Below, piece by piece: positions 1 to 64,000 of a stretch of DNA of 64,000 nucleotides; positions within the stretch are counted from its first letter, which is position 1, and every line of letters begins with the position of its first letter. The stretch is from NCBI GenBank assembly GCA_965208125.1, contig OZ242320.1, positions 1,504,001-1,568,000 on the forward strand, in the 5' to 3' direction. A program made the translations under genes and the position numbers. The DNA comes from Candidatus Latescibacterota bacterium (GTDB lineage: Bacteria; Latescibacterota; UBA2968). Under the pieces are notes generated by a model, which had not been told where the DNA came from, did no database searches, and worked only from the letters and a program-made list of their open reading frames with translations.

Positions 1-2
1 AT

Positions 3-329
3 GGCGACCAGAGCACAGGCGTGGATATCGTGCGTCGCGCACTGCAAGCCCCGCTGCGTCAGATCGCCGATAATGCCGGTATAGAAGGCAGCCTTGTCGT
101 GCAAAAAGTAAACGAAGGCGAAGGCGCTTATGGATTTAATGCACGCACCGAGCAATATGAAGACCTGGTAGATTCCGGTGTGATTGATCCCACAAAAGTG
201 GTGCGCACTGCAATGGAAAATGCAGCGTCCATCGCGGGATTGTTATTGACAACCGAAGCCCTGGTCACAGATATGCCAGAAGAAAATCAGGGTGCTGCAC
301 ACGTCGATGATCACGGACACATGCACTAA
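3..329 (+). CDS. groL: chaperonin GroEL, C-terminal part (gene starts before the window)
   Basis: Frame is open from base 3 ([22 protein letters not shown]...). Contains [27 protein letters not shown], a hallmark of the GroEL C-terminus. Confidence 0.97.
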
Positions 330-358
330 ATCGGACTGTCGAAATATGCTCGACCTCC

Positions 359-391
359 AAAAAGGGCTGACCGCTGGTCAGCCCTTTTTTT
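359..391 (+). terminator. intrinsic terminator after groEL
   Basis: AAAAAGGGCTGACC-GCT-GGTCAGCCCTTTTTTT: perfect hairpin followed by a U-tract. Confidence 0.9.
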
Positions 392-401
392 GTGTGTTTG
401 G

Positions 402-430
402 TTGAATTTGTGGGCAGTTTTATCTATATT
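402..430 (+). promoter_or_regulatory. putative sigma-70 promoter of the histone-like gene
   Basis: TTGAAT-17 nt-TATATT. Confidence 0.45.
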
Positions 431-478
431 ATCAAAGACTTAAACCAAATTTGAGCTAACCATTTGCGAAAGGAAATT

Positions 479-1651
479 ATGGCAAAAGCGAAAACACAGG
501 CTGAAGAACCTCGGGAAACTGAAGGCGCGACATCCACAGCAAAAAAAGCAAAACGTCCGTCAAAAAAGCAGGCAACAAAAAAAACAGCCAAAAAGCCAGC
601 TAAGAAAACGAACACCAGATCTTCTACACCGCGTGTATCGAAAAAGCGGTCGTCCAAAAAGCCTGCGAAAAAGCAACCATCCAAAAAAACAGCGAAAAAG
701 CAATCCGCCAAAAAGCCTGTGCAAAAAGCCAAAAAGCCTGCAAAAAAGGCCAGGAAACCAGCGCAGCAAGCCAAGAAGTCTGGAAAAAAGGCTGAAATGC
801 CTGCCGCACAGGAAGAGCGCACGGTAATTTCATCGCCGCCATCCAGACGGCGTAGAGAAAAGGAAAAGGTCGAAGCAAAAACTTCTGTTGATCAAAATCA
901 ACAAGCTGGAGACGCCGCGCAAACACAAACGCCCCAGGATGTGCAACCAGAAGAAATGCAATGGGGGCGTCGAACAAGGCGGTCTGCACCAATTGGCTGG
1001 GAAGATCGCGCCGGTGTAAGCACACCTGCTCAACCCACGCGACGGCAGGACGCGACGGCAGAGAACCAACCCGTTGAAGCACCTGCAGAACCAGAAGCAC
1101 CACCACAAGCGCGAACCGAAACACCTCCTCAGGCCCAGCGGGAAGAACCAAAAAAAGAAGACACGCGCAAGAGGTCTCGCCCGCCTAAAGGACGCAATCA
1201 GAGCAATCAGAACAAACAGCAGCCTTCAAAACGCACAAGCGATCGCAGTCGCAGCCAGAAACCCGATCAACCATCGAACAAATTGACACAAATTCTGGCG
1301 CAATCGTGGACCGAAGACAAAACGCGGCAATTTATCAGCGAAGGCTTTCTCGGCAGTTTATCGCCCGAAATGGTCAATAATGGAAATAGCGAATCCATCC
1401 CGGACGCCGAGAGACTCAAGAAGCCCCTGGAAATGATCCGCAAAGTTCTGGCCGATGAGTGTATGGTTGCCGACGATGTCACAGATTTGATGTTGCTCGA
1501 CGTGGTGATGAATGCCCTGTCAGACCGCATTGACGTGTGCCGACTACAGGCCGAGTCCAACGCACTGGCGGATATAGACGCGATCTTAGAATTGCGCTAC
1601 AAAGCCGACCGGCGATTGATAGAAGCGGTAAATGCCTTGAAGAATGCATGA
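479..1651 (+). CDS. protein with histone H1-like Lys/Ala/Pro-rich N-terminus, disordered linker and unknown C-terminal helical domain
   Basis: AAGGA RBS before ATG 479. Repeated KKPAKK/KKTAKK units, a Q/P/E-rich middle, and a globular-looking C-terminus of about 120 aa. Confidence 0.75.
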   Translation: MAKAKTQAEEPRETEGATSTAKKAKRPSKKQATKKTAKKPAKKTNTRSSTPRVSKKRSSKKPAKKQPSKKTAKKQSAKKPVQKAKKPAKKARKPAQQAKKSGKKAEMPAAQEERTVISSPPSRRRREKEKVEAKTSVDQNQQAGDAAQTQTPQDVQPEEMQWGRRTRRSAPIGWEDRAGVSTPAQPTRRQDATAENQPVEAPAEPEAPPQARTETPPQAQREEPKKEDTRKRSRPPKGRNQSNQNKQQPSKRTSDRSRSQKPDQPSNKLTQILAQSWTEDKTRQFISEGFLGSLSPEMVNNGNSESIPDAERLKKPLEMIRKVLADECMVADDVTDLMLLDVVMNALSDRIDVCRLQAESNALADIDAILELRYKADRRLIEAVNALKNA

Positions 1652-1670
1652 GATATACCCGCCAATATCG

Positions 1671-1716
1671 AAAGCCCCGTCTGACAAAGGTCAAACGGGG
1701 CTTTTACTTTTTTTTA
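1671..1716. terminator. bidirectional terminator between convergent genes
   Basis: AAAGCCCCGT...ACGGGGCTTTT hairpin with flanking A/T tracts. Confidence 0.8.
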
Positions 1717-3705
1717 TCACGCCCAACCGTGTACCCCGTGACCCCCACCGGGAAACCAGATCAAATCGACAACAAACGAAACGAGTACCCCCGTCGCCCT
1801 CCCCGCAATAATCCCGAAAAAGAGTGGACGGTATTTCTCGTACAGGGACACACCGCCTACCCGGATCACAATAGCTTTGAACAACCAGACAATAATAAGC
1901 GACGTAATCTCGTGGAGAATACTCGTCGTAGTAATAATAAAACCCACGGGATGGATGGGCCACCAGGGTAGGCGATACCGAAGCGCCGTGAGAATCGCAA
2001 AAATGAGACCCCCAAAGCCGAACAGCACCATCCGCTCCCATGAAGCTGGCTCAGGCGATTTGATCTTCGTGACAATCGCATCGTAAAGACGGGGCGCGTA
2101 CCGGGTAAACGGATACTCCGTAAAATTATACGCTCCGTGTGTATAGCCCAGATAGAGCACCATCGAAATATTGACCACCAGCGCACCGACCAACCCCAAA
2201 ATCAACACCCAGAAAAGCGCGCGTTTATTCCCTGGCACGCGATCAAAAACCTTGGCATTCTGTGACAGAGCCGGCATAAACAGCATCCAGCGCAGCGCAT
2301 GAGCCGTAGAACCCACGGCAATCGTCCTCGGATCAATCGTAACCGTACCGATCAATTGAAAACCCATATCCAGAGGCGTCGTGGGAATACCCAGATACAG
2401 CGTGCCCGACTCACATACAAAACGGGCAAGCGCGATATAAATAACAATCGCCGCCGGTATCGTAATCAACAAAAGTCCCGGCGCAACCCCCGCCTTCAAA
2501 AGCCACGCCACGATATAGGCAACGCCGACAATCAGACCGATCACAGCGGTGCGATAGGAAAGAAGCTCTCCCGCATCATCTACATCGGGATCGTCATTCC
2601 ACGCCTTCCGAAAAACCGCCTTCAAATGCCGCCGCGCTGTCCACAGCCCCCATGCCACAAACACAAAAAGCGCGCCCATACACTGCCACTGCACCAGGGG
2701 ATCGCCCCATCCGCCGCCCTTCTGGTGCATCCGCCCAAACTGAAAGCCCGTCTTCCGAATAAGCGCAATCTCGCCCATCAGCAAAAAGTGGAAAAACCAT
2801 ATCGAAAAAAGAATTTCCAGATTCACAAAATATCCAAAACCAATCGTATAAGTATTAATATGCGTCAACAGCGGCGGAAAAAGGCGTGCAAAATAAAAAA
2901 GCCCCGCATTCGGACTCATGCTAATGCGGGGAACCGTCGTATAAAAATAAGTAATAATATTCCACCCAATAATCCCAAACGCCAGCCCAAAACCAATCCA
3001 AAAGAGATATCCCCGAAACAGGACCGGCCAGCCACTTCGCCCCGAAGAATCGCGTGCCTCGGCAACCATCTCGAGAATCGGTGCGAGCAAAGGATAATCC
3101 AGACGCTCGCTCTCAACCCATTGCTTGCGAAGAATAACCACCAGACAAAAACACACCACAAACCCGGCCAAAATCAGCGTAACCCACCAGAAAATCGGAC
3201 CAATCCAGACCTCCCACGGAATGGACACGCCAGATGGCAGACCCTCGTACAAAAACGTCGTCTGCTGGTGATCATTAGACGGAAAAAGATACGGCGGAAG
3301 AAAGGGCTGAACATTGTCAATCCACCCGTTCTCCGGCGTAGCCAGATAATAAGGCGCGGCCATCAGCCCCAGCCAGACACCGGTCAACCCGCGCGCGGGA
3401 ATAATCGCACCAATCAGGCCCATCGCAAAAATAACAGCCAATTCTCGAGAAGCCAGACCCTGTTTGTCGAACCGAATCTTCAGAAGCGTATTGACAATAA
3501 AAACGCACAGAAAAATCGCAAAAATAGAAACGGGAAGATGGGTAATATTAACCGCAGAAGTATTTGCAGCCGTGCGAGAATACGTCACCCATGCACTGGC
3601 CAAACATGAAATCAGAAGCCCCAACGCGACACTGCGAGGCGTAATGCGCGCCGCTCTTCTTTGGGCATCTTCAGATGTGGGAGACAGGGATTCGGGAAGG
3701 GCCAT
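1717..3705 (-). CDS. DUF6785/DUF6784-type polytopic membrane protein (putative transporter)
   Basis: 662 aa with many TM segments. Motifs IPWEVWIGP, LRKQWVESERLDYP and WWPIHPVG. Paralogue at 30202. Confidence 0.8.
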   Translation of the reverse strand: MALPESLSPTSEDAQRRAARITPRSVALGLLISCLASAWVTYSRTAANTSAVNITHLPVSIFAIFLCVFIVNTLLKIRFDKQGLASRELAVIFAMGLIGAIIPARGLTGVWLGLMAAPYYLATPENGWIDNVQPFLPPYLFPSNDHQQTTFLYEGLPSGVSIPWEVWIGPIFWWVTLILAGFVVCFCLVVILRKQWVESERLDYPLLAPILEMVAEARDSSGRSGWPVLFRGYLFWIGFGLAFGIIGWNIITYFYTTVPRISMSPNAGLFYFARLFPPLLTHINTYTIGFGYFVNLEILFSIWFFHFLLMGEIALIRKTGFQFGRMHQKGGGWGDPLVQWQCMGALFVFVAWGLWTARRHLKAVFRKAWNDDPDVDDAGELLSYRTAVIGLIVGVAYIVAWLLKAGVAPGLLLITIPAAIVIYIALARFVCESGTLYLGIPTTPLDMGFQLIGTVTIDPRTIAVGSTAHALRWMLFMPALSQNAKVFDRVPGNKRALFWVLILGLVGALVVNISMVLYLGYTHGAYNFTEYPFTRYAPRLYDAIVTKIKSPEPASWERMVLFGFGGLIFAILTALRYRLPWWPIHPVGFIITTTSILHEITSLIIVWLFKAIVIRVGGVSLYEKYRPLFFGIIAGRATGVLVSFVVDLIWFPGGGHGVHGWA

Positions 3706-3851
3706 AGTGTTTTCGAGGAATGGGCTTTTGAAGCAACCCCAAATTTTCTTGTATTTAAAAATTTGTCATGTAATTTTGCGATTAAACAACGCTAATATAG
3801 TCACACAGAGCGGCGATAAGCCACAAAAATTTAATACAATAACGGGCAAAC

Positions 3852-3889
3852 CTTCTGGATCGCGGCTAAAACCATGCCGCGATGACGGC
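3852..3889. repeat. 38-bp palindromic dispersed repeat, copy 1
   Basis: CTTCTGGATCGCGGCTAAAACCATGCCGCGATGACGGC; 35/38 identical to 35264-35301. Confidence 0.75.
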
Positions 3890-3917
3890 TTTATTGATAT
3901 CGTTGGAACATCTCTAT

Positions 3918-5414
3918 ATGACTCACAAATTGAAATCTCTGATCTGCATACTACTGGTATTCATCGCGAGACCCCTGCATGCGAGTCCGCCGCCTGTACT
4001 CGCCGATTACAACGCGGAAATAAGAGGAAGCGACGGACGCGTAGATATCCCCGTACTCATACGCCGCTTGACTGAACTGCGCGTCAACGCGTACTTCTTT
4101 CTCATCTGGCACAGAGAAACCGATTGGGAAGACCTGAAACTATTTTTGCCCGCAGCGCAAAACGCGGGCATCGACACCTGGGTCTATCTCGTACCGCCTA
4201 CAGAAAGCCCGCCGATATACGGCACGCGATACTCCGAACCATTTCGTCTAAATTACATACGCTGGGCAGAAGAAATCGCGCTATTATCACTCGCCCATCC
4301 CAACTTAAAAGCATTTGTAATCGACGACTTCTGGGCCAACCGCAACCTATATACCCCTGCCTATGTATCCACCATGCGCCAAACAGCGCGGGCCATCAAC
4401 CCCGACATGGAATTCTGGCCCCTGATGTATTACCCCGAAATGGACCGGGCATTTGTCGCGGACTATAGGAACGCAATCGACGGCGTAGTCGCTGCCTATC
4501 CCAAAACCGCGCAAACCGTACAAAGGACATGGCAATTACTCAACGACCGGAGAGACACACCCGCAAGATGGCAATTCTCCTATCCCGCATACAACCGCTC
4601 GGCAATAGGCGACGCCGCAAGTCTCCAGAGGCAATTTCGCGTACTGCCCAACGCCGAGCACTATACACTTCGATTGACGCAACAAGACAGCTATGAAGGA
4701 CCAACAGCGGGCTACCATTTCAAGCAACTGCTCATAGATGACCAGATCGCGTGGGAAGAAGACGTAGCTGGCGGCGAAAAAGCCTGGCAAACAGAAGAAT
4801 TAAACCTCGCCCCATTGGTGAACCAAAAGTCACATATAACCCTGACCATCCGCGTATATGACCGCAAGCGCGTATCCAACTTTCCCGTAATCGTAGAAAT
4901 ACAGGAACCCGTTGTAGAGGGCCTCGTCGCCGAAGAAAACTGGCAACAAACAGTTAAAGGACGCTGGACCGTGAACTTTGAACCTGCCTATCAGGGTGCG
5001 GGCAGGTACCACATACCACTGATCGTCATGATAGCGGCAACCCGATACCAATTTGTAAAACGGAACGGCGAACCCGGCACAGCCGAGCGCATCCGCGACA
5101 AAGTGAAAATGGCACTGGTACAAAGGCGGCAAGGCTTCTGCGAAGGCGTCGTAACCTACGCCCTGCCCAAAGCGCCCGACGACGAAATCTTCAAAACTAT
5201 CCGACGACTTTTTCTCAAAGCCAGCACCTCCCGCAGCGCAGACTTTGACGGCAACGGAAAAATAGGTTTCGAAGACTTTCTCCTATTCGCCAACGCCTAC
5301 GGAAAAATCGTAGGCGAATACGCGACTGTATTCGCCCCCTTTGACCTGGACCTGGACGGAAAAGTGGGATTTGGCGACTTCTTGATCTTCGTGCAAGCCT
5401 TTGAAACCCCATAA
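3918..5414 (+). CDS. secreted glycoside-hydrolase-like (TIM-barrel) protein with C-terminal EF-hand/dockerin-like pair
   Basis: Signal peptide MTHKLKSLICILLVFIARPLHA. Acidic AFVIDDF motif. C-terminal DFDGNGKIGFEDF and DLDLDGKVGFGDF Ca-binding repeats. ATG 3918 preferred because ATG 3882 lies inside the repeat. Confidence 0.65.
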   Translation: MTHKLKSLICILLVFIARPLHASPPPVLADYNAEIRGSDGRVDIPVLIRRLTELRVNAYFFLIWHRETDWEDLKLFLPAAQNAGIDTWVYLVPPTESPPIYGTRYSEPFRLNYIRWAEEIALLSLAHPNLKAFVIDDFWANRNLYTPAYVSTMRQTARAINPDMEFWPLMYYPEMDRAFVADYRNAIDGVVAAYPKTAQTVQRTWQLLNDRRDTPARWQFSYPAYNRSAIGDAASLQRQFRVLPNAEHYTLRLTQQDSYEGPTAGYHFKQLLIDDQIAWEEDVAGGEKAWQTEELNLAPLVNQKSHITLTIRVYDRKRVSNFPVIVEIQEPVVEGLVAEENWQQTVKGRWTVNFEPAYQGAGRYHIPLIVMIAATRYQFVKRNGEPGTAERIRDKVKMALVQRRQGFCEGVVTYALPKAPDDEIFKTIRRLFLKASTSRSADFDGNGKIGFEDFLLFANAYGKIVGEYATVFAPFDLDLDGKVGFGDFLIFVQAFETP

Positions 5415-5425
5415 GGAGCATCGCG

Positions 5426-8422
5426 ATGGGACTGTACACACCCGAAGAAATGGACAATGCCCGGCGAAACATCGCACGCTACGCCTGGGCAAAAGCCGAG
5501 CGAGATACCGCAATTGAAACATGCGCGCCCTATATGGCGCGAAGCGACGAAGAAATCTGGGACCTGATCACCGGACAATCCATTCCCCGCGGCATCCACG
5601 TCAACCCCGACCTCGGCTGTCCCGAATGCGGTCGAGACGTCTATGCATTCGGCAACTACCCCTGGAAAGTATCGCTACACCGCCCCTATAAACTCGAATG
5701 TCCGTCGTGCGGAGAAATCTGGCCCAAAAACGACTTCGAGGCATTTTACAAAAGCGGTCTGGGACCCGGTGGAATCTTCGATCGCAGCCTCGCCGATGAA
5801 TCCCTGCTATACAACGCCGAAAACGCCCATGCTCCACACTATGCAATAGATGACGGCATGGGCTGGATTGACGAGTTGGGAAACCGCTGGTGGTTCATCG
5901 CCTACTACAGCCATTATTGCACCTGGACCGAATTGCCAGCAGCGGCACTCGCCCTGGGCAAAGCGTATCTCTACACCGGAAACACCGCCTATGCCCATAA
6001 AGGCGCCGTCATCCTCGACCGCATTGCAGACGTATATCCCGACATGGACTTAACCCCCTATTCAGATCTGGGCCTCTACAACTCCCACGGCGGCACGGGC
6101 ATGGGCCGCATCAAAGGCTGTATATGGGAAAACGGCATGGCAGAAACCCTATCCCTGTCCTGCGACATGATTTCCGAAGGCATAGAAAACGACCAAGACC
6201 TGGTCCAATTTCTATCCGCACAAGCGGAAAAATGGCAGATCACACAACCCAAAACGAGCATTGCCCACATCCGCGAAAACATCGAACGCGGACTTCTCCG
6301 AGAATTTATACACTCATGTCGAGACCGGCGTATCCGCGGCAACGAAGGCATGACCCAAACTGCCATGGCCACTGCCGCAGCAGTACTGGACGACCCACGA
6401 GAAACGCCCGAAGCACTCGACTGGCTCTTTGAACCCGGAGAATCCCGCGGCACTGGTGGGGGACACATCCCGGCAACCCTGATTGGAAAAGTGGATCGAG
6501 ACGGCGTCGGAAACGAAGCAGCACCCGGCTATTGCTTCGGCTGGATGAACGCATTTGCCCGCTGTGCCTGGGTACTGGACCGATGTCGCAAATACCGGGA
6601 CTTCGATCTATACCGCGACTATCCCCGCCTCAAGCGCATGTACAGCGCACCCTATCGCCTCACCGCACTGGACCGCTACACCCCCCACATCGGCGACACC
6701 GGCAACACCGGAGGCGAGGGGATGACAAGCGTAGATCTCGAAACAGTCATCAACGCCTTCGCCCGGCTCGGTGACCCCGACCTCGCGCGCCTCGCGTACA
6801 AACTCAACGGAAACAGCGCAGAAGGCCTGCACACCTCCATCTTCGACGCCGATCCCGAAGCAATCCAGAAAACCGTCCTCGACATCGTAAAACAACACGG
6901 CGAATTAGAACTCAAAAGCGAAAACCTGAACGGATACGGACTGACCGTATTTCGGCATGGCGAAGGAACCGACCAGCGGGCGGCCTGGCTGTATTATGGA
7001 CGCAACGGTGGACACGGTCACAAAGACCGGTTGAACTTTGGAATGTACTACCGCGGAATGGACGTATTGCCCGACCTGGGATACCCCGAATATGCCGACA
7101 GCAAATGGCCCAAGCGAGCGGGCTGGACAACAAACACCATCTCGCACAACACCGTAATGGTGAACCAGCAACAGCAAGAAGTGAACTGGATAGGACACTG
7201 CCAATATTTTGCCACCTCGCGGGGCATAGGCGTCGTCGAAATCGCATCCCCCGAAATCTATCCCAACACACGCGACTATCGGCGCACCCTCGCAATGATC
7301 GACATATCGCCCACCGAATCCTATCTCGTCGATTTCTTCCGCGTGGATGGCGGAAACGACCACGTCATGAGCTTCCACGCCGGAGAAGGCGACGTAAACA
7401 CGCATGGAATCGACCTCACCCCACAAGAAAAAGGAACTTATGCTGGCGAAACCATCCCCTTTGGCACGCACTACGACGGACCACCCGATGGACGCTACCG
7501 CGGCAGTGGCTTTGCCTACCTCTACGGCGTTCACTGCGCCGCAAAACCCACAGCCGGATGGTGGGCAGACTGGCAACTCGTAGATACCTGGAAAACCCAA
7601 CGCGGCGACACCCCCTTGCACCTCCGCTACCGCGTATTATCCGACGTAGAAACCGCGGCTCTGGCCTGGGGCGATCCGCCACAAAACAAACCCGGCAACC
7701 CCCGGCGCATCCGCTACGTACTGCTGCACAACACCGGCTCAGAGCAAAGCCTTTTCGCCTCCATCATAGAACCTTACCGCGAGAACCAACCTCATATAAC
7801 AGACGCCACCCGCATTGATCTCGGACTGGAAGAACGCGACCTGACAGCGGCAGCTATAAGAATAACAACCCATACAGGCCGGACAGATTGGATACTATCA
7901 TCAGACGATCCAAACCGCGTATTTAACCTGAGCGAAAACATCGCAGCCGCGGCACGGTTTGCAATCATATCCCGGGACAACGGACAAACATCCATCTTTT
8001 TAGTCGGCGGAACCCGGGTGAACACCAACTCTGGAACCCTGCGAATCAGCACCCCAACTCACCGCGGCACCGTAACGGACTTTCACCGCGAAGAAACCGG
8101 CCCCGCCTGGATTGAAATAGAAGGCGACCTCCCCCCGGACAAACGCCTCATCGGCACACAATTTCGCATCTTAAACGACGGAATCCGGGACGCCTGTTAC
8201 ACCATCTCCGACATATCGCCCATAGAAACAAATAAAGTCCGCGTAGAAGTGGGTGACACCTCCTTCATCCGCGGCCTTGTATCCCGCGAGGATTACGCAA
8301 AAGGCTTTATTTATGATATTTCCACAGGCGACCCGTGCGAAATACAAAACGCCGTACACCTTCACATTGCCAATGGCAAAGTTGAAACCGTGCGTGCAAC
8401 CGTCGATTATGAATGGACTTGA
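5426..8422 (+). CDS. heparinase II/III-like polysaccharide lyase family protein
   Basis: GHGHKDRLN, PDLGYP, TISHNTVMVN and YRRTL...YLVDFFRVDGG motifs. AAGGAG RBS. No signal peptide. Confidence 0.8.
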   Translation: MGLYTPEEMDNARRNIARYAWAKAERDTAIETCAPYMARSDEEIWDLITGQSIPRGIHVNPDLGCPECGRDVYAFGNYPWKVSLHRPYKLECPSCGEIWPKNDFEAFYKSGLGPGGIFDRSLADESLLYNAENAHAPHYAIDDGMGWIDELGNRWWFIAYYSHYCTWTELPAAALALGKAYLYTGNTAYAHKGAVILDRIADVYPDMDLTPYSDLGLYNSHGGTGMGRIKGCIWENGMAETLSLSCDMISEGIENDQDLVQFLSAQAEKWQITQPKTSIAHIRENIERGLLREFIHSCRDRRIRGNEGMTQTAMATAAAVLDDPRETPEALDWLFEPGESRGTGGGHIPATLIGKVDRDGVGNEAAPGYCFGWMNAFARCAWVLDRCRKYRDFDLYRDYPRLKRMYSAPYRLTALDRYTPHIGDTGNTGGEGMTSVDLETVINAFARLGDPDLARLAYKLNGNSAEGLHTSIFDADPEAIQKTVLDIVKQHGELELKSENLNGYGLTVFRHGEGTDQRAAWLYYGRNGGHGHKDRLNFGMYYRGMDVLPDLGYPEYADSKWPKRAGWTTNTISHNTVMVNQQQQEVNWIGHCQYFATSRGIGVVEIASPEIYPNTRDYRRTLAMIDISPTESYLVDFFRVDGGNDHVMSFHAGEGDVNTHGIDLTPQEKGTYAGETIPFGTHYDGPPDGRYRGSGFAYLYGVHCAAKPTAGWWADWQLVDTWKTQRGDTPLHLRYRVLSDVETAALAWGDPPQNKPGNPRRIRYVLLHNTGSEQSLFASIIEPYRENQPHITDATRIDLGLEERDLTAAAIRITTHTGRTDWILSSDDPNRVFNLSENIAAAARFAIISRDNGQTSIFLVGGTRVNTNSGTLRISTPTHRGTVTDFHREETGPAWIEIEGDLPPDKRLIGTQFRILNDGIRDACYTISDISPIETNKVRVEVGDTSFIRGLVSREDYAKGFIYDISTGDPCEIQNAVHLHIANGKVETVRATVDYEWT

Positions 8423-8440
8423 AGCTAAAAGGAGAACAAA

Positions 8441-10858
8441 ATGGTACGCATGACCGATACCACAGACCTGCAGCATCCACACCTTCCCAACACGGAAAAC
8501 GAAATGAGTCGCCGTTATCTGCGGATGATCGAACAGTGGATTCCAACCGGCATCGCGTACTTTGCCGACTGGCCCGACCGCCCCAACTGTGGGCATTTCT
8601 TCGGCGGATGCCACTGGTACGGAATCGAAACCATCAGCTGTGCCGAAACCTTTGCCTACGCCAGTACGTCTCCAGAATACGACGAGACATCCACGGGCGT
8701 ATCCCGCGACGCCCTGCGGGAAATGGCGATCAAAAGCGTGCGCTACCTCTGTTTCACACACGACTCTGGTCCCGAAGACTGCGTACGTCCACAAGAAGGA
8801 CTGGGCCGCTCGGAAAACTGCGGCACCAAATGGGGCGAGCGGGGCAAAGGCTTCTTCCGCGAAAGCCAATGCGGCAGCACCGTCGCTGGCCTGGCGCGCA
8901 TCTGTTTGCTACTGCGAGAATGGATCGATCGAGAAACCTATATGATGGTCGCCCGCGTACACGAAGACTACGCCGCACGGTTCGGAAACATGGCACCCAA
9001 AAGCGGCGTCTATACAGACACACAAATGGAAGAAAACGCCTGGACCTCTCACGGGCTCACCTCTTGTTTCCTCTTCCTATCCGAACACGCGGACGCCGCA
9101 GCCTGGGAAGCAACCGCCCGCAGATGGATGTTCTCCACATGCGCCGCGCCGCAAGACACCAAAGACCTCGGCCTCGTAGGCGGCGAAACCGCGCGAACCC
9201 TAACCGAAAAAATCTTCACAGCACTCCCCGATTACCTCGCGGAAAACCACGGCATGGTCCACCCCAGCTACACGGCATCCGGCCTCTCCCCCCTGATGAG
9301 CGCAGGCTGTCTGCATCAACTCTGGGGACGCGAACTACCCCCAGAACTCTTCTGGAACAAACGGCGCGTGTACGAAAACCTGAAAGCTCTCACCGACGGA
9401 GGCGGATATGCCCAGGCTGTTCAGGGAATGGACTGGCATTATCTGAACATATTCGCAACCATTTCCGCGCACGCGATTGCCGCCGTATTCTTCGACGACG
9501 CGGACGCCGCAGCCCTGGAACACCTGGGACTGGAACATGCCGAACTACGTCAGCGCGGAAATGGGGGCCGGATGTACGACCAGGACCTCGCCCAGAAAGC
9601 ACACGACCAGCAGGACCCCATGATCATGCGCGAAGTCACCATCTCGGGCGCCGCTGGCCTGTACCTCCTCCATCGCCTCTTTGGACCAGGCCCATCGCCC
9701 TCACCCACCGCAGAAATGGAATCGCGTCTCTCGGGCGTACGCCACTTCCCCCACGCGGGATTTGTACACCACAGACACCCGCACGGACAAACCTCATTTG
9801 CCTGGCGCAACTCAATCATGGCCCTGCCCCTCACGCGGGAAGGTATCTACACCATCGCCCCCTGTTCAGACACCTGGCTCGGCACACCCATCGTACAAAA
9901 CCGCCCCGACAGCCACCGCCTCAAAACCGTGCGCGTAGCTGAACACGACGACAGCTTTGCCGCCGCCCTGGTAATAGACCGCTGCCAGGAATCCCTGCGG
10001 CAACACGTACTCTTTGCCAGCCTGCCAGACGGCCGCATCCTATCTTTTGAAAAATTCACCGCCCAGGAAGACCTCGTACTGGAAGAACTCAACCAGGGAT
10101 TTTTGCGCATCACCAACGAACACTTCTCACACCTGGCCCCCAACTGCCGCGGCGAACGCGTACTATATCACCCCAACGGCGAAACCCGGTACGCGGGCTG
10201 GCACGGCGAATCAGAATCCGATGACATAATCGACAACCTGAGCCATCCCACCTATCTCAACATAGACAACCGCCTGGGCATACACTTTACCGGAAATGGC
10301 GACACAATCTATCACAACCGGCACTACTTCAACCCCTACCGCGCCATAGCCGACGACCTCACACTATCCCGACTATCGGGCGAAAAACCCCTTCGTGCGG
10401 GCGAAGAAGCGGGGCGCTTAACAGCCCTGTTAATCCCCGAACAAACCGCCGCCGACACACCCGATACCCCCTTCGAAATTCTGACCGCACCAGAAGACGG
10501 TGTTGGCCTCATAGCCGAAGGATATCTCGCCGCCGCAAACTTCGGCACCGCGCAACAAATATGCACTTTCACCGCAAACAGAACCGAACAGTTGTCAGTC
10601 TTTCCCGGCGCCATCCTCGAAACGCATGGAAACCGCGCACGCTACCGCATCCCCATCGGCGGCGAATCTGCCTGCCTTCTCCGCGCGACCCGAATACTGA
10701 ACATAGAAGGCGATGCGCGGATAGACGCCATCCCCGACGGCGCACTATACGTCTCCAATTCCGAACATGCAGAAGTGAAAATCGCAGGGGAAGACGGAAC
10801 GCACACCATTGGCCGCGGAGAAACCAGACGAATAGACGAACCCCGCCCTACCACCTGA
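8441..10858 (+). CDS. hypothetical protein, possibly (alpha/alpha)-toroid plus beta-sandwich lyase-like
   Basis: 805 aa, AAGGAG RBS. Helical N-half with EENAW and ENHGMVHPSY, beta-rich C-half. Operonic with the heparinase-like gene. Confidence 0.6.
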   Translation: MVRMTDTTDLQHPHLPNTENEMSRRYLRMIEQWIPTGIAYFADWPDRPNCGHFFGGCHWYGIETISCAETFAYASTSPEYDETSTGVSRDALREMAIKSVRYLCFTHDSGPEDCVRPQEGLGRSENCGTKWGERGKGFFRESQCGSTVAGLARICLLLREWIDRETYMMVARVHEDYAARFGNMAPKSGVYTDTQMEENAWTSHGLTSCFLFLSEHADAAAWEATARRWMFSTCAAPQDTKDLGLVGGETARTLTEKIFTALPDYLAENHGMVHPSYTASGLSPLMSAGCLHQLWGRELPPELFWNKRRVYENLKALTDGGGYAQAVQGMDWHYLNIFATISAHAIAAVFFDDADAAALEHLGLEHAELRQRGNGGRMYDQDLAQKAHDQQDPMIMREVTISGAAGLYLLHRLFGPGPSPSPTAEMESRLSGVRHFPHAGFVHHRHPHGQTSFAWRNSIMALPLTREGIYTIAPCSDTWLGTPIVQNRPDSHRLKTVRVAEHDDSFAAALVIDRCQESLRQHVLFASLPDGRILSFEKFTAQEDLVLEELNQGFLRITNEHFSHLAPNCRGERVLYHPNGETRYAGWHGESESDDIIDNLSHPTYLNIDNRLGIHFTGNGDTIYHNRHYFNPYRAIADDLTLSRLSGEKPLRAGEEAGRLTALLIPEQTAADTPDTPFEILTAPEDGVGLIAEGYLAAANFGTAQQICTFTANRTEQLSVFPGAILETHGNRARYRIPIGGESACLLRATRILNIEGDARIDAIPDGALYVSNSEHAEVKIAGEDGTHTIGRGETRRIDEPRPTT

Positions 10859-10914
10859 CGGGCGGGCACAGGGGCACCGCCCCTACATCGATCCGCTGAC
10901 CGCTGACCACTAAC
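10858..10914. repeat. REP-like GC palindrome ending in CCCCTACA, followed by heptamer tandem repeats
   Basis: GGGCGGGCACAGGGGCACCGCCCCTACA, 1 mismatch to 42848-42875, then CGCTGAC CGCTGAC CACTAAC. Confidence 0.75.
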
Positions 10915-10930
10915 TACGGAGACTTGAAGG

Positions 10931-11701
10931 ATGAACAAAATAACCATCTCCCCCCGCTACTACCGCTGGCACGTTGACAAAGGCGTAGTCTGGGTCGAAA
11001 AGAACACGAGCTATGCCTACCTCAACTGGAAAATCCCACTCGCGCAAACCGCACTCGTACTCGTCGATATCTGGTCGCATCACTACCTGAAAGACACCGC
11101 AACTCGATCCGAGGAAATCGTACGCAACAACATCGTCCCCCTCCTGAACGCCTGTCGAAAAGCTGAAATGCCCATCGTTCACGCGCCAGCGCCGCGTCTG
11201 GCTGAAGCGCATCCATCCTGGGTGAACCTGATCGAAAAGGGAGAAACATCCACCGAATCCAAAAACAACTGGCCCCCAGCCGAATTTCGCAGCAAAACGG
11301 GAATTTATGAACACTATGCGCGGCCCATAGAACCGCGCGAAGAAGAACTCACTGAAATCCGCGCCAGACTCGAAATGCATCCCCAGGTACAGGTAGAAGG
11401 CAAAGAAGCCGTCATCTCCACAGGCGAAGAACTCCACCGCTGGTGCAAACAACGCGGCATACTCTTCCTCTTCTATCTCGGCTTCAACACCAACGCCTGC
11501 ATCTTGATGAGAGACTACGGAACCCTCGCAATGGGTCGCCGCGGGTATGAAATCATCCTCCTGCGGGACTGCACCACGGGAATGGAATCTTTTGAAACGC
11601 ACGAAAGCCTCGGACAGACGCGGGGAGCCGTACTCTTCCTGGAAATGTTCGGACACTATTCTCTGACATCAAAGGAACTAATCGCGGGATTGCCGGAGTA
11701 A
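10931..11701 (+). CDS. isochorismatase/cysteine hydrolase family protein
   Basis: TALVLVDIW (catalytic Asp), GFNTNACI (catalytic Cys), LLRDCT. Confidence 0.85.
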   Translation: MNKITISPRYYRWHVDKGVVWVEKNTSYAYLNWKIPLAQTALVLVDIWSHHYLKDTATRSEEIVRNNIVPLLNACRKAEMPIVHAPAPRLAEAHPSWVNLIEKGETSTESKNNWPPAEFRSKTGIYEHYARPIEPREEELTEIRARLEMHPQVQVEGKEAVISTGEELHRWCKQRGILFLFYLGFNTNACILMRDYGTLAMGRRGYEIILLRDCTTGMESFETHESLGQTRGAVLFLEMFGHYSLTSKELIAGLPE

Positions 11702-11704
11702 AAC

Positions 11705-13201
11705 ATGCTATCACTCGCAGACTTCATCGTCATCCTCCTCTACGCCCTGATCATGGCCTGGATCGGCGGGATTGCCAAACGAAAATCTCAGGACATAGAC
11801 GCGTACTTCGCCGCCGGACACAACCTGCCCTGGTGGATGGCAGCCATATCCCATCACGTCTCCGGATACAGCGCCGTCGTCTTCGTGGGCTTTGCAGGAC
11901 GAGCAGCAACCGCCGGATTCAGCATGTGGACCCTATTCTCCCTATCGTGTTTTATCGCCATGATGATCGGCTCCCTCGTCTGGGCACCGCGCTGGTCTCG
12001 CCTCAAAGTACTCACACCCGTAGAATATCTCGAAACGCGATACGGAAACTCCGTGCGTTTTCTGGTCGCACTCTCCGGCATCGGCGTCAAATTCATAGAC
12101 CTCGGCATCAAACTCTACGCAATCTCCGTCGTCGTACAAACCGTCACGGGCTGGGCCGTATTACCCGTCGTACTGGTCGCAGGCATAATCACCGTGGCTT
12201 ACGTCCTCATAGGCGGACTGTGGGCCGCGGTATTAACCGACCTGATCCAATTTGTCGTCCAGCTCGTCATCAGCTCAATCGTACTCTATCTCGTACTCGA
12301 CAACATCGGCGGATGGAACCCTCTGTGGGAACAATTGCCCGCCGAACGCGGCGCATTCTTCAACGCAGAAGCCGGCATTGGAACCGACTTCTGGTTTGTC
12401 TATCTAATCGTCGTCATCTTCAGTTATAACGGTGCCACCTGGGGATTGGCGCAGCGATTCATATCCGTATCCGACCCGCGAGACACCCAAAAAGCCGCGC
12501 TCCTCTCGGGATTCCTCTACCTGCTATACCCCATCGTAATCTTCCTGCCCGCCTGGGCTGCGCCCTTATTACTCACCGAATATTTCGATCCCATAACGCT
12601 CGCGCCCCTGCCCGGCTTTGATCCCCAGCAAACCTACGTATTAATGGCCCAACACATGCTCTCCGGACTAATGCCCGGATTGATCGGCCTATTGATCTGT
12701 TCCATGTTCGCCGCCACCATGTCCATGATCGACAGCGACCTCAACGCGCTTGCCGCCGTATTCACAAAAGATATTTATCAGCGCAACATCAAGCGCGAAT
12801 GGACACAGCAGACACTCTTCCGCATCGGAAAAATCGTCACATTGATCTTTGGAATAGCCATCATCATCACAGGCATTATCATCACTGAAAGCAAAGGAGC
12901 GGAAAAAGTATTCACCGCAACTGTTCAGGTATTTGGGGCACTCCTATCCCCCATCGCAATACCGCTCATGTTCGGCATGCTCTTTCGAAAACCCACAGCG
13001 CGGGGTGCGATATTGGCTCTCGCAGGCGGACTGTTGACCTACGCCATCCTCGTACAAATAACGGACAACTTCGCCATTTATACCGGAGGCGAAATCCTCG
13101 TCGGTTTGTGCTTGTATTTCGGCGAAGGATGGATCGGAACGCGCACCCCGGAAAAAGAACGGGAAGTAAAAAATCTGTTTGACAAATTGACATCCCAATA
13201 G
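11705..13201 (+). CDS. sodium:solute symporter (SSS family)
   Basis: YFAAGHNLPWW, TPVEYLETRYG, GGLWAAVLTDLIQF, AQRF, FAATMSMIDSDLNA. Confidence 0.92.
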   Translation: MLSLADFIVILLYALIMAWIGGIAKRKSQDIDAYFAAGHNLPWWMAAISHHVSGYSAVVFVGFAGRAATAGFSMWTLFSLSCFIAMMIGSLVWAPRWSRLKVLTPVEYLETRYGNSVRFLVALSGIGVKFIDLGIKLYAISVVVQTVTGWAVLPVVLVAGIITVAYVLIGGLWAAVLTDLIQFVVQLVISSIVLYLVLDNIGGWNPLWEQLPAERGAFFNAEAGIGTDFWFVYLIVVIFSYNGATWGLAQRFISVSDPRDTQKAALLSGFLYLLYPIVIFLPAWAAPLLLTEYFDPITLAPLPGFDPQQTYVLMAQHMLSGLMPGLIGLLICSMFAATMSMIDSDLNALAAVFTKDIYQRNIKREWTQQTLFRIGKIVTLIFGIAIIITGIIITESKGAEKVFTATVQVFGALLSPIAIPLMFGMLFRKPTARGAILALAGGLLTYAILVQITDNFAIYTGGEILVGLCLYFGEGWIGTRTPEKEREVKNLFDKLTSQ

Positions 13202-13258
13202 CGCGAAACGGGATTTGAGATTTTTTTTACAAAAATTTACAATGGCATCAAAAAAGGC

Positions 13259-13288
13259 TTGACATGTCTATATCAATGGGGCTATCAT
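13259..13288 (+). promoter_or_regulatory. sigma-70 promoter of the outer-membrane operon
   Basis: TTGACA-18 nt-TATCAT in an AT-rich intergenic region. Confidence 0.6.
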
Positions 13289-13475
13289 GGCATATAACTT
13301 GTTGTTTTTTTAAGTATTGTTAAGTTTTATTTTATCCTACTATTAAAACCTCTAAACAAAGAAATGAGGTGAGGCCAATGCACTGAATAATCCAGGTTCA
13401 CATATTTAGTATCTCGTCAAACGTTTAACAGAAGAATTGCATCACCGCAGTTTTAAGCTGTAGAAAGGAGAGTTT

Positions 13476-14189
13476 ATGACACGCACCTTAGCTACTTTCC
13501 TGGTGAGTGTATTACTGGTACTTGCATCGGGTGATTTGTTTGCCCAGCAGAATGGATGGGGTCTTGGTGGATTTGCCAATTACCACGTACCCCTGTCCAA
13601 TTTGCGGGACCGCTACGATCAGGCGGGGAAATACGGCATAAACGTGAACTATGTGGCCAGCGACCTCGTGACCGTTGAAGTGGAATATCACTATTCCAAA
13701 TTCGACAGCGGAAAACTCGCGTCCAAACCGTTTGTATATCCGATTGACGGCCTTGAATACACCAGCCCCAACGCTTCATCGACAATGACCTTCAACAGCG
13801 TGGCCGTAAACGCGCTCGTCTTTGTAGGCGAAGAAAATCGGCAACACGGATTTCGGGCAAAAGACTATCGCCATTACATAGCCCTCGGCGGTGGTTTTTT
13901 CCGTTATAACGCCGAAAATAGCAATCTGGTATGGCCGGCTCAAACCAGCGATCCAATTGACTTAAATACCGTAATGGATCCGCAAATCGACAAACGCACC
14001 ACCATAGCACTCACCACGGGTGCGGGCATGGAGGCATTTGTCACCGACAATATCAGCCTGGATGTACGCGGGCGCTTAAACTTCGTAGTGGGCGAATTGA
14101 GACCCATGCTCTTTTACGACCTGGAACGCGCTCGTCCGTTAATGTTTTTCGATATAGGTGCCGGGGTTAAGTTTTATTTCTGGCGTTAA
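13476..14189 (+). CDS. outer-membrane beta-barrel protein (OmpA/PorT-like, 8-stranded type)
   Basis: AAAGGAG RBS, signal peptide, amphipathic strands, C-terminal GVKFYFWR beta-signal. Confidence 0.75.
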   Translation: MTRTLATFLVSVLLVLASGDLFAQQNGWGLGGFANYHVPLSNLRDRYDQAGKYGINVNYVASDLVTVEVEYHYSKFDSGKLASKPFVYPIDGLEYTSPNASSTMTFNSVAVNALVFVGEENRQHGFRAKDYRHYIALGGGFFRYNAENSNLVWPAQTSDPIDLNTVMDPQIDKRTTIALTTGAGMEAFVTDNISLDVRGRLNFVVGELRPMLFYDLERARPLMFFDIGAGVKFYFWR

Positions 14190-14217
14190 ACCATTCACCC
14201 TTTAAGGAGGTCGTGCT

Positions 14218-17200
14218 ATGAAGCACAGACTGTTGTTTTTCAGTTTGATAGCCGTCGGTTTCCTATTTGCAGGAACCGGCGACCTGTGGGCGGGCAGCAC
14301 GGGTAAGATCAACGGAGTCGTTAAAGATGCCAACGGGCAGCCACTGCCGGGTGCCAACGTAGTCATCAGAGGCACTCAGCGCGGCGCTGTCACCGATGCC
14401 GATGGATACTACGCAATTATCCAGGCAGACCCGGGGCGCGTCACCCTCACCGGCTCTCTCGTCGGTTATGAGACCGTTCTGGTACAAGACGTCCTGATCA
14501 TCGCCGATCAGACCGTCACTGTGAATTTCTCGCTCAAAGAAGCCGCTGTAGAACTCGGCGAACTGATCGTCGTTGCCGATCGTCCACTCGTGGAACCGGA
14601 CAAAACCACGAGTAAATACACCGTAACCGTCGAAGAAACCGAACGCCTTTTGAGCATCGTGCGCAACACATCCGAGCTTTTGCAATTGCAGCCCGGCGTG
14701 GCAGTAGATGGTAGCAACCGCTTGCGCGGCAGCCGAGTCGGCGGCCCCGGATCCGGTTACAGCGATGTTGTATGGGGCAGCGACGTGGCTTATATGGTCG
14801 ATGGCATACGGATAAACTACAACGATGGCCGCGGTGCTGGCGGACAATTCCGAACCGTGAACCGCGGAGCGATCCAGGAATTGTCAGTGCTCACCGGTGT
14901 AACACCCGCCGAGTTTGGCAATGCACAGGCCGGTGTGGTACAAATCGTGACAAAAGACGGTGGCAATCAGTACAATGGCTGGGGCGAATTTCGCTATGAG
15001 CCTGCCGGGCAAAAGCACTGGGGCATGAATGTCTATGACGCTCCCCAACATCAGGACAAAATGCAGTGGGACAATCCCAACTGGCTGACGGAACGGCGTC
15101 CCGATCTGGGTTTGGACAACCAGACACTGACAGAATTGGCTGGCGAACCCCTGCATATTCGAGAGGACTACACAGAGGTCAGCGGTTGGGATGTAGAGGC
15201 AAATCTCTCGGGTCCCATTGGCACCAATGTCTCCTTTGTCGCCACGGCAAAACACGGCCGTTTAGCCAATCGCTATCCGGGATCCAAGCAGACGGGATTT
15301 TACAACGACCTCAACAGATTTATCCCCACGGGTCCAGACAACCTGACGCTTTCCGGTAGTTTCACCTTCAGGCCAAGCCCAAATCTGAAACTCAAACTGG
15401 GCGGGCTTTACCAGGGATATGAATACTGGTCAGACGGCGTGGCCGATCCCTATATCCGCACGGCAGATTCGCTTCCGGGCTTGCATCGGGGGCTGGGCAA
15501 CGGCGGTAGAGATCTGTTTTTGCCGCCAGATTGGTCGGGGGCTGGAAAACGCATGGAACGCGAAGAGATGCAATATCTGGTCGTGACCCACACACTCTCG
15601 CCCAAAACATTTTACGAAGTGCGCGTGTCGCGCAGCCGCTCATTAACAGATACCAGCGGCGTATATCACGCAACATCGGTCAACAACAGGGGCGAAGCCA
15701 ACTGGTTTAACACCGGGCGAACAGCCGCCCGCTGGAAAGTGGCCGACCGCAACCGCCTGGGCCTGAAGGTCGATTTGACTTCTCAGGTAACAAAGGGCCA
15801 CCTGCTCAAGGGCGGTATCGAATTTATGCGCCGGGACATCATGATGATGATCATCGCCAATGCCACCCCTGCGGATCGACATCTGATGTTTGTGGCAAAT
15901 GAGGGTCGGTTCGGAGACGACGGCGTCAAGCCGTATTCCATCAATACCTATGTGCAGGACAAGATGGAATTTGAGGGCATGATCGTGAACCTGGGATTGC
16001 GCATGGATGCTTTCAATCCCAATGCTCGCAGAATAACGCACGGTAGTGCCCGCGGTTCCGAAATGTTCCGCAGACCCAATCTGGCGCGAGATTACGCCTA
16101 TAATGAAGGATCGATCTGGTCAACACAAGCCCCCTGGCACGTGGTATTTAGCCCCCGAATCGGGATTTCGCATCCCATCACCGAACGGGCGCAGTTCCGG
16201 TTCTCGTCGGGTGTTTACCTGCAATGGGCCGACCTGTGGTTCTACTTTGGCGAAGACTTCTGGGTAGCGGGCAAAGCCGAAGACAGAGATGTCAACGGCA
16301 ACGGCCGCATCGACGACACAGAGCGCTACAACAACCTCGAAACCACTTATAGCGGTCGAAATGGCACGCACCTGTTGCGCCCCGCCAAAACCACCGCATT
16401 TGAAGTGGGTGCAGACTGGAACTTTGTCTCGGACTATACCATCGCACTAACGGCTTATTATCGCTCTGAGGTCGAGCAATTCACCCACTATCCCAACGAA
16501 ACCTGGCAGGGACCGTTCATCAGTCGCGTTCGCTATTCCCGCACCCTGGACAACGGTGCTTATGGGGATACGCGGGGCGTGGAACTCGCATTGCGCAAGC
16601 GGTTCAGCCACAACTTCTCGTTCAATTTGTCCTACAACTACCAGTGGGCGTCATTTACCACGGGCAAGCGCGGCAACGTGATACGCAACATCTACATGGA
16701 TGAGGAAGGTGTCAGAAAAGCTGCCGTCAACATCGCCTATACGCATCCCGAATTCGGCGTACCGGTTCCCGATTTGTGGGTAGAATGGGATCCCCACTCC
16801 TCGGGCAGCGAAGTGCCCAGACTGATGTCGCAGGAAGACATCGACCTGATTGCTGGGCAGGCCAACAATCGATACGAGGCCGCTACTGTGAATCAGGCTT
16901 ATGGCAAGACCCTGGGCACGGGCGAATGGGATGGCCTGCGCCCCCTCGAGGGACCGACCAAAGGCAAGGGCATTTACCTGCTCACCGGCGGTTATACCCA
17001 GCTATTCCTGAAACCGCGCGGGGGAGATCGAAGGCAATTTGGAACCGCCTCAATGCTGGCTTCCTTCCCGGCCGATTACGAACGGGGCGGAGCCATCGTC
17101 AGCAGAGTATTGCGCAACATGCGCATCAACCTGGTCACGCGGGTTGAAACGGGAGGATTGTTCCGCTATGCCCCGCCAGAAGGTGGCGTGCGGCCCTACC

Positions 17201-17472
17201 GCGAACTGGCTATGGACTCTCGCACAGACCTGGCATTGGAAAGGACCTTTGCCATGACGTCCAGAGTTCAAGCTTCGCTCTTCCTGGATATACGCAATAT
17301 GTTCAACCAGAAAGACCGAACAAGCCCGACCAACAGGAATGACTATACCTACTACGGGGTTGACGGACCCCGACCAACCGACAGCACCTACCTGCAATAC
17401 GGAGACGTGCGCGATCGCACTTACGCGCACACACCCAGGTTGACCCAGGTAGGCGTGCGATTTAACTGGTAG
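14218..17472 (+). CDS. TonB-dependent receptor with N-terminal carboxypeptidase-regulatory-like domain
   Basis: GSTGKINGVVKD..GQPLPGANVVIRGT..GAVTDADGYY. Plug motif LQPGV..IQELSVLTG..AEFGNAQAGVVQIVTK. Barrel motifs YVQDKMEFEGMIVNLGLRMD and SPRIGISHPIT. Ends in RFNW. Confidence 0.92.
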   Translation: MKHRLLFFSLIAVGFLFAGTGDLWAGSTGKINGVVKDANGQPLPGANVVIRGTQRGAVTDADGYYAIIQADPGRVTLTGSLVGYETVLVQDVLIIADQTVTVNFSLKEAAVELGELIVVADRPLVEPDKTTSKYTVTVEETERLLSIVRNTSELLQLQPGVAVDGSNRLRGSRVGGPGSGYSDVVWGSDVAYMVDGIRINYNDGRGAGGQFRTVNRGAIQELSVLTGVTPAEFGNAQAGVVQIVTKDGGNQYNGWGEFRYEPAGQKHWGMNVYDAPQHQDKMQWDNPNWLTERRPDLGLDNQTLTELAGEPLHIREDYTEVSGWDVEANLSGPIGTNVSFVATAKHGRLANRYPGSKQTGFYNDLNRFIPTGPDNLTLSGSFTFRPSPNLKLKLGGLYQGYEYWSDGVADPYIRTADSLPGLHRGLGNGGRDLFLPPDWSGAGKRMEREEMQYLVVTHTLSPKTFYEVRVSRSRSLTDTSGVYHATSVNNRGEANWFNTGRTAARWKVADRNRLGLKVDLTSQVTKGHLLKGGIEFMRRDIMMMIIANATPADRHLMFVANEGRFGDDGVKPYSINTYVQDKMEFEGMIVNLGLRMDAFNPNARRITHGSARGSEMFRRPNLARDYAYNEGSIWSTQAPWHVVFSPRIGISHPITERAQFRFSSGVYLQWADLWFYFGEDFWVAGKAEDRDVNGNGRIDDTERYNNLETTYSGRNGTHLLRPAKTTAFEVGADWNFVSDYTIALTAYYRSEVEQFTHYPNETWQGPFISRVRYSRTLDNGAYGDTRGVELALRKRFSHNFSFNLSYNYQWASFTTGKRGNVIRNIYMDEEGVRKAAVNIAYTHPEFGVPVPDLWVEWDPHSSGSEVPRLMSQEDIDLIAGQANNRYEAATVNQAYGKTLGTGEWDGLRPLEGPTKGKGIYLLTGGYTQLFLKPRGGDRRQFGTASMLASFPADYERGGAIVSRVLRNMRINLVTRVETGGLFRYAPPEGGVRPYRELAMDSRTDLALERTFAMTSRVQASLFLDIRNMFNQKDRTSPTNRNDYTYYGVDGPRPTDSTYLQYGDVRDRTYAHTPRLTQVGVRFNW

Positions 17473-17473
17473 C

Positions 17474-17512
17474 GGGTTGTGCGAGTGGGCTACAAGACCC
17501 ACTCGCATACCC
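17474..17512 (+). other. intra-operon stem-loop
   Basis: GGG-T-TGTGCGAGTGGG-loop-CCCACTCGCATA-CCC, without a long U-tract. Confidence 0.6.
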
Positions 17513-17547
17513 TTTCCGAAACCCATTGAAGGAGGGCGAGGAACAAT

Positions 17548-19980
17548 ATGACGCGATTTAAAATTTTTACAGGATGGGTCGCAATATGCGCCGCGGTGGG
17601 AGCTATTATAGCTACCGATGCCACAGCGCAATTCGACCCGAACATAATCCCTTTCAGGGAAAACACCAGGGCATTGATCTCCAATTCCTGGAACAACATG
17701 GGCATCCAGGGAGGCAGCCCCGAAATTAACCGCGGCGGCGACCGAAATGCCTATCCCCACAATGGCGTGGGACCGGGTTCCTTCGGACAGGTGTTGTCCC
17801 AATTCACAAGCGGACCAAAATCCCAAGTCTATAACGACTACAAAACCTCAATGGGCGATGGTTTGTGGATTTTGACATCCGACGGACAAATCAGTTTGAC
17901 CGGGCCACGACCTTCGCCGTGGATCAGGGATTTTATTCGTCCATTGCCCTATGATCCCAAAGGCAACGAAGAAGAACACTGGGGCGTCCCCAACCCACTG
18001 CGGACACTCGGAGATGCCTCAAACGTACTTGCCACTTCGGGCGGCTGGAGCGGCGGTGGATCAGAACCGTGGCTGTCCAATTACTGGCCCGGTGTAACAC
18101 AGGCAGATTTCGGAAGCTATTACGGGACCGAGTTAGATCCCTCCAAAACCAGTCCCCTGGTCATTGGAAACTACAATCTGAGTGGCTATATCGTCGATCT
18201 GTCGCTCCCCGAAGAAACCATCATCACCCGCTGGGTACACATCAAACAGGGTATTCAGGTAACGCGGCGGGTCTATAATTGGAGCCACCCGGACTTTGAC
18301 GATTTTTATCTCGTAGATTTGACATTCACCAACACGGGTGATTTCGACGGGGATGGGCAGGAAGACAATCCCGGCGGCACAGCCACGCAGTACGATATCT
18401 ATTTTTCGTTTGTAAACTCTTGGGTGTCCGCAGCAATGGGCGTTATGCAAGCATTTGGCTGGGATGGTTATGTGACGTCGGGTGGTCGCGGTGTGGATGA
18501 TATTTATTTTTATTCCGATGCGAGCAACTACGCGGGTGCGTTTGACCCCGGGTATAAAGCCAGCATTTTCCGCGATTCCGACAACCCATTGTCGCCATAC
18601 GACGACACGGGCGACCCGTATTTCAAACGACTGGGCCATACCGATTCGGATGCGGTTGATGCAACCGAAGGCCAGCTTCGCGCACCGCAACACATCGTGA
18701 TGGCACCCATCGCGTTTACCGATGCACCGGGGCTACACGCCTTTAACACCCGGGACATGGGCAAATACGTCCAGCCACAGGGCGACCAGCCCTTCTCGGC
18801 GCAGTGGTGGCAGGCGCGGTCCAAAGACGACTTTGACGATCCCTATACGGAAAAAGACACCGAATCCCAGATGTATGGTGAGATGCTAAAAGGGGGAACC
18901 AAAGACAACCCGAACGAGAACAATGTAGATGACCGAAAATTTTACATTTTCTCGCAAGTCTATGGTCCGTACACGCTTCAGGCAGGCGAAAGTGCCAAGA
19001 TCGTGATGGCTTATGTCGCCGGTCACCCGGCTCAGATAAAGAACCAGGATATACTGACCTGGGACCGTTCGGATGTGCCGGTAGAAACAAAGATCCAGGA
19101 ATTCAAAACCCTGGGCGAGCAAGCGGCATTTGAGAATTTGCAACTCGCGCACTTTATTTACGATTCCAATTTCCACCATCCACCGGCACCGACGAACGCA
19201 TTTATCGCCGCCGATGACCTGACTTCCAGCGGATTTGCCCGCCAACAGATTTCGTGGATCGACGATGCCGACCGCGCGGTCAATCCCTACACCGGACAAC
19301 AGGACATCGCGGGCTACCGCGTCTATCGCTCCACCTGGTTCGGATGGGGTCCCTGGAAATTGCACGACACCGTACTAAAAGGGCAAAGCGGTTCCAGCCT
19401 CAACGGCCAGTGGTCGCTCGCTGGCGGCAAGTACACCTATGAAGATCTGGATACGGCCGCCGGGTTTGCATATCACTACTCGGTGCGACCCTACAACAGC
19501 GGATATAGCGACTGGATGGGCAGCGGAATGACAATCGCGGATTTGCCGACAGGCAGGGCGCGCGCCAATGCTACGGGTGGGTACGAGAGCGGTTGGGGAC
19601 CTGCCACTGCGCGCACCTACGACGCCGATGACAGACGGCCCTTCCAGCCGACCACTACCGAAACCGATCAGCTCGACCGAAAAGTAACGGTGGTGCCAAA
19701 TCCCTATTTCGTGGATGGCAAGCACCAATATCCCAGAAGCCGAAATCTGCGCTTTGTGGGGATTCCCCAAAAGTGCAAAATCCACATCTTTTCGGCTTCT
19801 GGCGACAGGGTCTATACCGTCACGCACGATAATCCAGACCGGGGCGAAGCCTCGTTTCGGCAGGTGACGTACAATCTGGCTGGCGAAATCCAGACCGGAC
19901 TGTACTACTTCGTCGTCGTATCCGAAACCCCGGGCAGCGAAAACAAGATCCAGCGCGGTACTTTTGTGGTGATTAAGTAG
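17548..19980 (+). CDS. secreted protein with T9SS type-A-like C-terminal sorting domain
   Basis: Signal peptide. IAGYRVYRS Fn3-like segment. C-terminus VTVVPNPY...LRFVGIP.KCKIHIFSASGDRV...TGLYYFVV...GTFVVIK. Confidence 0.75.
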   Translation: MTRFKIFTGWVAICAAVGAIIATDATAQFDPNIIPFRENTRALISNSWNNMGIQGGSPEINRGGDRNAYPHNGVGPGSFGQVLSQFTSGPKSQVYNDYKTSMGDGLWILTSDGQISLTGPRPSPWIRDFIRPLPYDPKGNEEEHWGVPNPLRTLGDASNVLATSGGWSGGGSEPWLSNYWPGVTQADFGSYYGTELDPSKTSPLVIGNYNLSGYIVDLSLPEETIITRWVHIKQGIQVTRRVYNWSHPDFDDFYLVDLTFTNTGDFDGDGQEDNPGGTATQYDIYFSFVNSWVSAAMGVMQAFGWDGYVTSGGRGVDDIYFYSDASNYAGAFDPGYKASIFRDSDNPLSPYDDTGDPYFKRLGHTDSDAVDATEGQLRAPQHIVMAPIAFTDAPGLHAFNTRDMGKYVQPQGDQPFSAQWWQARSKDDFDDPYTEKDTESQMYGEMLKGGTKDNPNENNVDDRKFYIFSQVYGPYTLQAGESAKIVMAYVAGHPAQIKNQDILTWDRSDVPVETKIQEFKTLGEQAAFENLQLAHFIYDSNFHHPPAPTNAFIAADDLTSSGFARQQISWIDDADRAVNPYTGQQDIAGYRVYRSTWFGWGPWKLHDTVLKGQSGSSLNGQWSLAGGKYTYEDLDTAAGFAYHYSVRPYNSGYSDWMGSGMTIADLPTGRARANATGGYESGWGPATARTYDADDRRPFQPTTTETDQLDRKVTVVPNPYFVDGKHQYPRSRNLRFVGIPQKCKIHIFSASGDRVYTVTHDNPDRGEASFRQVTYNLAGEIQTGLYYFVVVSETPGSENKIQRGTFVVIK

Positions 19981-19998
19981 CCGAAGGAGGTATTCATT

Positions 19999-20997
19999 GT
20001 GAAACAGAAAAATCTCATACTTACAGCGTTCCTGAGCCTGCTGCTGATCGCCAGTCCCGCTCTGGGGCTTGAATATGAAGGCGTAACCGCGATCGAAGGG
20101 GTCAAGAAAGTCAACATCGCAGGCATGCAGTTTTTGAAAATTGGACAGGGTGCTCGTGCCGTGGGGATGGGTGATTCATACACGGCAATTGCCGATGATA
20201 TCAACGCCATCTTCTGGAACGGCGCCGGGCTGACCCATGTGGAAAGGTTCGCCTATCAGGCCAATTACACCAAATGGCTGGCAGGCACAGAACTGTATTC
20301 GGCGGCAGCCGTCTTCAACACCCACTCGTCTCGGGGTGAAGTTCTGGGTATCAGCCTGATTACACAGCAGGTCGAACCCATCGAAGAAACCACCATCTTC
20401 CAGCCGAGTGGAACGGGTCAATTTGTCGATGTGAACTACATGGCGGTGGGCTTGCTCTACGCCATAAAATTCACAGATAAATTCTCGTTCAGCGCCAAAG
20501 CCAACTATGTGCAGGAAAAGCTCTACACGCAAAGGACCAGTACATTTACCATAGACCTGGGCAGCCATTTCTATACCGGGTTTAGAAGCCTGCGCGTGGC
20601 CATGTCGTTCAAGAACTTCGGCCCAGACCAGAAATCCAGGGAAGAGGCATTCTCCTACCTGATGCCCCTGACTTACAACATGGGCCTGGCCGCCGAAGTC
20701 TATGGCGAAAAAGGCGATCCGACCTATTTGACGCTGGCAGCCGAGAGCGTATTCCCCGTAGATTTCGAGCAACGCTATCACTTTGGAGCCGAACTCTGGG
20801 TCCAGAACATGGTAGCTGTGCGCGCGGGCTATAAGTGGAATTACGACCTCGAGTCCTTTGCCTTTGGCGCTGGCGTCAAGCAGACAGTGGGTGGGCGTAC
20901 CTTCGTGGTAGATGTGTCCTATTCGCTGCTGAAGGATATTGACGGCGTGGCACTATTCGACTCGCCGCTACGCATATCAATAGGTGGCACGTTCTAA
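19999..20997 (+). CDS. PorV/PorQ-family outer-membrane barrel
   Basis: FLKIGQGARAVGMGDSYTAIADDINAIFWNGAGL signature. Terminal Phe. AAGGAGG RBS with GTG start. Confidence 0.85.
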   Translation: MKQKNLILTAFLSLLLIASPALGLEYEGVTAIEGVKKVNIAGMQFLKIGQGARAVGMGDSYTAIADDINAIFWNGAGLTHVERFAYQANYTKWLAGTELYSAAAVFNTHSSRGEVLGISLITQQVEPIEETTIFQPSGTGQFVDVNYMAVGLLYAIKFTDKFSFSAKANYVQEKLYTQRTSTFTIDLGSHFYTGFRSLRVAMSFKNFGPDQKSREEAFSYLMPLTYNMGLAAEVYGEKGDPTYLTLAAESVFPVDFEQRYHFGAELWVQNMVAVRAGYKWNYDLESFAFGAGVKQTVGGRTFVVDVSYSLLKDIDGVALFDSPLRISIGGTF

Positions 20998-21044
20998 TGA
21001 ACGGCTATCGCAGTTTCTGCGATTTCTACAGTTTGTACATCTTT

Positions 21045-21083
21045 AGGGCGACTGCCGGGGTTGCACCCTGGCAATCGCCCTTT
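21045..21083 (+). terminator. stem-loop/terminator after the PorV-like gene
   Basis: AGGGCGACTGCCGGGG-TTGCA-CCCTGGCAATCGCCCT-TT. Confidence 0.6.
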
Positions 21084-21099
21084 GTATTCTGTGCAAAAA

Positions 21100-22944
21100 A
21101 TGCCTACAAATCAACGCGAGAAAACCTGGCCTCTCGTCGCGGTGGGATTGGCTGCCTTTCTGGTATTCGCAAACAGTCTCGGCAACGGATTGGTCTATGA
21201 CGATCACTTTCTGATCGAACGCAACCGATTGCTTCGCGAAGCCGATGTGTGGGGCATTTTAACCACGCATTACTGGGCCGGATACGAGGGTGAAGCCAAC
21301 GTCAACGGGCAATATCGCCCCCTCACAGTCCTGTCTTTTATGCTGGATGGTCTGGGAGGGATTTGGCCCTTTCGATTTCACCTGACCAATACAATCCTGC
21401 ATGGGGTCAACAGCCTCCTCGCCTATCTCCTCTGCCTGAGTCTGGGACTAAAACGGGGCGCAATCCTATCCGCATTGTTATTTGCCGTACATCCCATCCA
21501 TGCCGAAGTCGTCGCTGGCATAACATTTGGGCGCGCAGATCTATTGACAGGCCTGTTTTCTCTATCAGCCCTGCTCCTGTACATCCTCTGGCACAACCGG
21601 AGCGCGGAAAAGTACTACGGATTGGCCCTCGTGGGATTCTTTCTCGCCTTGCTCTCCAAAGAAAGCGCGATAACCGTACTTGGCCTGATCATCGCCGTCG
21701 ATTTGACCCTGTCCCGCGGGAATGGGATACGCAATCTCCTGTGGCAACGCAGCGCGCGCTGGGCTGGCTTCATCGGGATTTTTGTCCTCTATCTAACCAT
21801 GCGAAAAGTCGCTGCGGGCCTGGGATTCTCAGCCGAAAATATACTCGCTCTCAACAACCCACTCATAGACCAGCCCCTCGACCACAGACTCCTGACAGCC
21901 GCCGGACTCTTTTGGAAATACTGCATTCTCATTTTGTTTCCCATCAAATTATCCGTAGATTACTCTTATAATGCCATACCCGTCATCACCTCTATACTCA
22001 CACCCGAAGCAATAGCGGGCATACTCCTCGGCATCGCGGGACTATTATTGTGGGCAGGTGCTTTTTACAAGCACTGGCCCTGCGTATTTTTTGCTCTATC
22101 ATTATTCTTTGTACCCTATTCAGCCGTATCACAAACACTCGTCCTCATCAACGCCATTTTTCAGGAGCGATTTTTATACATCCCAGTTCTCGGTTTATTC
22201 ACGCTGTGTGGCCTGGGATTTGAACACCTTGAAAAACACCGCAAAACAGTCGCCATTGCCCTCGCCGCCCTCATCCTCATGGCCTATAGTGCCCGAACAA
22301 TTGTCCGAAACGCGGACTGGCGAGACGACTTAACACTTTATCAGAGTGCAGCAACAGCATACCCCAAAAGCGCGAAAATGCAACACGCTCTGGGCGACGC
22401 CCTATCCGAACGCGGCAGAATGTCCGAAGCGGAAACAGCTTACAGAAATGCCCTATCAGTGCGAGAAAATGCCCTCACCTATAACAACCTGGGAAATCTC
22501 TATGCCGCAACAGCCCGTTTTAAAAACGCAACAGCCGCGTATCAAAAAGCAGTGGAAATAGAACCGCATTACGTCGAAGCCTATATGAACAAAGGACTCG
22601 CAGCAATGCAGGCCGGGCAAATAACCGACGCGCATTCGGCCTTTGAACGAGCCGCGGTTCTCAACCCAACCAGCGCAGAAATCTTCTACAACCTGGGCGT
22701 GGTCCGCGAAAAATTGGCCCAGCCCGCACAGGCAACAACAGCTTATGCCCGCGCCATCGCATTGCGCCCAGATTGGGCTGAAGCGTATTTCAACCTGGGA
22801 AAAGCCCATCGGGACAACGGCGAAAAAATCGCAGCCATACAGGCGTACACGCGCTTTATAGAACTCTGGCGGGGAGACCCGCAAGTCGCGCAACTGGCAC
22901 GCCGTGAATTGGAAATGCTCAATGAAAAACCCCTTGCCCGATAG
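21100..22944 (+). CDS. TMTC-like GT-C glycosyltransferase with C-terminal TPRs
   Basis: LVYDD acidic loop, YRPLT, FHLTN..LHG.N, LFAVHPIHAEVVA, LLSKESAI, LSVDYS, ERFLYIP and RNADW, followed by TPR repeats. Confidence 0.85.
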   Translation: MPTNQREKTWPLVAVGLAAFLVFANSLGNGLVYDDHFLIERNRLLREADVWGILTTHYWAGYEGEANVNGQYRPLTVLSFMLDGLGGIWPFRFHLTNTILHGVNSLLAYLLCLSLGLKRGAILSALLFAVHPIHAEVVAGITFGRADLLTGLFSLSALLLYILWHNRSAEKYYGLALVGFFLALLSKESAITVLGLIIAVDLTLSRGNGIRNLLWQRSARWAGFIGIFVLYLTMRKVAAGLGFSAENILALNNPLIDQPLDHRLLTAAGLFWKYCILILFPIKLSVDYSYNAIPVITSILTPEAIAGILLGIAGLLLWAGAFYKHWPCVFFALSLFFVPYSAVSQTLVLINAIFQERFLYIPVLGLFTLCGLGFEHLEKHRKTVAIALAALILMAYSARTIVRNADWRDDLTLYQSAATAYPKSAKMQHALGDALSERGRMSEAETAYRNALSVRENALTYNNLGNLYAATARFKNATAAYQKAVEIEPHYVEAYMNKGLAAMQAGQITDAHSAFERAAVLNPTSAEIFYNLGVVREKLAQPAQATTAYARAIALRPDWAEAYFNLGKAHRDNGEKIAAIQAYTRFIELWRGDPQVAQLARRELEMLNEKPLAR

Positions 22945-24340
22945 TCGTGCCATACGGAAGTTCTTCGACGAAGCTGCCGAAAACCGGGATCGTTGGCGCA
23001 GGCGCAATCGCACCTATCACGAAGAAGTCTTGCGATTTTGCCGCTGCGCTGTGCCCGAAGGATCGTCTGTCCTGGTCATAGGATGCGGCACCGGCGACCT
23101 GCTCGCGGGCCTGAAACCGGGACGGGGACTCGGCATTGACTTCAGCGAAGCAATGATAAAACGCGCGCGCAAAAAATACCCCGACCTGAGATTTCGCGCA
23201 GGACGCGCCGAAAACTTGCCCGAAGGGGAGCGATTCGAATGGATCATCTTATCGGACCTGCTGGGTTTTCTGCCGGACATCCAGCGCGTATTCAGCGAAC
23301 TGTGGAAAGTCGTACTGCCCGGCTCCCGCGTCCTGATCACGCACTACAATCCCCTGTGGAAACCCGTGCTAAAAACCGGAGAAATATTTCGCCTAAAAAT
23401 GCCCGAACCCGTGCAAAACTGGTTGACACACCGGGACATTCAGAATTTACTTTATCTATCGGGCTTTGAAGAAATTCGACGGGAAACCCGTCTGTTTTTG
23501 CCCCGCCGCGTACCCCTTCTCGCGTGGCTTGCCAATCGCCTTTTGGCAAGAGTACCGGGATTGAGACGCCTGTGTCTCATACAAACACTCGTCGCCCGCC
23601 CCGTCTTTCCCGCACGGGAAGCATCCGCAGTCACTTGCTCGGTCATAATACCCTGCAAAAACGAGCGCGGCACAGTGGAAGCGGCAATTGCGCGCACACC
23701 TGCGATGGGAGCGCATACAGAACTAATCTTTGTCGTGGGACATTCAACAGACGGCACTGCCGAAGAAGTCGAGCGATGCATGGCGGCATATAGCGGAACA
23801 GACATCCGCCTGATCCGGCAAACCGGAACGGGCAAAGGGGACGCCGTACGACAGGGATTTGACGCAGCCAGAGGCGATATATTGATAATCCTGGACGGCG
23901 ACCTGACCGTCGCCCCAGAGGAACTGCCCAAATTCTTCGACGCCCTCGTATCCGGCCGCGCCGACCTCGCAGTGGGATCCCGCCTCGTATATCCCATGGA
24001 ACAACAGGCCATGCGATTTCTGAACCTTCTGGGCAACCGATTTTTCGGCTGGGTATTGAGTTGCCTCCTGGGGCAACGCATTCTGGACACCCTGTGCGGC
24101 ACCAAAGTCCTGTTTGCCTCGGACTACAAAAAATTGACCAGAGCGCGTCGAGACGTATGTGACTTCGATCCCTTTGGCGACTTTGATCTCCTCCTCGGCG
24201 CGTCCAAACTCGTTCGCAAAATAGTAGAAGTACCCGTGCGCTATCGGGATCGGGTGTACGGAAAAACGCAGATCCACCGCTTTCGGCACGGCTTTTTGCT
24301 ATTGCGCGTTTGCTGGACTGCTTTTCGCAAGCTGCATTGA
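22922..24340 (+). CDS. class I SAM methyltransferase - GT2 glycosyltransferase fusion
   Basis: VLVIGCGTG and GIDFS (SAM-binding). SVIIPCKNE, GKGDAVRQG, LDGDL (DxD) and DTLCGTK (DPM-synthase-like GT2). Confidence 0.88.
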   Translation: MKNPLPDSRAIRKFFDEAAENRDRWRRRNRTYHEEVLRFCRCAVPEGSSVLVIGCGTGDLLAGLKPGRGLGIDFSEAMIKRARKKYPDLRFRAGRAENLPEGERFEWIILSDLLGFLPDIQRVFSELWKVVLPGSRVLITHYNPLWKPVLKTGEIFRLKMPEPVQNWLTHRDIQNLLYLSGFEEIRRETRLFLPRRVPLLAWLANRLLARVPGLRRLCLIQTLVARPVFPAREASAVTCSVIIPCKNERGTVEAAIARTPAMGAHTELIFVVGHSTDGTAEEVERCMAAYSGTDIRLIRQTGTGKGDAVRQGFDAARGDILIILDGDLTVAPEELPKFFDALVSGRADLAVGSRLVYPMEQQAMRFLNLLGNRFFGWVLSCLLGQRILDTLCGTKVLFASDYKKLTRARRDVCDFDPFGDFDLLLGASKLVRKIVEVPVRYRDRVYGKTQIHRFRHGFLLLRVCWTAFRKLH

Positions 24341-24343
24341 ACG

Positions 24344-27300
24344 GTGTATCCTTTCAGGAGACATACCGTGTTCACTTCACCAATAGCCAGATACGCATTG
24401 CTCATAGCTATCGCGCTCTGGAACACCGCAGACGCTCAGGAGGGTTTAATCCTCCGCACCGGAGAGACCAGTCATGTGTGGACCTACTCTCGAGAAATGG
24501 GCGGCATCACACTGACGGAACTGTGGACAAATGGTGCGGAACGGGAACAGTGTCTCGGCATTTTTCCCGGGCGACCTGGTCAATTGGGCAGAACAGAAAC
24601 CGGAACCATTATCTACCAATCCATCCCCCTATTATTGCCCGCACCCGGCGACATCTTGCACAGGGGACACACCATCTCTCTTGCCCCATCCCGATACTGG
24701 GAACTGAAATCGCCGGCACGCGATATCCTCCTGATAGATAATCCGGACCTGGAATCCATCATCTGGACCACTGAAAAAGCGATAAAAGGATTAAAACCTG
24801 ACGCGCCAGCTTTCGGTGAAAAAGCCCTGCCCGACCTCATATCGGGCTTCAACGCCGTGCGCCTGGCGCAACTGAGCCTCTCGCACTGGGACTTCAAACA
24901 AGCTGCAGCTTATTACACACAGGCGGCACGCCATTTTGAATCATTGGCCAGACAATCCGCTAAAAACGGTCTATCCGAATCACCAATGCGGGATTACGTC
25001 CAGACATTTCAAACCGCCGCCCAGGAAATTCGGAAAAACGGATCGCGCTGGGTTTGCCGCGACCACCTCACCGCAATCGCCAGACTATTGACCGCATACC
25101 GCCGCGATCACCGCGGAGAAATGCCCGATCAGCTGTCCGCGCTTCAAAAATGGGCTATTGCGGAATCCCGGGCAGATCCCGGGACCATCGCCCGCCTGTT
25201 CCGCGCCCCCGTAGATCGGGACCAAACCCGGCCCGTCAGCTATTTTTACAGACCCAATGCCGCTACAGGTGAAGCCATTGTCGTGAGCTATTTCTACCCC
25301 GGTCGCCTCGTAGAACTGGTTCGACACACCGAAAATTACCGCGTACAGGACCGTCCCATTGCACAAACACAGATAGATTCACTCCTGATAATGGGCAAAA
25401 CCCTCCTATCGCAAAACGACACCCTCGCCGTGCCCATACTAACCGCACTCACCCATGTCGCACCCGAGATGGAACTGGGCCATTGCCTCCTCGGCTATGC
25501 CTATTTAGAAATAGAGGATTACGACCGCGCGCGAAACGCTTTTGAGCGCGCCATTGACCTCGACCACCGCCTGTCCGAGGCGTACAACGGACTGGGACTC
25601 GTCTTCCAAAATCGCCCCAAAGGCATGTACAATGCTATCCGCTACTTCAGAAAAGCCTTGCAGTGGTCTCCAGATGAACGGCTATCGCAGCTATACAATA
25701 CCCACCGCGATGCCCGCTTTAACATGGCGCTGACGCGATATAAACTCAAAGAATACGACACCAAACGCGACCTCGACCACGTCATCGCAATGGACCCAAC
25801 CTACGCGCCGACCTACAAACTGCTGGGCAAATGGTGGGAAGAACAGGAAGAAGACCATGAACAGGCGGCCATGGCCTATGCCCGCTACATAACACTCGCG
25901 CCCGAGGACCCGGAAGGCAGAGAACTGCTTTCGAAAGCCTATTTGCGAAGTAAAAACTTCGGCCGCATCGTACAGTTACTGGAAGATCACATCCGCGAGT
26001 ACCCCGAAGAAATCGCATCTCTGCCCATCCTGGCGCAGGCGTGTCTTGAACAGAAACGCCCGAACTGGGCACAAACCTATTTTTCCCGCTATGTGACGCA
26101 CCTGGACCAGCAACACCGCGCACTATACGAAGACATCCAATTCCTCGCATCCACCGAAGAACTCGAAGAATACAACAGCCTTGACACAGACGTGGCGCGT
26201 TCCTCATTTTTGCGGCAGTTCTGGGCACTAAAAGATCCAAATCTGATCACGGCACCCAACGAACGCAAACTCGAACACTACAGACGGGTGTGGTATGCCC
26301 TGACAAATTTCTCAGAGAAAAAAAAGCCCTTTGACCGGCGCGGCGAGGTCTATATCCGCTTCGGAGAGCCTGACTATCGGTCGCGATCCAACATGTTAAA
26401 CCTGCAACAAAGCCTATCCGTACAGCGGGTAAAAGAGCGCGTGGCCCAAACGCTATTTGGTGGCGAAGCCGCGCAACAAACCTACTTTGGGCCGGTATAT
26501 CCCGTGCGAGGACTTCAAACCAGACTAAGTGGCGCAACCCCACTCAGGGTGCAACGCGAGGACGCATCCATGCAGCAGGCTATCGAACAGTCACAGGAAC
26601 GGGAGCGACAGGGACTCGAGTCAGGAGGCGAAGAACAGCGCACCGTGCGTTCGGCACAGGCAACAGGCGATGACCAGACCGGAGAGGACATCAGCACTTA
26701 CGAACGGCTGGCGAATACAGTCGTCAACGCCGGTAACATGGGGAGTGGATTTTTTGATCTCCAGCCGGATTTCAACGCGGTCTCCGTTCCAGAAGACGCC
26801 TCTATGGTGCGGTGGGAAACCTGGATTTATACCGATGTGAACGGGGGCATCGAAATAACCTTCACCGACGAAGCAATGAACGGCAATTTCGACTATGCGC
26901 CCGCGCCCCTGGATCCCAACATCCCCATCCGCACACTTGCCCTGCTGAACCGATACAATCCCCGCAGGGTCACCGAATTTGCCGCTCGGGTAACCCCGGA
27001 TTATTACGCAACCCCGGAAAACACCCGCCCCCTGGAATTTTATTACGACCTCGCGGATTTTCAGAGTCTCCAAAATGACGCGAGCGCGCTGGAAGTCTAT
27101 ACCGGGATCCCGCGGACACTGGGGCGGTATTTTGCCGAAAACAATACCACCGAACTGGTCGTGGAGCGAACCGTATCCCTCTTGAACGAACAAACCGGAG
27201 ACGTATATCGGCGCACAGGCGATGTGCGCTTTCGCAATGAAGGCGATCAAACCGGCATACAGGGTGCGTTTGTACCCGACGTCGTGCGCCTGGACGCCCC

Positions 27301-27841
27301 GCCGGGATATTACAAGCTGGAAGTACATCTGATGGACCGCCTGTCCGGACGGCAGGGGCGTTATCGCCAAATAATCGAACTGGAGAAATATCAGACCCGC
27401 TCAATGAAAGTAAGCGACCTGGAACTCGCATGGCGCATTGCAGAAGGCGGACCTCAGGACAAATTTCGCAAAGGCGAATTACACGTAATCCCCATGCCCA
27501 CGCGAACCTACCCGAAGGGACAGAGCATTTTTGTCTATTACGAAATCTACAATCTAAAACGCGATGAATTTGGTCAGACAAAATACCAGGTGGAATACAC
27601 AATCGCGCCAAAAGGCAAAGGCGTGGGCGGTGTCGTATCTCGCATGGTGAGAACGCTTGGCGGCAAACGAGAAAAAGTGTTAATGGGATATGAACAGGTC
27701 GGAACAATGGACCTGGAAACCGTCTATACCGAATTGGAATTGGGCGACCGAGAACCGGGACGCTACGCGCTGGAAGTCGTGATAATCGATTTGAACGGCG
27801 AACAAACCGCCTCCAAAAATGCCCTTTTTGTCGTACAGTGA
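24344..27841 (+). CDS. GWxTD-domain TPR protein with long N-terminal extension
   Basis: Signal peptide, TPRs, FWALKDP...NERKLEHYRRVWYA...PFDRRGEVYIRFGEPD, WETWIY, C-terminal VYYEIYNL Ig-like domains. Confidence 0.85.
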   Translation: MYPFRRHTVFTSPIARYALLIAIALWNTADAQEGLILRTGETSHVWTYSREMGGITLTELWTNGAEREQCLGIFPGRPGQLGRTETGTIIYQSIPLLLPAPGDILHRGHTISLAPSRYWELKSPARDILLIDNPDLESIIWTTEKAIKGLKPDAPAFGEKALPDLISGFNAVRLAQLSLSHWDFKQAAAYYTQAARHFESLARQSAKNGLSESPMRDYVQTFQTAAQEIRKNGSRWVCRDHLTAIARLLTAYRRDHRGEMPDQLSALQKWAIAESRADPGTIARLFRAPVDRDQTRPVSYFYRPNAATGEAIVVSYFYPGRLVELVRHTENYRVQDRPIAQTQIDSLLIMGKTLLSQNDTLAVPILTALTHVAPEMELGHCLLGYAYLEIEDYDRARNAFERAIDLDHRLSEAYNGLGLVFQNRPKGMYNAIRYFRKALQWSPDERLSQLYNTHRDARFNMALTRYKLKEYDTKRDLDHVIAMDPTYAPTYKLLGKWWEEQEEDHEQAAMAYARYITLAPEDPEGRELLSKAYLRSKNFGRIVQLLEDHIREYPEEIASLPILAQACLEQKRPNWAQTYFSRYVTHLDQQHRALYEDIQFLASTEELEEYNSLDTDVARSSFLRQFWALKDPNLITAPNERKLEHYRRVWYALTNFSEKKKPFDRRGEVYIRFGEPDYRSRSNMLNLQQSLSVQRVKERVAQTLFGGEAAQQTYFGPVYPVRGLQTRLSGATPLRVQREDASMQQAIEQSQERERQGLESGGEEQRTVRSAQATGDDQTGEDISTYERLANTVVNAGNMGSGFFDLQPDFNAVSVPEDASMVRWETWIYTDVNGGIEITFTDEAMNGNFDYAPAPLDPNIPIRTLALLNRYNPRRVTEFAARVTPDYYATPENTRPLEFYYDLADFQSLQNDASALEVYTGIPRTLGRYFAENNTTELVVERTVSLLNEQTGDVYRRTGDVRFRNEGDQTGIQGAFVPDVVRLDAPPGYYKLEVHLMDRLSGRQGRYRQIIELEKYQTRSMKVSDLELAWRIAEGGPQDKFRKGELHVIPMPTRTYPKGQSIFVYYEIYNLKRDEFGQTKYQVEYTIAPKGKGVGGVVSRMVRTLGGKREKVLMGYEQVGTMDLETVYTELELGDREPGRYALEVVIIDLNGEQTASKNALFVVQ

Positions 27842-27848
27842 GACAATT

Positions 27849-30191
27849 ATGAATATTCGCTATTGGGTACACTTCATTCTGCTTTTCTGCTTTCTCGGTC
27901 ATGCCTCCGCCGAAGACACAGACCTGGACGCCATTTATCTCAAAGCCCAGGCGCTCGGGCGAAAAACCCTGATCAGAGAAGCACTCACAACACTAAAAGA
28001 AGCAGTACCCAGTTCTGCGGACTCCACACTGTTACTCGCCCGTATCGGCCACCTCTATCTCCGGCTACAACTGCCCGACAGCGCCGAAGCCGCATTTGAG
28101 CGATCGCTGAAAAACGACCCGTATCAGGCAGACACCCACCTCGGATTGGGACGCGTTTTACTGGAATATCGCAACAAACTCAAACGCGCGACCTCCCACC
28201 TCAAACAGGCGATACAGGCCGACTCCAACCGCGCTGAAAGCCACGAAGTCCTCGGCAGAACCCATCTGGCGCGAGGAAAAGAAAAAGACGCCCTGCAAGC
28301 GGCCAACAAAGCACTGCAAATCAACCCCCGCTATGGTCCCGCCCACCTGCTGCTGGCGCGTCTTTATCGCAAAAAAGGCGATATCCCCCAGGCACTATCC
28401 CACTACAACACCTACCTGTCCCACGGCGCACAGGATGAAACGCCCGCACTTGAATTTGCCCTTGAATTTTTGACCGAAAAACGCTACAACGTCGTAACCG
28501 AGATCGCTTCGCGCATGGCCGATGCGCGAAGACTCCCGCTCTTGGCGCAAGTACTTCTGGCCTCGCGGCGCTATGAAGACGCCCTATCCGTATTTCAAAA
28601 ATACCTCGAAACCCTATCGGCACGGGAAAGAGCAATCTATGAAGACATTTCCCTGATCGCCACGCCAGAAGAAATCGCATCATATCGCGCGATTTCGGAC
28701 GAAGATATAGACGCCTTTCTGAACGCCTTCTGGATCCGCAAAGACCCCTTCGGCACAACCGGAGGAAGCCAGAGACGCGCGGAACACTACCGCCGCGTCT
28801 GGCATGCGCGAACCTTCTTCGGGCGCTACAAATATCCCTTTGACCAGCGGGGCGAAATCTATATCCGATACGGAGAGCCGGATTACCGCTCAACCTGGCG
28901 AGAACCCAATGCCAGCGTACCGATCCCCGCGCAACGCATTCAGGAAAAACTGGCATTTCAACTCTACGGCCGTCCCGGCACAACCGTAACCTACACCGGA
29001 CCTGTATTTCCCATCCGCATTGCGCTTCGAAATGTCGAAAGCAACCTCCCCCTCGAAGAAGACGACGGCACCCTCGGCTTGCGCGGATGGAAACCCGTAA
29101 CAGCCGGGAACGATTTCTCCAGCGTACCCTGGGAAGTGTGGATCTATCCCGACATCAACCACGGCATAGAAGTCGTATTCACCGACGAAATGCACTCGAA
29201 TATCTTCGGCTATGCCCCCGTACCGACCATCGACAGAGAAGATGTTTATGACGTCGCTTCTCGCGGGTCGCCACTCAGATTCCTCCGAATGATGAACGAC
29301 TTCTCGCCTGCATCGCAAGTCGCAGCAGCAGCGGCAAAAAAACCCGAACGCTACGACACATCCGACCTCGATCCCCTCAACTTCTACTACGAGGCCCTGT
29401 CATTCCGCGGAAAAAATGGCAAAACAGACCTGCAAATCAACATCGGCCTCCCAATAGATGAAGTGGCAATGTCCAGCGACCCGGATACCACAGTCGTAAT
29501 CGAGCGGCGCATCGCCCTCGTAGATGACCAGAACCGCGAAGCAAAACGCCTGCGGGAAGACGTAGGCATTCCCATACCCCCTGGACTCCGGGGAAAAAGC
29601 CTGATCGCCAGAGACCGCATCGACATCCCTCTATCTCCCGGTGAATACGACCTCGCCGTACAAATGTGGCGCGTCAACACCAATCGCCTGGGCAATTATC
29701 GGGAAAAAGTGCGCCTGCACGATTTTTCAGGTGACAGTTTAATGCTCAGCGATCTACAGATCGCACAGCATATTGAACAACCGGCTTCCTCAAACGAAAG
29801 CCAAAGCGACACCACGACTGCGCGCAACAAATGGCGCATCACAACATCGCCATCTCGCACCTTTTTTCTCGGTACCCCCATCTTCGTCTATTTTGAAATT
29901 TACAACCTGACGCAAGACACCTTCGGGCAAACGCACTACCAGGTCGCCTTTGCCGTAGCACCGGAAAAAGGACGCGAACTCGCCTCGCAACCCAGAATAC
30001 GGCGAAGAGATGGGGAACTGATCACCGTACAATACGAACAAACGGGGCGCGACCTCTGGACTGCCGACTACGTCGAACTGGACATCGGCCGCATTGAAAC
30101 CGGACGGTATCGGTTAATCATGACCGTAAAAGACCTCAACACCGCCCAGACCGCTGTTCGGGAAGGGATATTCAGAATCGGCAAGAGGTAA
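27849..30191 (+). CDS. GWxTD-domain TPR protein
   Basis: Signal peptide, TPRs, FWIRKDP...EHYRRVWHA...PFDQRGEIYIRYGEPD, WEVWIY, VYFEIYNL. Confidence 0.85.
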   Translation: MNIRYWVHFILLFCFLGHASAEDTDLDAIYLKAQALGRKTLIREALTTLKEAVPSSADSTLLLARIGHLYLRLQLPDSAEAAFERSLKNDPYQADTHLGLGRVLLEYRNKLKRATSHLKQAIQADSNRAESHEVLGRTHLARGKEKDALQAANKALQINPRYGPAHLLLARLYRKKGDIPQALSHYNTYLSHGAQDETPALEFALEFLTEKRYNVVTEIASRMADARRLPLLAQVLLASRRYEDALSVFQKYLETLSARERAIYEDISLIATPEEIASYRAISDEDIDAFLNAFWIRKDPFGTTGGSQRRAEHYRRVWHARTFFGRYKYPFDQRGEIYIRYGEPDYRSTWREPNASVPIPAQRIQEKLAFQLYGRPGTTVTYTGPVFPIRIALRNVESNLPLEEDDGTLGLRGWKPVTAGNDFSSVPWEVWIYPDINHGIEVVFTDEMHSNIFGYAPVPTIDREDVYDVASRGSPLRFLRMMNDFSPASQVAAAAAKKPERYDTSDLDPLNFYYEALSFRGKNGKTDLQINIGLPIDEVAMSSDPDTTVVIERRIALVDDQNREAKRLREDVGIPIPPGLRGKSLIARDRIDIPLSPGEYDLAVQMWRVNTNRLGNYREKVRLHDFSGDSLMLSDLQIAQHIEQPASSNESQSDTTTARNKWRITTSPSRTFFLGTPIFVYFEIYNLTQDTFGQTHYQVAFAVAPEKGRELASQPRIRRRDGELITVQYEQTGRDLWTADYVELDIGRIETGRYRLIMTVKDLNTAQTAVREGIFRIGKR

Positions 30192-30201
30192 GAATTAAAA
30201 A

Positions 30202-32187
30202 TTGAGCGCAGAACGAACATATCCAATCGCAGATTCGCCAGATCCTGCGAACAAAGGGGTCACAGTCCGTTCGCTGATCTTTGGGTTTGTGCTGGTCATT
30301 GCAATCAACGCACTGGCAACAGTCGCGCGATACATCATGCACAGCTCCTTCATGGCCTACAGCCACATGCCCATGGGCAACCTGATGCTCACACTATTGT
30401 GTCTGATTGTGTGCAGTGTGCTCGCGCGGTACTTTGGCAAACCCTTTGCCTTTTCCCCGAGCGAATGGCTCGCGATCTTTTCAATGGGCTTTATCTGTTC
30501 GCTCGGTCCCACCTATGGCGTAAGCGGATATCTCGTCGGCGTCATCGTAACCCCCTACTATTTTTCCTCGCCCGAAAACCGGTGGGCAGAGTTTTTGCAC
30601 CCGCACCTGCCCGAATGGATTATTCCATCCAATCGCGACGGCGCAATGAACTGGTTCTACGACGGCTTGCCCGCCGGTGCGCCCGTGCCCTGGTCCGTCT
30701 GGATCGGTCCCCTCTTCTGGTGGTTCACCTTTGTATGTGCCGTAGCACTGGCCTGTTTTTGTGCCTCGGTCATCATGCGCAAACAATGGGCGGAGCACGA
30801 AAAACTGGTCTATCCCGCCATGGAGCCCATCGTCGAACTGACCACACAGCCCGGCGGGGGTCGCACCTATTTGCCCGAGTTTATGCAGGGACGGATGTTC
30901 TGGACCGGATTTGGCGTGGTAGGCGTAATATTCGTCTGGAACATCATCGCGTGGTTTCATCCCGCGCTACCAAAATTTCCAACCGCCGCTGGCACCTGGG
31001 TGCCCATTGGCAGGAACTTTCCGCCGCAATGGGTATTCGTAAGCACCGTGGGAATATGCTTTTCGTATTTTGCGAGCCTGGAATTATTGTTCAGCATGTG
31101 GCTCTTTGATCTCATATTCATCGTAGAATCCGGCATCCTCGACCAACTGGGCATACCGGCCTTTAACCGCTACTACGCCTCAAAACGCTATCTCTGGCAA
31201 ACAACGGGCGCATTTATCGCCCTATCTCTGTGGTGGGTGTGGATAGCGCGGGCGCATCTGAAAGAGGCATTTCAAAAAGCGCTCCATCCAAAAAGCGAGC
31301 ATATAGACGACAGCCGAGAACTCATATCCTATCGCGCAGCCTTCTGCTGTCTCGCCGCCTCAACCGCCTACGCACTGGTCTGGTTGTCCGCAGCGGGCAT
31401 GGCGTGGAAAGTCCTCGCCATCTTGTTGCCATTCATGTTCTTGACCTATGGTGCCTTATCGAAAATCCTGGCCGATTCCGGACTTATTTACGTCATGGCA
31501 CCATCCAGGGCCTGGACACTGACAACCGCGCTCATGGGCGGCGCCCGCGCCATCCCGGCGGCGTCTCATGCCCTGATCTATCCGGCATCTGTCGCCATCG
31601 ATCACTTCCGCGGATTTACCTTTTCCGTGGGCACGCACATCAACCGCCTGTCCGACTTCATCACCGGCAACAAACGCCCCCTCTTCGGCGGCCTCTGCGT
31701 GGCTTTTGTGGTCGGCATTGTCTCATCCACCCTCTTTACAATCTGGCTGGGCTATCGCATTGGCGGGTACAATTTCTCGCCAAACTGGCTCATCATTCGC
31801 GCAGGCATAGGCGGATATCAAAATTCCGTCAACGCGATCGTATCGCCGCAACCCATGGAAGTAATCGACTACTATTTTTTCCTCATCGGGGCACTCGCCA
31901 TGTACGCCCTGTTATTCCTGAGATACCAATTCACCTGGTGGCCCCTGCACCCCATTGGCCTCGCCCTATCGGGCACCGGACTCGCCCGCCTCACCAGCTT
32001 CACCATCTTTGTCGCCTGGCTGATCAAATTCACATTATTGCGCATCGGCGGAGCGCCCTTTTACCGCCGCTCAAAACCATTTTTCGTCGGCATGCTCGTG
32101 GCATACGTCCTGTCAACCGCCCTGGGCCTCATCGTAGATGCGATATGGTTCATGCCTCAAGGACATACGGTTCACAAATGGTATTGA
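30202..32187 (+). CDS. DUF6785/DUF6784-type polytopic membrane protein (putative transporter)
   Basis: 661 aa. VPWSVWIGP, MRKQWAEHEKLVYP, WWPLHPIG. Paralogue of 1717-3705. TTG start. Confidence 0.8.
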   Translation: MSAERTYPIADSPDPANKGVTVRSLIFGFVLVIAINALATVARYIMHSSFMAYSHMPMGNLMLTLLCLIVCSVLARYFGKPFAFSPSEWLAIFSMGFICSLGPTYGVSGYLVGVIVTPYYFSSPENRWAEFLHPHLPEWIIPSNRDGAMNWFYDGLPAGAPVPWSVWIGPLFWWFTFVCAVALACFCASVIMRKQWAEHEKLVYPAMEPIVELTTQPGGGRTYLPEFMQGRMFWTGFGVVGVIFVWNIIAWFHPALPKFPTAAGTWVPIGRNFPPQWVFVSTVGICFSYFASLELLFSMWLFDLIFIVESGILDQLGIPAFNRYYASKRYLWQTTGAFIALSLWWVWIARAHLKEAFQKALHPKSEHIDDSRELISYRAAFCCLAASTAYALVWLSAAGMAWKVLAILLPFMFLTYGALSKILADSGLIYVMAPSRAWTLTTALMGGARAIPAASHALIYPASVAIDHFRGFTFSVGTHINRLSDFITGNKRPLFGGLCVAFVVGIVSSTLFTIWLGYRIGGYNFSPNWLIIRAGIGGYQNSVNAIVSPQPMEVIDYYFFLIGALAMYALLFLRYQFTWWPLHPIGLALSGTGLARLTSFTIFVAWLIKFTLLRIGGAPFYRRSKPFFVGMLVAYVLSTALGLIVDAIWFMPQGHTVHKWY

Positions 32188-32274
32188 TCGAAACTATTGC
32201 TGTATAAAGCTGTATAAAGGTAATGTAATGACCTGGCTTTGATTGTTCAAACGTGTGCCAACAGGAGGGACATA

Positions 32275-34134
32275 ATGAAAAAAAAGAACCATTGGTCAGT
32301 ACTTTGCGTCTTCTTATTTCCGCAACTCTTGTGGGCACTTGAGGATCAGCAGGCACCTGATACAGCGCAATATGAAATGGCACTGAACTGTGCAAAGGAC
32401 TATCGGTATAAGCTAATTTTGGAGATTATTGAACAAATACCAGCAAGTCTCGCGGACAAAGACAAATGGTTACCGCTTCAAGCTCAAGCCTACGCAGCCA
32501 TGGGTGAAGTAAAGGTAGCTGATTATTTATTTCAACGGTTCCTGCGTTTGATTTCAGAAGATGAGCGCAGATATTACGATAATATCACGTTGATGATGTC
32601 GCCCGAAGAACAAAATACCTTTAGCAGCTTAAAAAAAGAAGAACAAGGACAGTTCATAAATGAGTTTTGGAAAAAACGAGACCCCTTATTGAGTACAGGG
32701 GCTAATATCAGAAAAGTAGAACACTATAGAAGAGTATGGTATGCACGCCAGTTTTTTAATGGGAAACAACCCTGGGATCGGCGCGGCGAAGTGTATATCA
32801 AATTTGGTGAACCGGATCACAAATTTGGCGGAAATCATGGAGGCACAGTTCCCCCCCTATCAGTTGAATTTTTGAAAGAAAGATTGGCTTACGAACTTGC
32901 TTTGAATTTGCAAAGGGCTGAGCGCGTAGAGCAAGTTCCCGAATGGAACACACTGAAGCGCAAGCAGAGTAAAGGTGCCCTGACAGATCCTGTATATCCC
33001 ATAGATCGCCATCCCGATGGTTCGCCCAGATTTCCCTGGGAATCGTGGATTTATCTCGGTATTGGCAAAGGCATAGAAATTGTATTTACGGATCACTTCA
33101 TGAATGGCAGTTGGGATTATCCGCTTCCTCCCAAGAGTCCTATTGTAGCAGTAGCGTCACAAAATTTCCATCCTCAATTTATTATTGGGCACCATGCCAA
33201 AGAGACACCGGATTTTTATAATGGAATACCCGGCACAGATATTTTGAACTTTTACTATGACCTGGCGACATTCCGGGGACAGAATCTCGAAACAGATCAG
33301 AATATTTATCTTGGACTATTGCCAAAGGATATTTTTGCTCCAAATGATACCTCAAAAACCCCTGCACTTATTAACTGGACGGCATCTCTTGTGAATGACG
33401 AAGGCACTGTCATCAACAGCGCTCAACAAACTGTATCTTTCTCAAATAGACAAGATGGTATCGCCATTGATGCGATATCTCTTAAAGCTGTATCAGGAGA
33501 CTATCGCCTCATCGTTCATCTCACGGATCAAAATTCTGGAAAATGGGGATTCTATCAACAGCAAATTCACATCCCGAATTACGCTGTTGATTCACTGAGC
33601 ATAAGCGATATTGAAATGGCCTATCACATTTTCACCGAACCCCAATCATACAAGTTTCAAAAGGGCGATGTTTGGGTCATCCCCATGCCCACCCGTAATT
33701 ATCTCAGAAATCAGGCAGTCAATATCTATTATGAAATTTACAATTTGCAAAAAGATGCATTTGGTCAAACGAAATTCCGCATTAAATACACGATATGGGA
33801 AGATAAAAGAAAAAATGCCAGTCTATTGGGCAGCATATCATATTTCCTGGGTAAATTAGTCACCGACAAAAAGCCAGAGATCTCAATCAGTTCTGACTAC
33901 AATGGGAACAGCGCCACTGAGCCGGTATATATTGAATTGGATACCGAAAAATTAAAACCAGGTCTATATCAGATTGACGTTGAGGTTCACGATTTGATAA
34001 GCCAGCAAACAAGCTCTCAAGAGGCCCTTTTTATTTTAAATAAAAATGAAATCAATGAACGCGTAACAAAGCGAGAGGAAGAAGCTCTTTCAGATAGATT
34101 TCAGAGGGCCATAGAAGGAAGTATGGGACAATAA
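32275..34134 (+). CDS. GWxTD-domain protein (short form)
   Basis: GGAGG RBS, signal peptide, FWKKRDP...EHYRRVWYA...PWDRRGEVYIKFGEPD, IYYEIYNL. Visibly more AT-rich than its paralogues. Confidence 0.85.
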   Translation: MKKKNHWSVLCVFLFPQLLWALEDQQAPDTAQYEMALNCAKDYRYKLILEIIEQIPASLADKDKWLPLQAQAYAAMGEVKVADYLFQRFLRLISEDERRYYDNITLMMSPEEQNTFSSLKKEEQGQFINEFWKKRDPLLSTGANIRKVEHYRRVWYARQFFNGKQPWDRRGEVYIKFGEPDHKFGGNHGGTVPPLSVEFLKERLAYELALNLQRAERVEQVPEWNTLKRKQSKGALTDPVYPIDRHPDGSPRFPWESWIYLGIGKGIEIVFTDHFMNGSWDYPLPPKSPIVAVASQNFHPQFIIGHHAKETPDFYNGIPGTDILNFYYDLATFRGQNLETDQNIYLGLLPKDIFAPNDTSKTPALINWTASLVNDEGTVINSAQQTVSFSNRQDGIAIDAISLKAVSGDYRLIVHLTDQNSGKWGFYQQQIHIPNYAVDSLSISDIEMAYHIFTEPQSYKFQKGDVWVIPMPTRNYLRNQAVNIYYEIYNLQKDAFGQTKFRIKYTIWEDKRKNASLLGSISYFLGKLVTDKKPEISISSDYNGNSATEPVYIELDTEKLKPGLYQIDVEVHDLISQQTSSQEALFILNKNEINERVTKREEEALSDRFQRAIEGSMGQ

Positions 34135-34265
34135 TTGAGGGGTGGTGTATGTAGCCTGTCGAGATTTATTCCCTTGCTTTCAGATATGCGCTTGGCTAAT
34201 TTATTTCATCTTGTCATCGTTTGATTTTACTTTGTACACCTATGGGACTGTGAAGTGGGGTAGAT

Positions 34266-34631
34266 GTGTGGCATTTTCTGCAATATCAAAGCAAAAATGG
34301 TCGGCTTCCTGTGACTGATTGGTATGATAAATTATCTGACAAAAACAAATCGCGTCTTGATCGGTTCCTGGGTAATGTAAAACAACTTACCCAACCCCAA
34401 GGACCTTACTTTCACAAATTTGAATCATTATATGAAGCACGCTGGCGCGGCGAACACAATGTACCACATCGAATATTTTGTTATTTTTCATCTTTAAGAC
34501 AAGTAACATTTTTGTGTGGTTTCACCCACAAAGACAATATATATAAACCGCCAAATGCATATAAGACAGCGACAATCCGATATTCCGAAATAGAAAGGGG
34601 AGAAGCTCATGAACTTGAATTCAATGTCTGA
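34266..34631 (+). CDS. RelE/ParE-superfamily (Gp49-like) toxin
   Basis: Y..KNGRLPVTDWYDKL...LYEARW...HRIFCYF...VTFLCGFTHK pattern. Overlaps the downstream HTH gene. Confidence 0.7.
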   Translation: MWHFLQYQSKNGRLPVTDWYDKLSDKNKSRLDRFLGNVKQLTQPQGPYFHKFESLYEARWRGEHNVPHRIFCYFSSLRQVTFLCGFTHKDNIYKPPNAYKTATIRYSEIERGEAHELEFNV

Positions 34632-35010
34632 ACTTTGGGTAAAATTGCAAAATAAAGAATATCGGGAAGGTTACGTCGAGGGACAGTTTGATATTGAAGT
34701 GCCTTTCCAAATCCGAGCACTTCGGAGGGCGAGAGGGTGGACACAAAAGGATCTTGCAAAGTACAGTGGCATTCCTGAGAGCCAAATAGCCGAATTGGAG
34801 GACCCTGATAGTGACCCACCATCAGTACAAATATTGCACAAACTTTGTGCAGCATTTGATGTGGGACTGCTCGTTCAATTTGTCTCATTCAGCGAGTTAG
34901 TTCGCCGAGAATCAGAATTTGATCCAGAAACCTTTAACGTTGTAAGCTTTTCAGATGACAACATCGATGCAGAGCCGCAAACTGCAGCTATATCCACAAT
35001 GGTGTCATAG
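34609..35010 (+). CDS. XRE-family HTH protein (antitoxin-like)
   Basis: QIRALRRARGWTQKDLAKYSGIPESQIAELE..PSVQILHKLCAAFDV. Confidence 0.85.
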   Translation: MNLNSMSELWVKLQNKEYREGYVEGQFDIEVPFQIRALRRARGWTQKDLAKYSGIPESQIAELEDPDSDPPSVQILHKLCAAFDVGLLVQFVSFSELVRRESEFDPETFNVVSFSDDNIDAEPQTAAISTMVS

Positions 35011-35263
35011 GTGATGCACCCCAACCAGATTATTGGAGGAACTGGGTTCTGAGGAATAATCTCAGACGTTGGTAAATAAGGCAGACTTGTTCGCACGGAT
35101 CATCAAACCGCGACCTGGCCTGCCTTTTTTATACAGGCAATAAACTTATATGGCACGCCAAAAGACAAGTGTTCAGACATTTCTCCAAGAACAGTTGAAA
35201 GACAGAGAATTTGCAGAATCATTCTACCAGGGACTTGATGAACTGCGGATAATAACAAGAAAT

Positions 35264-35301
35264 CTTCTGGATCGCGGTTCAAACCATGCCACGATGACGG
35301 C
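35264..35301. repeat. 38-bp palindromic dispersed repeat, copy 2
   Basis: CTTCTGGATCGCGGTTCAAACCATGCCACGATGACGGC. Confidence 0.75.
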
Positions 35302-35334
35302 ATGGCAGCGAAAGAAGCCACACTGATTAGAGGA

Positions 35335-35363
35335 TTGATTCCCTGTAAAATATGCTATATATT
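35335..35363 (+). promoter_or_regulatory. putative sigma-70 promoter giving a leaderless mRNA
   Basis: TTGATT-17 nt-TATATT, with ATG 35371 starting 8 nt after the end of the -10 box and no RBS. Confidence 0.45.
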
Positions 35364-35370
35364 TGGTTTC

Positions 35371-35718
35371 ATGCCACTTGAAGATATTGTTTTGTCAACG
35401 GTGCCCTCCATCAACGGGCATACGATAAGATTGACCCACAGGCAATGGGTTCATATCACTGAGTCTCATGATTATATGGTCGGAAATCGGGAGAAGGTAC
35501 TCGAAACAATTGCCGATCCTGATTGCCTGGTCACAGGAGAATTAGGAGCAACCATTGCATTGCGACATTATGCAGAAACTAATATCACTGAAAAAACCTG
35601 TATTGCCATATATCGCGATGAGGAAGATGGATTCATTATTACAGCATTTTTAACTTCGAGGTCGGATAAAATTATGCGCAGGAGAACTACGATATGGACA
35701 CGTCCTCAATTGACCTGA
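35371..35718 (+). CDS. small RelE/BECR-fold-like putative toxin paired with DUF2283 gene
   Basis: IRLTHRQWVHITESH..M...VLETIADPD...GFIITAFLT. Overlaps the DUF2283 gene. Confidence 0.6.
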   Translation: MPLEDIVLSTVPSINGHTIRLTHRQWVHITESHDYMVGNREKVLETIADPDCLVTGELGATIALRHYAETNITEKTCIAIYRDEEDGFIITAFLTSRSDKIMRRRTTIWTRPQLT

Positions 35719-35930
35719 CATTTGCGACCGAACTGTTGCGTTTGCCATATTCGCAAGTTTGGAGTGATTATGATGAAGGGGCTGATGTCTTGTATCTCAG
35801 CTTTGAAAAACCCCAGTGTGCCAATGACAGTGTGATGGAAGATGATGGGAATATTTACCACTATCGCGACAAACGTCTTGTTGGTATTACGCTGCCCAAT
35901 GCGCGAATGCGCCTTGGTTCGGATCGCTAA
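35694..35930 (+). CDS. DUF2283-domain protein (putative antitoxin)
   Basis: DYDEGADVLYLSF...DS...LVGIT. AGGAG RBS. Confidence 0.8.
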   Translation: MDTSSIDLTFATELLRLPYSQVWSDYDEGADVLYLSFEKPQCANDSVMEDDGNIYHYRDKRLVGITLPNARMRLGSDR

Positions 35931-35954
35931 AATTCTTCTTTGAAAGGACCCTTC

Positions 35955-38900
35955 ATGTCTCGTCGCATCGGTTGGTTGGCATTGATCGGGATTGCCGTAT
36001 TTGGGTTTGGCGCGGTCATCTCAGGACCCGGTACGGTTGACCCTTTGCTACGCAATGTGCTGGGATTGCATCCCCCCGAACCCGTAGAACCAGTTCCAGT
36101 ACCGGGTGCCGAAGTCGTAGCTGATCGCGTAAAACGCGAAATCACAGAAGCAGAAGTGCGCGCATTAATGGCGACCTTTACCCAATATAAATCCCGCGTA
36201 CCGGGCTATCCTGGACACGATGCCGCCGCGCAATTTATCGAACAACGCTTCCGGGCACTGGGTCTAAAAAACGTAGAAACAGAAACCTATGGCGTAACCT
36301 CGCCCGTAGATGAAGGCAGCCAATTGACAATCATCTCATCCGGCGAAGTATTTCCGCTCTCCGGACTATGGCCCAACCTCGTGAAAACCTCCACCTTGCC
36401 ACCGGGCGGTGTGCGAACGCGCCTGATTGACGGCGGCAATGGCGAATTTAAGGTGTATGACGGAAAAGATGTAGAAAACACCGTCGTACTCCTGAACTTT
36501 AACACCTGGAACAAATGGCTCAACGCCGCTGTTCTGGGCGCGCAACAAATCATTTTCATCGCCCCAGATACCACATCTTATACACAGGCCGAAACAAAAT
36601 TTTTGCAAGTACCCAACACCGTCGAGCGATTCTGGATCGACCGCGAACACGGCGAGAAATTACGCACGCTGTTGGCAGACCAGGGCGAAATAGAAATACA
36701 ACTCGAATCCCGGATGCCCTGGAAGAAAAACGACGCAGCCAACGTACTGGGCTGGATCGAAGGATCGGATCCAGTAATGAAGAAAAAAATCGTCGTCATC
36801 AACGCCTACTACGACGCCATGTCTGTCGTGCCCGCACAGGCACCCGGCGCTGAAATGGCGTGTGGCATCGTCGCACTCATGCGCCTGGCAGAACACTTTC
36901 AGGCGCATCGCCCCAAATACACCGTAATCTTCCTCGCATCATCCGCGCACCATCTGGGATTCCGGGGTATATGCGACTTTCTGAACCGGCACTCGCGCAA
37001 AGAAGAACACTTTGCCGCGCTCATGACCGAACCCATTGACATCGATCTGTTCATCGGATTGGACCTCTCGAGCCAGACAGATGAAATAGGCGTAGCGACC
37101 CAGACCGCCGGGTTTGGCGTCAACACCGCGGTCAATTATTTCTCCACGCGATTTTTTGCCACATTTAGCAAATCCTTTGTACGCTATGCAACCGCCATTG
37201 CCGAAGGCATGGGCGTGCCGTCAAAAGACGTCATGGTCGATGGGATCAACCCCAAAGGCGGCATGACCTGGGACATGTACATCCCCGGCGAAAATATCAA
37301 AAGTGACAGCGAAGTCGTACTCTATGCCGGCACCCCGGCACTCTCATTGACAACTGTGAACGACGCGCGATTCCGCGTAGATACCCCTCTGGACCGGGCC
37401 GAGTATATCAACTACGCCAACCTGACCAAACAGATTCGCGTCCTCGCTGGCATGCTGGATCTGTCGTTCAACGACGAGGAATTTTTGCCCGATTACAAAC
37501 TGGATCCCATCGACCGCATGCGCGGCCTGAAGGGATATGTACGCACATTTCCCCGGCGCAGTATCACACCCGATAAATCGCGACCAGGTGCAATAGCCGC
37601 CATGCGCATGGGCCTGGAAAAATCAATCAAAGGCGTGCGGCGCATTTATTACGACCTCGCAGATGAAAACGGCGAATACTATATCCCGGGCGTAGCAGAA
37701 CGCCGCGTACATGTGCGAGCATACTACATCGATCCGCACAGCGGCGAAATCACGTACGCGCCCAACCAGGGACGGCAGGGAAAAATCTACAGCGGCCATT
37801 TCAACATGAACTGGTGGATCACAAAGCAAACCGTCATCCTTTTTCCCTGCGTGGCAACCGATTTCTACGGCACAGTCGATCCCCGGTATTTGAACACCTT
37901 ATCCAACATCAGCGTCTATGGCGTGGGCAATACCGCACCGCAAGAATACGGTTATGACATCGGATTTGGGCCGGACGAACCCGTCGGCGTAGTCTATACA
38001 TCCCCGGGTGAAAAAGTGAAAATAGCCATGCGCGCAGGCGCTATCGGCGTGCGCTATTTGTTGCTCAACTCAAAAAGCGCAGACACCGAGTGGGATGCCC
38101 GGGGCGAGGGATTTCAAACCCTGTCATCGGGATCCTTAATCCGCACGCCCTATCAGGCAGCGCGAGATATGTGGATATTGAACGAGTCGCGCATGCGAAA
38201 ACTGCGCCAGTACTCAATCGAAAACCAGCGACTGGAAGTATTGCACGCGCAGGCAAAACAACATCTGGACGAAGCGGAAACCGCACTGCAGGAAAAGCAA
38301 TGGGATGCTTTTGTAAAACACACGCGGGCGGGCATGGGCATTGAATCGCGGGCATATCCAGACGTCAAAACAACGCAAAACGATGTGATCCGCGGCGTGA
38401 TTTTCTTCATGCTACTCGTCATCCCCTGTGCGTTCTTCCTCGAGCGGTTGATCTTTACCTTTGCCGATATTCGCATGCAAATCGGTGGGATCGGCCTGGT
38501 CTTTGTCGTCATCTGGATATTTCTCTCCCAGGTACACCCCGCATTTGACCTCTCCAATCCCTTTGTAATTTTGCTGGCTTTCGTCATCCTGGCACTGGCG
38601 ATCTTTGTCATCTCAATTTTATCGGGCCGATTCAACGAGAACATCCGGCGACTCCGCAGCGCCGAGGTATTATTGCACGAAACCGATGTAGGACGGATCA
38701 GCGCATCAGTGGCGGCATTTCAACTGGGCATTGCCAATATGAAAAAGCGCAAGCTACGCACCTGGTTGACATTTGCAACCCTGGTATTGCTGACATTTAC
38801 CGTGCTATCCTTTACCTCTATCAAATCCGCATTGGAATTTCACCAGCTTCAACGCGATACAGAAGGCGCGTATCCCGGCATACTGATCAGAAGCAAATTC

Positions 38901-40481
38901 TGGGGGCCGCTGGAAGACACGGCTTATGATTATGCGCAGATAAATTTCAAAGACAGAGGCGTCGTAACGCCCCGAAGCTGGTATATTGCGACAAGAGAAG
39001 ACAAAAAATCAAAAGCCGTATTGCGTTATAACAAGAAAAATTCCCGCGTCCAGGGTATCCTGGGGGCGTCACCCGAAGAAGCCCAGGTGACGCAGATCGA
39101 TACCCTGCTGCGAATCGGACGATGGTTTCAACCGGGCGAGTCTGCCTGTATTTTGCCCGATCGAGTAGCGGAGACCCTGGGTATAACGGCGCAAGATGTC
39201 GGCAAGGCGTACATCCGCCTCTTTGGCAAACCACTCACAGTAATCGGACTGATCAATTCTGAGAAAATGCGTCTGTTTGTCGATCTGGATGAAGAACAGA
39301 TAACACCGGCAGATTTTCAAGTCACCGAAGACGAATTTATCACCGTCATGTCTCAGACCGAGACCCGCGAACGGCAGGGATTGGAGCGCCCCGAAGTCGA
39401 AACCATGCCATTTGAACATCTGGATCCCGATGATATTTTAATCGTACCCTATGCCCTGTTGCGCGATGTGGGCAGTCCATTGCAGTCCGTAGCCGTGCGA
39501 TTTCACGAAGAAGTGGATGTAGAAGCCGAGATCAAATCATTCTTGTCGCGATTATCAGTGGTATTATTCGCCGGCATACCAACAGCAGATGGCGGCATAC
39601 GCGTCGCGGTTTACAGTTCCCTGGGCGATACCTCTTTGCAGGGCATGGCCAATTTGTTTATCCCCATTCTGGTCGCCGCGTTAATCGTACTCAACACCAT
39701 GATGGGATCGGTGTACGAACGCTTCCGCGAAATAAGCATCTATTCTTCCGTGGGATTAGCACCTGTACACATCGCCTTCTTGTTTATTGCCGAGGCATGT
39801 GTTTACGCGGTTTTGGGAACCGTTGGCGGGTATCTTTTGGGACAAAGCGTCGTCAAAATTTTACTGTGGCAAGATGCCTTACAGGGACTTACCGTGAATT
39901 ATTCGGCACTCTCGACCGTAACATCCTCAATGCTGGTCATGCTGGTGGTTCTGCTCTCGTCAATCTACCCCGCGCGCCAGGCATCCATGATGGCCGTACC
40001 CGACGTGACGCGCCGATGGAAATTCCCCGACCCAGACGGCGACCGCTGGCATTTTGAATTTCCATTTACCGTAGGCGGCAAAGACGTATTTGGCCTGTCC
40101 GTATTCCTCGTCGATTATTTCCAGGCGCATGCAGGTGAGAGCCTGGGCACATTTTACACAGATGGCGCGCGACTCGGCTCAGTTGAAACTGCAACCGGAC
40201 AGGGACATACAATTGACACGACAATCTGGTTGGCACCGTATGATCTGGGTGTGAGCCAGCAGGTGCATTTTGAAGCGATCCCCACAGGAGAACACAATAT
40301 TTTTGCCATGACATTGACCATAGATCGGCTATCCGGCGATGCCTCGTCATGGCGGCGGGTCAACAAAAACTTTATGAACGCGCTGCGCAAACAATTCCTC
40401 ATCTGGCGCACCGTAGCACCAGAAGATAAGGCGCAGTACACGGAAAAAGGACAGATGATACTCGCCGGGGCTACAGTCTAA
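35955..40481 (+). CDS. M28-peptidase-like / FtsX-type permease fusion membrane protein
   Basis: SRVPGYPG..AAQFI, NVLGWI.G and IVVINAYYDA (M28 fold). TM block, then RKLRTWLT...MacB-like periplasmic region...LNTMMGSVYERFREISIYSSVGL...SSIYPARQAS (FtsX). AAAGGA RBS before ATG 35955. Confidence 0.85.
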   Translation: MSRRIGWLALIGIAVFGFGAVISGPGTVDPLLRNVLGLHPPEPVEPVPVPGAEVVADRVKREITEAEVRALMATFTQYKSRVPGYPGHDAAAQFIEQRFRALGLKNVETETYGVTSPVDEGSQLTIISSGEVFPLSGLWPNLVKTSTLPPGGVRTRLIDGGNGEFKVYDGKDVENTVVLLNFNTWNKWLNAAVLGAQQIIFIAPDTTSYTQAETKFLQVPNTVERFWIDREHGEKLRTLLADQGEIEIQLESRMPWKKNDAANVLGWIEGSDPVMKKKIVVINAYYDAMSVVPAQAPGAEMACGIVALMRLAEHFQAHRPKYTVIFLASSAHHLGFRGICDFLNRHSRKEEHFAALMTEPIDIDLFIGLDLSSQTDEIGVATQTAGFGVNTAVNYFSTRFFATFSKSFVRYATAIAEGMGVPSKDVMVDGINPKGGMTWDMYIPGENIKSDSEVVLYAGTPALSLTTVNDARFRVDTPLDRAEYINYANLTKQIRVLAGMLDLSFNDEEFLPDYKLDPIDRMRGLKGYVRTFPRRSITPDKSRPGAIAAMRMGLEKSIKGVRRIYYDLADENGEYYIPGVAERRVHVRAYYIDPHSGEITYAPNQGRQGKIYSGHFNMNWWITKQTVILFPCVATDFYGTVDPRYLNTLSNISVYGVGNTAPQEYGYDIGFGPDEPVGVVYTSPGEKVKIAMRAGAIGVRYLLLNSKSADTEWDARGEGFQTLSSGSLIRTPYQAARDMWILNESRMRKLRQYSIENQRLEVLHAQAKQHLDEAETALQEKQWDAFVKHTRAGMGIESRAYPDVKTTQNDVIRGVIFFMLLVIPCAFFLERLIFTFADIRMQIGGIGLVFVVIWIFLSQVHPAFDLSNPFVILLAFVILALAIFVISILSGRFNENIRRLRSAEVLLHETDVGRISASVAAFQLGIANMKKRKLRTWLTFATLVLLTFTVLSFTSIKSALEFHQLQRDTEGAYPGILIRSKFWGPLEDTAYDYAQINFKDRGVVTPRSWYIATREDKKSKAVLRYNKKNSRVQGILGASPEEAQVTQIDTLLRIGRWFQPGESACILPDRVAETLGITAQDVGKAYIRLFGKPLTVIGLINSEKMRLFVDLDEEQITPADFQVTEDEFITVMSQTETRERQGLERPEVETMPFEHLDPDDILIVPYALLRDVGSPLQSVAVRFHEEVDVEAEIKSFLSRLSVVLFAGIPTADGGIRVAVYSSLGDTSLQGMANLFIPILVAALIVLNTMMGSVYERFREISIYSSVGLAPVHIAFLFIAEACVYAVLGTVGGYLLGQSVVKILLWQDALQGLTVNYSALSTVTSSMLVMLVVLLSSIYPARQASMMAVPDVTRRWKFPDPDGDRWHFEFPFTVGGKDVFGLSVFLVDYFQAHAGESLGTFYTDGARLGSVETATGQGHTIDTTIWLAPYDLGVSQQVHFEAIPTGEHNIFAMTLTIDRLSGDASSWRRVNKNFMNALRKQFLIWRTVAPEDKAQYTEKGQMILAGATV

Positions 40482-40507
40482 GATGGAACTTTTTTTCTGA
40501 AAAAACG

Positions 40508-40536
40508 TTGACTTCTAAGATAATAAAGGGTATCTT
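40508..40536 (+). promoter_or_regulatory. sigma-70 promoter of the cold-shock gene (long 5' UTR)
   Basis: TTGACT-17 nt-TATCTT, about 140 nt upstream of the start codon. Confidence 0.6.
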
Positions 40537-40677
40537 TGCCCATGCATTAAGAATGTGTTGTTTTGTTTCCTGTACAATCGGCCTGAAAAGACGGTATGGC
40601 AAGAATCGAAACTTCTGATTCTTGCCTTTTTTTCGATCTGATGTGCAATTTACGATGTAGAAAGGTGGTGAAGTACG

Positions 40678-40878
40678 TTGGCAGAAGGAAGAGTTAAGTG
40701 GTTTAACGACGCCAAGGGATTCGGCTTTATCGAGCAAGACGATGGCGAAGATGTTTTTGTCCATTTCTCAGCGATCCAAGCCGAAGGCTTTAAGTCTTTG
40801 TCTGAAGGTGACCTCGTTGAATTTGACATTACCCAGGGTCCTAAAGGGCTCCAGGCTGCGAATGTCACCAAGCAATAA
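40678..40878 (+). CDS. cspA: cold-shock protein
   Basis: [37 protein letters not shown] start with AAGGTGG RBS. Confidence 0.97.
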
Positions 40879-40903
40879 TCTGAAATAAATTCAGAATTAA
40901 CCC

Positions 40904-40938
40904 AAAAGCACCACCTCTTTTGAGATGGTGCTTTTTTA
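40904..40938 (+). terminator. intrinsic terminator after csp
   Basis: AAAAGCACCA.CTC-TTTT-GAG.TGGTGCTTTTTT. Confidence 0.85.
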
Positions 40939-40942
40939 TTGC

Positions 40943-41000
40943 GGGCGAAGGGGGTCGCCCCTACAAAATCATCGTAGGGGACGGCCCCTGTGCCGTCCCG
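40943..41000. repeat. inverted pair of REP-like elements
   Basis: GGGCGAAGGGGGTCGCCCCTACA followed by GTAGGGGACGGCCCCTGTGCCGTCCCG. The latter is the exact reverse complement of 56736-56762. Confidence 0.75.
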
Positions 41001-41030
41001 TCTGCGATCCAGAATGTTTTTACCTGACCC

Positions 41031-41591
41031 CTAAACCCTCTTAATACAAAAATCCGAAAACCGGATCCAGTGGTCGCCTTCTTCCGGACCATTATAGCAC
41101 TGAATACTCACCTGATCATCGCCCGGAGGAGGAAGCGCGCCCGAAGCCGCAGTCTGGAACGCGGTCTCACCTTCGGCGCGATACTGCGCTTCCCATGTAC
41201 TCGCAGTGACCACAAGCCGCAAACGAACACTCTGCGTCGGCATCGGCTGCTTCCCGGGAATAATGTACAGATCGCCATCAATGAGTTCCTTGACCTCTTT
41301 GAACACCGGCTCCCCATTGTGATACCATGTAATACCCGCCTGTTCGTATTGCTGCGTCGGCTGGCTGTGATTCGCGATCGTAACCTCAACCGCATAAGTA
41401 CCCTCACCGCGATCTGGCGCAGACCTGAGCAAAGCGTTTTGCACCGTGTCCTTCACACCGGGACGCACGCAAATCTCCAGACCGCCATCCCCAATCCGCC
41501 AATCATCGGGATGTTCCCGCAACCACGACCAGCCGCTATCCAGCCCACCGTCAAATGTATCCTGAAAAATGATTTGTCCATCGCTCATCAT
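41031..41591 (-). CDS. DUF1349/concanavalin-A-like beta-sandwich protein
   Basis: FQDTFDGGLDSGWSWLRE...QQYEQAGITWY...IRFSDF. Confidence 0.7.
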   Translation of the reverse strand: MMSDGQIIFQDTFDGGLDSGWSWLREHPDDWRIGDGGLEICVRPGVKDTVQNALLRSAPDRGEGTYAVEVTIANHSQPTQQYEQAGITWYHNGEPVFKEVKELIDGDLYIIPGKQPMPTQSVRLRLVVTASTWEAQYRAEGETAFQTAASGALPPPGDDQVSIQCYNGPEEGDHWIRFSDFCIKRV

Positions 41592-41788
41592 AAATCTCCT
41601 GTCCAGAATGATCAGATATTCCCGCGCTCATGGTCGAGAAATTTCAGACGTTCTTCAAGTATTTTTCTACCCCCTCAACTCACCACCCCAGGATAAAGAC
41701 ATATCCGAATCTTCTGTATTGAATTTGTCACCCTATTTATATTTACATTGAAAGCCGCGATAAAAATTGTATCCAACACAGGAACGCC

Positions 41789-42742
41789 ATGAAAAAACAC
41801 CTTGTATTTTTTATTCTCCTATTATTATTCGGTTGCCGGCCACAGGTCTCTGACGAACAAATCACCGTCTGTTCTTTCAACATCAAATTCCTCGGACTAT
41901 ACAAAAAGAAAGACAACGAAGCACTCGCCCGATTGGTCAAAAAATACGACATGGTCGTCGTCCAGGAACTCGTTGCCCCGCCTGATAATGGCCAATACTG
42001 CGGTGGCAAGCCCTATAGCGAGGACCCCGAAGCCGATGCATTCTTCAATGCCATGAGCACACAGGGCTTTGATTACTCCCTATCTTGTGAAGACACGGGA
42101 AGAGGCGAAAACATCCACAACAGAGGATCGAGTACCGAATGGTCCGTGGTCTTTTACAAACCCGGCAAACTAAAAATCGCCAATGATCTACCCAACGGAT
42201 TCCTCGCAAAAGACCGCTCTGCCCATCCCATATACCCCCGCGTACCACACGCCCACGGTTTCCGCACCACAGATGGCAAAATGGACTTTGTCGTCATCAA
42301 CGTCCACTTGTCCCCCGGCAAAAACAAGAAAAACGAACGCAAAGCCGAACTTTTGAGCATCGCCCAGTGGATCGACCGCCACGACGCACGGGAACAGGAC
42401 TTCTACATCGTAGGGGACATGAACATCGAAAACGCAAAGGAGCTTAAAGCAGTAACCCCTCGGGGATTTATCTCGCTCAACGACGAATGCCGAAAAACGA
42501 ACACAGCGGCCAAAAGCAGCAAACCCTATGACCACATCATGTACCGCCCGGCTAAGTTCGACGAAATAGATGAAAAATTTGATTTTCAGGTCATCGACCT
42601 CATCGACCAGATGCGCAGCACCTGGCGAGGCTCCGAAACCTATCCCGGCGACCCGTACAAAGGGAGCTTATTTGCACAGCACTACTCAGATCATCACCCC
42701 GTGCTCTTCCGTCTGAACATCCCGAGCCAGGATGACGACTAA
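41789..42742 (+). CDS. DNase I-like endonuclease/exonuclease/phosphatase lipoprotein
   Basis: Lipobox LLFGC. SFNIK, VVVQE, NVHL, GDMN, YDHI and SDHHPV motifs. Confidence 0.88.
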   Translation: MKKHLVFFILLLLFGCRPQVSDEQITVCSFNIKFLGLYKKKDNEALARLVKKYDMVVVQELVAPPDNGQYCGGKPYSEDPEADAFFNAMSTQGFDYSLSCEDTGRGENIHNRGSSTEWSVVFYKPGKLKIANDLPNGFLAKDRSAHPIYPRVPHAHGFRTTDGKMDFVVINVHLSPGKNKKNERKAELLSIAQWIDRHDAREQDFYIVGDMNIENAKELKAVTPRGFISLNDECRKTNTAAKSSKPYDHIMYRPAKFDEIDEKFDFQVIDLIDQMRSTWRGSETYPGDPYKGSLFAQHYSDHHPVLFRLNIPSQDDD

Positions 42743-42771
42743 CATTGCCTACCCTGATCAATCTCCCAGGC

Positions 42772-42820
42772 AAAAAGGAAACGGGTAGAGAATATAGCAA
42801 TCCTCTACCCGTTCTTTTTT
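42772..42820. terminator. bidirectional terminator
   Basis: AAAAAGGAAACGGGTAGAG...CTCTACCCGTTCTTTTTT. Confidence 0.75.
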
Positions 42821-42845
42821 AATACCCCAATTGCAATTGAAGAGC

Positions 42846-42876
42846 ACGGGCGGGCACGGGGGCACCGCCCCTACAT
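42846..42876. repeat. REP-like element
   Basis: ACGGGCGGGCACGGGGGCACCGCCCCTACAT; 30/31 identical to 10858-10888. Confidence 0.75.
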
Positions 42877-42922
42877 ATTATACATAACCTCATAAAGGGT
42901 CGGATGCTAACAACCCCTGGAA

Positions 42923-43264
42923 TCATGCATCTCCCGACAACGCCGGGACCCGGGACTCGAAGAAATCGGACGCCAGCATAATTTGATCCTGCTGGCGCAC
43001 CACAAGCCCTTTAACGCGAGGCAAATATTCATCAACCCATCGGGGATCGCTGCGCACGGCCTGCCGCGCCTGATCAAAATGGGTATAATCGCGATACGCC
43101 CAAATGTGAACAACGCGATTTAACTTCCCAATATCGGTATAATACCACCCGGCGAGTTTGACGCCATAGTCTTCGCGCAGAGGAAGCGCCACCTCGCGCA
43201 CCGCATCCATATAGGTCTGCAAAGCACCGGGATTCAGGTCATAGGTTCGCATGTCGTAAATCAT
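42923..43264 (-). CDS. NIPSNAP family protein
   Basis: MIYDMRTYDLNPG...GWYYTDIGKLNRVVHIWAY...R.AVRSDPRW. Confidence 0.9.
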   Translation of the reverse strand: MIYDMRTYDLNPGALQTYMDAVREVALPLREDYGVKLAGWYYTDIGKLNRVVHIWAYRDYTHFDQARQAVRSDPRWVDEYLPRVKGLVVRQQDQIMLASDFFESRVPALSGDA

Positions 43265-43491
43265 AGAAAATCTCCAAAAAGGGTGAGAAAGAAATCATTC
43301 ATGCCACATATAACACGAGAATTGCTGGTATCATAATTTAGTGGAAAAACCTCACAAATACTCAGCTTTTTTATACCTCTCCATATTTTTGTACCGGGAT
43401 CCATTTTTTCCCTCCAAATTTGACACCAAAAGCGTTTGCAGCCCGTCTAAGTGTTCGATTCAGCTTTAATACAGATCCCCATGAACACAAC

Positions 43492-43580
43492 GACCGGGCC
43501 GAGATATCCCTTCACTCCAGGCCCGGTCTTCGGGGGCGGCGTGGTAAATGGTATCCCTCCCTGCCGTCCCCTCATTTTTT
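43492..43580 (+). ncRNA. candidate two-hairpin small RNA with anti-SD-like loops
   Basis: GACCGGGCC/GGCCCGGTC and GGGGGCGGC/GCCGTCCCC stems. Both loops contain TATCCCT. Followed by a U-tract. Confidence 0.4.
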
Positions 43581-43703
43581 ATGCATCCCGGAAAAATGAT
43601 TACCAAATGAAAATTATAGTTGTATTTCGGCAAATGGCAAGAAAAACCGTTACGGCCTAAAAAAATTGCCCGACTGATGCACTCACTGAACTTTTTATTA
43701 AAA

Positions 43704-44038
43704 AACTCAAGTTGTGAGGTATAAAAGCAGAAAGACTATACGCCAAAACACACCAGTGACCATATATCGTTTTTTTTCACCATATATAGTGAAAAAGATC
43801 TAAAATGCAGGTCGGATTTTTTAGAACAAAAAAATATATCTTTATTAAAAATAATCTTTTATGAATAAACTTATTTGTAGAAATCCCAATTGGCATAGTT
43901 ATTGCTTACTAAAGGGTAGTGTCAATGATATACCAGCTATCCATCAACACAATCGTTTCTTGAGAAGGTGATTGCTTGCTTCTCATATTAAAAGAATGTC
44001 ATGGACATTTTGCAATCTTTTACGTCACAACTTGAGTT
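43704..44038. repeat. 335-bp segment bounded by 14-bp perfect inverted repeats
   Basis: AACTCAAGTTGTGA (43704-43717) / TCACAACTTGAGTT (44025-44038), extending imperfectly inward (GTA..AAAG). Confidence 0.7.
43891..43906 (+). promoter_or_regulatory. sigma-54 -24/-12 promoter
   Basis: TGGCAT-AGTTA-TTGCT with canonical spacing. Upstream dyad TTCACCATATATAGTGAA and an AT-rich spacer. Confidence 0.65.
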
Positions 44039-44167
44039 ATAGAAGAAAATTTTGGCAAATAATCGAAGAGTAATTTGTATTTGGAGATTTGGAAATTATT
44101 ATTATTTCATTTGCAAATGTGAGATACACTATAAATCTGTTTTTTTGTCTATATCATAAGGTTTTTT

Positions 44168-47100
44168 ATGCTCAAATCACTTGACCGCAAAGGCATCTGG
44201 CGGACTTATTCCATGGCAGATGGCCTTCCGGGGCAACGCATTGAACACATCGCCGAAGACAGCGCGGGTTATCTCTGGTTCGCCACCTGGGACAATGGTG
44301 TTAGTCGCTTCGACGGAGACGGGTTCCAGAATTTTACGCGACAGGACGGGCTTATTGATGATCGTACTTATTTTGTTACACAAGACAGTCAGAGTCGATT
44401 GTGGTTCGGTACACTAAATGGTGTTTGCTGGTACGATGGATCAAACTTCCACCATTTGGAGGACGACGGGATTGCTGGTCGTCCTGTCCAGTTCATTTAT
44501 GAAGGCAGTGAGGGACGTATATGGTGTGGCGGTCACAGGACTCTGGGATATTACGATGGCACTATGTTCTACGACCTGATTCCGCTCTATCTGCAAGACT
44601 ACGATCAGCCACCTTCTCCTGAGTGGCCCAACCAGTGTCGGGGCATTGTCGAGGACCCAGAAGGTCACCTGTGGTTTGGCTTTAATTACCTCATCCGCTT
44701 CGATGGCACATCCTTCCACCGCTACGAGGAAAAAGAGGGTTTTCCGCCAGGCAAGATTAGCTATGCCGTGGAGCAGGACAATACCGGTAAGGTGTGGGTG
44801 GGGCAGCACGAAAACAAAAACGAACTCTGGTGCTATGTCGATGGCACCTTTCAACCTGTTGAGATAAATTTGGGTAGCCCACTGCGCAAAATTCAGTGCG
44901 ACAGGGAAGGTCGAATGTGGTTTAGCACTTCAGAAGGGGTACTCTATCAAGACGGTGATGGGTTCAGCAGGTTTACCCCTACCGATGGCCTGCCCCATCC
45001 CGCAGTCAAAGCTGTGTTGCAGGATCGCGATCATCAGTTCTGGTTCGCCACCTGGAGTGGCGTCGGCCTTTACGATGCACATAGTATCAGCGTTTTCGAC
45101 TTTAGCTCAAGGGGTTCTAAAAGAGTGAGCGAGATCTCCCAGATCGCACAAGATCGGCGAGGTGATATGTGGGTCGGGTATGTAGCTCCCGCTCTCAACC
45201 GGCTGGAGAAAAGCGTTTTTCGCTTTGACGGCGAGCACTTTGCCTTTGTAGGCACTGAGGATGGCTTTGATATCGACAACTGTTTCGCTATCTACGAGGA
45301 CCACGATGGGTGCCTGTGGTTTGGTGGTCACAATGGCTTGTTCCGCTACGATGGGAAGAAGCTCCAAAAAATGCAAACAATCGCAGGTTTAGGGAAAAGA
45401 AGTGTCAGTACAATTACCCAGGACTCGCAAGGACGATTTATTTTTGGCTATTGGGAAAGCAGCAACATAATCGAAAAAAAAGATCTTTTTGCCAGTCCTT
45501 TGAAGATCATTTATCAGCGGGGTGAGCAGTTTCAAACCATTTTTGTAAAAGATAAAAATAAGGATCCTTTCAGCTACATTGGTACTGTGATTACCGGGCG
45601 CGATAGCGAGGTTTATTTTCATCTCATTCACCAAAATTTTTCCGACAACGCTAAGAGTTTCGCGCGCTGGTATCCCGAAGATAAGCTCAAATTCTATGGG
45701 ATTGAGGATGGGCTGGTAGACAGCGGGGTCAACGACCTGCTGTTAGACTGCAATGGCAACCTGTGGATAGCTACTCAAAGAGGTCTCAGCCGCTTTGATG
45801 GCAGTACATTCCACAACTTCACGACTGAAGATGGTCTGCCGAGCAATGCCATCCGTTGCTTGTTCGAAGATTCGCAAGACCACCTCTGGCTCGGCACAGA
45901 CGGCGGCGTAGTTCACTTTGATGGTCAGTTTTTTCAGACCATCAAGTCACCGCATATAGGACCCGTTCTTCAGATACTCGAAGATCGCGACGGAGCTTTC
46001 TGGTTCGGTACAGCCCAAAATTCTCTGGTACGCTATCGTCAGCGACAGACGCCACCCATGATTCGCCTGCTTCAGGTCGTCGCCGGTCAGGTCTATGAGA
46101 ACCCGAAAGAAGTCATCGCCTCTACGACAGACCAACAGGTGACTTTCGAGTATAAGGGGATGAGTTTTTCCACACACCCCCGCGACATGCTCTATGTCTA
46201 TCGTCTTGAAGGATACGACCCCGACTGGCAACCTGCGACACGAAAGACGCGGGCCTACTACCGGAACTTGTCGCCGGGCGAGTACACCTTTCAGGTCAGA
46301 GCGATAGATCGCGACCTCAATTACTCGGAGATCGCGCAGGTGCAACTCTCCGTAGAAATGGACCCGCGCATCAGCGCACTGACCTCCATAATCAACAGCA
46401 CGGATGGCGTGGGCAAAGAATTCATCGGTGAGAGTGCGGCCCTGCACGCGTTTCAAATCCAACTCAAACAGGTCGCAGCCACTGACCTGACGGTACTATT
46501 TAAGGGCGAGACGGGTGTGGGCAAGGGACTGGCAGCGCGGGTATTACACACGCTGAGTTCCAAGTGCGATGGTCCCTTTATGCAGGTCAACTGCGGTGCA
46601 TTGCCAGCAACGTTGATCGACAGTGAACTCTTTGGTCACGAGAAGGGCGCGTTTACCAGCGCAGTGTCTCGCAAGCTGGGCAAGGTAGAACTGGCCAAGG
46701 GCGGCACACTCTTTTTGGACGAGGTCGGCGATATGACTCTGGAAACGCAGGCCAGGATGTTGCGCTTGCTGGAAGAGGGCACTTATGAGCGCGTTGGGGG
46801 TAGCGAGACACTATCGATACAGGCACGGATTGTGGCAGCGACCAATCGCGACCTTAAAGAGATGGTCAATGCAGGTACTTTCCGCGAGGACCTCTATTAT
46901 CGCCTCAATGCCTTTCCAATGTCTTTGCCGCCCCTGCGCGAGCGCAAGGAGGATATACCAGACCTCGCCGAGCTTTTCAAGACTCGCATGGCGACACATC
47001 TGAACAAGCAAATCGAGCCTTTGACCACAGAGGTGATAGAAGTGCTACAAGCCTACGATTGGCCAGGCAATGTGCGAGAACTGGAACATACGATAAACCG

Positions 47101-47347
47101 AGCCGTCATCGTGTGTCAAAATTCTCAAATTGAGGTTGCGGATATCGGCCTGATAAAAAGTAGCGATCCTGTTTCTCCAGACAGCGAAATCGTGCCAATG
47201 GCTGAATTTGAACGCCTCTATATCCTGAAAGCACTCAAAACGACCAACTGGAAGATAAGGGGAACCGAAGGCGCGGCGACGCTCCTGCAATTACCGCCTT
47301 CTACCCTGTATAACAAAATGAAAAAACTGGATATCAAGCGTACCTGA
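44168..47347 (+). CDS. sigma-54 enhancer-binding protein with N-terminal Reg_prop beta-propellers and Y_Y_Y domain
   Basis: Repeated IxEDxxGxLWFxT blades and DGL motifs. YRLEGYD...[15 protein letters not shown] (YYY). [47 protein letters not shown]-terminal Fis-type HTH. Confidence 0.93.
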
Positions 47348-47348
47348 T

Positions 47349-47390
47349 TAAACATCCGTATATGGATTGTAGTCCATATACGGATGTTTA
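47349..47390. promoter_or_regulatory. palindrome with perfect 18-bp arms, putative enhancer (UAS)
   Basis: TAAACATCCGTATATGGA-TTGTAG-TCCATATACGGATGTTTA. A third CCGTATATGG lies at about 47445. Confidence 0.65.
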
Positions 47391-47556
47391 TATGTAACTA
47401 TTTATTAATCAATAACATAAGAGCCAGTCTGAATTTCTTTTGTACCGTATATGGTTCAAAAGACATAAAATTCGGGCTGGTTTTTTTGTTAGTATAGAAA
47501 TTTTATCTCAAATAAAAATAATATCTTACGAGTATTTATTTGGATTCCATTCACAG

Positions 47557-47572
47557 TGGCACGCTTTTTGCA
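47557..47572 (+). promoter_or_regulatory. sigma-54 -24/-12 promoter of the LRR gene
   Basis: TGGCAC-GCTTT-TTGCA, a consensus match, directly downstream of a bEBP gene. Confidence 0.85.
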
Positions 47573-47679
47573 GTTATAAACTACTTTCAGGTCCCGTCAG
47601 GACCATGAACGACGTGAAGCACAAAGTTTCACAACCATAAAATCAAATCACATTTTATATCAGAGGGAGGAATTAGAAA

Positions 47680-47775
47680 ATGGTACACCAGCCAACATCG
47701 CAGCGATCACCACCCCTGCATGCTGCGAAAACCACACCCTGTTTTCAAATACGAAATAGTGTCCTGAATTTCTAA
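47680..47775 (+). CDS. 31-aa leader ORF or gene remnant
   Basis: GAGGGAGG RBS 9 nt before ATG. Translates as MVHQPTSQRSPPLHAAKTTPCFQIRNSVLNF. Confidence 0.3.
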   Translation: MVHQPTSQRSPPLHAAKTTPCFQIRNSVLNF

Positions 47776-47908
47776 AAAACATAAAACAAATCCATTGCCC
47801 CACATTTCTCACACTCAGCCCCCGTCAGGCTGATGAGCCCGGTGCTCTTGATTTTTTCCTATTCACTATCCACAGAAATGAAAAACTTTCTTTCATAAGG
47901 AATCCAAC

Positions 47909-50900
47909 ATGTCTAATCTGCTACACCTGCGTTCAACACATACCCTGAGCTTTGCACTTATGCTCATCGCGCTATTGTATCACCCCTTACCGCTCATTGC
48001 GGGATCTTCACCTGATTTTAATGGCGATGGCATTGTCGATAAATCCGACCTTCTGCTCTTGATCGGTGTGTATGGGTCCAGGGAAGGTGATGATAACTAT
48101 GATGCCAAATACGACCTGGATGGTGATGGCGTGATTGCACAGGGTGATTTGAGGATTCTTATAGGTAGGTATGGTCAAATGGTCGATTCGACCCCTTCAG
48201 TGGCGTTGCCGGTGTGTGAACGCACGCCTGCTGTGCGCGATTCGATTGTGACCTTAGCATCTGTAAGCACTTGCGGTGATGTGACGGCAACGCATCTATC
48301 TGCGATAGATTCTCTCAGTTTGAGAGGTGCAGGCCTGACAGCCTTGAAGGCTGGTGATTTTTCTGGTCTGACTGAACTGACAAAACTCAACCTATTTGAC
48401 AATACGCTCAGCAGCCTGCCCGATGGTCTCTTCGATGGCCTGACTGAACTGACCTGGCTGCATCTGGGTCGTAACCAACTAACCTCAATCCCCTCCGAAG
48501 TGGTCAAACAGACCAATCTCACTTCTCTGTGGCTTTGGGGCAATCAGTTGAGTGGTCCTGTTCCCGTTTCCGAATTGGTCAAACTATCCAACCTTGAGAC
48601 TCTGAGTCTTAGCTCCAATCAGTTCAGTGGGGAGATCCCTGTGGCATTGGGCAACCTGACCAACCTCACTTACCTGAGTCTTGGTGGTAACCAGTTGAGT
48701 GGTTCTATCCCTGCTTCCGAATTGGTCAAACTATCCAACCTTGAGACACTACATCTTTGGGGCAATCAGTTGAGTGGTTCTATCCCTGCTTCCGAATTGG
48801 TCAAACTATCCAACCTTATGGTACTGAATCTTAGCAACAATCAGTTGACTGGTGGTATTCCCCCTGAATTGGGCAACCTGACGAACCTTCAGCGCCTGCA
48901 GCTTGATCGCAATACCTTGGGCGGAGAGATTCCAACAGAATTGGGCAACCTATCCAACCTTCAGCGCCTGTATCTTTACTCCAATCAATTGACTGGTGGG
49001 ATTCCTATAGAATTGGGCAACCTGTCTAACCTGCAACGCTTATATCTTCACTCCAATCAGTTGACTGGTGGGATTCCTATAGAATTGGGCAACCTGACAA
49101 ACCTTGAGCGCCTGCGTCTTGAAAGGAATCAGTTGACTGGTGGGGTTCCTATAGAATTGGGCAGCTTATTTAATCTCACTTACCTCAATCTTAGCCGCAA
49201 TCAGTTGAGCGGAGGGATTCCTATAGAATTGGGTAACCTGACAAACCTCACTTACCTGAACCTCGGCGTGAATCAATTGAGTGGGCAGATCCCAATAGAA
49301 TTGGGCAACCTGACCAATCTTGAGTTGCTGGCAATCTGGAATAATGATTTGAGCGGTCCGATACCAACAGAATTCGGCAACCTGATCAACCTCTGGCACC
49401 TGAGCTTTGGCGGTAACCAATTAAGTGGTCCACTTCCCGTGGAATTGGGTAATCTGACCAACCTCACTTATATGACTTTTTGGAACAATCAATTGACTGG
49501 TGAGATTCCCTCAGAATTCGGCAACCTGACAAACCTCACGGAACTGCATCTCGGTGACAATGCACTTAGTGGTGAGATACCTCAGAGCCTGACAATGCTG
49601 ACGAAGCTGGAGACATTTTCATTTGGAGGTGAGGGAGGGCTATGTGCGCCAGCTGATCCGACCATTCAGATGTGGCTTGATGGCATAGAAGATGTCAACG
49701 GCCCGACTTGCGCCCCACCAGGCCAGCGCGAGGCATTGGTGGCGCTATACAATGCAACAGATGGAGGCAATTGGACAAATAACGACAATTGGCTAACCGA
49801 CAACGACATTTCCTCCTGGTATGGCGTCGAGATTTCTGACGGTTCGGTGACAGGATTGCGCCTGGAAGAAAACAATTTGACAGGAGAGATTCCAACAGAA
49901 TTGGGCAACCTGACTAACCTCAGGTGGCTGGTTCTTGTCGATAATAAGTTGAGTGGGGAGATCCCATCTCAATTGGGCAACTTGTCAAATCTTACAGGGC
50001 TGTGGCTTCACGATAATGAGTTGAGTGGCCTGATTCCTGCAGAGTTGGGCAACTTGTCCAACCTTGAGAAGCTGGAGTTTGACAGGAATGCGTTGACTGG
50101 GGAGATCCCCTCAGAATTGGGTAACCTTACCAATCTCAAGCACCTGGCTCTTAACAACAATGTGTTGAGTGGGGAGATCCCCTCAGAATTGGGTAACCTG
50201 ACGAACCTGGAGGAAATGAATCTTCATGATAATCAGTTGAGCGGTGCGATCCCTGCGGAATTAGGGAACCTGGCCAACCTTAATGCACTGAATCTTTGGA
50301 ATAATCAGTTAAGCGGTAGTATTCCAGAGGAATTAGGGAACCTATCTAACCTTGAGCGCCTGGAGCTTTGGGACAATCAGTTGAGTGGGGAGATCCCCTC
50401 AGAATTGGGTAACTTGTCCAACCTCACCATCCTGATTCTTGGCGTTGGCGACAATGCGTTAAGTGGCTCAATCCCACCCGAATTGGGCAACTTGTCCAAC
50501 CTTGAGGTACTGAAGCTTGACGGCAATGCGTTGAGCGGTGAGCTCCCATCAGAATTGGGCAACTTGTCCAACCTTAAGGAACTGAATCTTTGGGGCAATC
50601 CGTTGACTGGTACACTTCCCCAAAGCCTGACAATGCTGACAATGCTGGAGAACTTTCACTTTGGAGGTGGAGGATTATGTGCGCCGTCTGATGCGGCCTT
50701 TCAGGCATGGCTTCAGGGTATTGAAGATGTCAACGGCCCAACTTGCGCCCTACCAGGCCAGCGCGAGGCATTGGTGGCACTGTATAATACGACAGGTGGA
50801 GACAATTGGACGAATAATGACAACTGGCTCACCGACAACGACATCTCCTCCTGGTATGGCATCGGCGTTTCTGACGGTTCGGTGACAGGATTGCACCTGG

Positions 50901-52747
50901 GAGAGAACAACCTGACAGGAGAGATTCCTGCCGAATTGGGTAACCTGACAAACCTTGAGGACCTAAATCTTGTCGCCAATCAATTGAGCGGAGAGATCCC
51001 ACCTGAATTGGGCAACCTGACCAATCTCACCGCACTATGGCTCTGGGGCAATCAATTGACTGGGACGATCCCAACGGAATTGAGTAACTTGACAAATCTC
51101 AGGTACCTGGGTTTTGGACAGAATTCATTGAGCGGCTCGATTCCACCTGAATTGGGCAACTTGACCAATCTTATGGAACTGACTCTTAACGATAACCAAT
51201 TGAGTGGCTCCATTCCCTCAGAATTTGGCAACCTGACAAACCTCACTCTCCTGGGTCTTTGGACCAATCAGTTGACTGGTTCGATTCCCTCAGAATTGGG
51301 CAACTTGTCTAACCTTGAGGAACTGAGTCTCGGCGGCAATCAATTGACTGGAGAGATCCCATCTGAATTGAGTAACCTGACTAACCTTGAATCCCTGGGT
51401 CTTGAAGGCAATCAGTTGAGTGGGGAGATCCCAATAGAATTGGGCAATTTGACCAATCTTACAGGACTAATTCTCTGGGGCAATCAGTTGACTGGTGGAA
51501 TACCCGTAGAATTGGGTAACCTGACAAACCTTGAATACCTGGATCTTGTTGCCAATCAGTTGAGCGGAGAGATCCCATCTGAATTGGGCAACCTGACAAA
51601 CCTCATCTTCTTGGGGCTTCGCGGTAATCAGTTGAGTGGCTCTATTCCAACGGAATTGGGCAACTTGTCCAACCTTGAGGTACTGAAGCTTGACGATAAT
51701 GCGTTGAGCGGTGAGTTCCCATCAGAATTGGGCAATCTGTCCAACCTTAAGGAACTGAATCTTTGGGGCAATCCGTTGACTGGTGCACTTCCCCAAAGCC
51801 TGACAATGCTGACAATGCTGGAGAACTTTCACTTTGGAGGTGGAGGATTATGTGCGCCATCTGATGCGGCCTTTCAGGCATGGCTGCAGGGCATTGAAGA
51901 TGTCAACGGTCCGACTTGCCCCCCACCAGGTCAGCGCGAGGCATTGGTCGCACTATATAATGCAACGGATGGAGCCAATTGGACGAATAATGACAATTGG
52001 CTCACCGACAACGACATCTCCTCCTGGCATGGCGTCGAGGTTTCTGACGGTTCGGTGACAGGATTGCACCTGGGGGGTAATAATCTGACAGGTGAGATCC
52101 CAACTGAATTGACCAACCTGACAAACGTGACTTTCCTGAATTTTGGCGGTAATCAGTTGAGTGGCGCCATTCCAACGGAATTGGGCAACCTATCCAATCT
52201 TACTTATCTGTGGCTTAACGGTAATCAGTTGACTGGGGAGATTCCATCAGAATTGGGCAACCTGACTAATCTCACTGATCTTTGGCTTGGCGGTAATCAG
52301 TTGAGTGGCTCTATTCCAACGGAATTGAGCAATCTGTCCAACCTTAAGGAACTGAATCTTTGGGGCAATCAGTTGACTGGGCAGATACCAACTGAATTGG
52401 GCAACCTGACGAACCTTGAGAGACTGGATCTTAACGGTACTCAATTGACTGGGCAGATACCAGCAGAATTGGGCAGCCTGACAAACCTCACTTTCTTGGG
52501 GTTGGGGCTTAGTAGTGATTTGACTGGGCAGATACCAACTGAATTGGGCAACCTGACAAACCTCACAGAACTGTGGCTTGGCGGCAATCAGTTGACTGGT
52601 TCGCTACCTCAGAGTCTGACAATGCTGACGAAGCTACAGACATTTCACTTTTGGAGTGAGGGCGACCTATGTGCGCCGTCTGATGCGGCCTTTCAGACGT
52701 GGCTTCAGGGCATTGAAGATGCCAATGGCCCAACTTGCTCGCAATAG
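47909..52747 (+). CDS. secreted modular leucine-rich-repeat protein with N-terminal EF-hand/dockerin-like domain
   Basis: AAGGA RBS, signal peptide, DFNGDGIVD/DLDGDGVIA pair. Dozens of 24-aa LxxLxLxxNQLxGxIPxELGN repeats in four capped blocks. Confidence 0.93.
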   Translation: MSNLLHLRSTHTLSFALMLIALLYHPLPLIAGSSPDFNGDGIVDKSDLLLLIGVYGSREGDDNYDAKYDLDGDGVIAQGDLRILIGRYGQMVDSTPSVALPVCERTPAVRDSIVTLASVSTCGDVTATHLSAIDSLSLRGAGLTALKAGDFSGLTELTKLNLFDNTLSSLPDGLFDGLTELTWLHLGRNQLTSIPSEVVKQTNLTSLWLWGNQLSGPVPVSELVKLSNLETLSLSSNQFSGEIPVALGNLTNLTYLSLGGNQLSGSIPASELVKLSNLETLHLWGNQLSGSIPASELVKLSNLMVLNLSNNQLTGGIPPELGNLTNLQRLQLDRNTLGGEIPTELGNLSNLQRLYLYSNQLTGGIPIELGNLSNLQRLYLHSNQLTGGIPIELGNLTNLERLRLERNQLTGGVPIELGSLFNLTYLNLSRNQLSGGIPIELGNLTNLTYLNLGVNQLSGQIPIELGNLTNLELLAIWNNDLSGPIPTEFGNLINLWHLSFGGNQLSGPLPVELGNLTNLTYMTFWNNQLTGEIPSEFGNLTNLTELHLGDNALSGEIPQSLTMLTKLETFSFGGEGGLCAPADPTIQMWLDGIEDVNGPTCAPPGQREALVALYNATDGGNWTNNDNWLTDNDISSWYGVEISDGSVTGLRLEENNLTGEIPTELGNLTNLRWLVLVDNKLSGEIPSQLGNLSNLTGLWLHDNELSGLIPAELGNLSNLEKLEFDRNALTGEIPSELGNLTNLKHLALNNNVLSGEIPSELGNLTNLEEMNLHDNQLSGAIPAELGNLANLNALNLWNNQLSGSIPEELGNLSNLERLELWDNQLSGEIPSELGNLSNLTILILGVGDNALSGSIPPELGNLSNLEVLKLDGNALSGELPSELGNLSNLKELNLWGNPLTGTLPQSLTMLTMLENFHFGGGGLCAPSDAAFQAWLQGIEDVNGPTCALPGQREALVALYNTTGGDNWTNNDNWLTDNDISSWYGIGVSDGSVTGLHLGENNLTGEIPAELGNLTNLEDLNLVANQLSGEIPPELGNLTNLTALWLWGNQLTGTIPTELSNLTNLRYLGFGQNSLSGSIPPELGNLTNLMELTLNDNQLSGSIPSEFGNLTNLTLLGLWTNQLTGSIPSELGNLSNLEELSLGGNQLTGEIPSELSNLTNLESLGLEGNQLSGEIPIELGNLTNLTGLILWGNQLTGGIPVELGNLTNLEYLDLVANQLSGEIPSELGNLTNLIFLGLRGNQLSGSIPTELGNLSNLEVLKLDDNALSGEFPSELGNLSNLKELNLWGNPLTGALPQSLTMLTMLENFHFGGGGLCAPSDAAFQAWLQGIEDVNGPTCPPPGQREALVALYNATDGANWTNNDNWLTDNDISSWHGVEVSDGSVTGLHLGGNNLTGEIPTELTNLTNVTFLNFGGNQLSGAIPTELGNLSNLTYLWLNGNQLTGEIPSELGNLTNLTDLWLGGNQLSGSIPTELSNLSNLKELNLWGNQLTGQIPTELGNLTNLERLDLNGTQLTGQIPAELGSLTNLTFLGLGLSSDLTGQIPTELGNLTNLTELWLGGNQLTGSLPQSLTMLTKLQTFHFWSEGDLCAPSDAAFQTWLQGIEDANGPTCSQ

Positions 52748-52830
52748 GACACACTCGGACGAGACGATAAATAGAACAACCTGCGTAAACACTATGAGCG
52801 GAGGTGAATTTTAGACTCAGGAACCTGAGG

Positions 52831-52872
52831 TAAAACAAAAGGCCGTAAGCATTGCTCATTTGCAGCAAAAAC
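52831..52872. repeat. degenerate duplicate of the tRNA-Gln terminator region
   Basis: TAAAACAAAAGGCCGTAAG..TG.TCATTT.CAGCAAAAAC, repeated at 53073-53114 (37/42). Confidence 0.7.
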
Positions 52873-53078
52873 GGCAGGAGGCTCTGTCGGATTGGTAGTC
52901 AGCCAGTGGTCCTCTGCCGCAACATACAGAGCAGGTATGGTCCAGCAAACTATAACCTGCTCTTTTTATGGGAATTATATACAAAAGTGGAGTTACCCCG
53001 CTTTGGTCGAGTATTTAGGGCTTACAAAGCCTTTATTGTGATTGTTACGCAATGAAGTAACTTTGGCAGAGCTAAAAC

Positions 53079-53126
53079 AAAAGGCCGTAAGTGCTGTTCA
53101 TTTACAGCAAAAACTTACGGCCTTTT
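53079..53126 (-). terminator. terminator downstream of tRNA-Gln
   Basis: AAAAGGCCGTAAG...CTTACGGCCTTTT hairpin. Confidence 0.7.
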
Positions 53127-53137
53127 AAAAAATGAAA

Positions 53138-53208
53138 TTGCCCCCCAGGGATTCGAACCCCGATTCTACGGTCCAGAGCCGCATGTCTTGCCATTAGACC
53201 AGGGGGCA
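53138..53208 (-). tRNA. tRNA-Gln(CTG), CCA not encoded
   Basis: TGCCCCC acceptor, TGCGG-CT-CTG-GA-CCGTA anticodon arm, GTTCGAATC T-loop. Confidence 0.95.
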
Positions 53209-53245
53209 AAAATATATAATTAGCGTTTCGAGATAGCACGCCCCA

Positions 53246-54667
53246 TCACGACCCCAGAACCTCCAGCGCCTTCTTAAGCCTGCGAATACACGTCTCCTGT
53301 CCGAGCACAGCCATCAGTTCAAACAACCCCGGCCCGAACCCAACGCCGCAAAGCGCGAGCCGCGTTGGATGAATCAGCCTGGAAGCCGAAATCCCCAGTT
53401 CACCAGATAGCGTGCGCGTCACACCCTCAATATCGCCCTCACCGAACGAATCCAAACTCTCCAAACGCTCAATCATCAACGCAACGCGCTCGGGCGTATC
53501 CGTCTTCCAGTTCTTCTTCGCCGTCTTTGCATCATACACATCCGGATCCACAAAAAAATAACCCGTATGCTTCAAATCCTCAAGCGTATGCAACCGCGGC
53601 TGCAACAACGCCGCAATCCTCATCAACTCATCCCGCCGCTCAGAAGCCTCTGCCTCAGAAAGCCACCCCTCCGCAATCCAAATCGGTATCGCATCGTCCA
53701 ACACCTCATCCACCGGACGAAGACGCATATGCTCGCCATTGAGCCACACCAGCTTCTTCTCATCGAAAATCGCATCTCGCTTGAGCAACCCCGCAACAGA
53801 AAACGCCTCGACCAACGCATCTCGCGCAAACACCTCGCGCTCATCCCCGGGCGCCCATCCCAACAGCGCGAGATAATTAAACATCGCATCCGACAAAAAA
53901 CCCCGCTCCTGATACTCCGAAATCGTCGTCGCACCGTGGCGCTTGGACAACTTGCTGCCATCGGGACCCAAAATCAGCGTCGAATGCCCATACTCCGGCA
54001 CCATCCACGAAAGCGCCTCAAACAGCATAATCTGCTTCGGCGTATTCGACAAATGATCCGCAGACCGCAACACCAGATTCACACCCATATTGTGATCATC
54101 CACCACCACAGCGAGATTGTAAACAGGCGAACCATCGGGCCGCAACAAAACAAAATCCTCAACCTCGGCATTATCCCACCTCTGCACCCCCCGAATGCGA
54201 TCGTGCCAGACCGTCTCACCCGCCGGCACCTTAAACCGCACAACCCGTGGCCGCCCCTCCGCCTCAAAAGCCGCCTGCTGTTCCGGCGTCAAATCCCGAT
54301 TGTAGCGCACCCGGCGCTTCTCGACCTGCGCCTGTCGGCGCATCGCATCAAGCTCTTCCGCAGTCTCATAGCCGTAATACGCATGACCCGTCTCCACCAG
54401 ACGCGCGACGGCCTGCTTATGCGCCTCGGCATTGCGCGACTGAAACACTGGCTCGGCGTCAAAATCAACACCGAGCCAGTTCAAACCGTCCAGAATCGTT
54501 TGAAGCGACGACTCTGTAAAACGCTCTCGATCTGTATCTTCCACGCGCAACAACAACTTTGCCTGGTAGTGCTTCGCGTAAAGATGATTAAAAATCGCCG
54601 TTCGCGCATTCCCCACGTGAAACCCACCTGTGGGAGACGGCGCAAAACGCAAAACCGTATCCGACAT
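53246..54667 (-). CDS. gltX: glutamate--tRNA ligase
   Basis: RFAPSPTG.FHVGN, LRVEDTD, YNLAVVVDD, KLSKRHG, NYLALLGW. Confidence 0.97.
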   Translation of the reverse strand: MSDTVLRFAPSPTGGFHVGNARTAIFNHLYAKHYQAKLLLRVEDTDRERFTESSLQTILDGLNWLGVDFDAEPVFQSRNAEAHKQAVARLVETGHAYYGYETAEELDAMRRQAQVEKRRVRYNRDLTPEQQAAFEAEGRPRVVRFKVPAGETVWHDRIRGVQRWDNAEVEDFVLLRPDGSPVYNLAVVVDDHNMGVNLVLRSADHLSNTPKQIMLFEALSWMVPEYGHSTLILGPDGSKLSKRHGATTISEYQERGFLSDAMFNYLALLGWAPGDEREVFARDALVEAFSVAGLLKRDAIFDEKKLVWLNGEHMRLRPVDEVLDDAIPIWIAEGWLSEAEASERRDELMRIAALLQPRLHTLEDLKHTGYFFVDPDVYDAKTAKKNWKTDTPERVALMIERLESLDSFGEGDIEGVTRTLSGELGISASRLIHPTRLALCGVGFGPGLFELMAVLGQETCIRRLKKALEVLGS

Positions 54668-54688
54668 CGAAAATCGACCTGTGAATAT

Positions 54689-54781
<93 letters not shown>

Positions 54782-54837
54782 GCGAACAAAAACGAACAGC
54801 AGAAAGTAACAAAGGATCTGTATAAATGCAAGATAAA

Positions 54838-54925
54838 TGGCGGTGGGGGTGGGATTCGAACCCACGGACCCGCGAGGGTCAACGGTTTTCAAGACCGCCC
54901 GATTCGACCGCTCTCGCACCCCACC
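54838..54925 (-). tRNA. tRNA-Ser(TGA)
   Basis: GGTGGGG...GCGGT-CT-TGA-AA-ACCGT, long variable arm, GTTCGAATC, GCCA end. Confidence 0.96.
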
Positions 54926-54938
54926 GCACCATCCGAAA

Positions 54939-54967
54939 AGTATAGACAAGCGCCCCATCTGTGTCAA
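54939..54967 (-). promoter_or_regulatory. sigma-70 promoter of the tRNA-Ser/gltX/tRNA-Gln unit
   Basis: Minus strand TTGACA-17 nt-TATACT, 13 nt before the first tRNA. Confidence 0.85.
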
Positions 54968-55158
54968 GCGGTTTGTATCAACTCGACTTAAACACACTTA
55001 AACTTTGTTTTTCTTCTATTTATCAATCAAATATCCAATAATCCCATCCGCCAAAAAAGGGTTTGCGTTGCCCGTGCCCTTCCTGTATTTTTAGGCACAA
55101 ACCTGTAACATGACCCAGAAAATCTCAACACCGCGCGCACGACCTCGCACCCTCCCCT

Positions 55159-56727
55159 ATGATTGAGCTTATCACCGGCTCCCAGATGGCATCCATTGAC
55201 CGTCGGGCAATAGACAGTGGTGTGCCGGGCATCGAACTCATGGAAGCCGCCGGGCAAGGCGTAACCCGGGCAGTAGAAAACCTGTTGGGCGACTTCCAAA
55301 ACCGGCACATCGTCATCCTCTGTGGCAAAGGCAACAACGGCGGCGACGGCTTTGTCATCGCCAGGCAAGCTGCCCAAAGCGGTGCAAAAGTCCAGGTATT
55401 CACAGCCACATCCGCCCGGGAAATAACAGGCGATGCAAAAACCAACCTCGACCGACTGCCCCCGGACATCGTGCAGCCGGTTGACCACATCGCAACAGTA
55501 CAAAGCGCACTACTCAACGCCGACATCGCCGTTGACGCGCTATTGGGCACGGGCATTCAGGGACCTCCCCGCGGCATATACGCCGAACTCATAAACGCAC
55601 TCACCCGCGCCAAATGCCCCATAGTCGCCGTAGATATACCCTCTGGACTCAACGCCGACACGGGCAAAATCGAAGGACCCTGTGCAACCGCAACATGCAC
55701 AGTCACATTTGCACTGCCCCGCATTGGACACTTCTTCTACCCCGGACGCGCCCGGTGCGGCAAACTGCACCTCATCGACATCGGGATCCCCCCCTCGGCA
55801 ATTGAGCCCGAGCGCATCCGCACCTACCTCATCGACAACCGCCGCTGCGCTCGTCTGCTCCCCCACCGGGAACCCGACGCCCACAAAGGAGACTGCGGCA
55901 GAGTATATATCCTCGCCGGATCCGTGGGACTCACAGGCGCGGCGGCACTCTCGGCAAACGCGGCACTCAAAGGAGGCGCGGGCCTCGTCACACTCGGCGT
56001 ACCCAAAAGCCTCAACGACATACTCGAAACCAAAGTCACCGAAGCCATGACCCACCCGCTACCCGAAGTCAAAAAAGTCAGATGCCTGTCCCTGCGCGCC
56101 CGGGGCGAAATAAAACGCGCATGTCGCACAGCCGACAGCATCGCCATTGGCCCAGGCTCAGGCACCCACCGGGAAACCGTCGAACTCATCCGTCGCCTCG
56201 TGCGCGACCTGAGTTGCCCGGCAGTCATCGACGCCGACGCACTCAACGCCCTCGCTGGCGACCTCGATGCGATTCGCGCCTGCGAAACACCCCTGGTACT
56301 CACCCCGCACATCGGAGAATTTGCGCGCCTGACCGGGTACAGCATCGCCGAAATACAGCGCGACCCCATTGCACGCGCCCTGAAATTCGCCACCGATGTC
56401 GGGGCCACCATCATCCTGAAAGGCGCGCCAACTATTGTCGCAACGCCAGAAGGCGAAACACACATCAACCCAACCGGCAACCCGGGAATGGCCACCGGCG
56501 GCACAGGAGACGTACTCACGGGCCTTCTCGCCGCACTCATCGGTCAAGGACTCAACCCCTCAGACGCCGCCTGCACAGCCGTCTATCTCCACGGCCTTGC
56601 CGCTGATATCGCAACAAAAAAAACCGGACACATAAGCCTCATCGCCAGTGACATCATCGAAAACTTTGCCGCCGCCATTCACCAGATACGCATCAGCACG
56701 GACTGCTTAGACTTACACCTCACATAA
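55159..56727 (+). CDS. nnr: bifunctional NAD(P)H-hydrate epimerase/dehydratase
   Basis: LMEAAG, CGKGNNGGDG, DALLGTG, AVDIPSG, HKGDCG, VIDADAL, LTPHIGEF, MATGGTGDVL. Confidence 0.95.
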   Translation: MIELITGSQMASIDRRAIDSGVPGIELMEAAGQGVTRAVENLLGDFQNRHIVILCGKGNNGGDGFVIARQAAQSGAKVQVFTATSAREITGDAKTNLDRLPPDIVQPVDHIATVQSALLNADIAVDALLGTGIQGPPRGIYAELINALTRAKCPIVAVDIPSGLNADTGKIEGPCATATCTVTFALPRIGHFFYPGRARCGKLHLIDIGIPPSAIEPERIRTYLIDNRRCARLLPHREPDAHKGDCGRVYILAGSVGLTGAAALSANAALKGGAGLVTLGVPKSLNDILETKVTEAMTHPLPEVKKVRCLSLRARGEIKRACRTADSIAIGPGSGTHRETVELIRRLVRDLSCPAVIDADALNALAGDLDAIRACETPLVLTPHIGEFARLTGYSIAEIQRDPIARALKFATDVGATIILKGAPTIVATPEGETHINPTGNPGMATGGTGDVLTGLLAALIGQGLNPSDAACTAVYLHGLAADIATKKTGHISLIASDIIENFAAAIHQIRISTDCLDLHLT

Positions 56728-56735
56728 TCAACGCG

Positions 56736-56802
56736 CGGGACGGCACAGGGGCCGTCCCCTACAATCGGATACATTACCTTTGATCGCTAACCTCTGAAAG
56801 CT
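56736..56802. repeat. REP-like element plus degenerate heptamer repeats
   Basis: CGGGACGGCACAGGGGCCGTCCCCTAC, then TGATCGCTAACCTCTGAAAGCT. Confidence 0.7.
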
Positions 56803-56806
56803 CTTT

Positions 56807-58255
56807 ATGCCCAAACGAACCGACCTCAAAAAAATAATGCTCATCGGCTCTGGTCCCATCGTCATAGGACAAGCCTGTGAATTTGATTACTCGGGCACGC
56901 AAGCCTGCAAAGCCCTCAAAGAAGAAGGATACGAAGTCGTGCTGGTCAACAGCAACCCCGCCACCATCATGACCGACCCCGAAATGGCTGACCAGACATA
57001 CGTCGAACCCGTCACCCCCGAAGTATGCGCAGCCATCATCGAAAAAGAACGCCCGGATGCCCTCCTCCCAACCCTGGGCGGACAAACGGGCCTCAACACC
57101 GCCATGGCCCTGCACGAACAGGGAACACTCGAAAAATTCGATGTCGAAATGATCGGCGCAAAACCACACGCCATTGAAAAAGCCGAAAACCGCGAAGCCT
57201 TTCAAAAAGCCATGGGCAAAATCGGTCTCGACTTCCCCAAAGGCCGATTTGCCTACACCCTCAAAGAAGCACTCGACATCACGGCTGAAATCGGATTCCC
57301 CGCCATCATCCGCCCATCCTACACCCTGGGCGGCACAGGTGCTGGCACCGCGTACAACATCGAAGAATTCAGACAAGCTGCTGCACACGGACTCAGCCTA
57401 TCGCCCACCACAGAGATACTCGTAGAAGAATCCATCATCGGCTGGAAAGAATTCGAGCTCGAAGTCATGCGCGATCAAAACGACAATGTCGTCATCATCT
57501 GCTCCATAGAAAACTTCGATCCCATGGGCGTACACACGGGCGACTCCATCACCGTGGCACCCGCGCAAACCCTCACCGACAAAGAGTATCAGGAAATGCG
57601 CGATGACGCCATCGCCTGCATCCGTGAAATCGGCGTAGAAACCGGCGGCTCCAACATCCAATTCGCAGTAGATCCCAACACGGGCCGGCGCGTCGTCATA
57701 GAAATGAACCCCCGCGTCTCCCGCAGTTCCGCACTCGCCTCAAAAGCCACGGGCTTCCCCATAGCCAAAATAGCCGCCAAACTCGCCATTGGATACACCT
57801 TGGACGAAATTCAAAACGACATCACGCGCGAAACACCCGCCTCATTTGAACCCACCATCGACTATTGCGTCATCAAAATCCCGCGCTGGACATTTGAGAA
57901 ATTTCCCCAAACCGCTGATCTGTTGGGCACACAAATGAAATCCGTAGGTGAAACCATGGCCATAGGTCGCACGTTTAAAGAAGCACTGCAAAAAGGCTTG
58001 CGCTCTCTCGAAATCGGCCGCGCGGGATTTGGTGCCGACGGCAAAGACATCCATCCCAACACCCTCTCTCGCGAAGCCCTCGAACGCGGCCTGCGCGAAC
58101 CCAATTCGCAGCGATTGGCCTATCTCAAAACAGCTTATGACGCCGGACTATCCGTACAGGAAATTTTTGACGCCACCAAAATTGATCCCTGGTTTCTCGA
58201 CAACATGCGACAACTCGTCGAAGTCGAAAAAGAACTCGCCGCTCTAATGGATTAA
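56807..58255 (+). CDS. carB: carbamoyl-phosphate synthase large chain, N-terminal section
   Basis: [34 protein letters not shown]...[18 protein letters not shown]...IDPWFL, then a stop codon. Confidence 0.93.
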
Positions 58256-58257
58256 CC

Positions 58258-60069
58258 ATGACAAAACAGCACACACTCAACGACTTAAAATCGCGTATCT
58301 CTCGCGCAGACTTGCTCAAAGCCAAACGCTACGGCTTCTCCGACCGCCAACTGGCACACCTGTGGCGCAGTGATGAATGGGCTGTTCGCGCCCTGCGAAA
58401 AGAACTCGGCGTCGCGCCCGTATTCAAAACCGTCGATACCTGCGCAGCCGAATTTGAAGCCTATACACCGTATCACTATTCGACCTATGAAACAGATAAC
58501 GAAGCCATCCGATCCGACCGCAAAAAAATCATGATCCTGGGTGGCGGACCCAATCGCATTGGACAGGGCATCGAATTCGACTATTGTTGTTGCCACGCCT
58601 CCTATGCCCTCAAAGAAGACGGCTTTGAGACCATCATGGTCAACTCCAACCCCGAAACCGTCTCCACAGATTACGACACATCCGACAAACTCTACTTTGA
58701 ACCGCTCACTGCCGAAGACGTACTCAGCATTGCCGATATTGAACAACCCGACGGCGTCATCGTTCAATTCGGCGGACAAACACCGCTCAACCTCGCGCGC
58801 GACCTCGAACGCGGAGGCCTCAACATCGCCGGCACATCCCCCGATGCCATTGACCTGGCCGAAGACCGCAAACGCTTTGGTGCACTCATCAAAAAACTGG
58901 GCATACGACAACCCGAAAACGGCACCGCAATAAGCACCGACGAAGCAATCGCCATAGCCGAACAAATCGGATATCCAGTTCTCGTGCGCCCCTCCTATGT
59001 ACTCGGTGGCCGCGCAATGGCAATTGTATATGACCGCGACGCCCTCATCGCCTATATGCGCAATGCAATAGAAGCCTCTCCCGAGCGCCCCATCCTCATC
59101 GACCGGTTCCTGGAAGACGCACACGAATTTGACGTCGATGCCGTCGCAGACCCAACAGCAGTCGTCATCGGCGGCATCATGCAACACATCGAAAGCGCGG
59201 GCGTACACTCTGGCGACAGCGCCTGCGTATTGCCCCCATATCAGATCTCCGACGCCAACCTCAATGAACTGCGAAGCCACACGCGCGCGCTGGCCAGAGC
59301 ACTCAACGTAGTCGGCCTCATGAACATTCAGTTTGCCATTCAAGGCGAAGACGTATTTATTATAGAAGTCAACCCCAGAGCATCGCGCACCGTCCCCTTT
59401 GTCAGCAAAGCCATCGGCGTGCCCCTGGCAAAAGTCGCTGTCCGCGCAATGGTCGGACGCACACTTGCAGAACAGGGCTTTACCCGAGAAGTGCCCATCA
59501 ATCACATCGCCGTCAAAGAAGCCGTCTTGCCCTTCAACAAATTTCCCGGCGTTGACACCGTACTCGGTCCCGAAATGAAATCCACGGGTGAAGTCATGGG
59601 CATAGACACCGACTTTGGCCTCAGCTTCCAAAAAGCGCAACTCGGTGCAGGCGTGCGCCTGCCCCAGGAGGGAACCGTATTTTTGAGCGTCAACGACCGC
59701 GACAAAGAAGGACTTATACCGATAGCCCAACAACTATCCGACATGAACTTTCGCCTGATTGCCACAGGGGGAACCTGCGCCTTTCTCAAAAGCCACAACA
59801 TAGCCTGTAATCGGATCTTCAAAATCCAGGAAGGGCGCCCAAATATCCTCGACGCCATCAAGAACGGCGAAATATCTCTCATGATCAACACACCCGCAGG
59901 AGAACAATCTCAAGCCGCCGATCCCGAAATACGCAAGGCCGCCGTTCAATACGGCCTGCCCTACACAACCACCTTATCGGGAGCCGCCGCCGCTGTAGCC
60001 GGCATCCAATCGCTAAAAAACAACAGCACAATTCGCATTCGTTCACTCCAGGACTTTCATACTTCTTAA
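58258..60069 (+). CDS. carB: carbamoyl-phosphate synthase large chain, C-terminal section
   Basis: AKRYGFSD..VFKTVDTCAAEFEA..GGGPNRIGQGIEFDYCC..EVNPRASRTVPF..MGS domain. Lies in a different frame from the N-terminal section. Confidence 0.9.
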   Translation: MTKQHTLNDLKSRISRADLLKAKRYGFSDRQLAHLWRSDEWAVRALRKELGVAPVFKTVDTCAAEFEAYTPYHYSTYETDNEAIRSDRKKIMILGGGPNRIGQGIEFDYCCCHASYALKEDGFETIMVNSNPETVSTDYDTSDKLYFEPLTAEDVLSIADIEQPDGVIVQFGGQTPLNLARDLERGGLNIAGTSPDAIDLAEDRKRFGALIKKLGIRQPENGTAISTDEAIAIAEQIGYPVLVRPSYVLGGRAMAIVYDRDALIAYMRNAIEASPERPILIDRFLEDAHEFDVDAVADPTAVVIGGIMQHIESAGVHSGDSACVLPPYQISDANLNELRSHTRALARALNVVGLMNIQFAIQGEDVFIIEVNPRASRTVPFVSKAIGVPLAKVAVRAMVGRTLAEQGFTREVPINHIAVKEAVLPFNKFPGVDTVLGPEMKSTGEVMGIDTDFGLSFQKAQLGAGVRLPQEGTVFLSVNDRDKEGLIPIAQQLSDMNFRLIATGGTCAFLKSHNIACNRIFKIQEGRPNILDAIKNGEISLMINTPAGEQSQAADPEIRKAAVQYGLPYTTTLSGAAAAVAGIQSLKNNSTIRIRSLQDFHTS

Positions 60070-60074
60070 ATCCC

Positions 60075-62195
60075 ATGTCTCGTCTCATCTACATCACATT
60101 CCTCTGCTTCCTCTGTCTGGCTTGTAAAAGCGTGTATTACAACACCTTTTACAATGCCAAACAACAGTACAATATCGCCGAGCAAAAACGCGCCGAATCC
60201 GAAACCCCCGGCAGCCGGATAACGCCTGCGACCTATCGCGCGCTCTACCAGCGGGCCATTGTCAAAGCATCCATCGTGCTCAAATACTTTCCCGACAGCA
60301 AATGGTTCGACGACAGCTTACTCCTCATCGGCAAAGCGTCTTACTGGCGCGAAGACTACGCCGAAGCGCTGACCAAATGCGAAGAACTGCAAAAACTCTT
60401 CCCACAAAGTGAACTGATCCCCGAAACGCGCTACTGGCAGGGCCTCGCACTCTGGGCAATGAATCGCACCAATGAAGCGCGGACTTCATTTTCTCTTTTC
60501 GAGAAAGAAACCAATCCCGAGTTGTACGGCCTATCAAATTTGGCACTCGCGGAAATGGAAGCCTCGCACGGCAACAGAGAAGAAGCAATCATATCCTATA
60601 AAGCACTGCTCGAAACACTCGACAAAAAGCACAAATTGCGCGCGCGGGCCTGGCAAGGCGTGGGCAACAACCTGCTCGAATTGAACCGATATGACGAAGC
60701 ACTTGATGCATACGCAAACGTGCTAAAATCAAAACCCGATACCAGAACAAATTTTGAAACCCGCGTCAAAATTGGCGAAACCCTCGAGCGCCAGCAAAAA
60801 TACGACGAGGCATTGGACACCTATAAAAAAATATTAAAAATCAAACGGCTTCGCATATACGAAGCCGAAATACGCCTCAAACAGGCGCGTATATATCAAC
60901 TGAAAGATCAGGTTGAAACTGCAGAAGAAATTTACAGCGATGTCGGAAAAAAATATCCCCGCAGCGAATACAGCGCAGAAGCTTTTTATCGCCTGGGCCT
61001 CATCGAACAAAAATCGCGTAAAAACCTGGAAAAATCCAAAGAGCTATTTGAGAAAGCCGTTCGCGAAGATCGAAACTCGGACGAGGGAAAACTCGCTTTG
61101 CAACGGCAAAAAGATCTCGTAGCACTCGACCGCTATCAAAATCAGATCGAAAAAGCCGAAGACCCGCAAAAAGCATTGGAACCGCTTTTTGATCTCGCTG
61201 AACTATACCTCTTTAACCTCAACGAACCCGATTCGGCCCTGAGTATTTATCAGCGCGTATTGAGCCTGACCGACACTACTGACCTCGCACCCAAAGTGCT
61301 GTATGCCATCGGACTCATTTATGCCGACAGCCTGAAAAATGAAACCGCAGCGCACGAACAATTCCAACTGCTCCTCGACCAACACCCCAACACGCTTTAT
61401 GCCGTTGAAGCCAGGACGCGCCTCAATCAAAAACACGCCGATGATGCCCTGGCCGAAACGCGATTTCTGCAAGCTGAAAACCTCATCGCAGAAGGCACAT
61501 CCGCACAGGACATCTTACCTATCTACCAGCAAATAGCCGACGAATACCCCAACAGCCTCTTTGCTCCCAAGGCACTTTTTGCCCTCGCCTGGACCTACGA
61601 AAATGACCTGGACCAGCGCGAACAGGCAAAAACCATTTACGCGCAAGTGCAGGAGCGATATCCCCTCACACAATACGGCAAAATTGCAACCGACAAACTC
61701 GAGGGCAAATTCCTCGATCCTCCGCCCGAGCCTGCAGATTCCACCCAAACGCAACCGTCAGATGCACAGCCCGACACAACGCGAACTGATACAACAGATG
61801 CACCACCGGATACAACGGCTACCCCGCCTGATATATCAGAGCTTAGAACGCAAAAAACACCCTCCCCAAAACCCGCCTTCAAACCCGATGTCATTATCGG
61901 AGGCGGTATCATGGAAGCCGTAGATGCCGATGAAGAACCTCAACTCATGGAAGAAATCGAACCCGAATACCCCGAAGAAGCCAGAGCCGAAGGCAAAGCC
62001 GCCACAGTCATCCTGCGTGTACTGGTCTTAAAAGACGGCAACGTGGGCGAAGTCCACGTAACCTCTGGACCCGAACTATTTCACAGTGCCGCAGTAGAAG
62101 CCGCAAAGCTATACACCTTTGAACCCGGCAAACACGAAGACGCACCGCGCGACATGTGGATAGACATATCCATCTATTTTGAACCGCCAGAGTAG
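60075..62195 (+). CDS. TPR lipoprotein with Pro-rich linker and C-terminal TonB_C domain
   Basis: Lipobox CLAC, YYNTFYNA, YFPDSKWFDDSLLLIGK, many TPRs, PEYPEEARAEG...V.LRVLV..DGNV..V...SG...AAVEAA....FEPG. Confidence 0.85.
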   Translation: MSRLIYITFLCFLCLACKSVYYNTFYNAKQQYNIAEQKRAESETPGSRITPATYRALYQRAIVKASIVLKYFPDSKWFDDSLLLIGKASYWREDYAEALTKCEELQKLFPQSELIPETRYWQGLALWAMNRTNEARTSFSLFEKETNPELYGLSNLALAEMEASHGNREEAIISYKALLETLDKKHKLRARAWQGVGNNLLELNRYDEALDAYANVLKSKPDTRTNFETRVKIGETLERQQKYDEALDTYKKILKIKRLRIYEAEIRLKQARIYQLKDQVETAEEIYSDVGKKYPRSEYSAEAFYRLGLIEQKSRKNLEKSKELFEKAVREDRNSDEGKLALQRQKDLVALDRYQNQIEKAEDPQKALEPLFDLAELYLFNLNEPDSALSIYQRVLSLTDTTDLAPKVLYAIGLIYADSLKNETAAHEQFQLLLDQHPNTLYAVEARTRLNQKHADDALAETRFLQAENLIAEGTSAQDILPIYQQIADEYPNSLFAPKALFALAWTYENDLDQREQAKTIYAQVQERYPLTQYGKIATDKLEGKFLDPPPEPADSTQTQPSDAQPDTTRTDTTDAPPDTTATPPDISELRTQKTPSPKPAFKPDVIIGGGIMEAVDADEEPQLMEEIEPEYPEEARAEGKAATVILRVLVLKDGNVGEVHVTSGPELFHSAAVEAAKLYTFEPGKHEDAPRDMWIDISIYFEPPE

Positions 62196-62198
62196 ATA

Positions 62199-62999
62199 AT
62201 GCCCGAAATCCCAAACTTCATCTCCGAACCTGCCGTCGTACAAAAAAACGAACCCATAGCCCAGGGCATCTACCTCATGCGCCTGCACGCGCCCCGGCTC
62301 GCAACCGCCTCTCGCCCGGCGCAATTCCTGCAAATCCTGACCGATCCCGGCCTATCCCCATATCTTCGCCGCCCCTTCAGCGTATTGCGCGTAGATCGCA
62401 ACGCCGGCTGGCTCGACCTCATCTACGACGTCATCGGACCCGGCACCGAGCGCTTATCCGCTGCCCAATGCGGCGACCAATTTGACGTCAGCGGACCACT
62501 GGGCAACCCTTTTACCCCCCCAGAAACCAAACGCATCCTCCTTGTCGCCGGTGGCGTCGGCCTCGTCCCCCTCGCATTTTTGGCGTGGGAACACCCCGAC
62601 CGCCGTCCCGACATGATCTACCTCATGGGCGCAGCAAATGCCGACCGCCTGCCCGACATGTCCGCACTCCTACCCGCAGATCTACCCCTCCACATCACCA
62701 CCGATGACGGCAGCATAGGACACCGCGGCTTTGTCACCGAACGCATCGCCGAACACACCCTCCCAAACCACACCACCATCCTCACCTGTGGTCCCCATCC
62801 CATGATGGCGCGCGTCGCCCACATCGCCGCCGAATCAAACACCCCCTGCTATGCCTCCCTCGAAAACCACATGGCCTGCGGTTTCGGCGCCTGTGTCGGA
62901 TGCGTAGTCGAATACAAAACATACCCCACCGAAGACCGCCGCTATCGCTGCGTCTGCCTCGAAGGACCCGTCGTCAACGCCCACGAAATTGTCTGGTAA
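62199..62999 (+). CDS. pyrK: dihydroorotate dehydrogenase electron transfer subunit
   Basis: LRRPFS, GPLGN, VAGGVGLVP, TDDGSIG, CGPHPM, MACGFGACVGC, CLEGPV. Confidence 0.92.
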   Translation: MPEIPNFISEPAVVQKNEPIAQGIYLMRLHAPRLATASRPAQFLQILTDPGLSPYLRRPFSVLRVDRNAGWLDLIYDVIGPGTERLSAAQCGDQFDVSGPLGNPFTPPETKRILLVAGGVGLVPLAFLAWEHPDRRPDMIYLMGAANADRLPDMSALLPADLPLHITTDDGSIGHRGFVTERIAEHTLPNHTTILTCGPHPMMARVAHIAAESNTPCYASLENHMACGFGACVGCVVEYKTYPTEDRRYRCVCLEGPVVNAHEIVW

Positions 63000-63116
63000 G
63001 AGCTGGGGACTGGTTGGGCTGCTCGCTCGTAGCGGTCAGCATTCATTCACAGGTCAGACCCCACATAAACACCAGATTCAGGCATTTTGCGTATTTAATC
63101 ATACACAATCCATCCA

Positions 63117-63156
63117 TAAAAAAAGCGGCACTGGCGATAAATATCACCAGTGCCGT
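63117..63156 (-). terminator. intrinsic terminator for the minus-strand transcript
   Basis: AAAAAAA-G-CGGCACTGG.GATA-AA-TATC.CCAGTGCCG. Confidence 0.65.
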
Positions 63157-63415
63157 CCCCGTAAGCACCGCGGCAGAAATTGTCACTTACTAAGAATCAG
63201 CGAGCTACCCGACATAGCGGGCCTACTCGGTGATCGATAGCCACAAAGATAATAAGACCTGACGCTAAAGCCAAGAAAAAGGTTTAATTTTCTAATCGGC
63301 AATAGGCAAAAGCCATCTCCTCGCGCAAGTCGATGCCTTCATGTTCCAGATTCTCGATCAGAGCCATGAGCCTCTCCCGTTCTATTCGTTCAGAAAGCGT
63401 TTTGGGTCATGTCTG

Positions 63416-64000
63416 TCAAAACTCGTCCAACCGCTTACGGAGTATTGTTATTTCAAGTGTGCTCTCTGATGCGACGGATGATGGCATCATATCTAAAATT
63501 TGACGTGCTTTTTTCGGTTGGTTTCTGTCGAGTAAGGCCGTTGCATACACCAGATATGGCTGGGCGGTTTCGGCTTTCACGCGCTGAGAATCAAACTGCG
63601 TAAAAACGTGTTCCGCTGTTGTGAGATCATCCATCGTTATCAGATAGTCTATGAGTTGGCTTGCCAATGCGTCCGAACCCGGCTGGGCATCAAAGGCTCT
63701 TTTCAAGTGTGAAAGTGCCGCGTCACGCTCGCCTGTTGACCACAGCAGCGCGCTTTCTCTCAACGCATGGATAACCTTGTAACGCGGATGAGCAGGCAGG
63801 ATAACGCGAAAATACGTCCGCCCTTCATCGTAGTCGAACAGCGGTTCTGGAGACCCATTTTCTGCCATTCGACGGCGAATTTTGGGCAGCCCTGTTCCAC
63901 GGCCTTCGGCCAGTCTCAATTCTTTCAGAAACTCACCTATTCGGCGATTTCGCGCAGGTACAGGAGGTACAACACCATCCCGAACGAGATGATGTGCCTC
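63416..64000 (-). CDS. HATPase_c_4 (RecG-C-like) domain protein, usually AlbA_2-fused; C-terminal part only
   Basis: Frame is open to the window end. RNRRIGEFLKELRLAEGRGTGLPKI...NGSPEP.F, followed by a TPR-like helical tail. Confidence 0.75.
   Translation of the reverse strand, partial: EAHHLVRDGVVPPVPARNRRIGEFLKELRLAEGRGTGLPKIRRRMAENGSPEPLFDYDEGRTYFRVILPAHPRYKVIHALRESALLWSTGERDAALSHLKRAFDAQPGSDALASQLIDYLITMDDLTTAEHVFTQFDSQRVKAETAQPYLVYATALLDRNQPKKARQILDMMPSSVASESTLEITILRKRLDEF

Follow-up and report, generated by a model that had tools for sequence, protein, structure and literature searches.

Organization of the locus

The window analyzed here, a 64-kb stretch of DNA from a sponge-symbiont-type bacterium, contains a gene for a one-component sigma-54 activator followed by a perfect palindrome, a long hairpin, an A/T-rich spacer, a -24/-12 box and a large gene for a dockerin-tagged LRR protein (Table 1). 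Both genes lie in a hypervariable segment between conserved flanks, with Exo_endo_phos and NIPSNAP on the left and the tRNA-Gln terminator, tRNA-Gln and gltX on the right. The regulator, palindrome, spacer, -24/-12 box, LRR gene and repeats beside tRNA-Gln listed in an earlier note on this DNA were all found in place. The comparison set consisted of 69 related loci (denoted L with a number) from Latescibacterota genome assemblies, several of which are labelled as other phyla.

Table 1. Features of the sigma-54 activator locus (window coordinates)
Feature	Coordinates	Strand	Evidence and remarks
Hypervariable segment between conserved flanks	43586-53067	.	Comparison with L055 and L066
Left junction repeat	43642-43697	+	Degenerate terminator arm, A-run, TTGCCC, then GACTGATGCACTCACTGAAC
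Second putative enhancer-hairpin-spacer-sigma-54 promoter module	43759-43910	+	Profile match; upstream of the regulator gene
Conserved 5' region of the regulator gene	44041-44167	+	82-90% identical to L008, L001 and L026
One-component sigma-54 activator	44168-47347	+	1059 aa; Pfam, structure model
Perfect palindrome (putative enhancer sites 1 and 2)	47349-47390	+	Repeat search, folding; also an RNA hairpin
Long hairpin with putative enhancer site 3 (47445-47454) at its apex	47421-47487	+	RNA fold; T7 at 47481-47487
Conserved A/T-rich spacer	47488-47556	+	Conserved blocks in alignments
Sigma-54 -24/-12 promoter	47557-47572	+	TGGCACGCTTTTTGCA, exact pattern match
Cargo-specific leader	47573-47908	+	336 nt; ortholog homology ends at 47572
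LRR/dockerin cargo	47909-52747	+	1612 aa; Pfam
Cargo tail with truncated terminator copy (distal arm and loop)	52748-52872	+	90% identical to L008 15455-15579
Dispersed repeat of about 108 nt, interrupting the cargo terminator	52860-52971	+	83-89% identical elsewhere
Intact terminator hairpin of tRNA-Gln	53066-53136	-	Read from sequence; 91-94% identical to two L066 copies
tRNA-Gln(ctg), right anchor	53137-53209	-	ARAGORN; Rfam tRNA, 57 bits

A sensor-activator with a double beta-propeller

The Pfam matches of the regulator to Reg_prop (E 6e-50), Y_Y_Y (2e-15), Sigma54_activat (3.6e-64), AAA_lid_14 and HTH_8 (27.2 bits against a cut-off of 22) bear out the beta-propeller sigma-54 activator recognized earlier. 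The protein combines a double beta-propeller and Y_Y_Y sensor with an AAA+ domain that contains the Walker A motif GETGVGK, RVGG and a GAFTSA loop, and with a C-terminal Fis-type HTH. No transmembrane segment or signal peptide was found by hydropathy analysis (maximum KD19 of 0.94); hence the sensor, and the regulator as a whole, is predicted to be soluble and cytoplasmic. In Foldseek comparisons, the AF2 model (pLDDT 85) matched NtrC1, FleQ and LuxO over the AAA+ domain, with a target-normalized TM-score of about 0.9. The canonical loop of sigma-54 activators is GAFTGA, whereas 107 of the 121 family members have GAFTSA, which we assume to be competent with sigma-54. Among the paralogs, column conservation is 0.79-0.83 in the sensor and 0.845 in the AAA+ domain, a pattern that fits poorly with a separate ligand for each paralog.

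Putative enhancer sites, terminator hairpin and sigma-54 promoter

The palindrome begins 2 nt past the TGA stop codon of the regulator gene and, in agreement with the earlier description, is perfect, with 18-nt arms (47349-47366 and 47373-47390) that are 100% complementary and a loop of 6 nt. It is probably better read as two adjacent dyad sites, with cores CCGTATATGG at 47356-47365 and CCATATACGG at 47374-47383, that are joined by a third site 71 bp further on. Sites of this kind are dyad-symmetric, number three per locus and are alike within a locus; their cores are the same in orthologs and different in paralogs. Apex dyads were called automatically in 16 of the 23 layout-A loci; in the other seven none was returned, and the own-locus scores there were no better than the cross-locus scores. 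The apex 16-mer resembles the stop-proximal 62 nt of its own locus (mean 11.09/16) more than those of other loci (9.62 +/- 1.39), a value reached in 0 of 20,000 permuted pairings, and a cruder 12-mer test yielded 10.30 for own versus 9.58 for other loci (0 of 10,000).

The center of site 3 lies 108 bp from the -24 element in the window and 106-111 bp from it in 15 of the 16 loci, unlike its distance from the stop codon, which ranges from 79 to 126. Site distance correlates with the distance between the variable HTH residues (Mantel r = 0.39; 3 of 10,000 permutations), with a partial r of 0.39 and with a correlation of only 0.10 between the HTH and AAA+ distances; AAA+ distance is likewise correlated with site distance (r = 0.41), and the loci in these comparisons are not independent because orthologs are included. 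The four apex-detected loci that have Ser at the position equivalent to residue 1049 all have GCGA or GATGA outer half-sites, and loci that have Asn there show CCGTA or CCAT half-sites.

The long hairpin with its T7 tract can be read as a terminator or insulator belonging to the promoter module. It is also present in the inverted, layout-B modules: in the 16 divergent loci, the same sites and hairpin are located upstream of the regulator, behind no gene, and are therefore not merely the terminator of the regulator gene. The A/T-rich region that the earlier note had placed between palindrome and promoter (47391-47556) has a GC content of 26.5%, and its conserved part is possibly a bend or an IHF/HU site. 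The predicted consensus promoter upstream of the LRR gene was recovered as an exact box; the window contains two exact matches to TGGCAY-N5-TTGCW where 0.19 would be expected, and 3 of 100 shuffled sequences reached a count of two or more.

A second module, missing from the earlier note, precedes the regulator gene, with its -24/-12 box at 43891-43906 and two near-cognate sites (43760-43769 and 43780-43789) that each have one mismatch to CCRTATAYGG; by coordinates, the site center is about 107 bp from the -24 element. This region is colinear with 47395-47595 (score of 43 versus 12.4 +/- 2.0, reached by 0 of 1000 shuffles), and when a profile was made from 40 modules taken from elsewhere in the set of loci, its full-length matches in the window were confined to 47439-47574 (E 3.8e-23) and 43776-43907 (E 4.9e-14). 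Between the second module and the regulator, the conserved 5' region, partly matched at the same position in L052 and L053, probably comprises the regulator's own basal promoter and ribosome-binding site.

A family of regulatory modules with interchangeable cargo

A word-based protein search yielded 3673 homologs of the regulator; the best 120 are all at least 70% identical and several share a chromosome, with up to 8 of the 69 recovered loci on one chromosome. When these loci were tabulated for layout, 24 of the 69 had a same-strand -24/-12 box at a distance of 157-458 bp past the regulator, and 16 had an inverted module, divergent and upstream of the regulator; three loci have both arrangements, so that the module is present in 37 of the 69, and the other 32 gave no -24/-12 match within 500 bp of the regulator. 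The proposed circuit thus withstood the tabulation of homologous regulators. To judge from these comparisons, the modules belong to one large family of paralogs, several to a genome, in which each regulator apparently has a private three-site enhancer.

The cargo is interchangeable, and includes LRR proteins, cadherin/fn3 giants, WD40 proteins, FGE-sulfatase-like enzymes and further activators. The closest orthologs (78-89% nucleotide identity) share 44153-47572 with the window and diverge directly past the -12 element: blastn homology to L005, L001 and L054 stops at 47572, and in the alignment the orthologs remain alike for about 35 nt beyond -12, where the window diverges. In these orthologs, the promoter is followed by an NCH3-like/FGE-sulfatase operon, so the LRR gene is not the fixed part of the unit that it had been taken to be. 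The conserved unit is the regulator with its enhancer and promoter; accordingly, of the portable one-component circuit proposed earlier, the circuit is supported, the LRR gene as a fixed member is not, and the description as a portable island applies in part only.

The large dockerin-tagged LRR gene in the window is itself as previously described. Its product has a signal-peptide-like hydrophobic N-terminal segment (residues 13-31), a Dockerin_1 match at residues 36-85 (28.2 bits against a cut-off of 22.9) and matches to LRR_1/4/8/14, with LRRNT_2 not reported by Pfam at E <= 0.01. It comprises four tandem plant-type LRR blocks with Cys-containing caps and internal repeats that are 83-93% identical. 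The top PDB sequence matches are the ectodomains of plant GSO1, FLS2, MIK2 and PEPR1 (E 3.7e-150 to 1.2e-121), receptor kinases with which the protein shares the 24-residue LRR class and cap-like linkers; in contrast to these, it has no transmembrane or kinase part, is found in a bacterial context, and arranges four ectodomain-like blocks in tandem behind an N-terminal dockerin. The cargo of L008 corresponds to one such block (64% identical), and the stretch of L008 that resembles the cargo tail lies directly after that LRR gene. The dispersed repeat that follows is present in four copies in L029 and in one copy in L017.

Alternative explanations

The palindrome and the second hairpin could be RNA elements only, a stabilizer and an intrinsic terminator, with any true enhancer elsewhere and the resemblance among sites reflecting hairpin-forming sequence. 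The perfect 18-19 bp stem 2 nt past the stop codon and the second long hairpin, followed by U7, fit such roles, as does the joint fold of 47340-47490 (-62 kcal/mol, z = -11.3), and any site can pair with any other because each is self-complementary. RNA function, which can coexist with an operator role, does not, however, require that each single site be a dyad or that the apex match the stop-proximal sites, and it leaves unexplained the constant spacing to -24 at variable stop-codon distances, the occurrence of the sites, in 16 loci, ahead of the regulator within a divergent intergenic region, and the agreement of site type with HTH residues; we consider an exclusively RNA-level role distinctly improbable. 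Only slightly less so is the possibility that an intact sigma-54 module has lost control of the LRR gene, which would be silent or have its own promoter in the leader. Apart from the end of homology at 47572 to all close orthologs and their different cargo, this is suggested by the leader itself, which has a single 33-nt match among the 69 loci, is structured (z = -3.6), holds a 31-codon ORF (47680-47775) behind a strong Shine-Dalgarno sequence, GAGGGAGGA, and has a 4-bp stem and T-run ahead of the LRR start. Yet the promoter is a perfect consensus in a fully conserved module, an LRR gene is the cargo in 6 of 37 other modules scanned (leaders of 126-856 nt), no strong terminator was called in the leader, and no sigma-70-like site was detected on the plus strand of 47573-47908 in a scan that has Bacteroidota-type promoters outside its range. 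Given the junction after -12 and the structured leader, the coupling of module and LRR gene may be recent, attenuated or lost.

The 9.5-kb segment could, moreover, be an integrative mobile element that entered site-specifically at the 3' end of tRNA-Gln, with the repeats as attL and attR. Like tRNA-linked genomic islands, it is a variable segment on the 3' side of a tRNA, with terminator- or tRNA-end-like repeats at both ends. L055 7917-9663 corresponds to 41789-43585 of the window (84-86% identity) and L066 16018-22499 to 53068-59559 (91%); these two loci are on one chromosome, where the interval from NIPSNAP to tRNA-Gln is about 34.9 kb, compared to 9.5 kb in the window, with different content between the same flanks. 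L066 also has a second terminator and 63 nt of tRNA-Gln (95%) 790 bp before the real tRNA, a partial duplication as seen at islands, and orthologous cassettes occur at non-syntenic places. Of the two copies of the tRNA-Gln 3' end and terminator claimed earlier, the right-hand repeat is clear (52827-52872 versus 53069-53114, 87% identical, score of 34 versus 8.5 +/- 1.4, 0 of 1000 shuffles), whereas the left copy is weak (43640-43672, score of 14.5 versus 8.9 +/- 1.4, reached by 4 to 7 of 1000 shuffles) and shares just 6 nt (TTGCCC) with the tRNA. The left copy belongs to a dispersed intergenic repeat family of related genomes: the junction repeat is 87% identical to L001 19690-19747 and 85% to L008 15574-15623, includes a 32-nt stretch that is 100% identical in L008 and L026, and is present in L001, L026 and, in two copies, L008, none of which has a detected tRNA-Gln. 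Unlike typical islands, the segment (43586-53067) contains no integrase, transposase or other mobility gene; it has only three ORFs of at least 150 aa, one of them antisense within the regulator and the other two the regulator and LRR genes, whose Pfam domains are all of the regulator or LRR/dockerin kind. Its GC content (0.478) is near that of the flanks (0.512 and 0.544), and it holds an array of regulatory cassettes from a paralog family that is the host's own. An integrase is not needed to explain the pattern: homologous recombination at dispersed module and terminator repeats suffices. An integrative element is thus unlikely; the island proposed in the earlier note is hypervariable, but mobility genes are absent and the flanking repeat also occurs at loci without a detected tRNA-Gln.

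Proposed mechanism and comparison with known systems

Under the sigma-54 switch reading, regulator dimers would bind the three dyad sites of about 14 bp directly 3' of the regulator's own stop codon, sites 1 and 2 being the perfect palindrome and site 3 the terminator-hairpin apex, about 108 bp before -24. The hairpin and T-run would block read-through from the regulator gene, and the cargo would therefore be transcribed only from the sigma-54 promoter. The A/T-rich spacer would allow the bound hexamer to contact the closed complex at TGGCAC-N5-TTGCA; a cytoplasmic signal would lift the sensor control, and ATP hydrolysis would then open the promoter for transcription of the 336-nt leader and the gene for the LRR protein, which is predicted to be exported through Sec and possibly displayed. 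The second module could give the regulator positive feedback on its own gene or put that gene under a sister paralog, and cargo would be exchanged through recombination directly past -12.

Here, as with known one-component sigma-54 activators, several dyad sites precede a -24/-12 promoter by 100-200 bp, and the sensor is fused straight to the ATPase, so that no partner kinase is needed. The regulator resembles the NtrC family, DmpR/XylR and NorR in the AAA+ sigma-54 domain and C-terminal Fis-type HTH, and its PDB matches in sequence and Foldseek searches include ZraR, NtrC1, FleQ and DmpR. It differs in that the sensor is a double beta-propeller with Y_Y_Y rather than a receiver, GAF, PAS or V4R domain, in the GAFTSA loop, in the putative enhancer, which includes a terminator hairpin and either directly follows the stop codon of the regulator gene or lies inverted ahead of that gene, and in the expansion to many near-identical paralogs with different site specificities. 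Our literature search found no paper with both Pfam names, Reg_prop and Sigma54_activat. In fold, the sensor matches the periplasmic glycan sensors of Bacteroides hybrid two-component regulators (BT4663, BT3049, BT4673), which are encoded beside the loci they control: Foldseek E values are 5.5e-40 to 6e-38 with target-normalized TM-scores of 0.61-0.68 over about 800 columns (BT3049, 3v9f, E 5.5e-40 and 0.68; BT4663, 4a2m, 0.64), and the sequence E value is about 4e-34, at an identity of only 17-18%. In contrast to these proteins, the regulator lacks a histidine kinase, receiver and AraC output, its output is predicted to go through sigma-54, and its sensor, with no signal peptide or transmembrane segment, is predicted to be cytoplasmic.

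The cargo classes of the modules (LRR, fn3, cadherin, WD40) are also named among the eukaryotic-like proteins of sponge-associated Latescibacterota genome bins (PMC12993501, in the part considered here); in the same part, these proteins are linked to neither a sigma factor nor a propeller or regulator, and our literature search found no description of a dedicated sigma-54 switch per eukaryote-like gene. Taken together, the region in the window is probably one cassette of a lineage-specific, multi-copy switch family of Latescibacterota-type genomes, in which a sensor-activator, its sites and a sigma-54 promoter would drive a cargo; in the relatives, the same switch design occurs many times per genome, with differing passenger genes.

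The regulator and its relatives

The variable segment next to the tRNA-Gln gene contains two large genes on the same strand, encoding the regulator and an LRR protein. Pfam searches with the regulator detected many Reg_prop repeats followed by Y_Y_Y, Sigma54_activat (E 3.6e-64), AAA_lid_14 and HTH_8 (27.2 bits; cut-off 22). The translation includes a Walker A motif (GETGVGK, residue 780), the motif TLFLDEVG and an arginine finger (RVGG, residue 875), and the sigma-54 contact loop at residue 827 reads GAFTSA compared with the canonical GAFTGA; GAFTSA is found in 107 of 121 family members and GAFTGA in 4. In an AlphaFold2 model (mean pLDDT 85, from a 42-sequence alignment), the first ~730 residues superpose on the periplasmic sensors BT3049 (Foldseek E 5.5e-40) and BT4663 (about 1e-39) of Bacteroides hybrid two-component systems with target-normalised TM-scores (TMt) of 0.64-0.68, and the AAA+ domain superposes on NtrC1, FleQ and LuxO (Foldseek; TMt about 0.9); similarity is also evident at the sequence level. 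The regulator lacks a hydrophobic segment (highest 19-residue Kyte-Doolittle mean 0.94), which places the sensor in the cytoplasm. Across paralogs, the sensor is about as conserved as the ATPase, which argues against widely different ligands; its paralog-variable loops are at residues 61-80, 141-160, 181-220, 301-360 and 401-440.

The regulator shares with enhancer-binding proteins the AAA+ domain, an HTH domain with candidate dyad sites and a -24/-12 target, differing in the loop variant; the combination of an activator bound upstream, a spacer that allows looping and a -24/-12 promoter is the classical logic of such systems. The sensor fold is shared with Bacteroides hybrid two-component systems, but the histidine kinase, receiver and AraC-type HTH domains of these systems are missing from the regulator in the Pfam search, and the regulator has no membrane segments, so that classification as a hybrid two-component system can be ruled out. 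Among 21 full-length sensor relatives from a representative library of 1.84 billion proteins, 10 contain Sigma54_activat and one more has only the AAA+ lid and HTH of that type, whereas histidine kinases were found in 8 and SpoIIE phosphatases in 2; thus, the propeller-sigma-54 fusion extends beyond the regulator family. Literature searches returned no publication with both Reg_prop and Sigma54_activat and, among the matches listed, nothing relevant linking propeller sensors to enhancer-binding proteins.

A word-based protein search yielded 3673 regulator homologues, of which the best 120 are all 70-88% identical, several of these sharing a chromosome; in the representative library, the homologues form a single cluster at 50% identity. 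No other regulator remnants were detected in the 64-kb window with tblastn. A scan of one genome per species gave 69 related loci (L001-L069), none of them from the window's own genome; most come from Latescibacterota assemblies, including several labelled Gemmatimonadota and one labelled Rhodothermaceae. The weakest, L069 from a Spirochaetaceae assembly, matches the AAA+-HTH part only (residues 766-1056, 43%), and the best match is L005 (88% amino-acid identity). A single chromosome carries up to eight loci.

Coordinates of features in the window
Feature	Position	Strand	Remarks
DUF6785/DUF6784 gene	1717-3705	-	paralogous to 30202-32187
Near-consensus -24/-12 box	13288-13303		TGGCATATAACTTGTT, one mismatch
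ORF downstream of this box	13476-14189
SusC-like TonB-dependent receptor gene	14218-17472
DUF6785/DUF6784 gene	30202-32187	+	paralogous to 1717-3705
Low-GC patch	32239-35939		GC 0.41-0.44
50-nt repeat	35250-35301		also in L066, L020 and L054
Small ORF	43451-43657		no Pfam family
Variable segment	43586-53067		GC 0.478
Left junction repeat	43642-43697		terminator, A-run, TTGCCC, then GACTGATGCACTCACTGAAC
Upstream promoter module	43759-43910
One-mismatch cores	43760 and 43780
Upstream -24/-12 box	43891-43906		exact
Regulator gene	44168-47347	+	1059 aa
Palindrome (sites 1 and 2)	47349-47390		perfect; 18-nt arms, 6-nt loop; 2 nt past stop codon
Second hairpin	47421-47480		followed by T7
Small ORF	47440-47637		no Pfam family
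Third site (hairpin apex)	47445-47454
-24/-12 promoter of LRR gene	47557-47572		exact
Leader	47573-47908		336 nt
Leader ORF	47680-47775		31 codons, behind strong GAGGGAGGA Shine-Dalgarno sequence
LRR cargo gene	47909-52747	+	1612 aa
3' tail of LRR gene	52748-52872		90% nucleotide identity to L008
Dispersed repeat	52860-52971		~108 nt
Short repeat	52985-53023		36-39 nt
tRNA-Gln gene	53137-53209	-
Carbamoyl-phosphate synthase large subunit, two ORFs	56807-58255 and 58258-60069		adjacent, split within oligomerisation domain

A conserved promoter module

Both the perfect palindrome behind the regulator and the consensus promoter before the LRR gene, described in the earlier note, were confirmed. 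The pattern TGGCAY-N5-TTGCW occurs twice in 64 kb (0.19 expected), the second copy, which the earlier note had missed, being located upstream of the regulator gene. The core CCRTATAYGG is present exactly three times, in both palindrome arms and at the third site; with up to one mismatch, 13 matches were found compared with 4.85 +/- 2.3 expected. The RNA fold of 47340-47490 consists of the palindrome hairpin and a second long hairpin with the third site at its apex (-62 kcal/mol, z = -11.3). The sequences 5' of the two promoters are homologous (local score 43; shuffles 12.4 +/- 2.0; 0/1000), and a profile derived from 40 modules at other loci matches the window over its full length at two places only, 47439-47574 (E 3.8e-23) and 43776-43907 (E 4.9e-14).

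The earlier note had called for a tabulation of homologous regulators, and this census (pattern TGG[CT]A[CT]-N5-TTGC[ATC]) bears out the regulator-promoter layout for about half of the loci: a -24/-12 element was found at 37 of the 69, and none within 500 bp at the remaining 32, which include most of the distant members (57-64% identity). The element lies 157-458 bp past the regulator stop codon on the same strand at 24 loci; at 16 it is on the opposite strand, 258-354 bp ahead of the start codon, and 3 loci have both layouts. In the same-strand layout, the stop codon is followed by two adjacent dyad sites, a short A/T stretch, a conserved stem (GCCAGTCTGA...TCAGACTGGC) around the third dyad site with a T-run at its end, a conserved A/T-rich block and the -24/-12 element. 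In the divergent layout, the same elements are found upstream of the regulator gene in mirror-image arrangement, which indicates that the hairpin is a component of the promoter module and more than a terminator of the regulator gene. In both layouts, the T-run points in the direction of the cargo promoter, the orientation that would be expected of an insulator. Inspection of the A/T-rich spacer by eye found no IHF consensus, so IHF-assisted bending can be offered only as a conjecture. A -24/-12-like string, TGGCAC-N5-TTGCC, is conserved within the coding sequence of the regulator at 16 loci (e.g. L006, L011, L022, L033 and L051); this sequence, absent at zero mismatches from the window regulator, may simply reflect conserved codons.

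The upstream module may place the regulator gene under its own control or under that of a sister paralog. The sites of this module differ by one mismatch from the regulator's own core and are, by eye, as close or closer to the site type of L017 and L029, two loci where the cargo of the module is another activator. Regulation in a cascade, by a sister paralog, is therefore a possibility beside autoregulation, and we did not adopt simple autoregulation as the explanation.

Dyad sites as candidate binding sites

Four lines of sequence evidence suggest that the dyad sites are binding sites of the regulators: their symmetry and diversity, agreement within loci, spacing, and covariation with the HTH domain. 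Every site is individually symmetric, and the versions differ between paralogs: (A/T)CCGTATATGG(A/T) in the window, L001, L005 and L054; GATCATATACGATC in L038 and L051; GCGATATATCG in L044, L066, L030 and L003; and GGCCATTTATGGCC in L055 and L008. The 16-mer at the hairpin apex matches the stop-proximal 62 nt of its own locus at a mean of 11.09 of 16 positions, compared with 9.62 +/- 1.39 for other loci (0 of 20000 permuted pairings), in a test that includes orthologous loci, so that its rows are not independent. For 7 of the 23 loci, automatic calling of the apex yielded no dyad, and the own-locus advantage was absent there. These apex-defined 16-mers replaced an earlier whole-zone concordance test with 12-mers, which was noisy because matches to A/T-rich background score 9-10 of 12.

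The distance from the third-site centre to the -24 element is 106-111 bp in 15 of 16 loci (108 in the window) and 122 in the remaining one, and about 107 bp, judged from coordinates, in the upstream module of the window; the distance between the third site and the stop codon varies between 79 and 126. Within the HTH, conservation is lowest at positions 1029, 1031, 1033, 1034, 1038 and 1049, which presumably correspond to the DNA-contacting residues of Fis. Distances between sites correlate with distances at these variable residues (Mantel r = 0.39, 3 of 10000 permutations; partial r 0.39), and HTH distances do not follow those of the AAA+ domain (r = 0.10). Site distances also correlate with AAA+ distances (r = 0.41), so shared ancestry contributes.

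Interchange of cargo at the promoter boundary

The 37 first ORFs behind the module promoters, scanned with Pfam, are diverse. They include 6 LRR proteins, 4 cadherin/fn3/Calx-beta/SWM-repeat/FlgD_ig proteins, 4 NCH3-like repeat proteins, 2 dockerin-bearing enzymes, 2 proteins with PKD and FGE-sulfatase domains, one WD40 protein and 3 further propeller activators that would form cascades (L003, L017, L029). Single cases are a multicopper oxidase, a P450, a TonB-dependent receptor, a HAD hydrolase, a response regulator, an FRG-domain protein and an IS605 TnpB-like gene; one ORF (L039) has a weak Peptidase_S55 match below the Pfam cut-off and 9 have no Pfam match. The IS605 OrfB/TnpB-like gene (L031, 1957-3078) is the largest ORF behind a divergent promoter and is probably an insertion into the cassette. 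The TonB-dependent receptor is the module cargo of L065, and the near-consensus box of the window also lies upstream of such a receptor gene; the module profile does not match at that box.

The earlier note described a self-contained circuit that includes the LRR gene; comparison with the closest loci shows that this gene is not a fixed part of the unit. Homology of the window to the orthologous loci L005, L001 and L054 in blastn searches starts at 44153, 44041 and 44162, respectively, and in all three stops at the final base of the -12 element (47572), with no match beyond; their cargo is an NCH3-like protein of 376-414 aa. In an alignment, the orthologues and an orphan module of L005 remain alike for ~35 nt further, and the window diverges right after TTGCA. 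This orphan copy (2264-2524, 92% identical), located 7.5 kb upstream of the full L005 cassette, consists of the terminal 33 nt of the regulator gene, the enhancer and the promoter, and is followed by an ORF of 145 aa and a further two FGE-sulfatase genes; in the full cassette, two FGE-sulfatase-domain genes follow the NCH3-like cargo.

On the cargo side, the last LRR block and the 3' tail of the window gene are shared with a smaller LRR cargo of another paralog, L008, with 64% amino-acid identity. The break after the -12 element together with this shared tail indicates that regulator, enhancer and promoter form one module, and leader, cargo and terminator another. The ORF preceding the LRR gene of L008 was considered as a severed N-terminus of that gene and ruled out, there being no similarity.

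The LRR protein has an N-terminal hydrophobic stretch (residues 13-31) and a Dockerin_1 domain (residues 36-85; 28.2 bits, Pfam cut-off 22.9), followed by 24-residue LRRs arranged in four tandem blocks that match LRR Pfam models and appear in the DNA as a 72-nt period with 26 copies. Such tandem repeats are a feature of plant-type LRR proteins, with the 24-residue consensus LxxLxLxxNxLSGxIPxxLGxLxxL, and the solved structures that match best are ectodomains of plant receptor kinases, GSO1 (E 3.7e-150) followed by FLS2, MIK2 and PEPR1. A search with residues 1-330 gave 7224 repeat-driven matches, among them no close full-length relative and no useful names. The signal-like N-terminus and the dockerin are the features that suggest export and display of the protein. 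The leader is structured as RNA (fold z = -3.6) and contains a short stem and T-run directly before the LRR start codon; the leader ORF and the stem could possibly represent a leader peptide or attenuator.

The variable segment at tRNA-Gln

Two loci on one chromosome, L055 and L066, carry both flanks of the segment. L055 matches the window up to 43585, with the Exo_endo_phos and NIPSNAP genes (84-86%), and L066 matches it from 53068 onwards, with tRNA-Gln and its terminator, gltX and two tRNA-Ser genes (91%). Between these flanks, the window has 9.5 kb with one cassette and the other chromosome about 34.9 kb with at least three family regulators, one of them decayed into fragments, and cadherin/fn3 giants. 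The decayed regulator of L066 (10000-12678), near tRNA-Gln, has two internal deletions and broken frames, and a second terminator with 63 nt of tRNA-Gln (15099-15231) lies 790 bp from the real gene.

The left junction copy shares the terminator arm, an A-run and 6 nt of the tRNA with the copy at tRNA-Gln, and the middle terminator copy is the LRR gene's own terminator, cut after the loop by the dispersed repeat. For this comparison, pairwise scores and a nine-sequence alignment with relatives were used, the three-way MAFFT alignment not having positioned the left copy convincingly. The junction repeat also occurs on both sides of the L008 regulator-LRR cassette and in L001 and L026; tRNA-Gln was not found in these three loci.

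The proposal of the earlier note that the segment is a portable island holds in that the content between the same flanks is variable, a feature shared with tRNA-integrated genomic islands; unlike such islands, the segment lacks an integrase. Only three of its ORFs reach 150 aa, namely the two genes and an antisense ORF within the regulator; the Pfam domains of the two genes are exclusively those of the regulator and of LRR/dockerin proteins, and two smaller ORFs that were scanned (43451-43657 and 47440-47637) match no family. Strong compositional evidence for a foreign origin is absent, the GC content of the segment being close to that of the flanks (0.512 and 0.544). Because of the missing recombinase, the flank-like GC content and the junction repeat at loci where tRNA-Gln was not found, we read the segment as a recombination-prone cassette locus anchored at tRNA-Gln and not as a self-mobile element. 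An Rfam search of 43000-53400 (E <= 1) returned only the tRNA and two sub-threshold chance matches.

Several other repeats were observed. The dispersed repeat, a putative MITE-like or regulatory element, has copies in L029 (9679-9786, 13462-13567, 17449-17552 and 21090-21199, roughly every 3.7 kb beside tandem regulator cassettes) and L017 (8478-8584) that are 83-89% identical. The short repeat at 52985-53023 is 85-89% identical in L006, L005, L036 and L047, in either orientation. The low-GC patch contains a 631-aa ORF to which Pfam assigns no family and a stretch of about 1.8 kb devoid of long ORFs.

Possible implications for the symbiont surface

Eukaryote-like proteins of sponge symbionts have been widely proposed to mediate host recognition; we know of no work on their control in uncultivated sponge symbionts, and our searches found no link between these proteins and sigma-54, the two publications that combined all terms being unrelated, judging by title and abstract. 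The part of a Latescibacterota study (PMC12993501) that lists the same protein classes as the cargo does not mention sigma factors or propellers with them.

Tentatively, and with the balance of probability against the scheme as a whole, sponge-associated Latescibacterota might possess a library of mutually orthogonal one-component sigma-54 switches. Each would combine a cytoplasmic, glycan-sensor-like double propeller with a private three-site enhancer, an insulating terminator and a promoter, and would gate a target of its own, either a eukaryote-like surface protein or an enzyme that modifies glycans (LRR, cadherin/fn3, WD40, FGE-sulfatase-like). Some of the switches would act on others in cascades, and cargo would be re-dealt among them by recombination at two kinds of place, precisely the -12 element and the dispersed terminator repeats. 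A Bacteroides-type double-propeller sensor that is cytoplasmic and coupled to sigma-54 would be the first described use that we found.

The family is a natural set of closely related activators and enhancers that differ in DNA specificity and share one fixed geometry. Such pairs are useful for deriving the recognition code of Fis-type HTH domains and could supply orthogonal sigma-54 parts, and the cargo break at the -12 element documents promoter-boundary gene swapping as a route of regulon rewiring. With a dedicated, readable switch for each eukaryote-like gene, regulation becomes testable from sequence, through predicted binding sites, promoters and cascades. If the orthogonal switch library is real, the surface that the symbiont presents to its host would be reprogrammable in a signal-specific manner.
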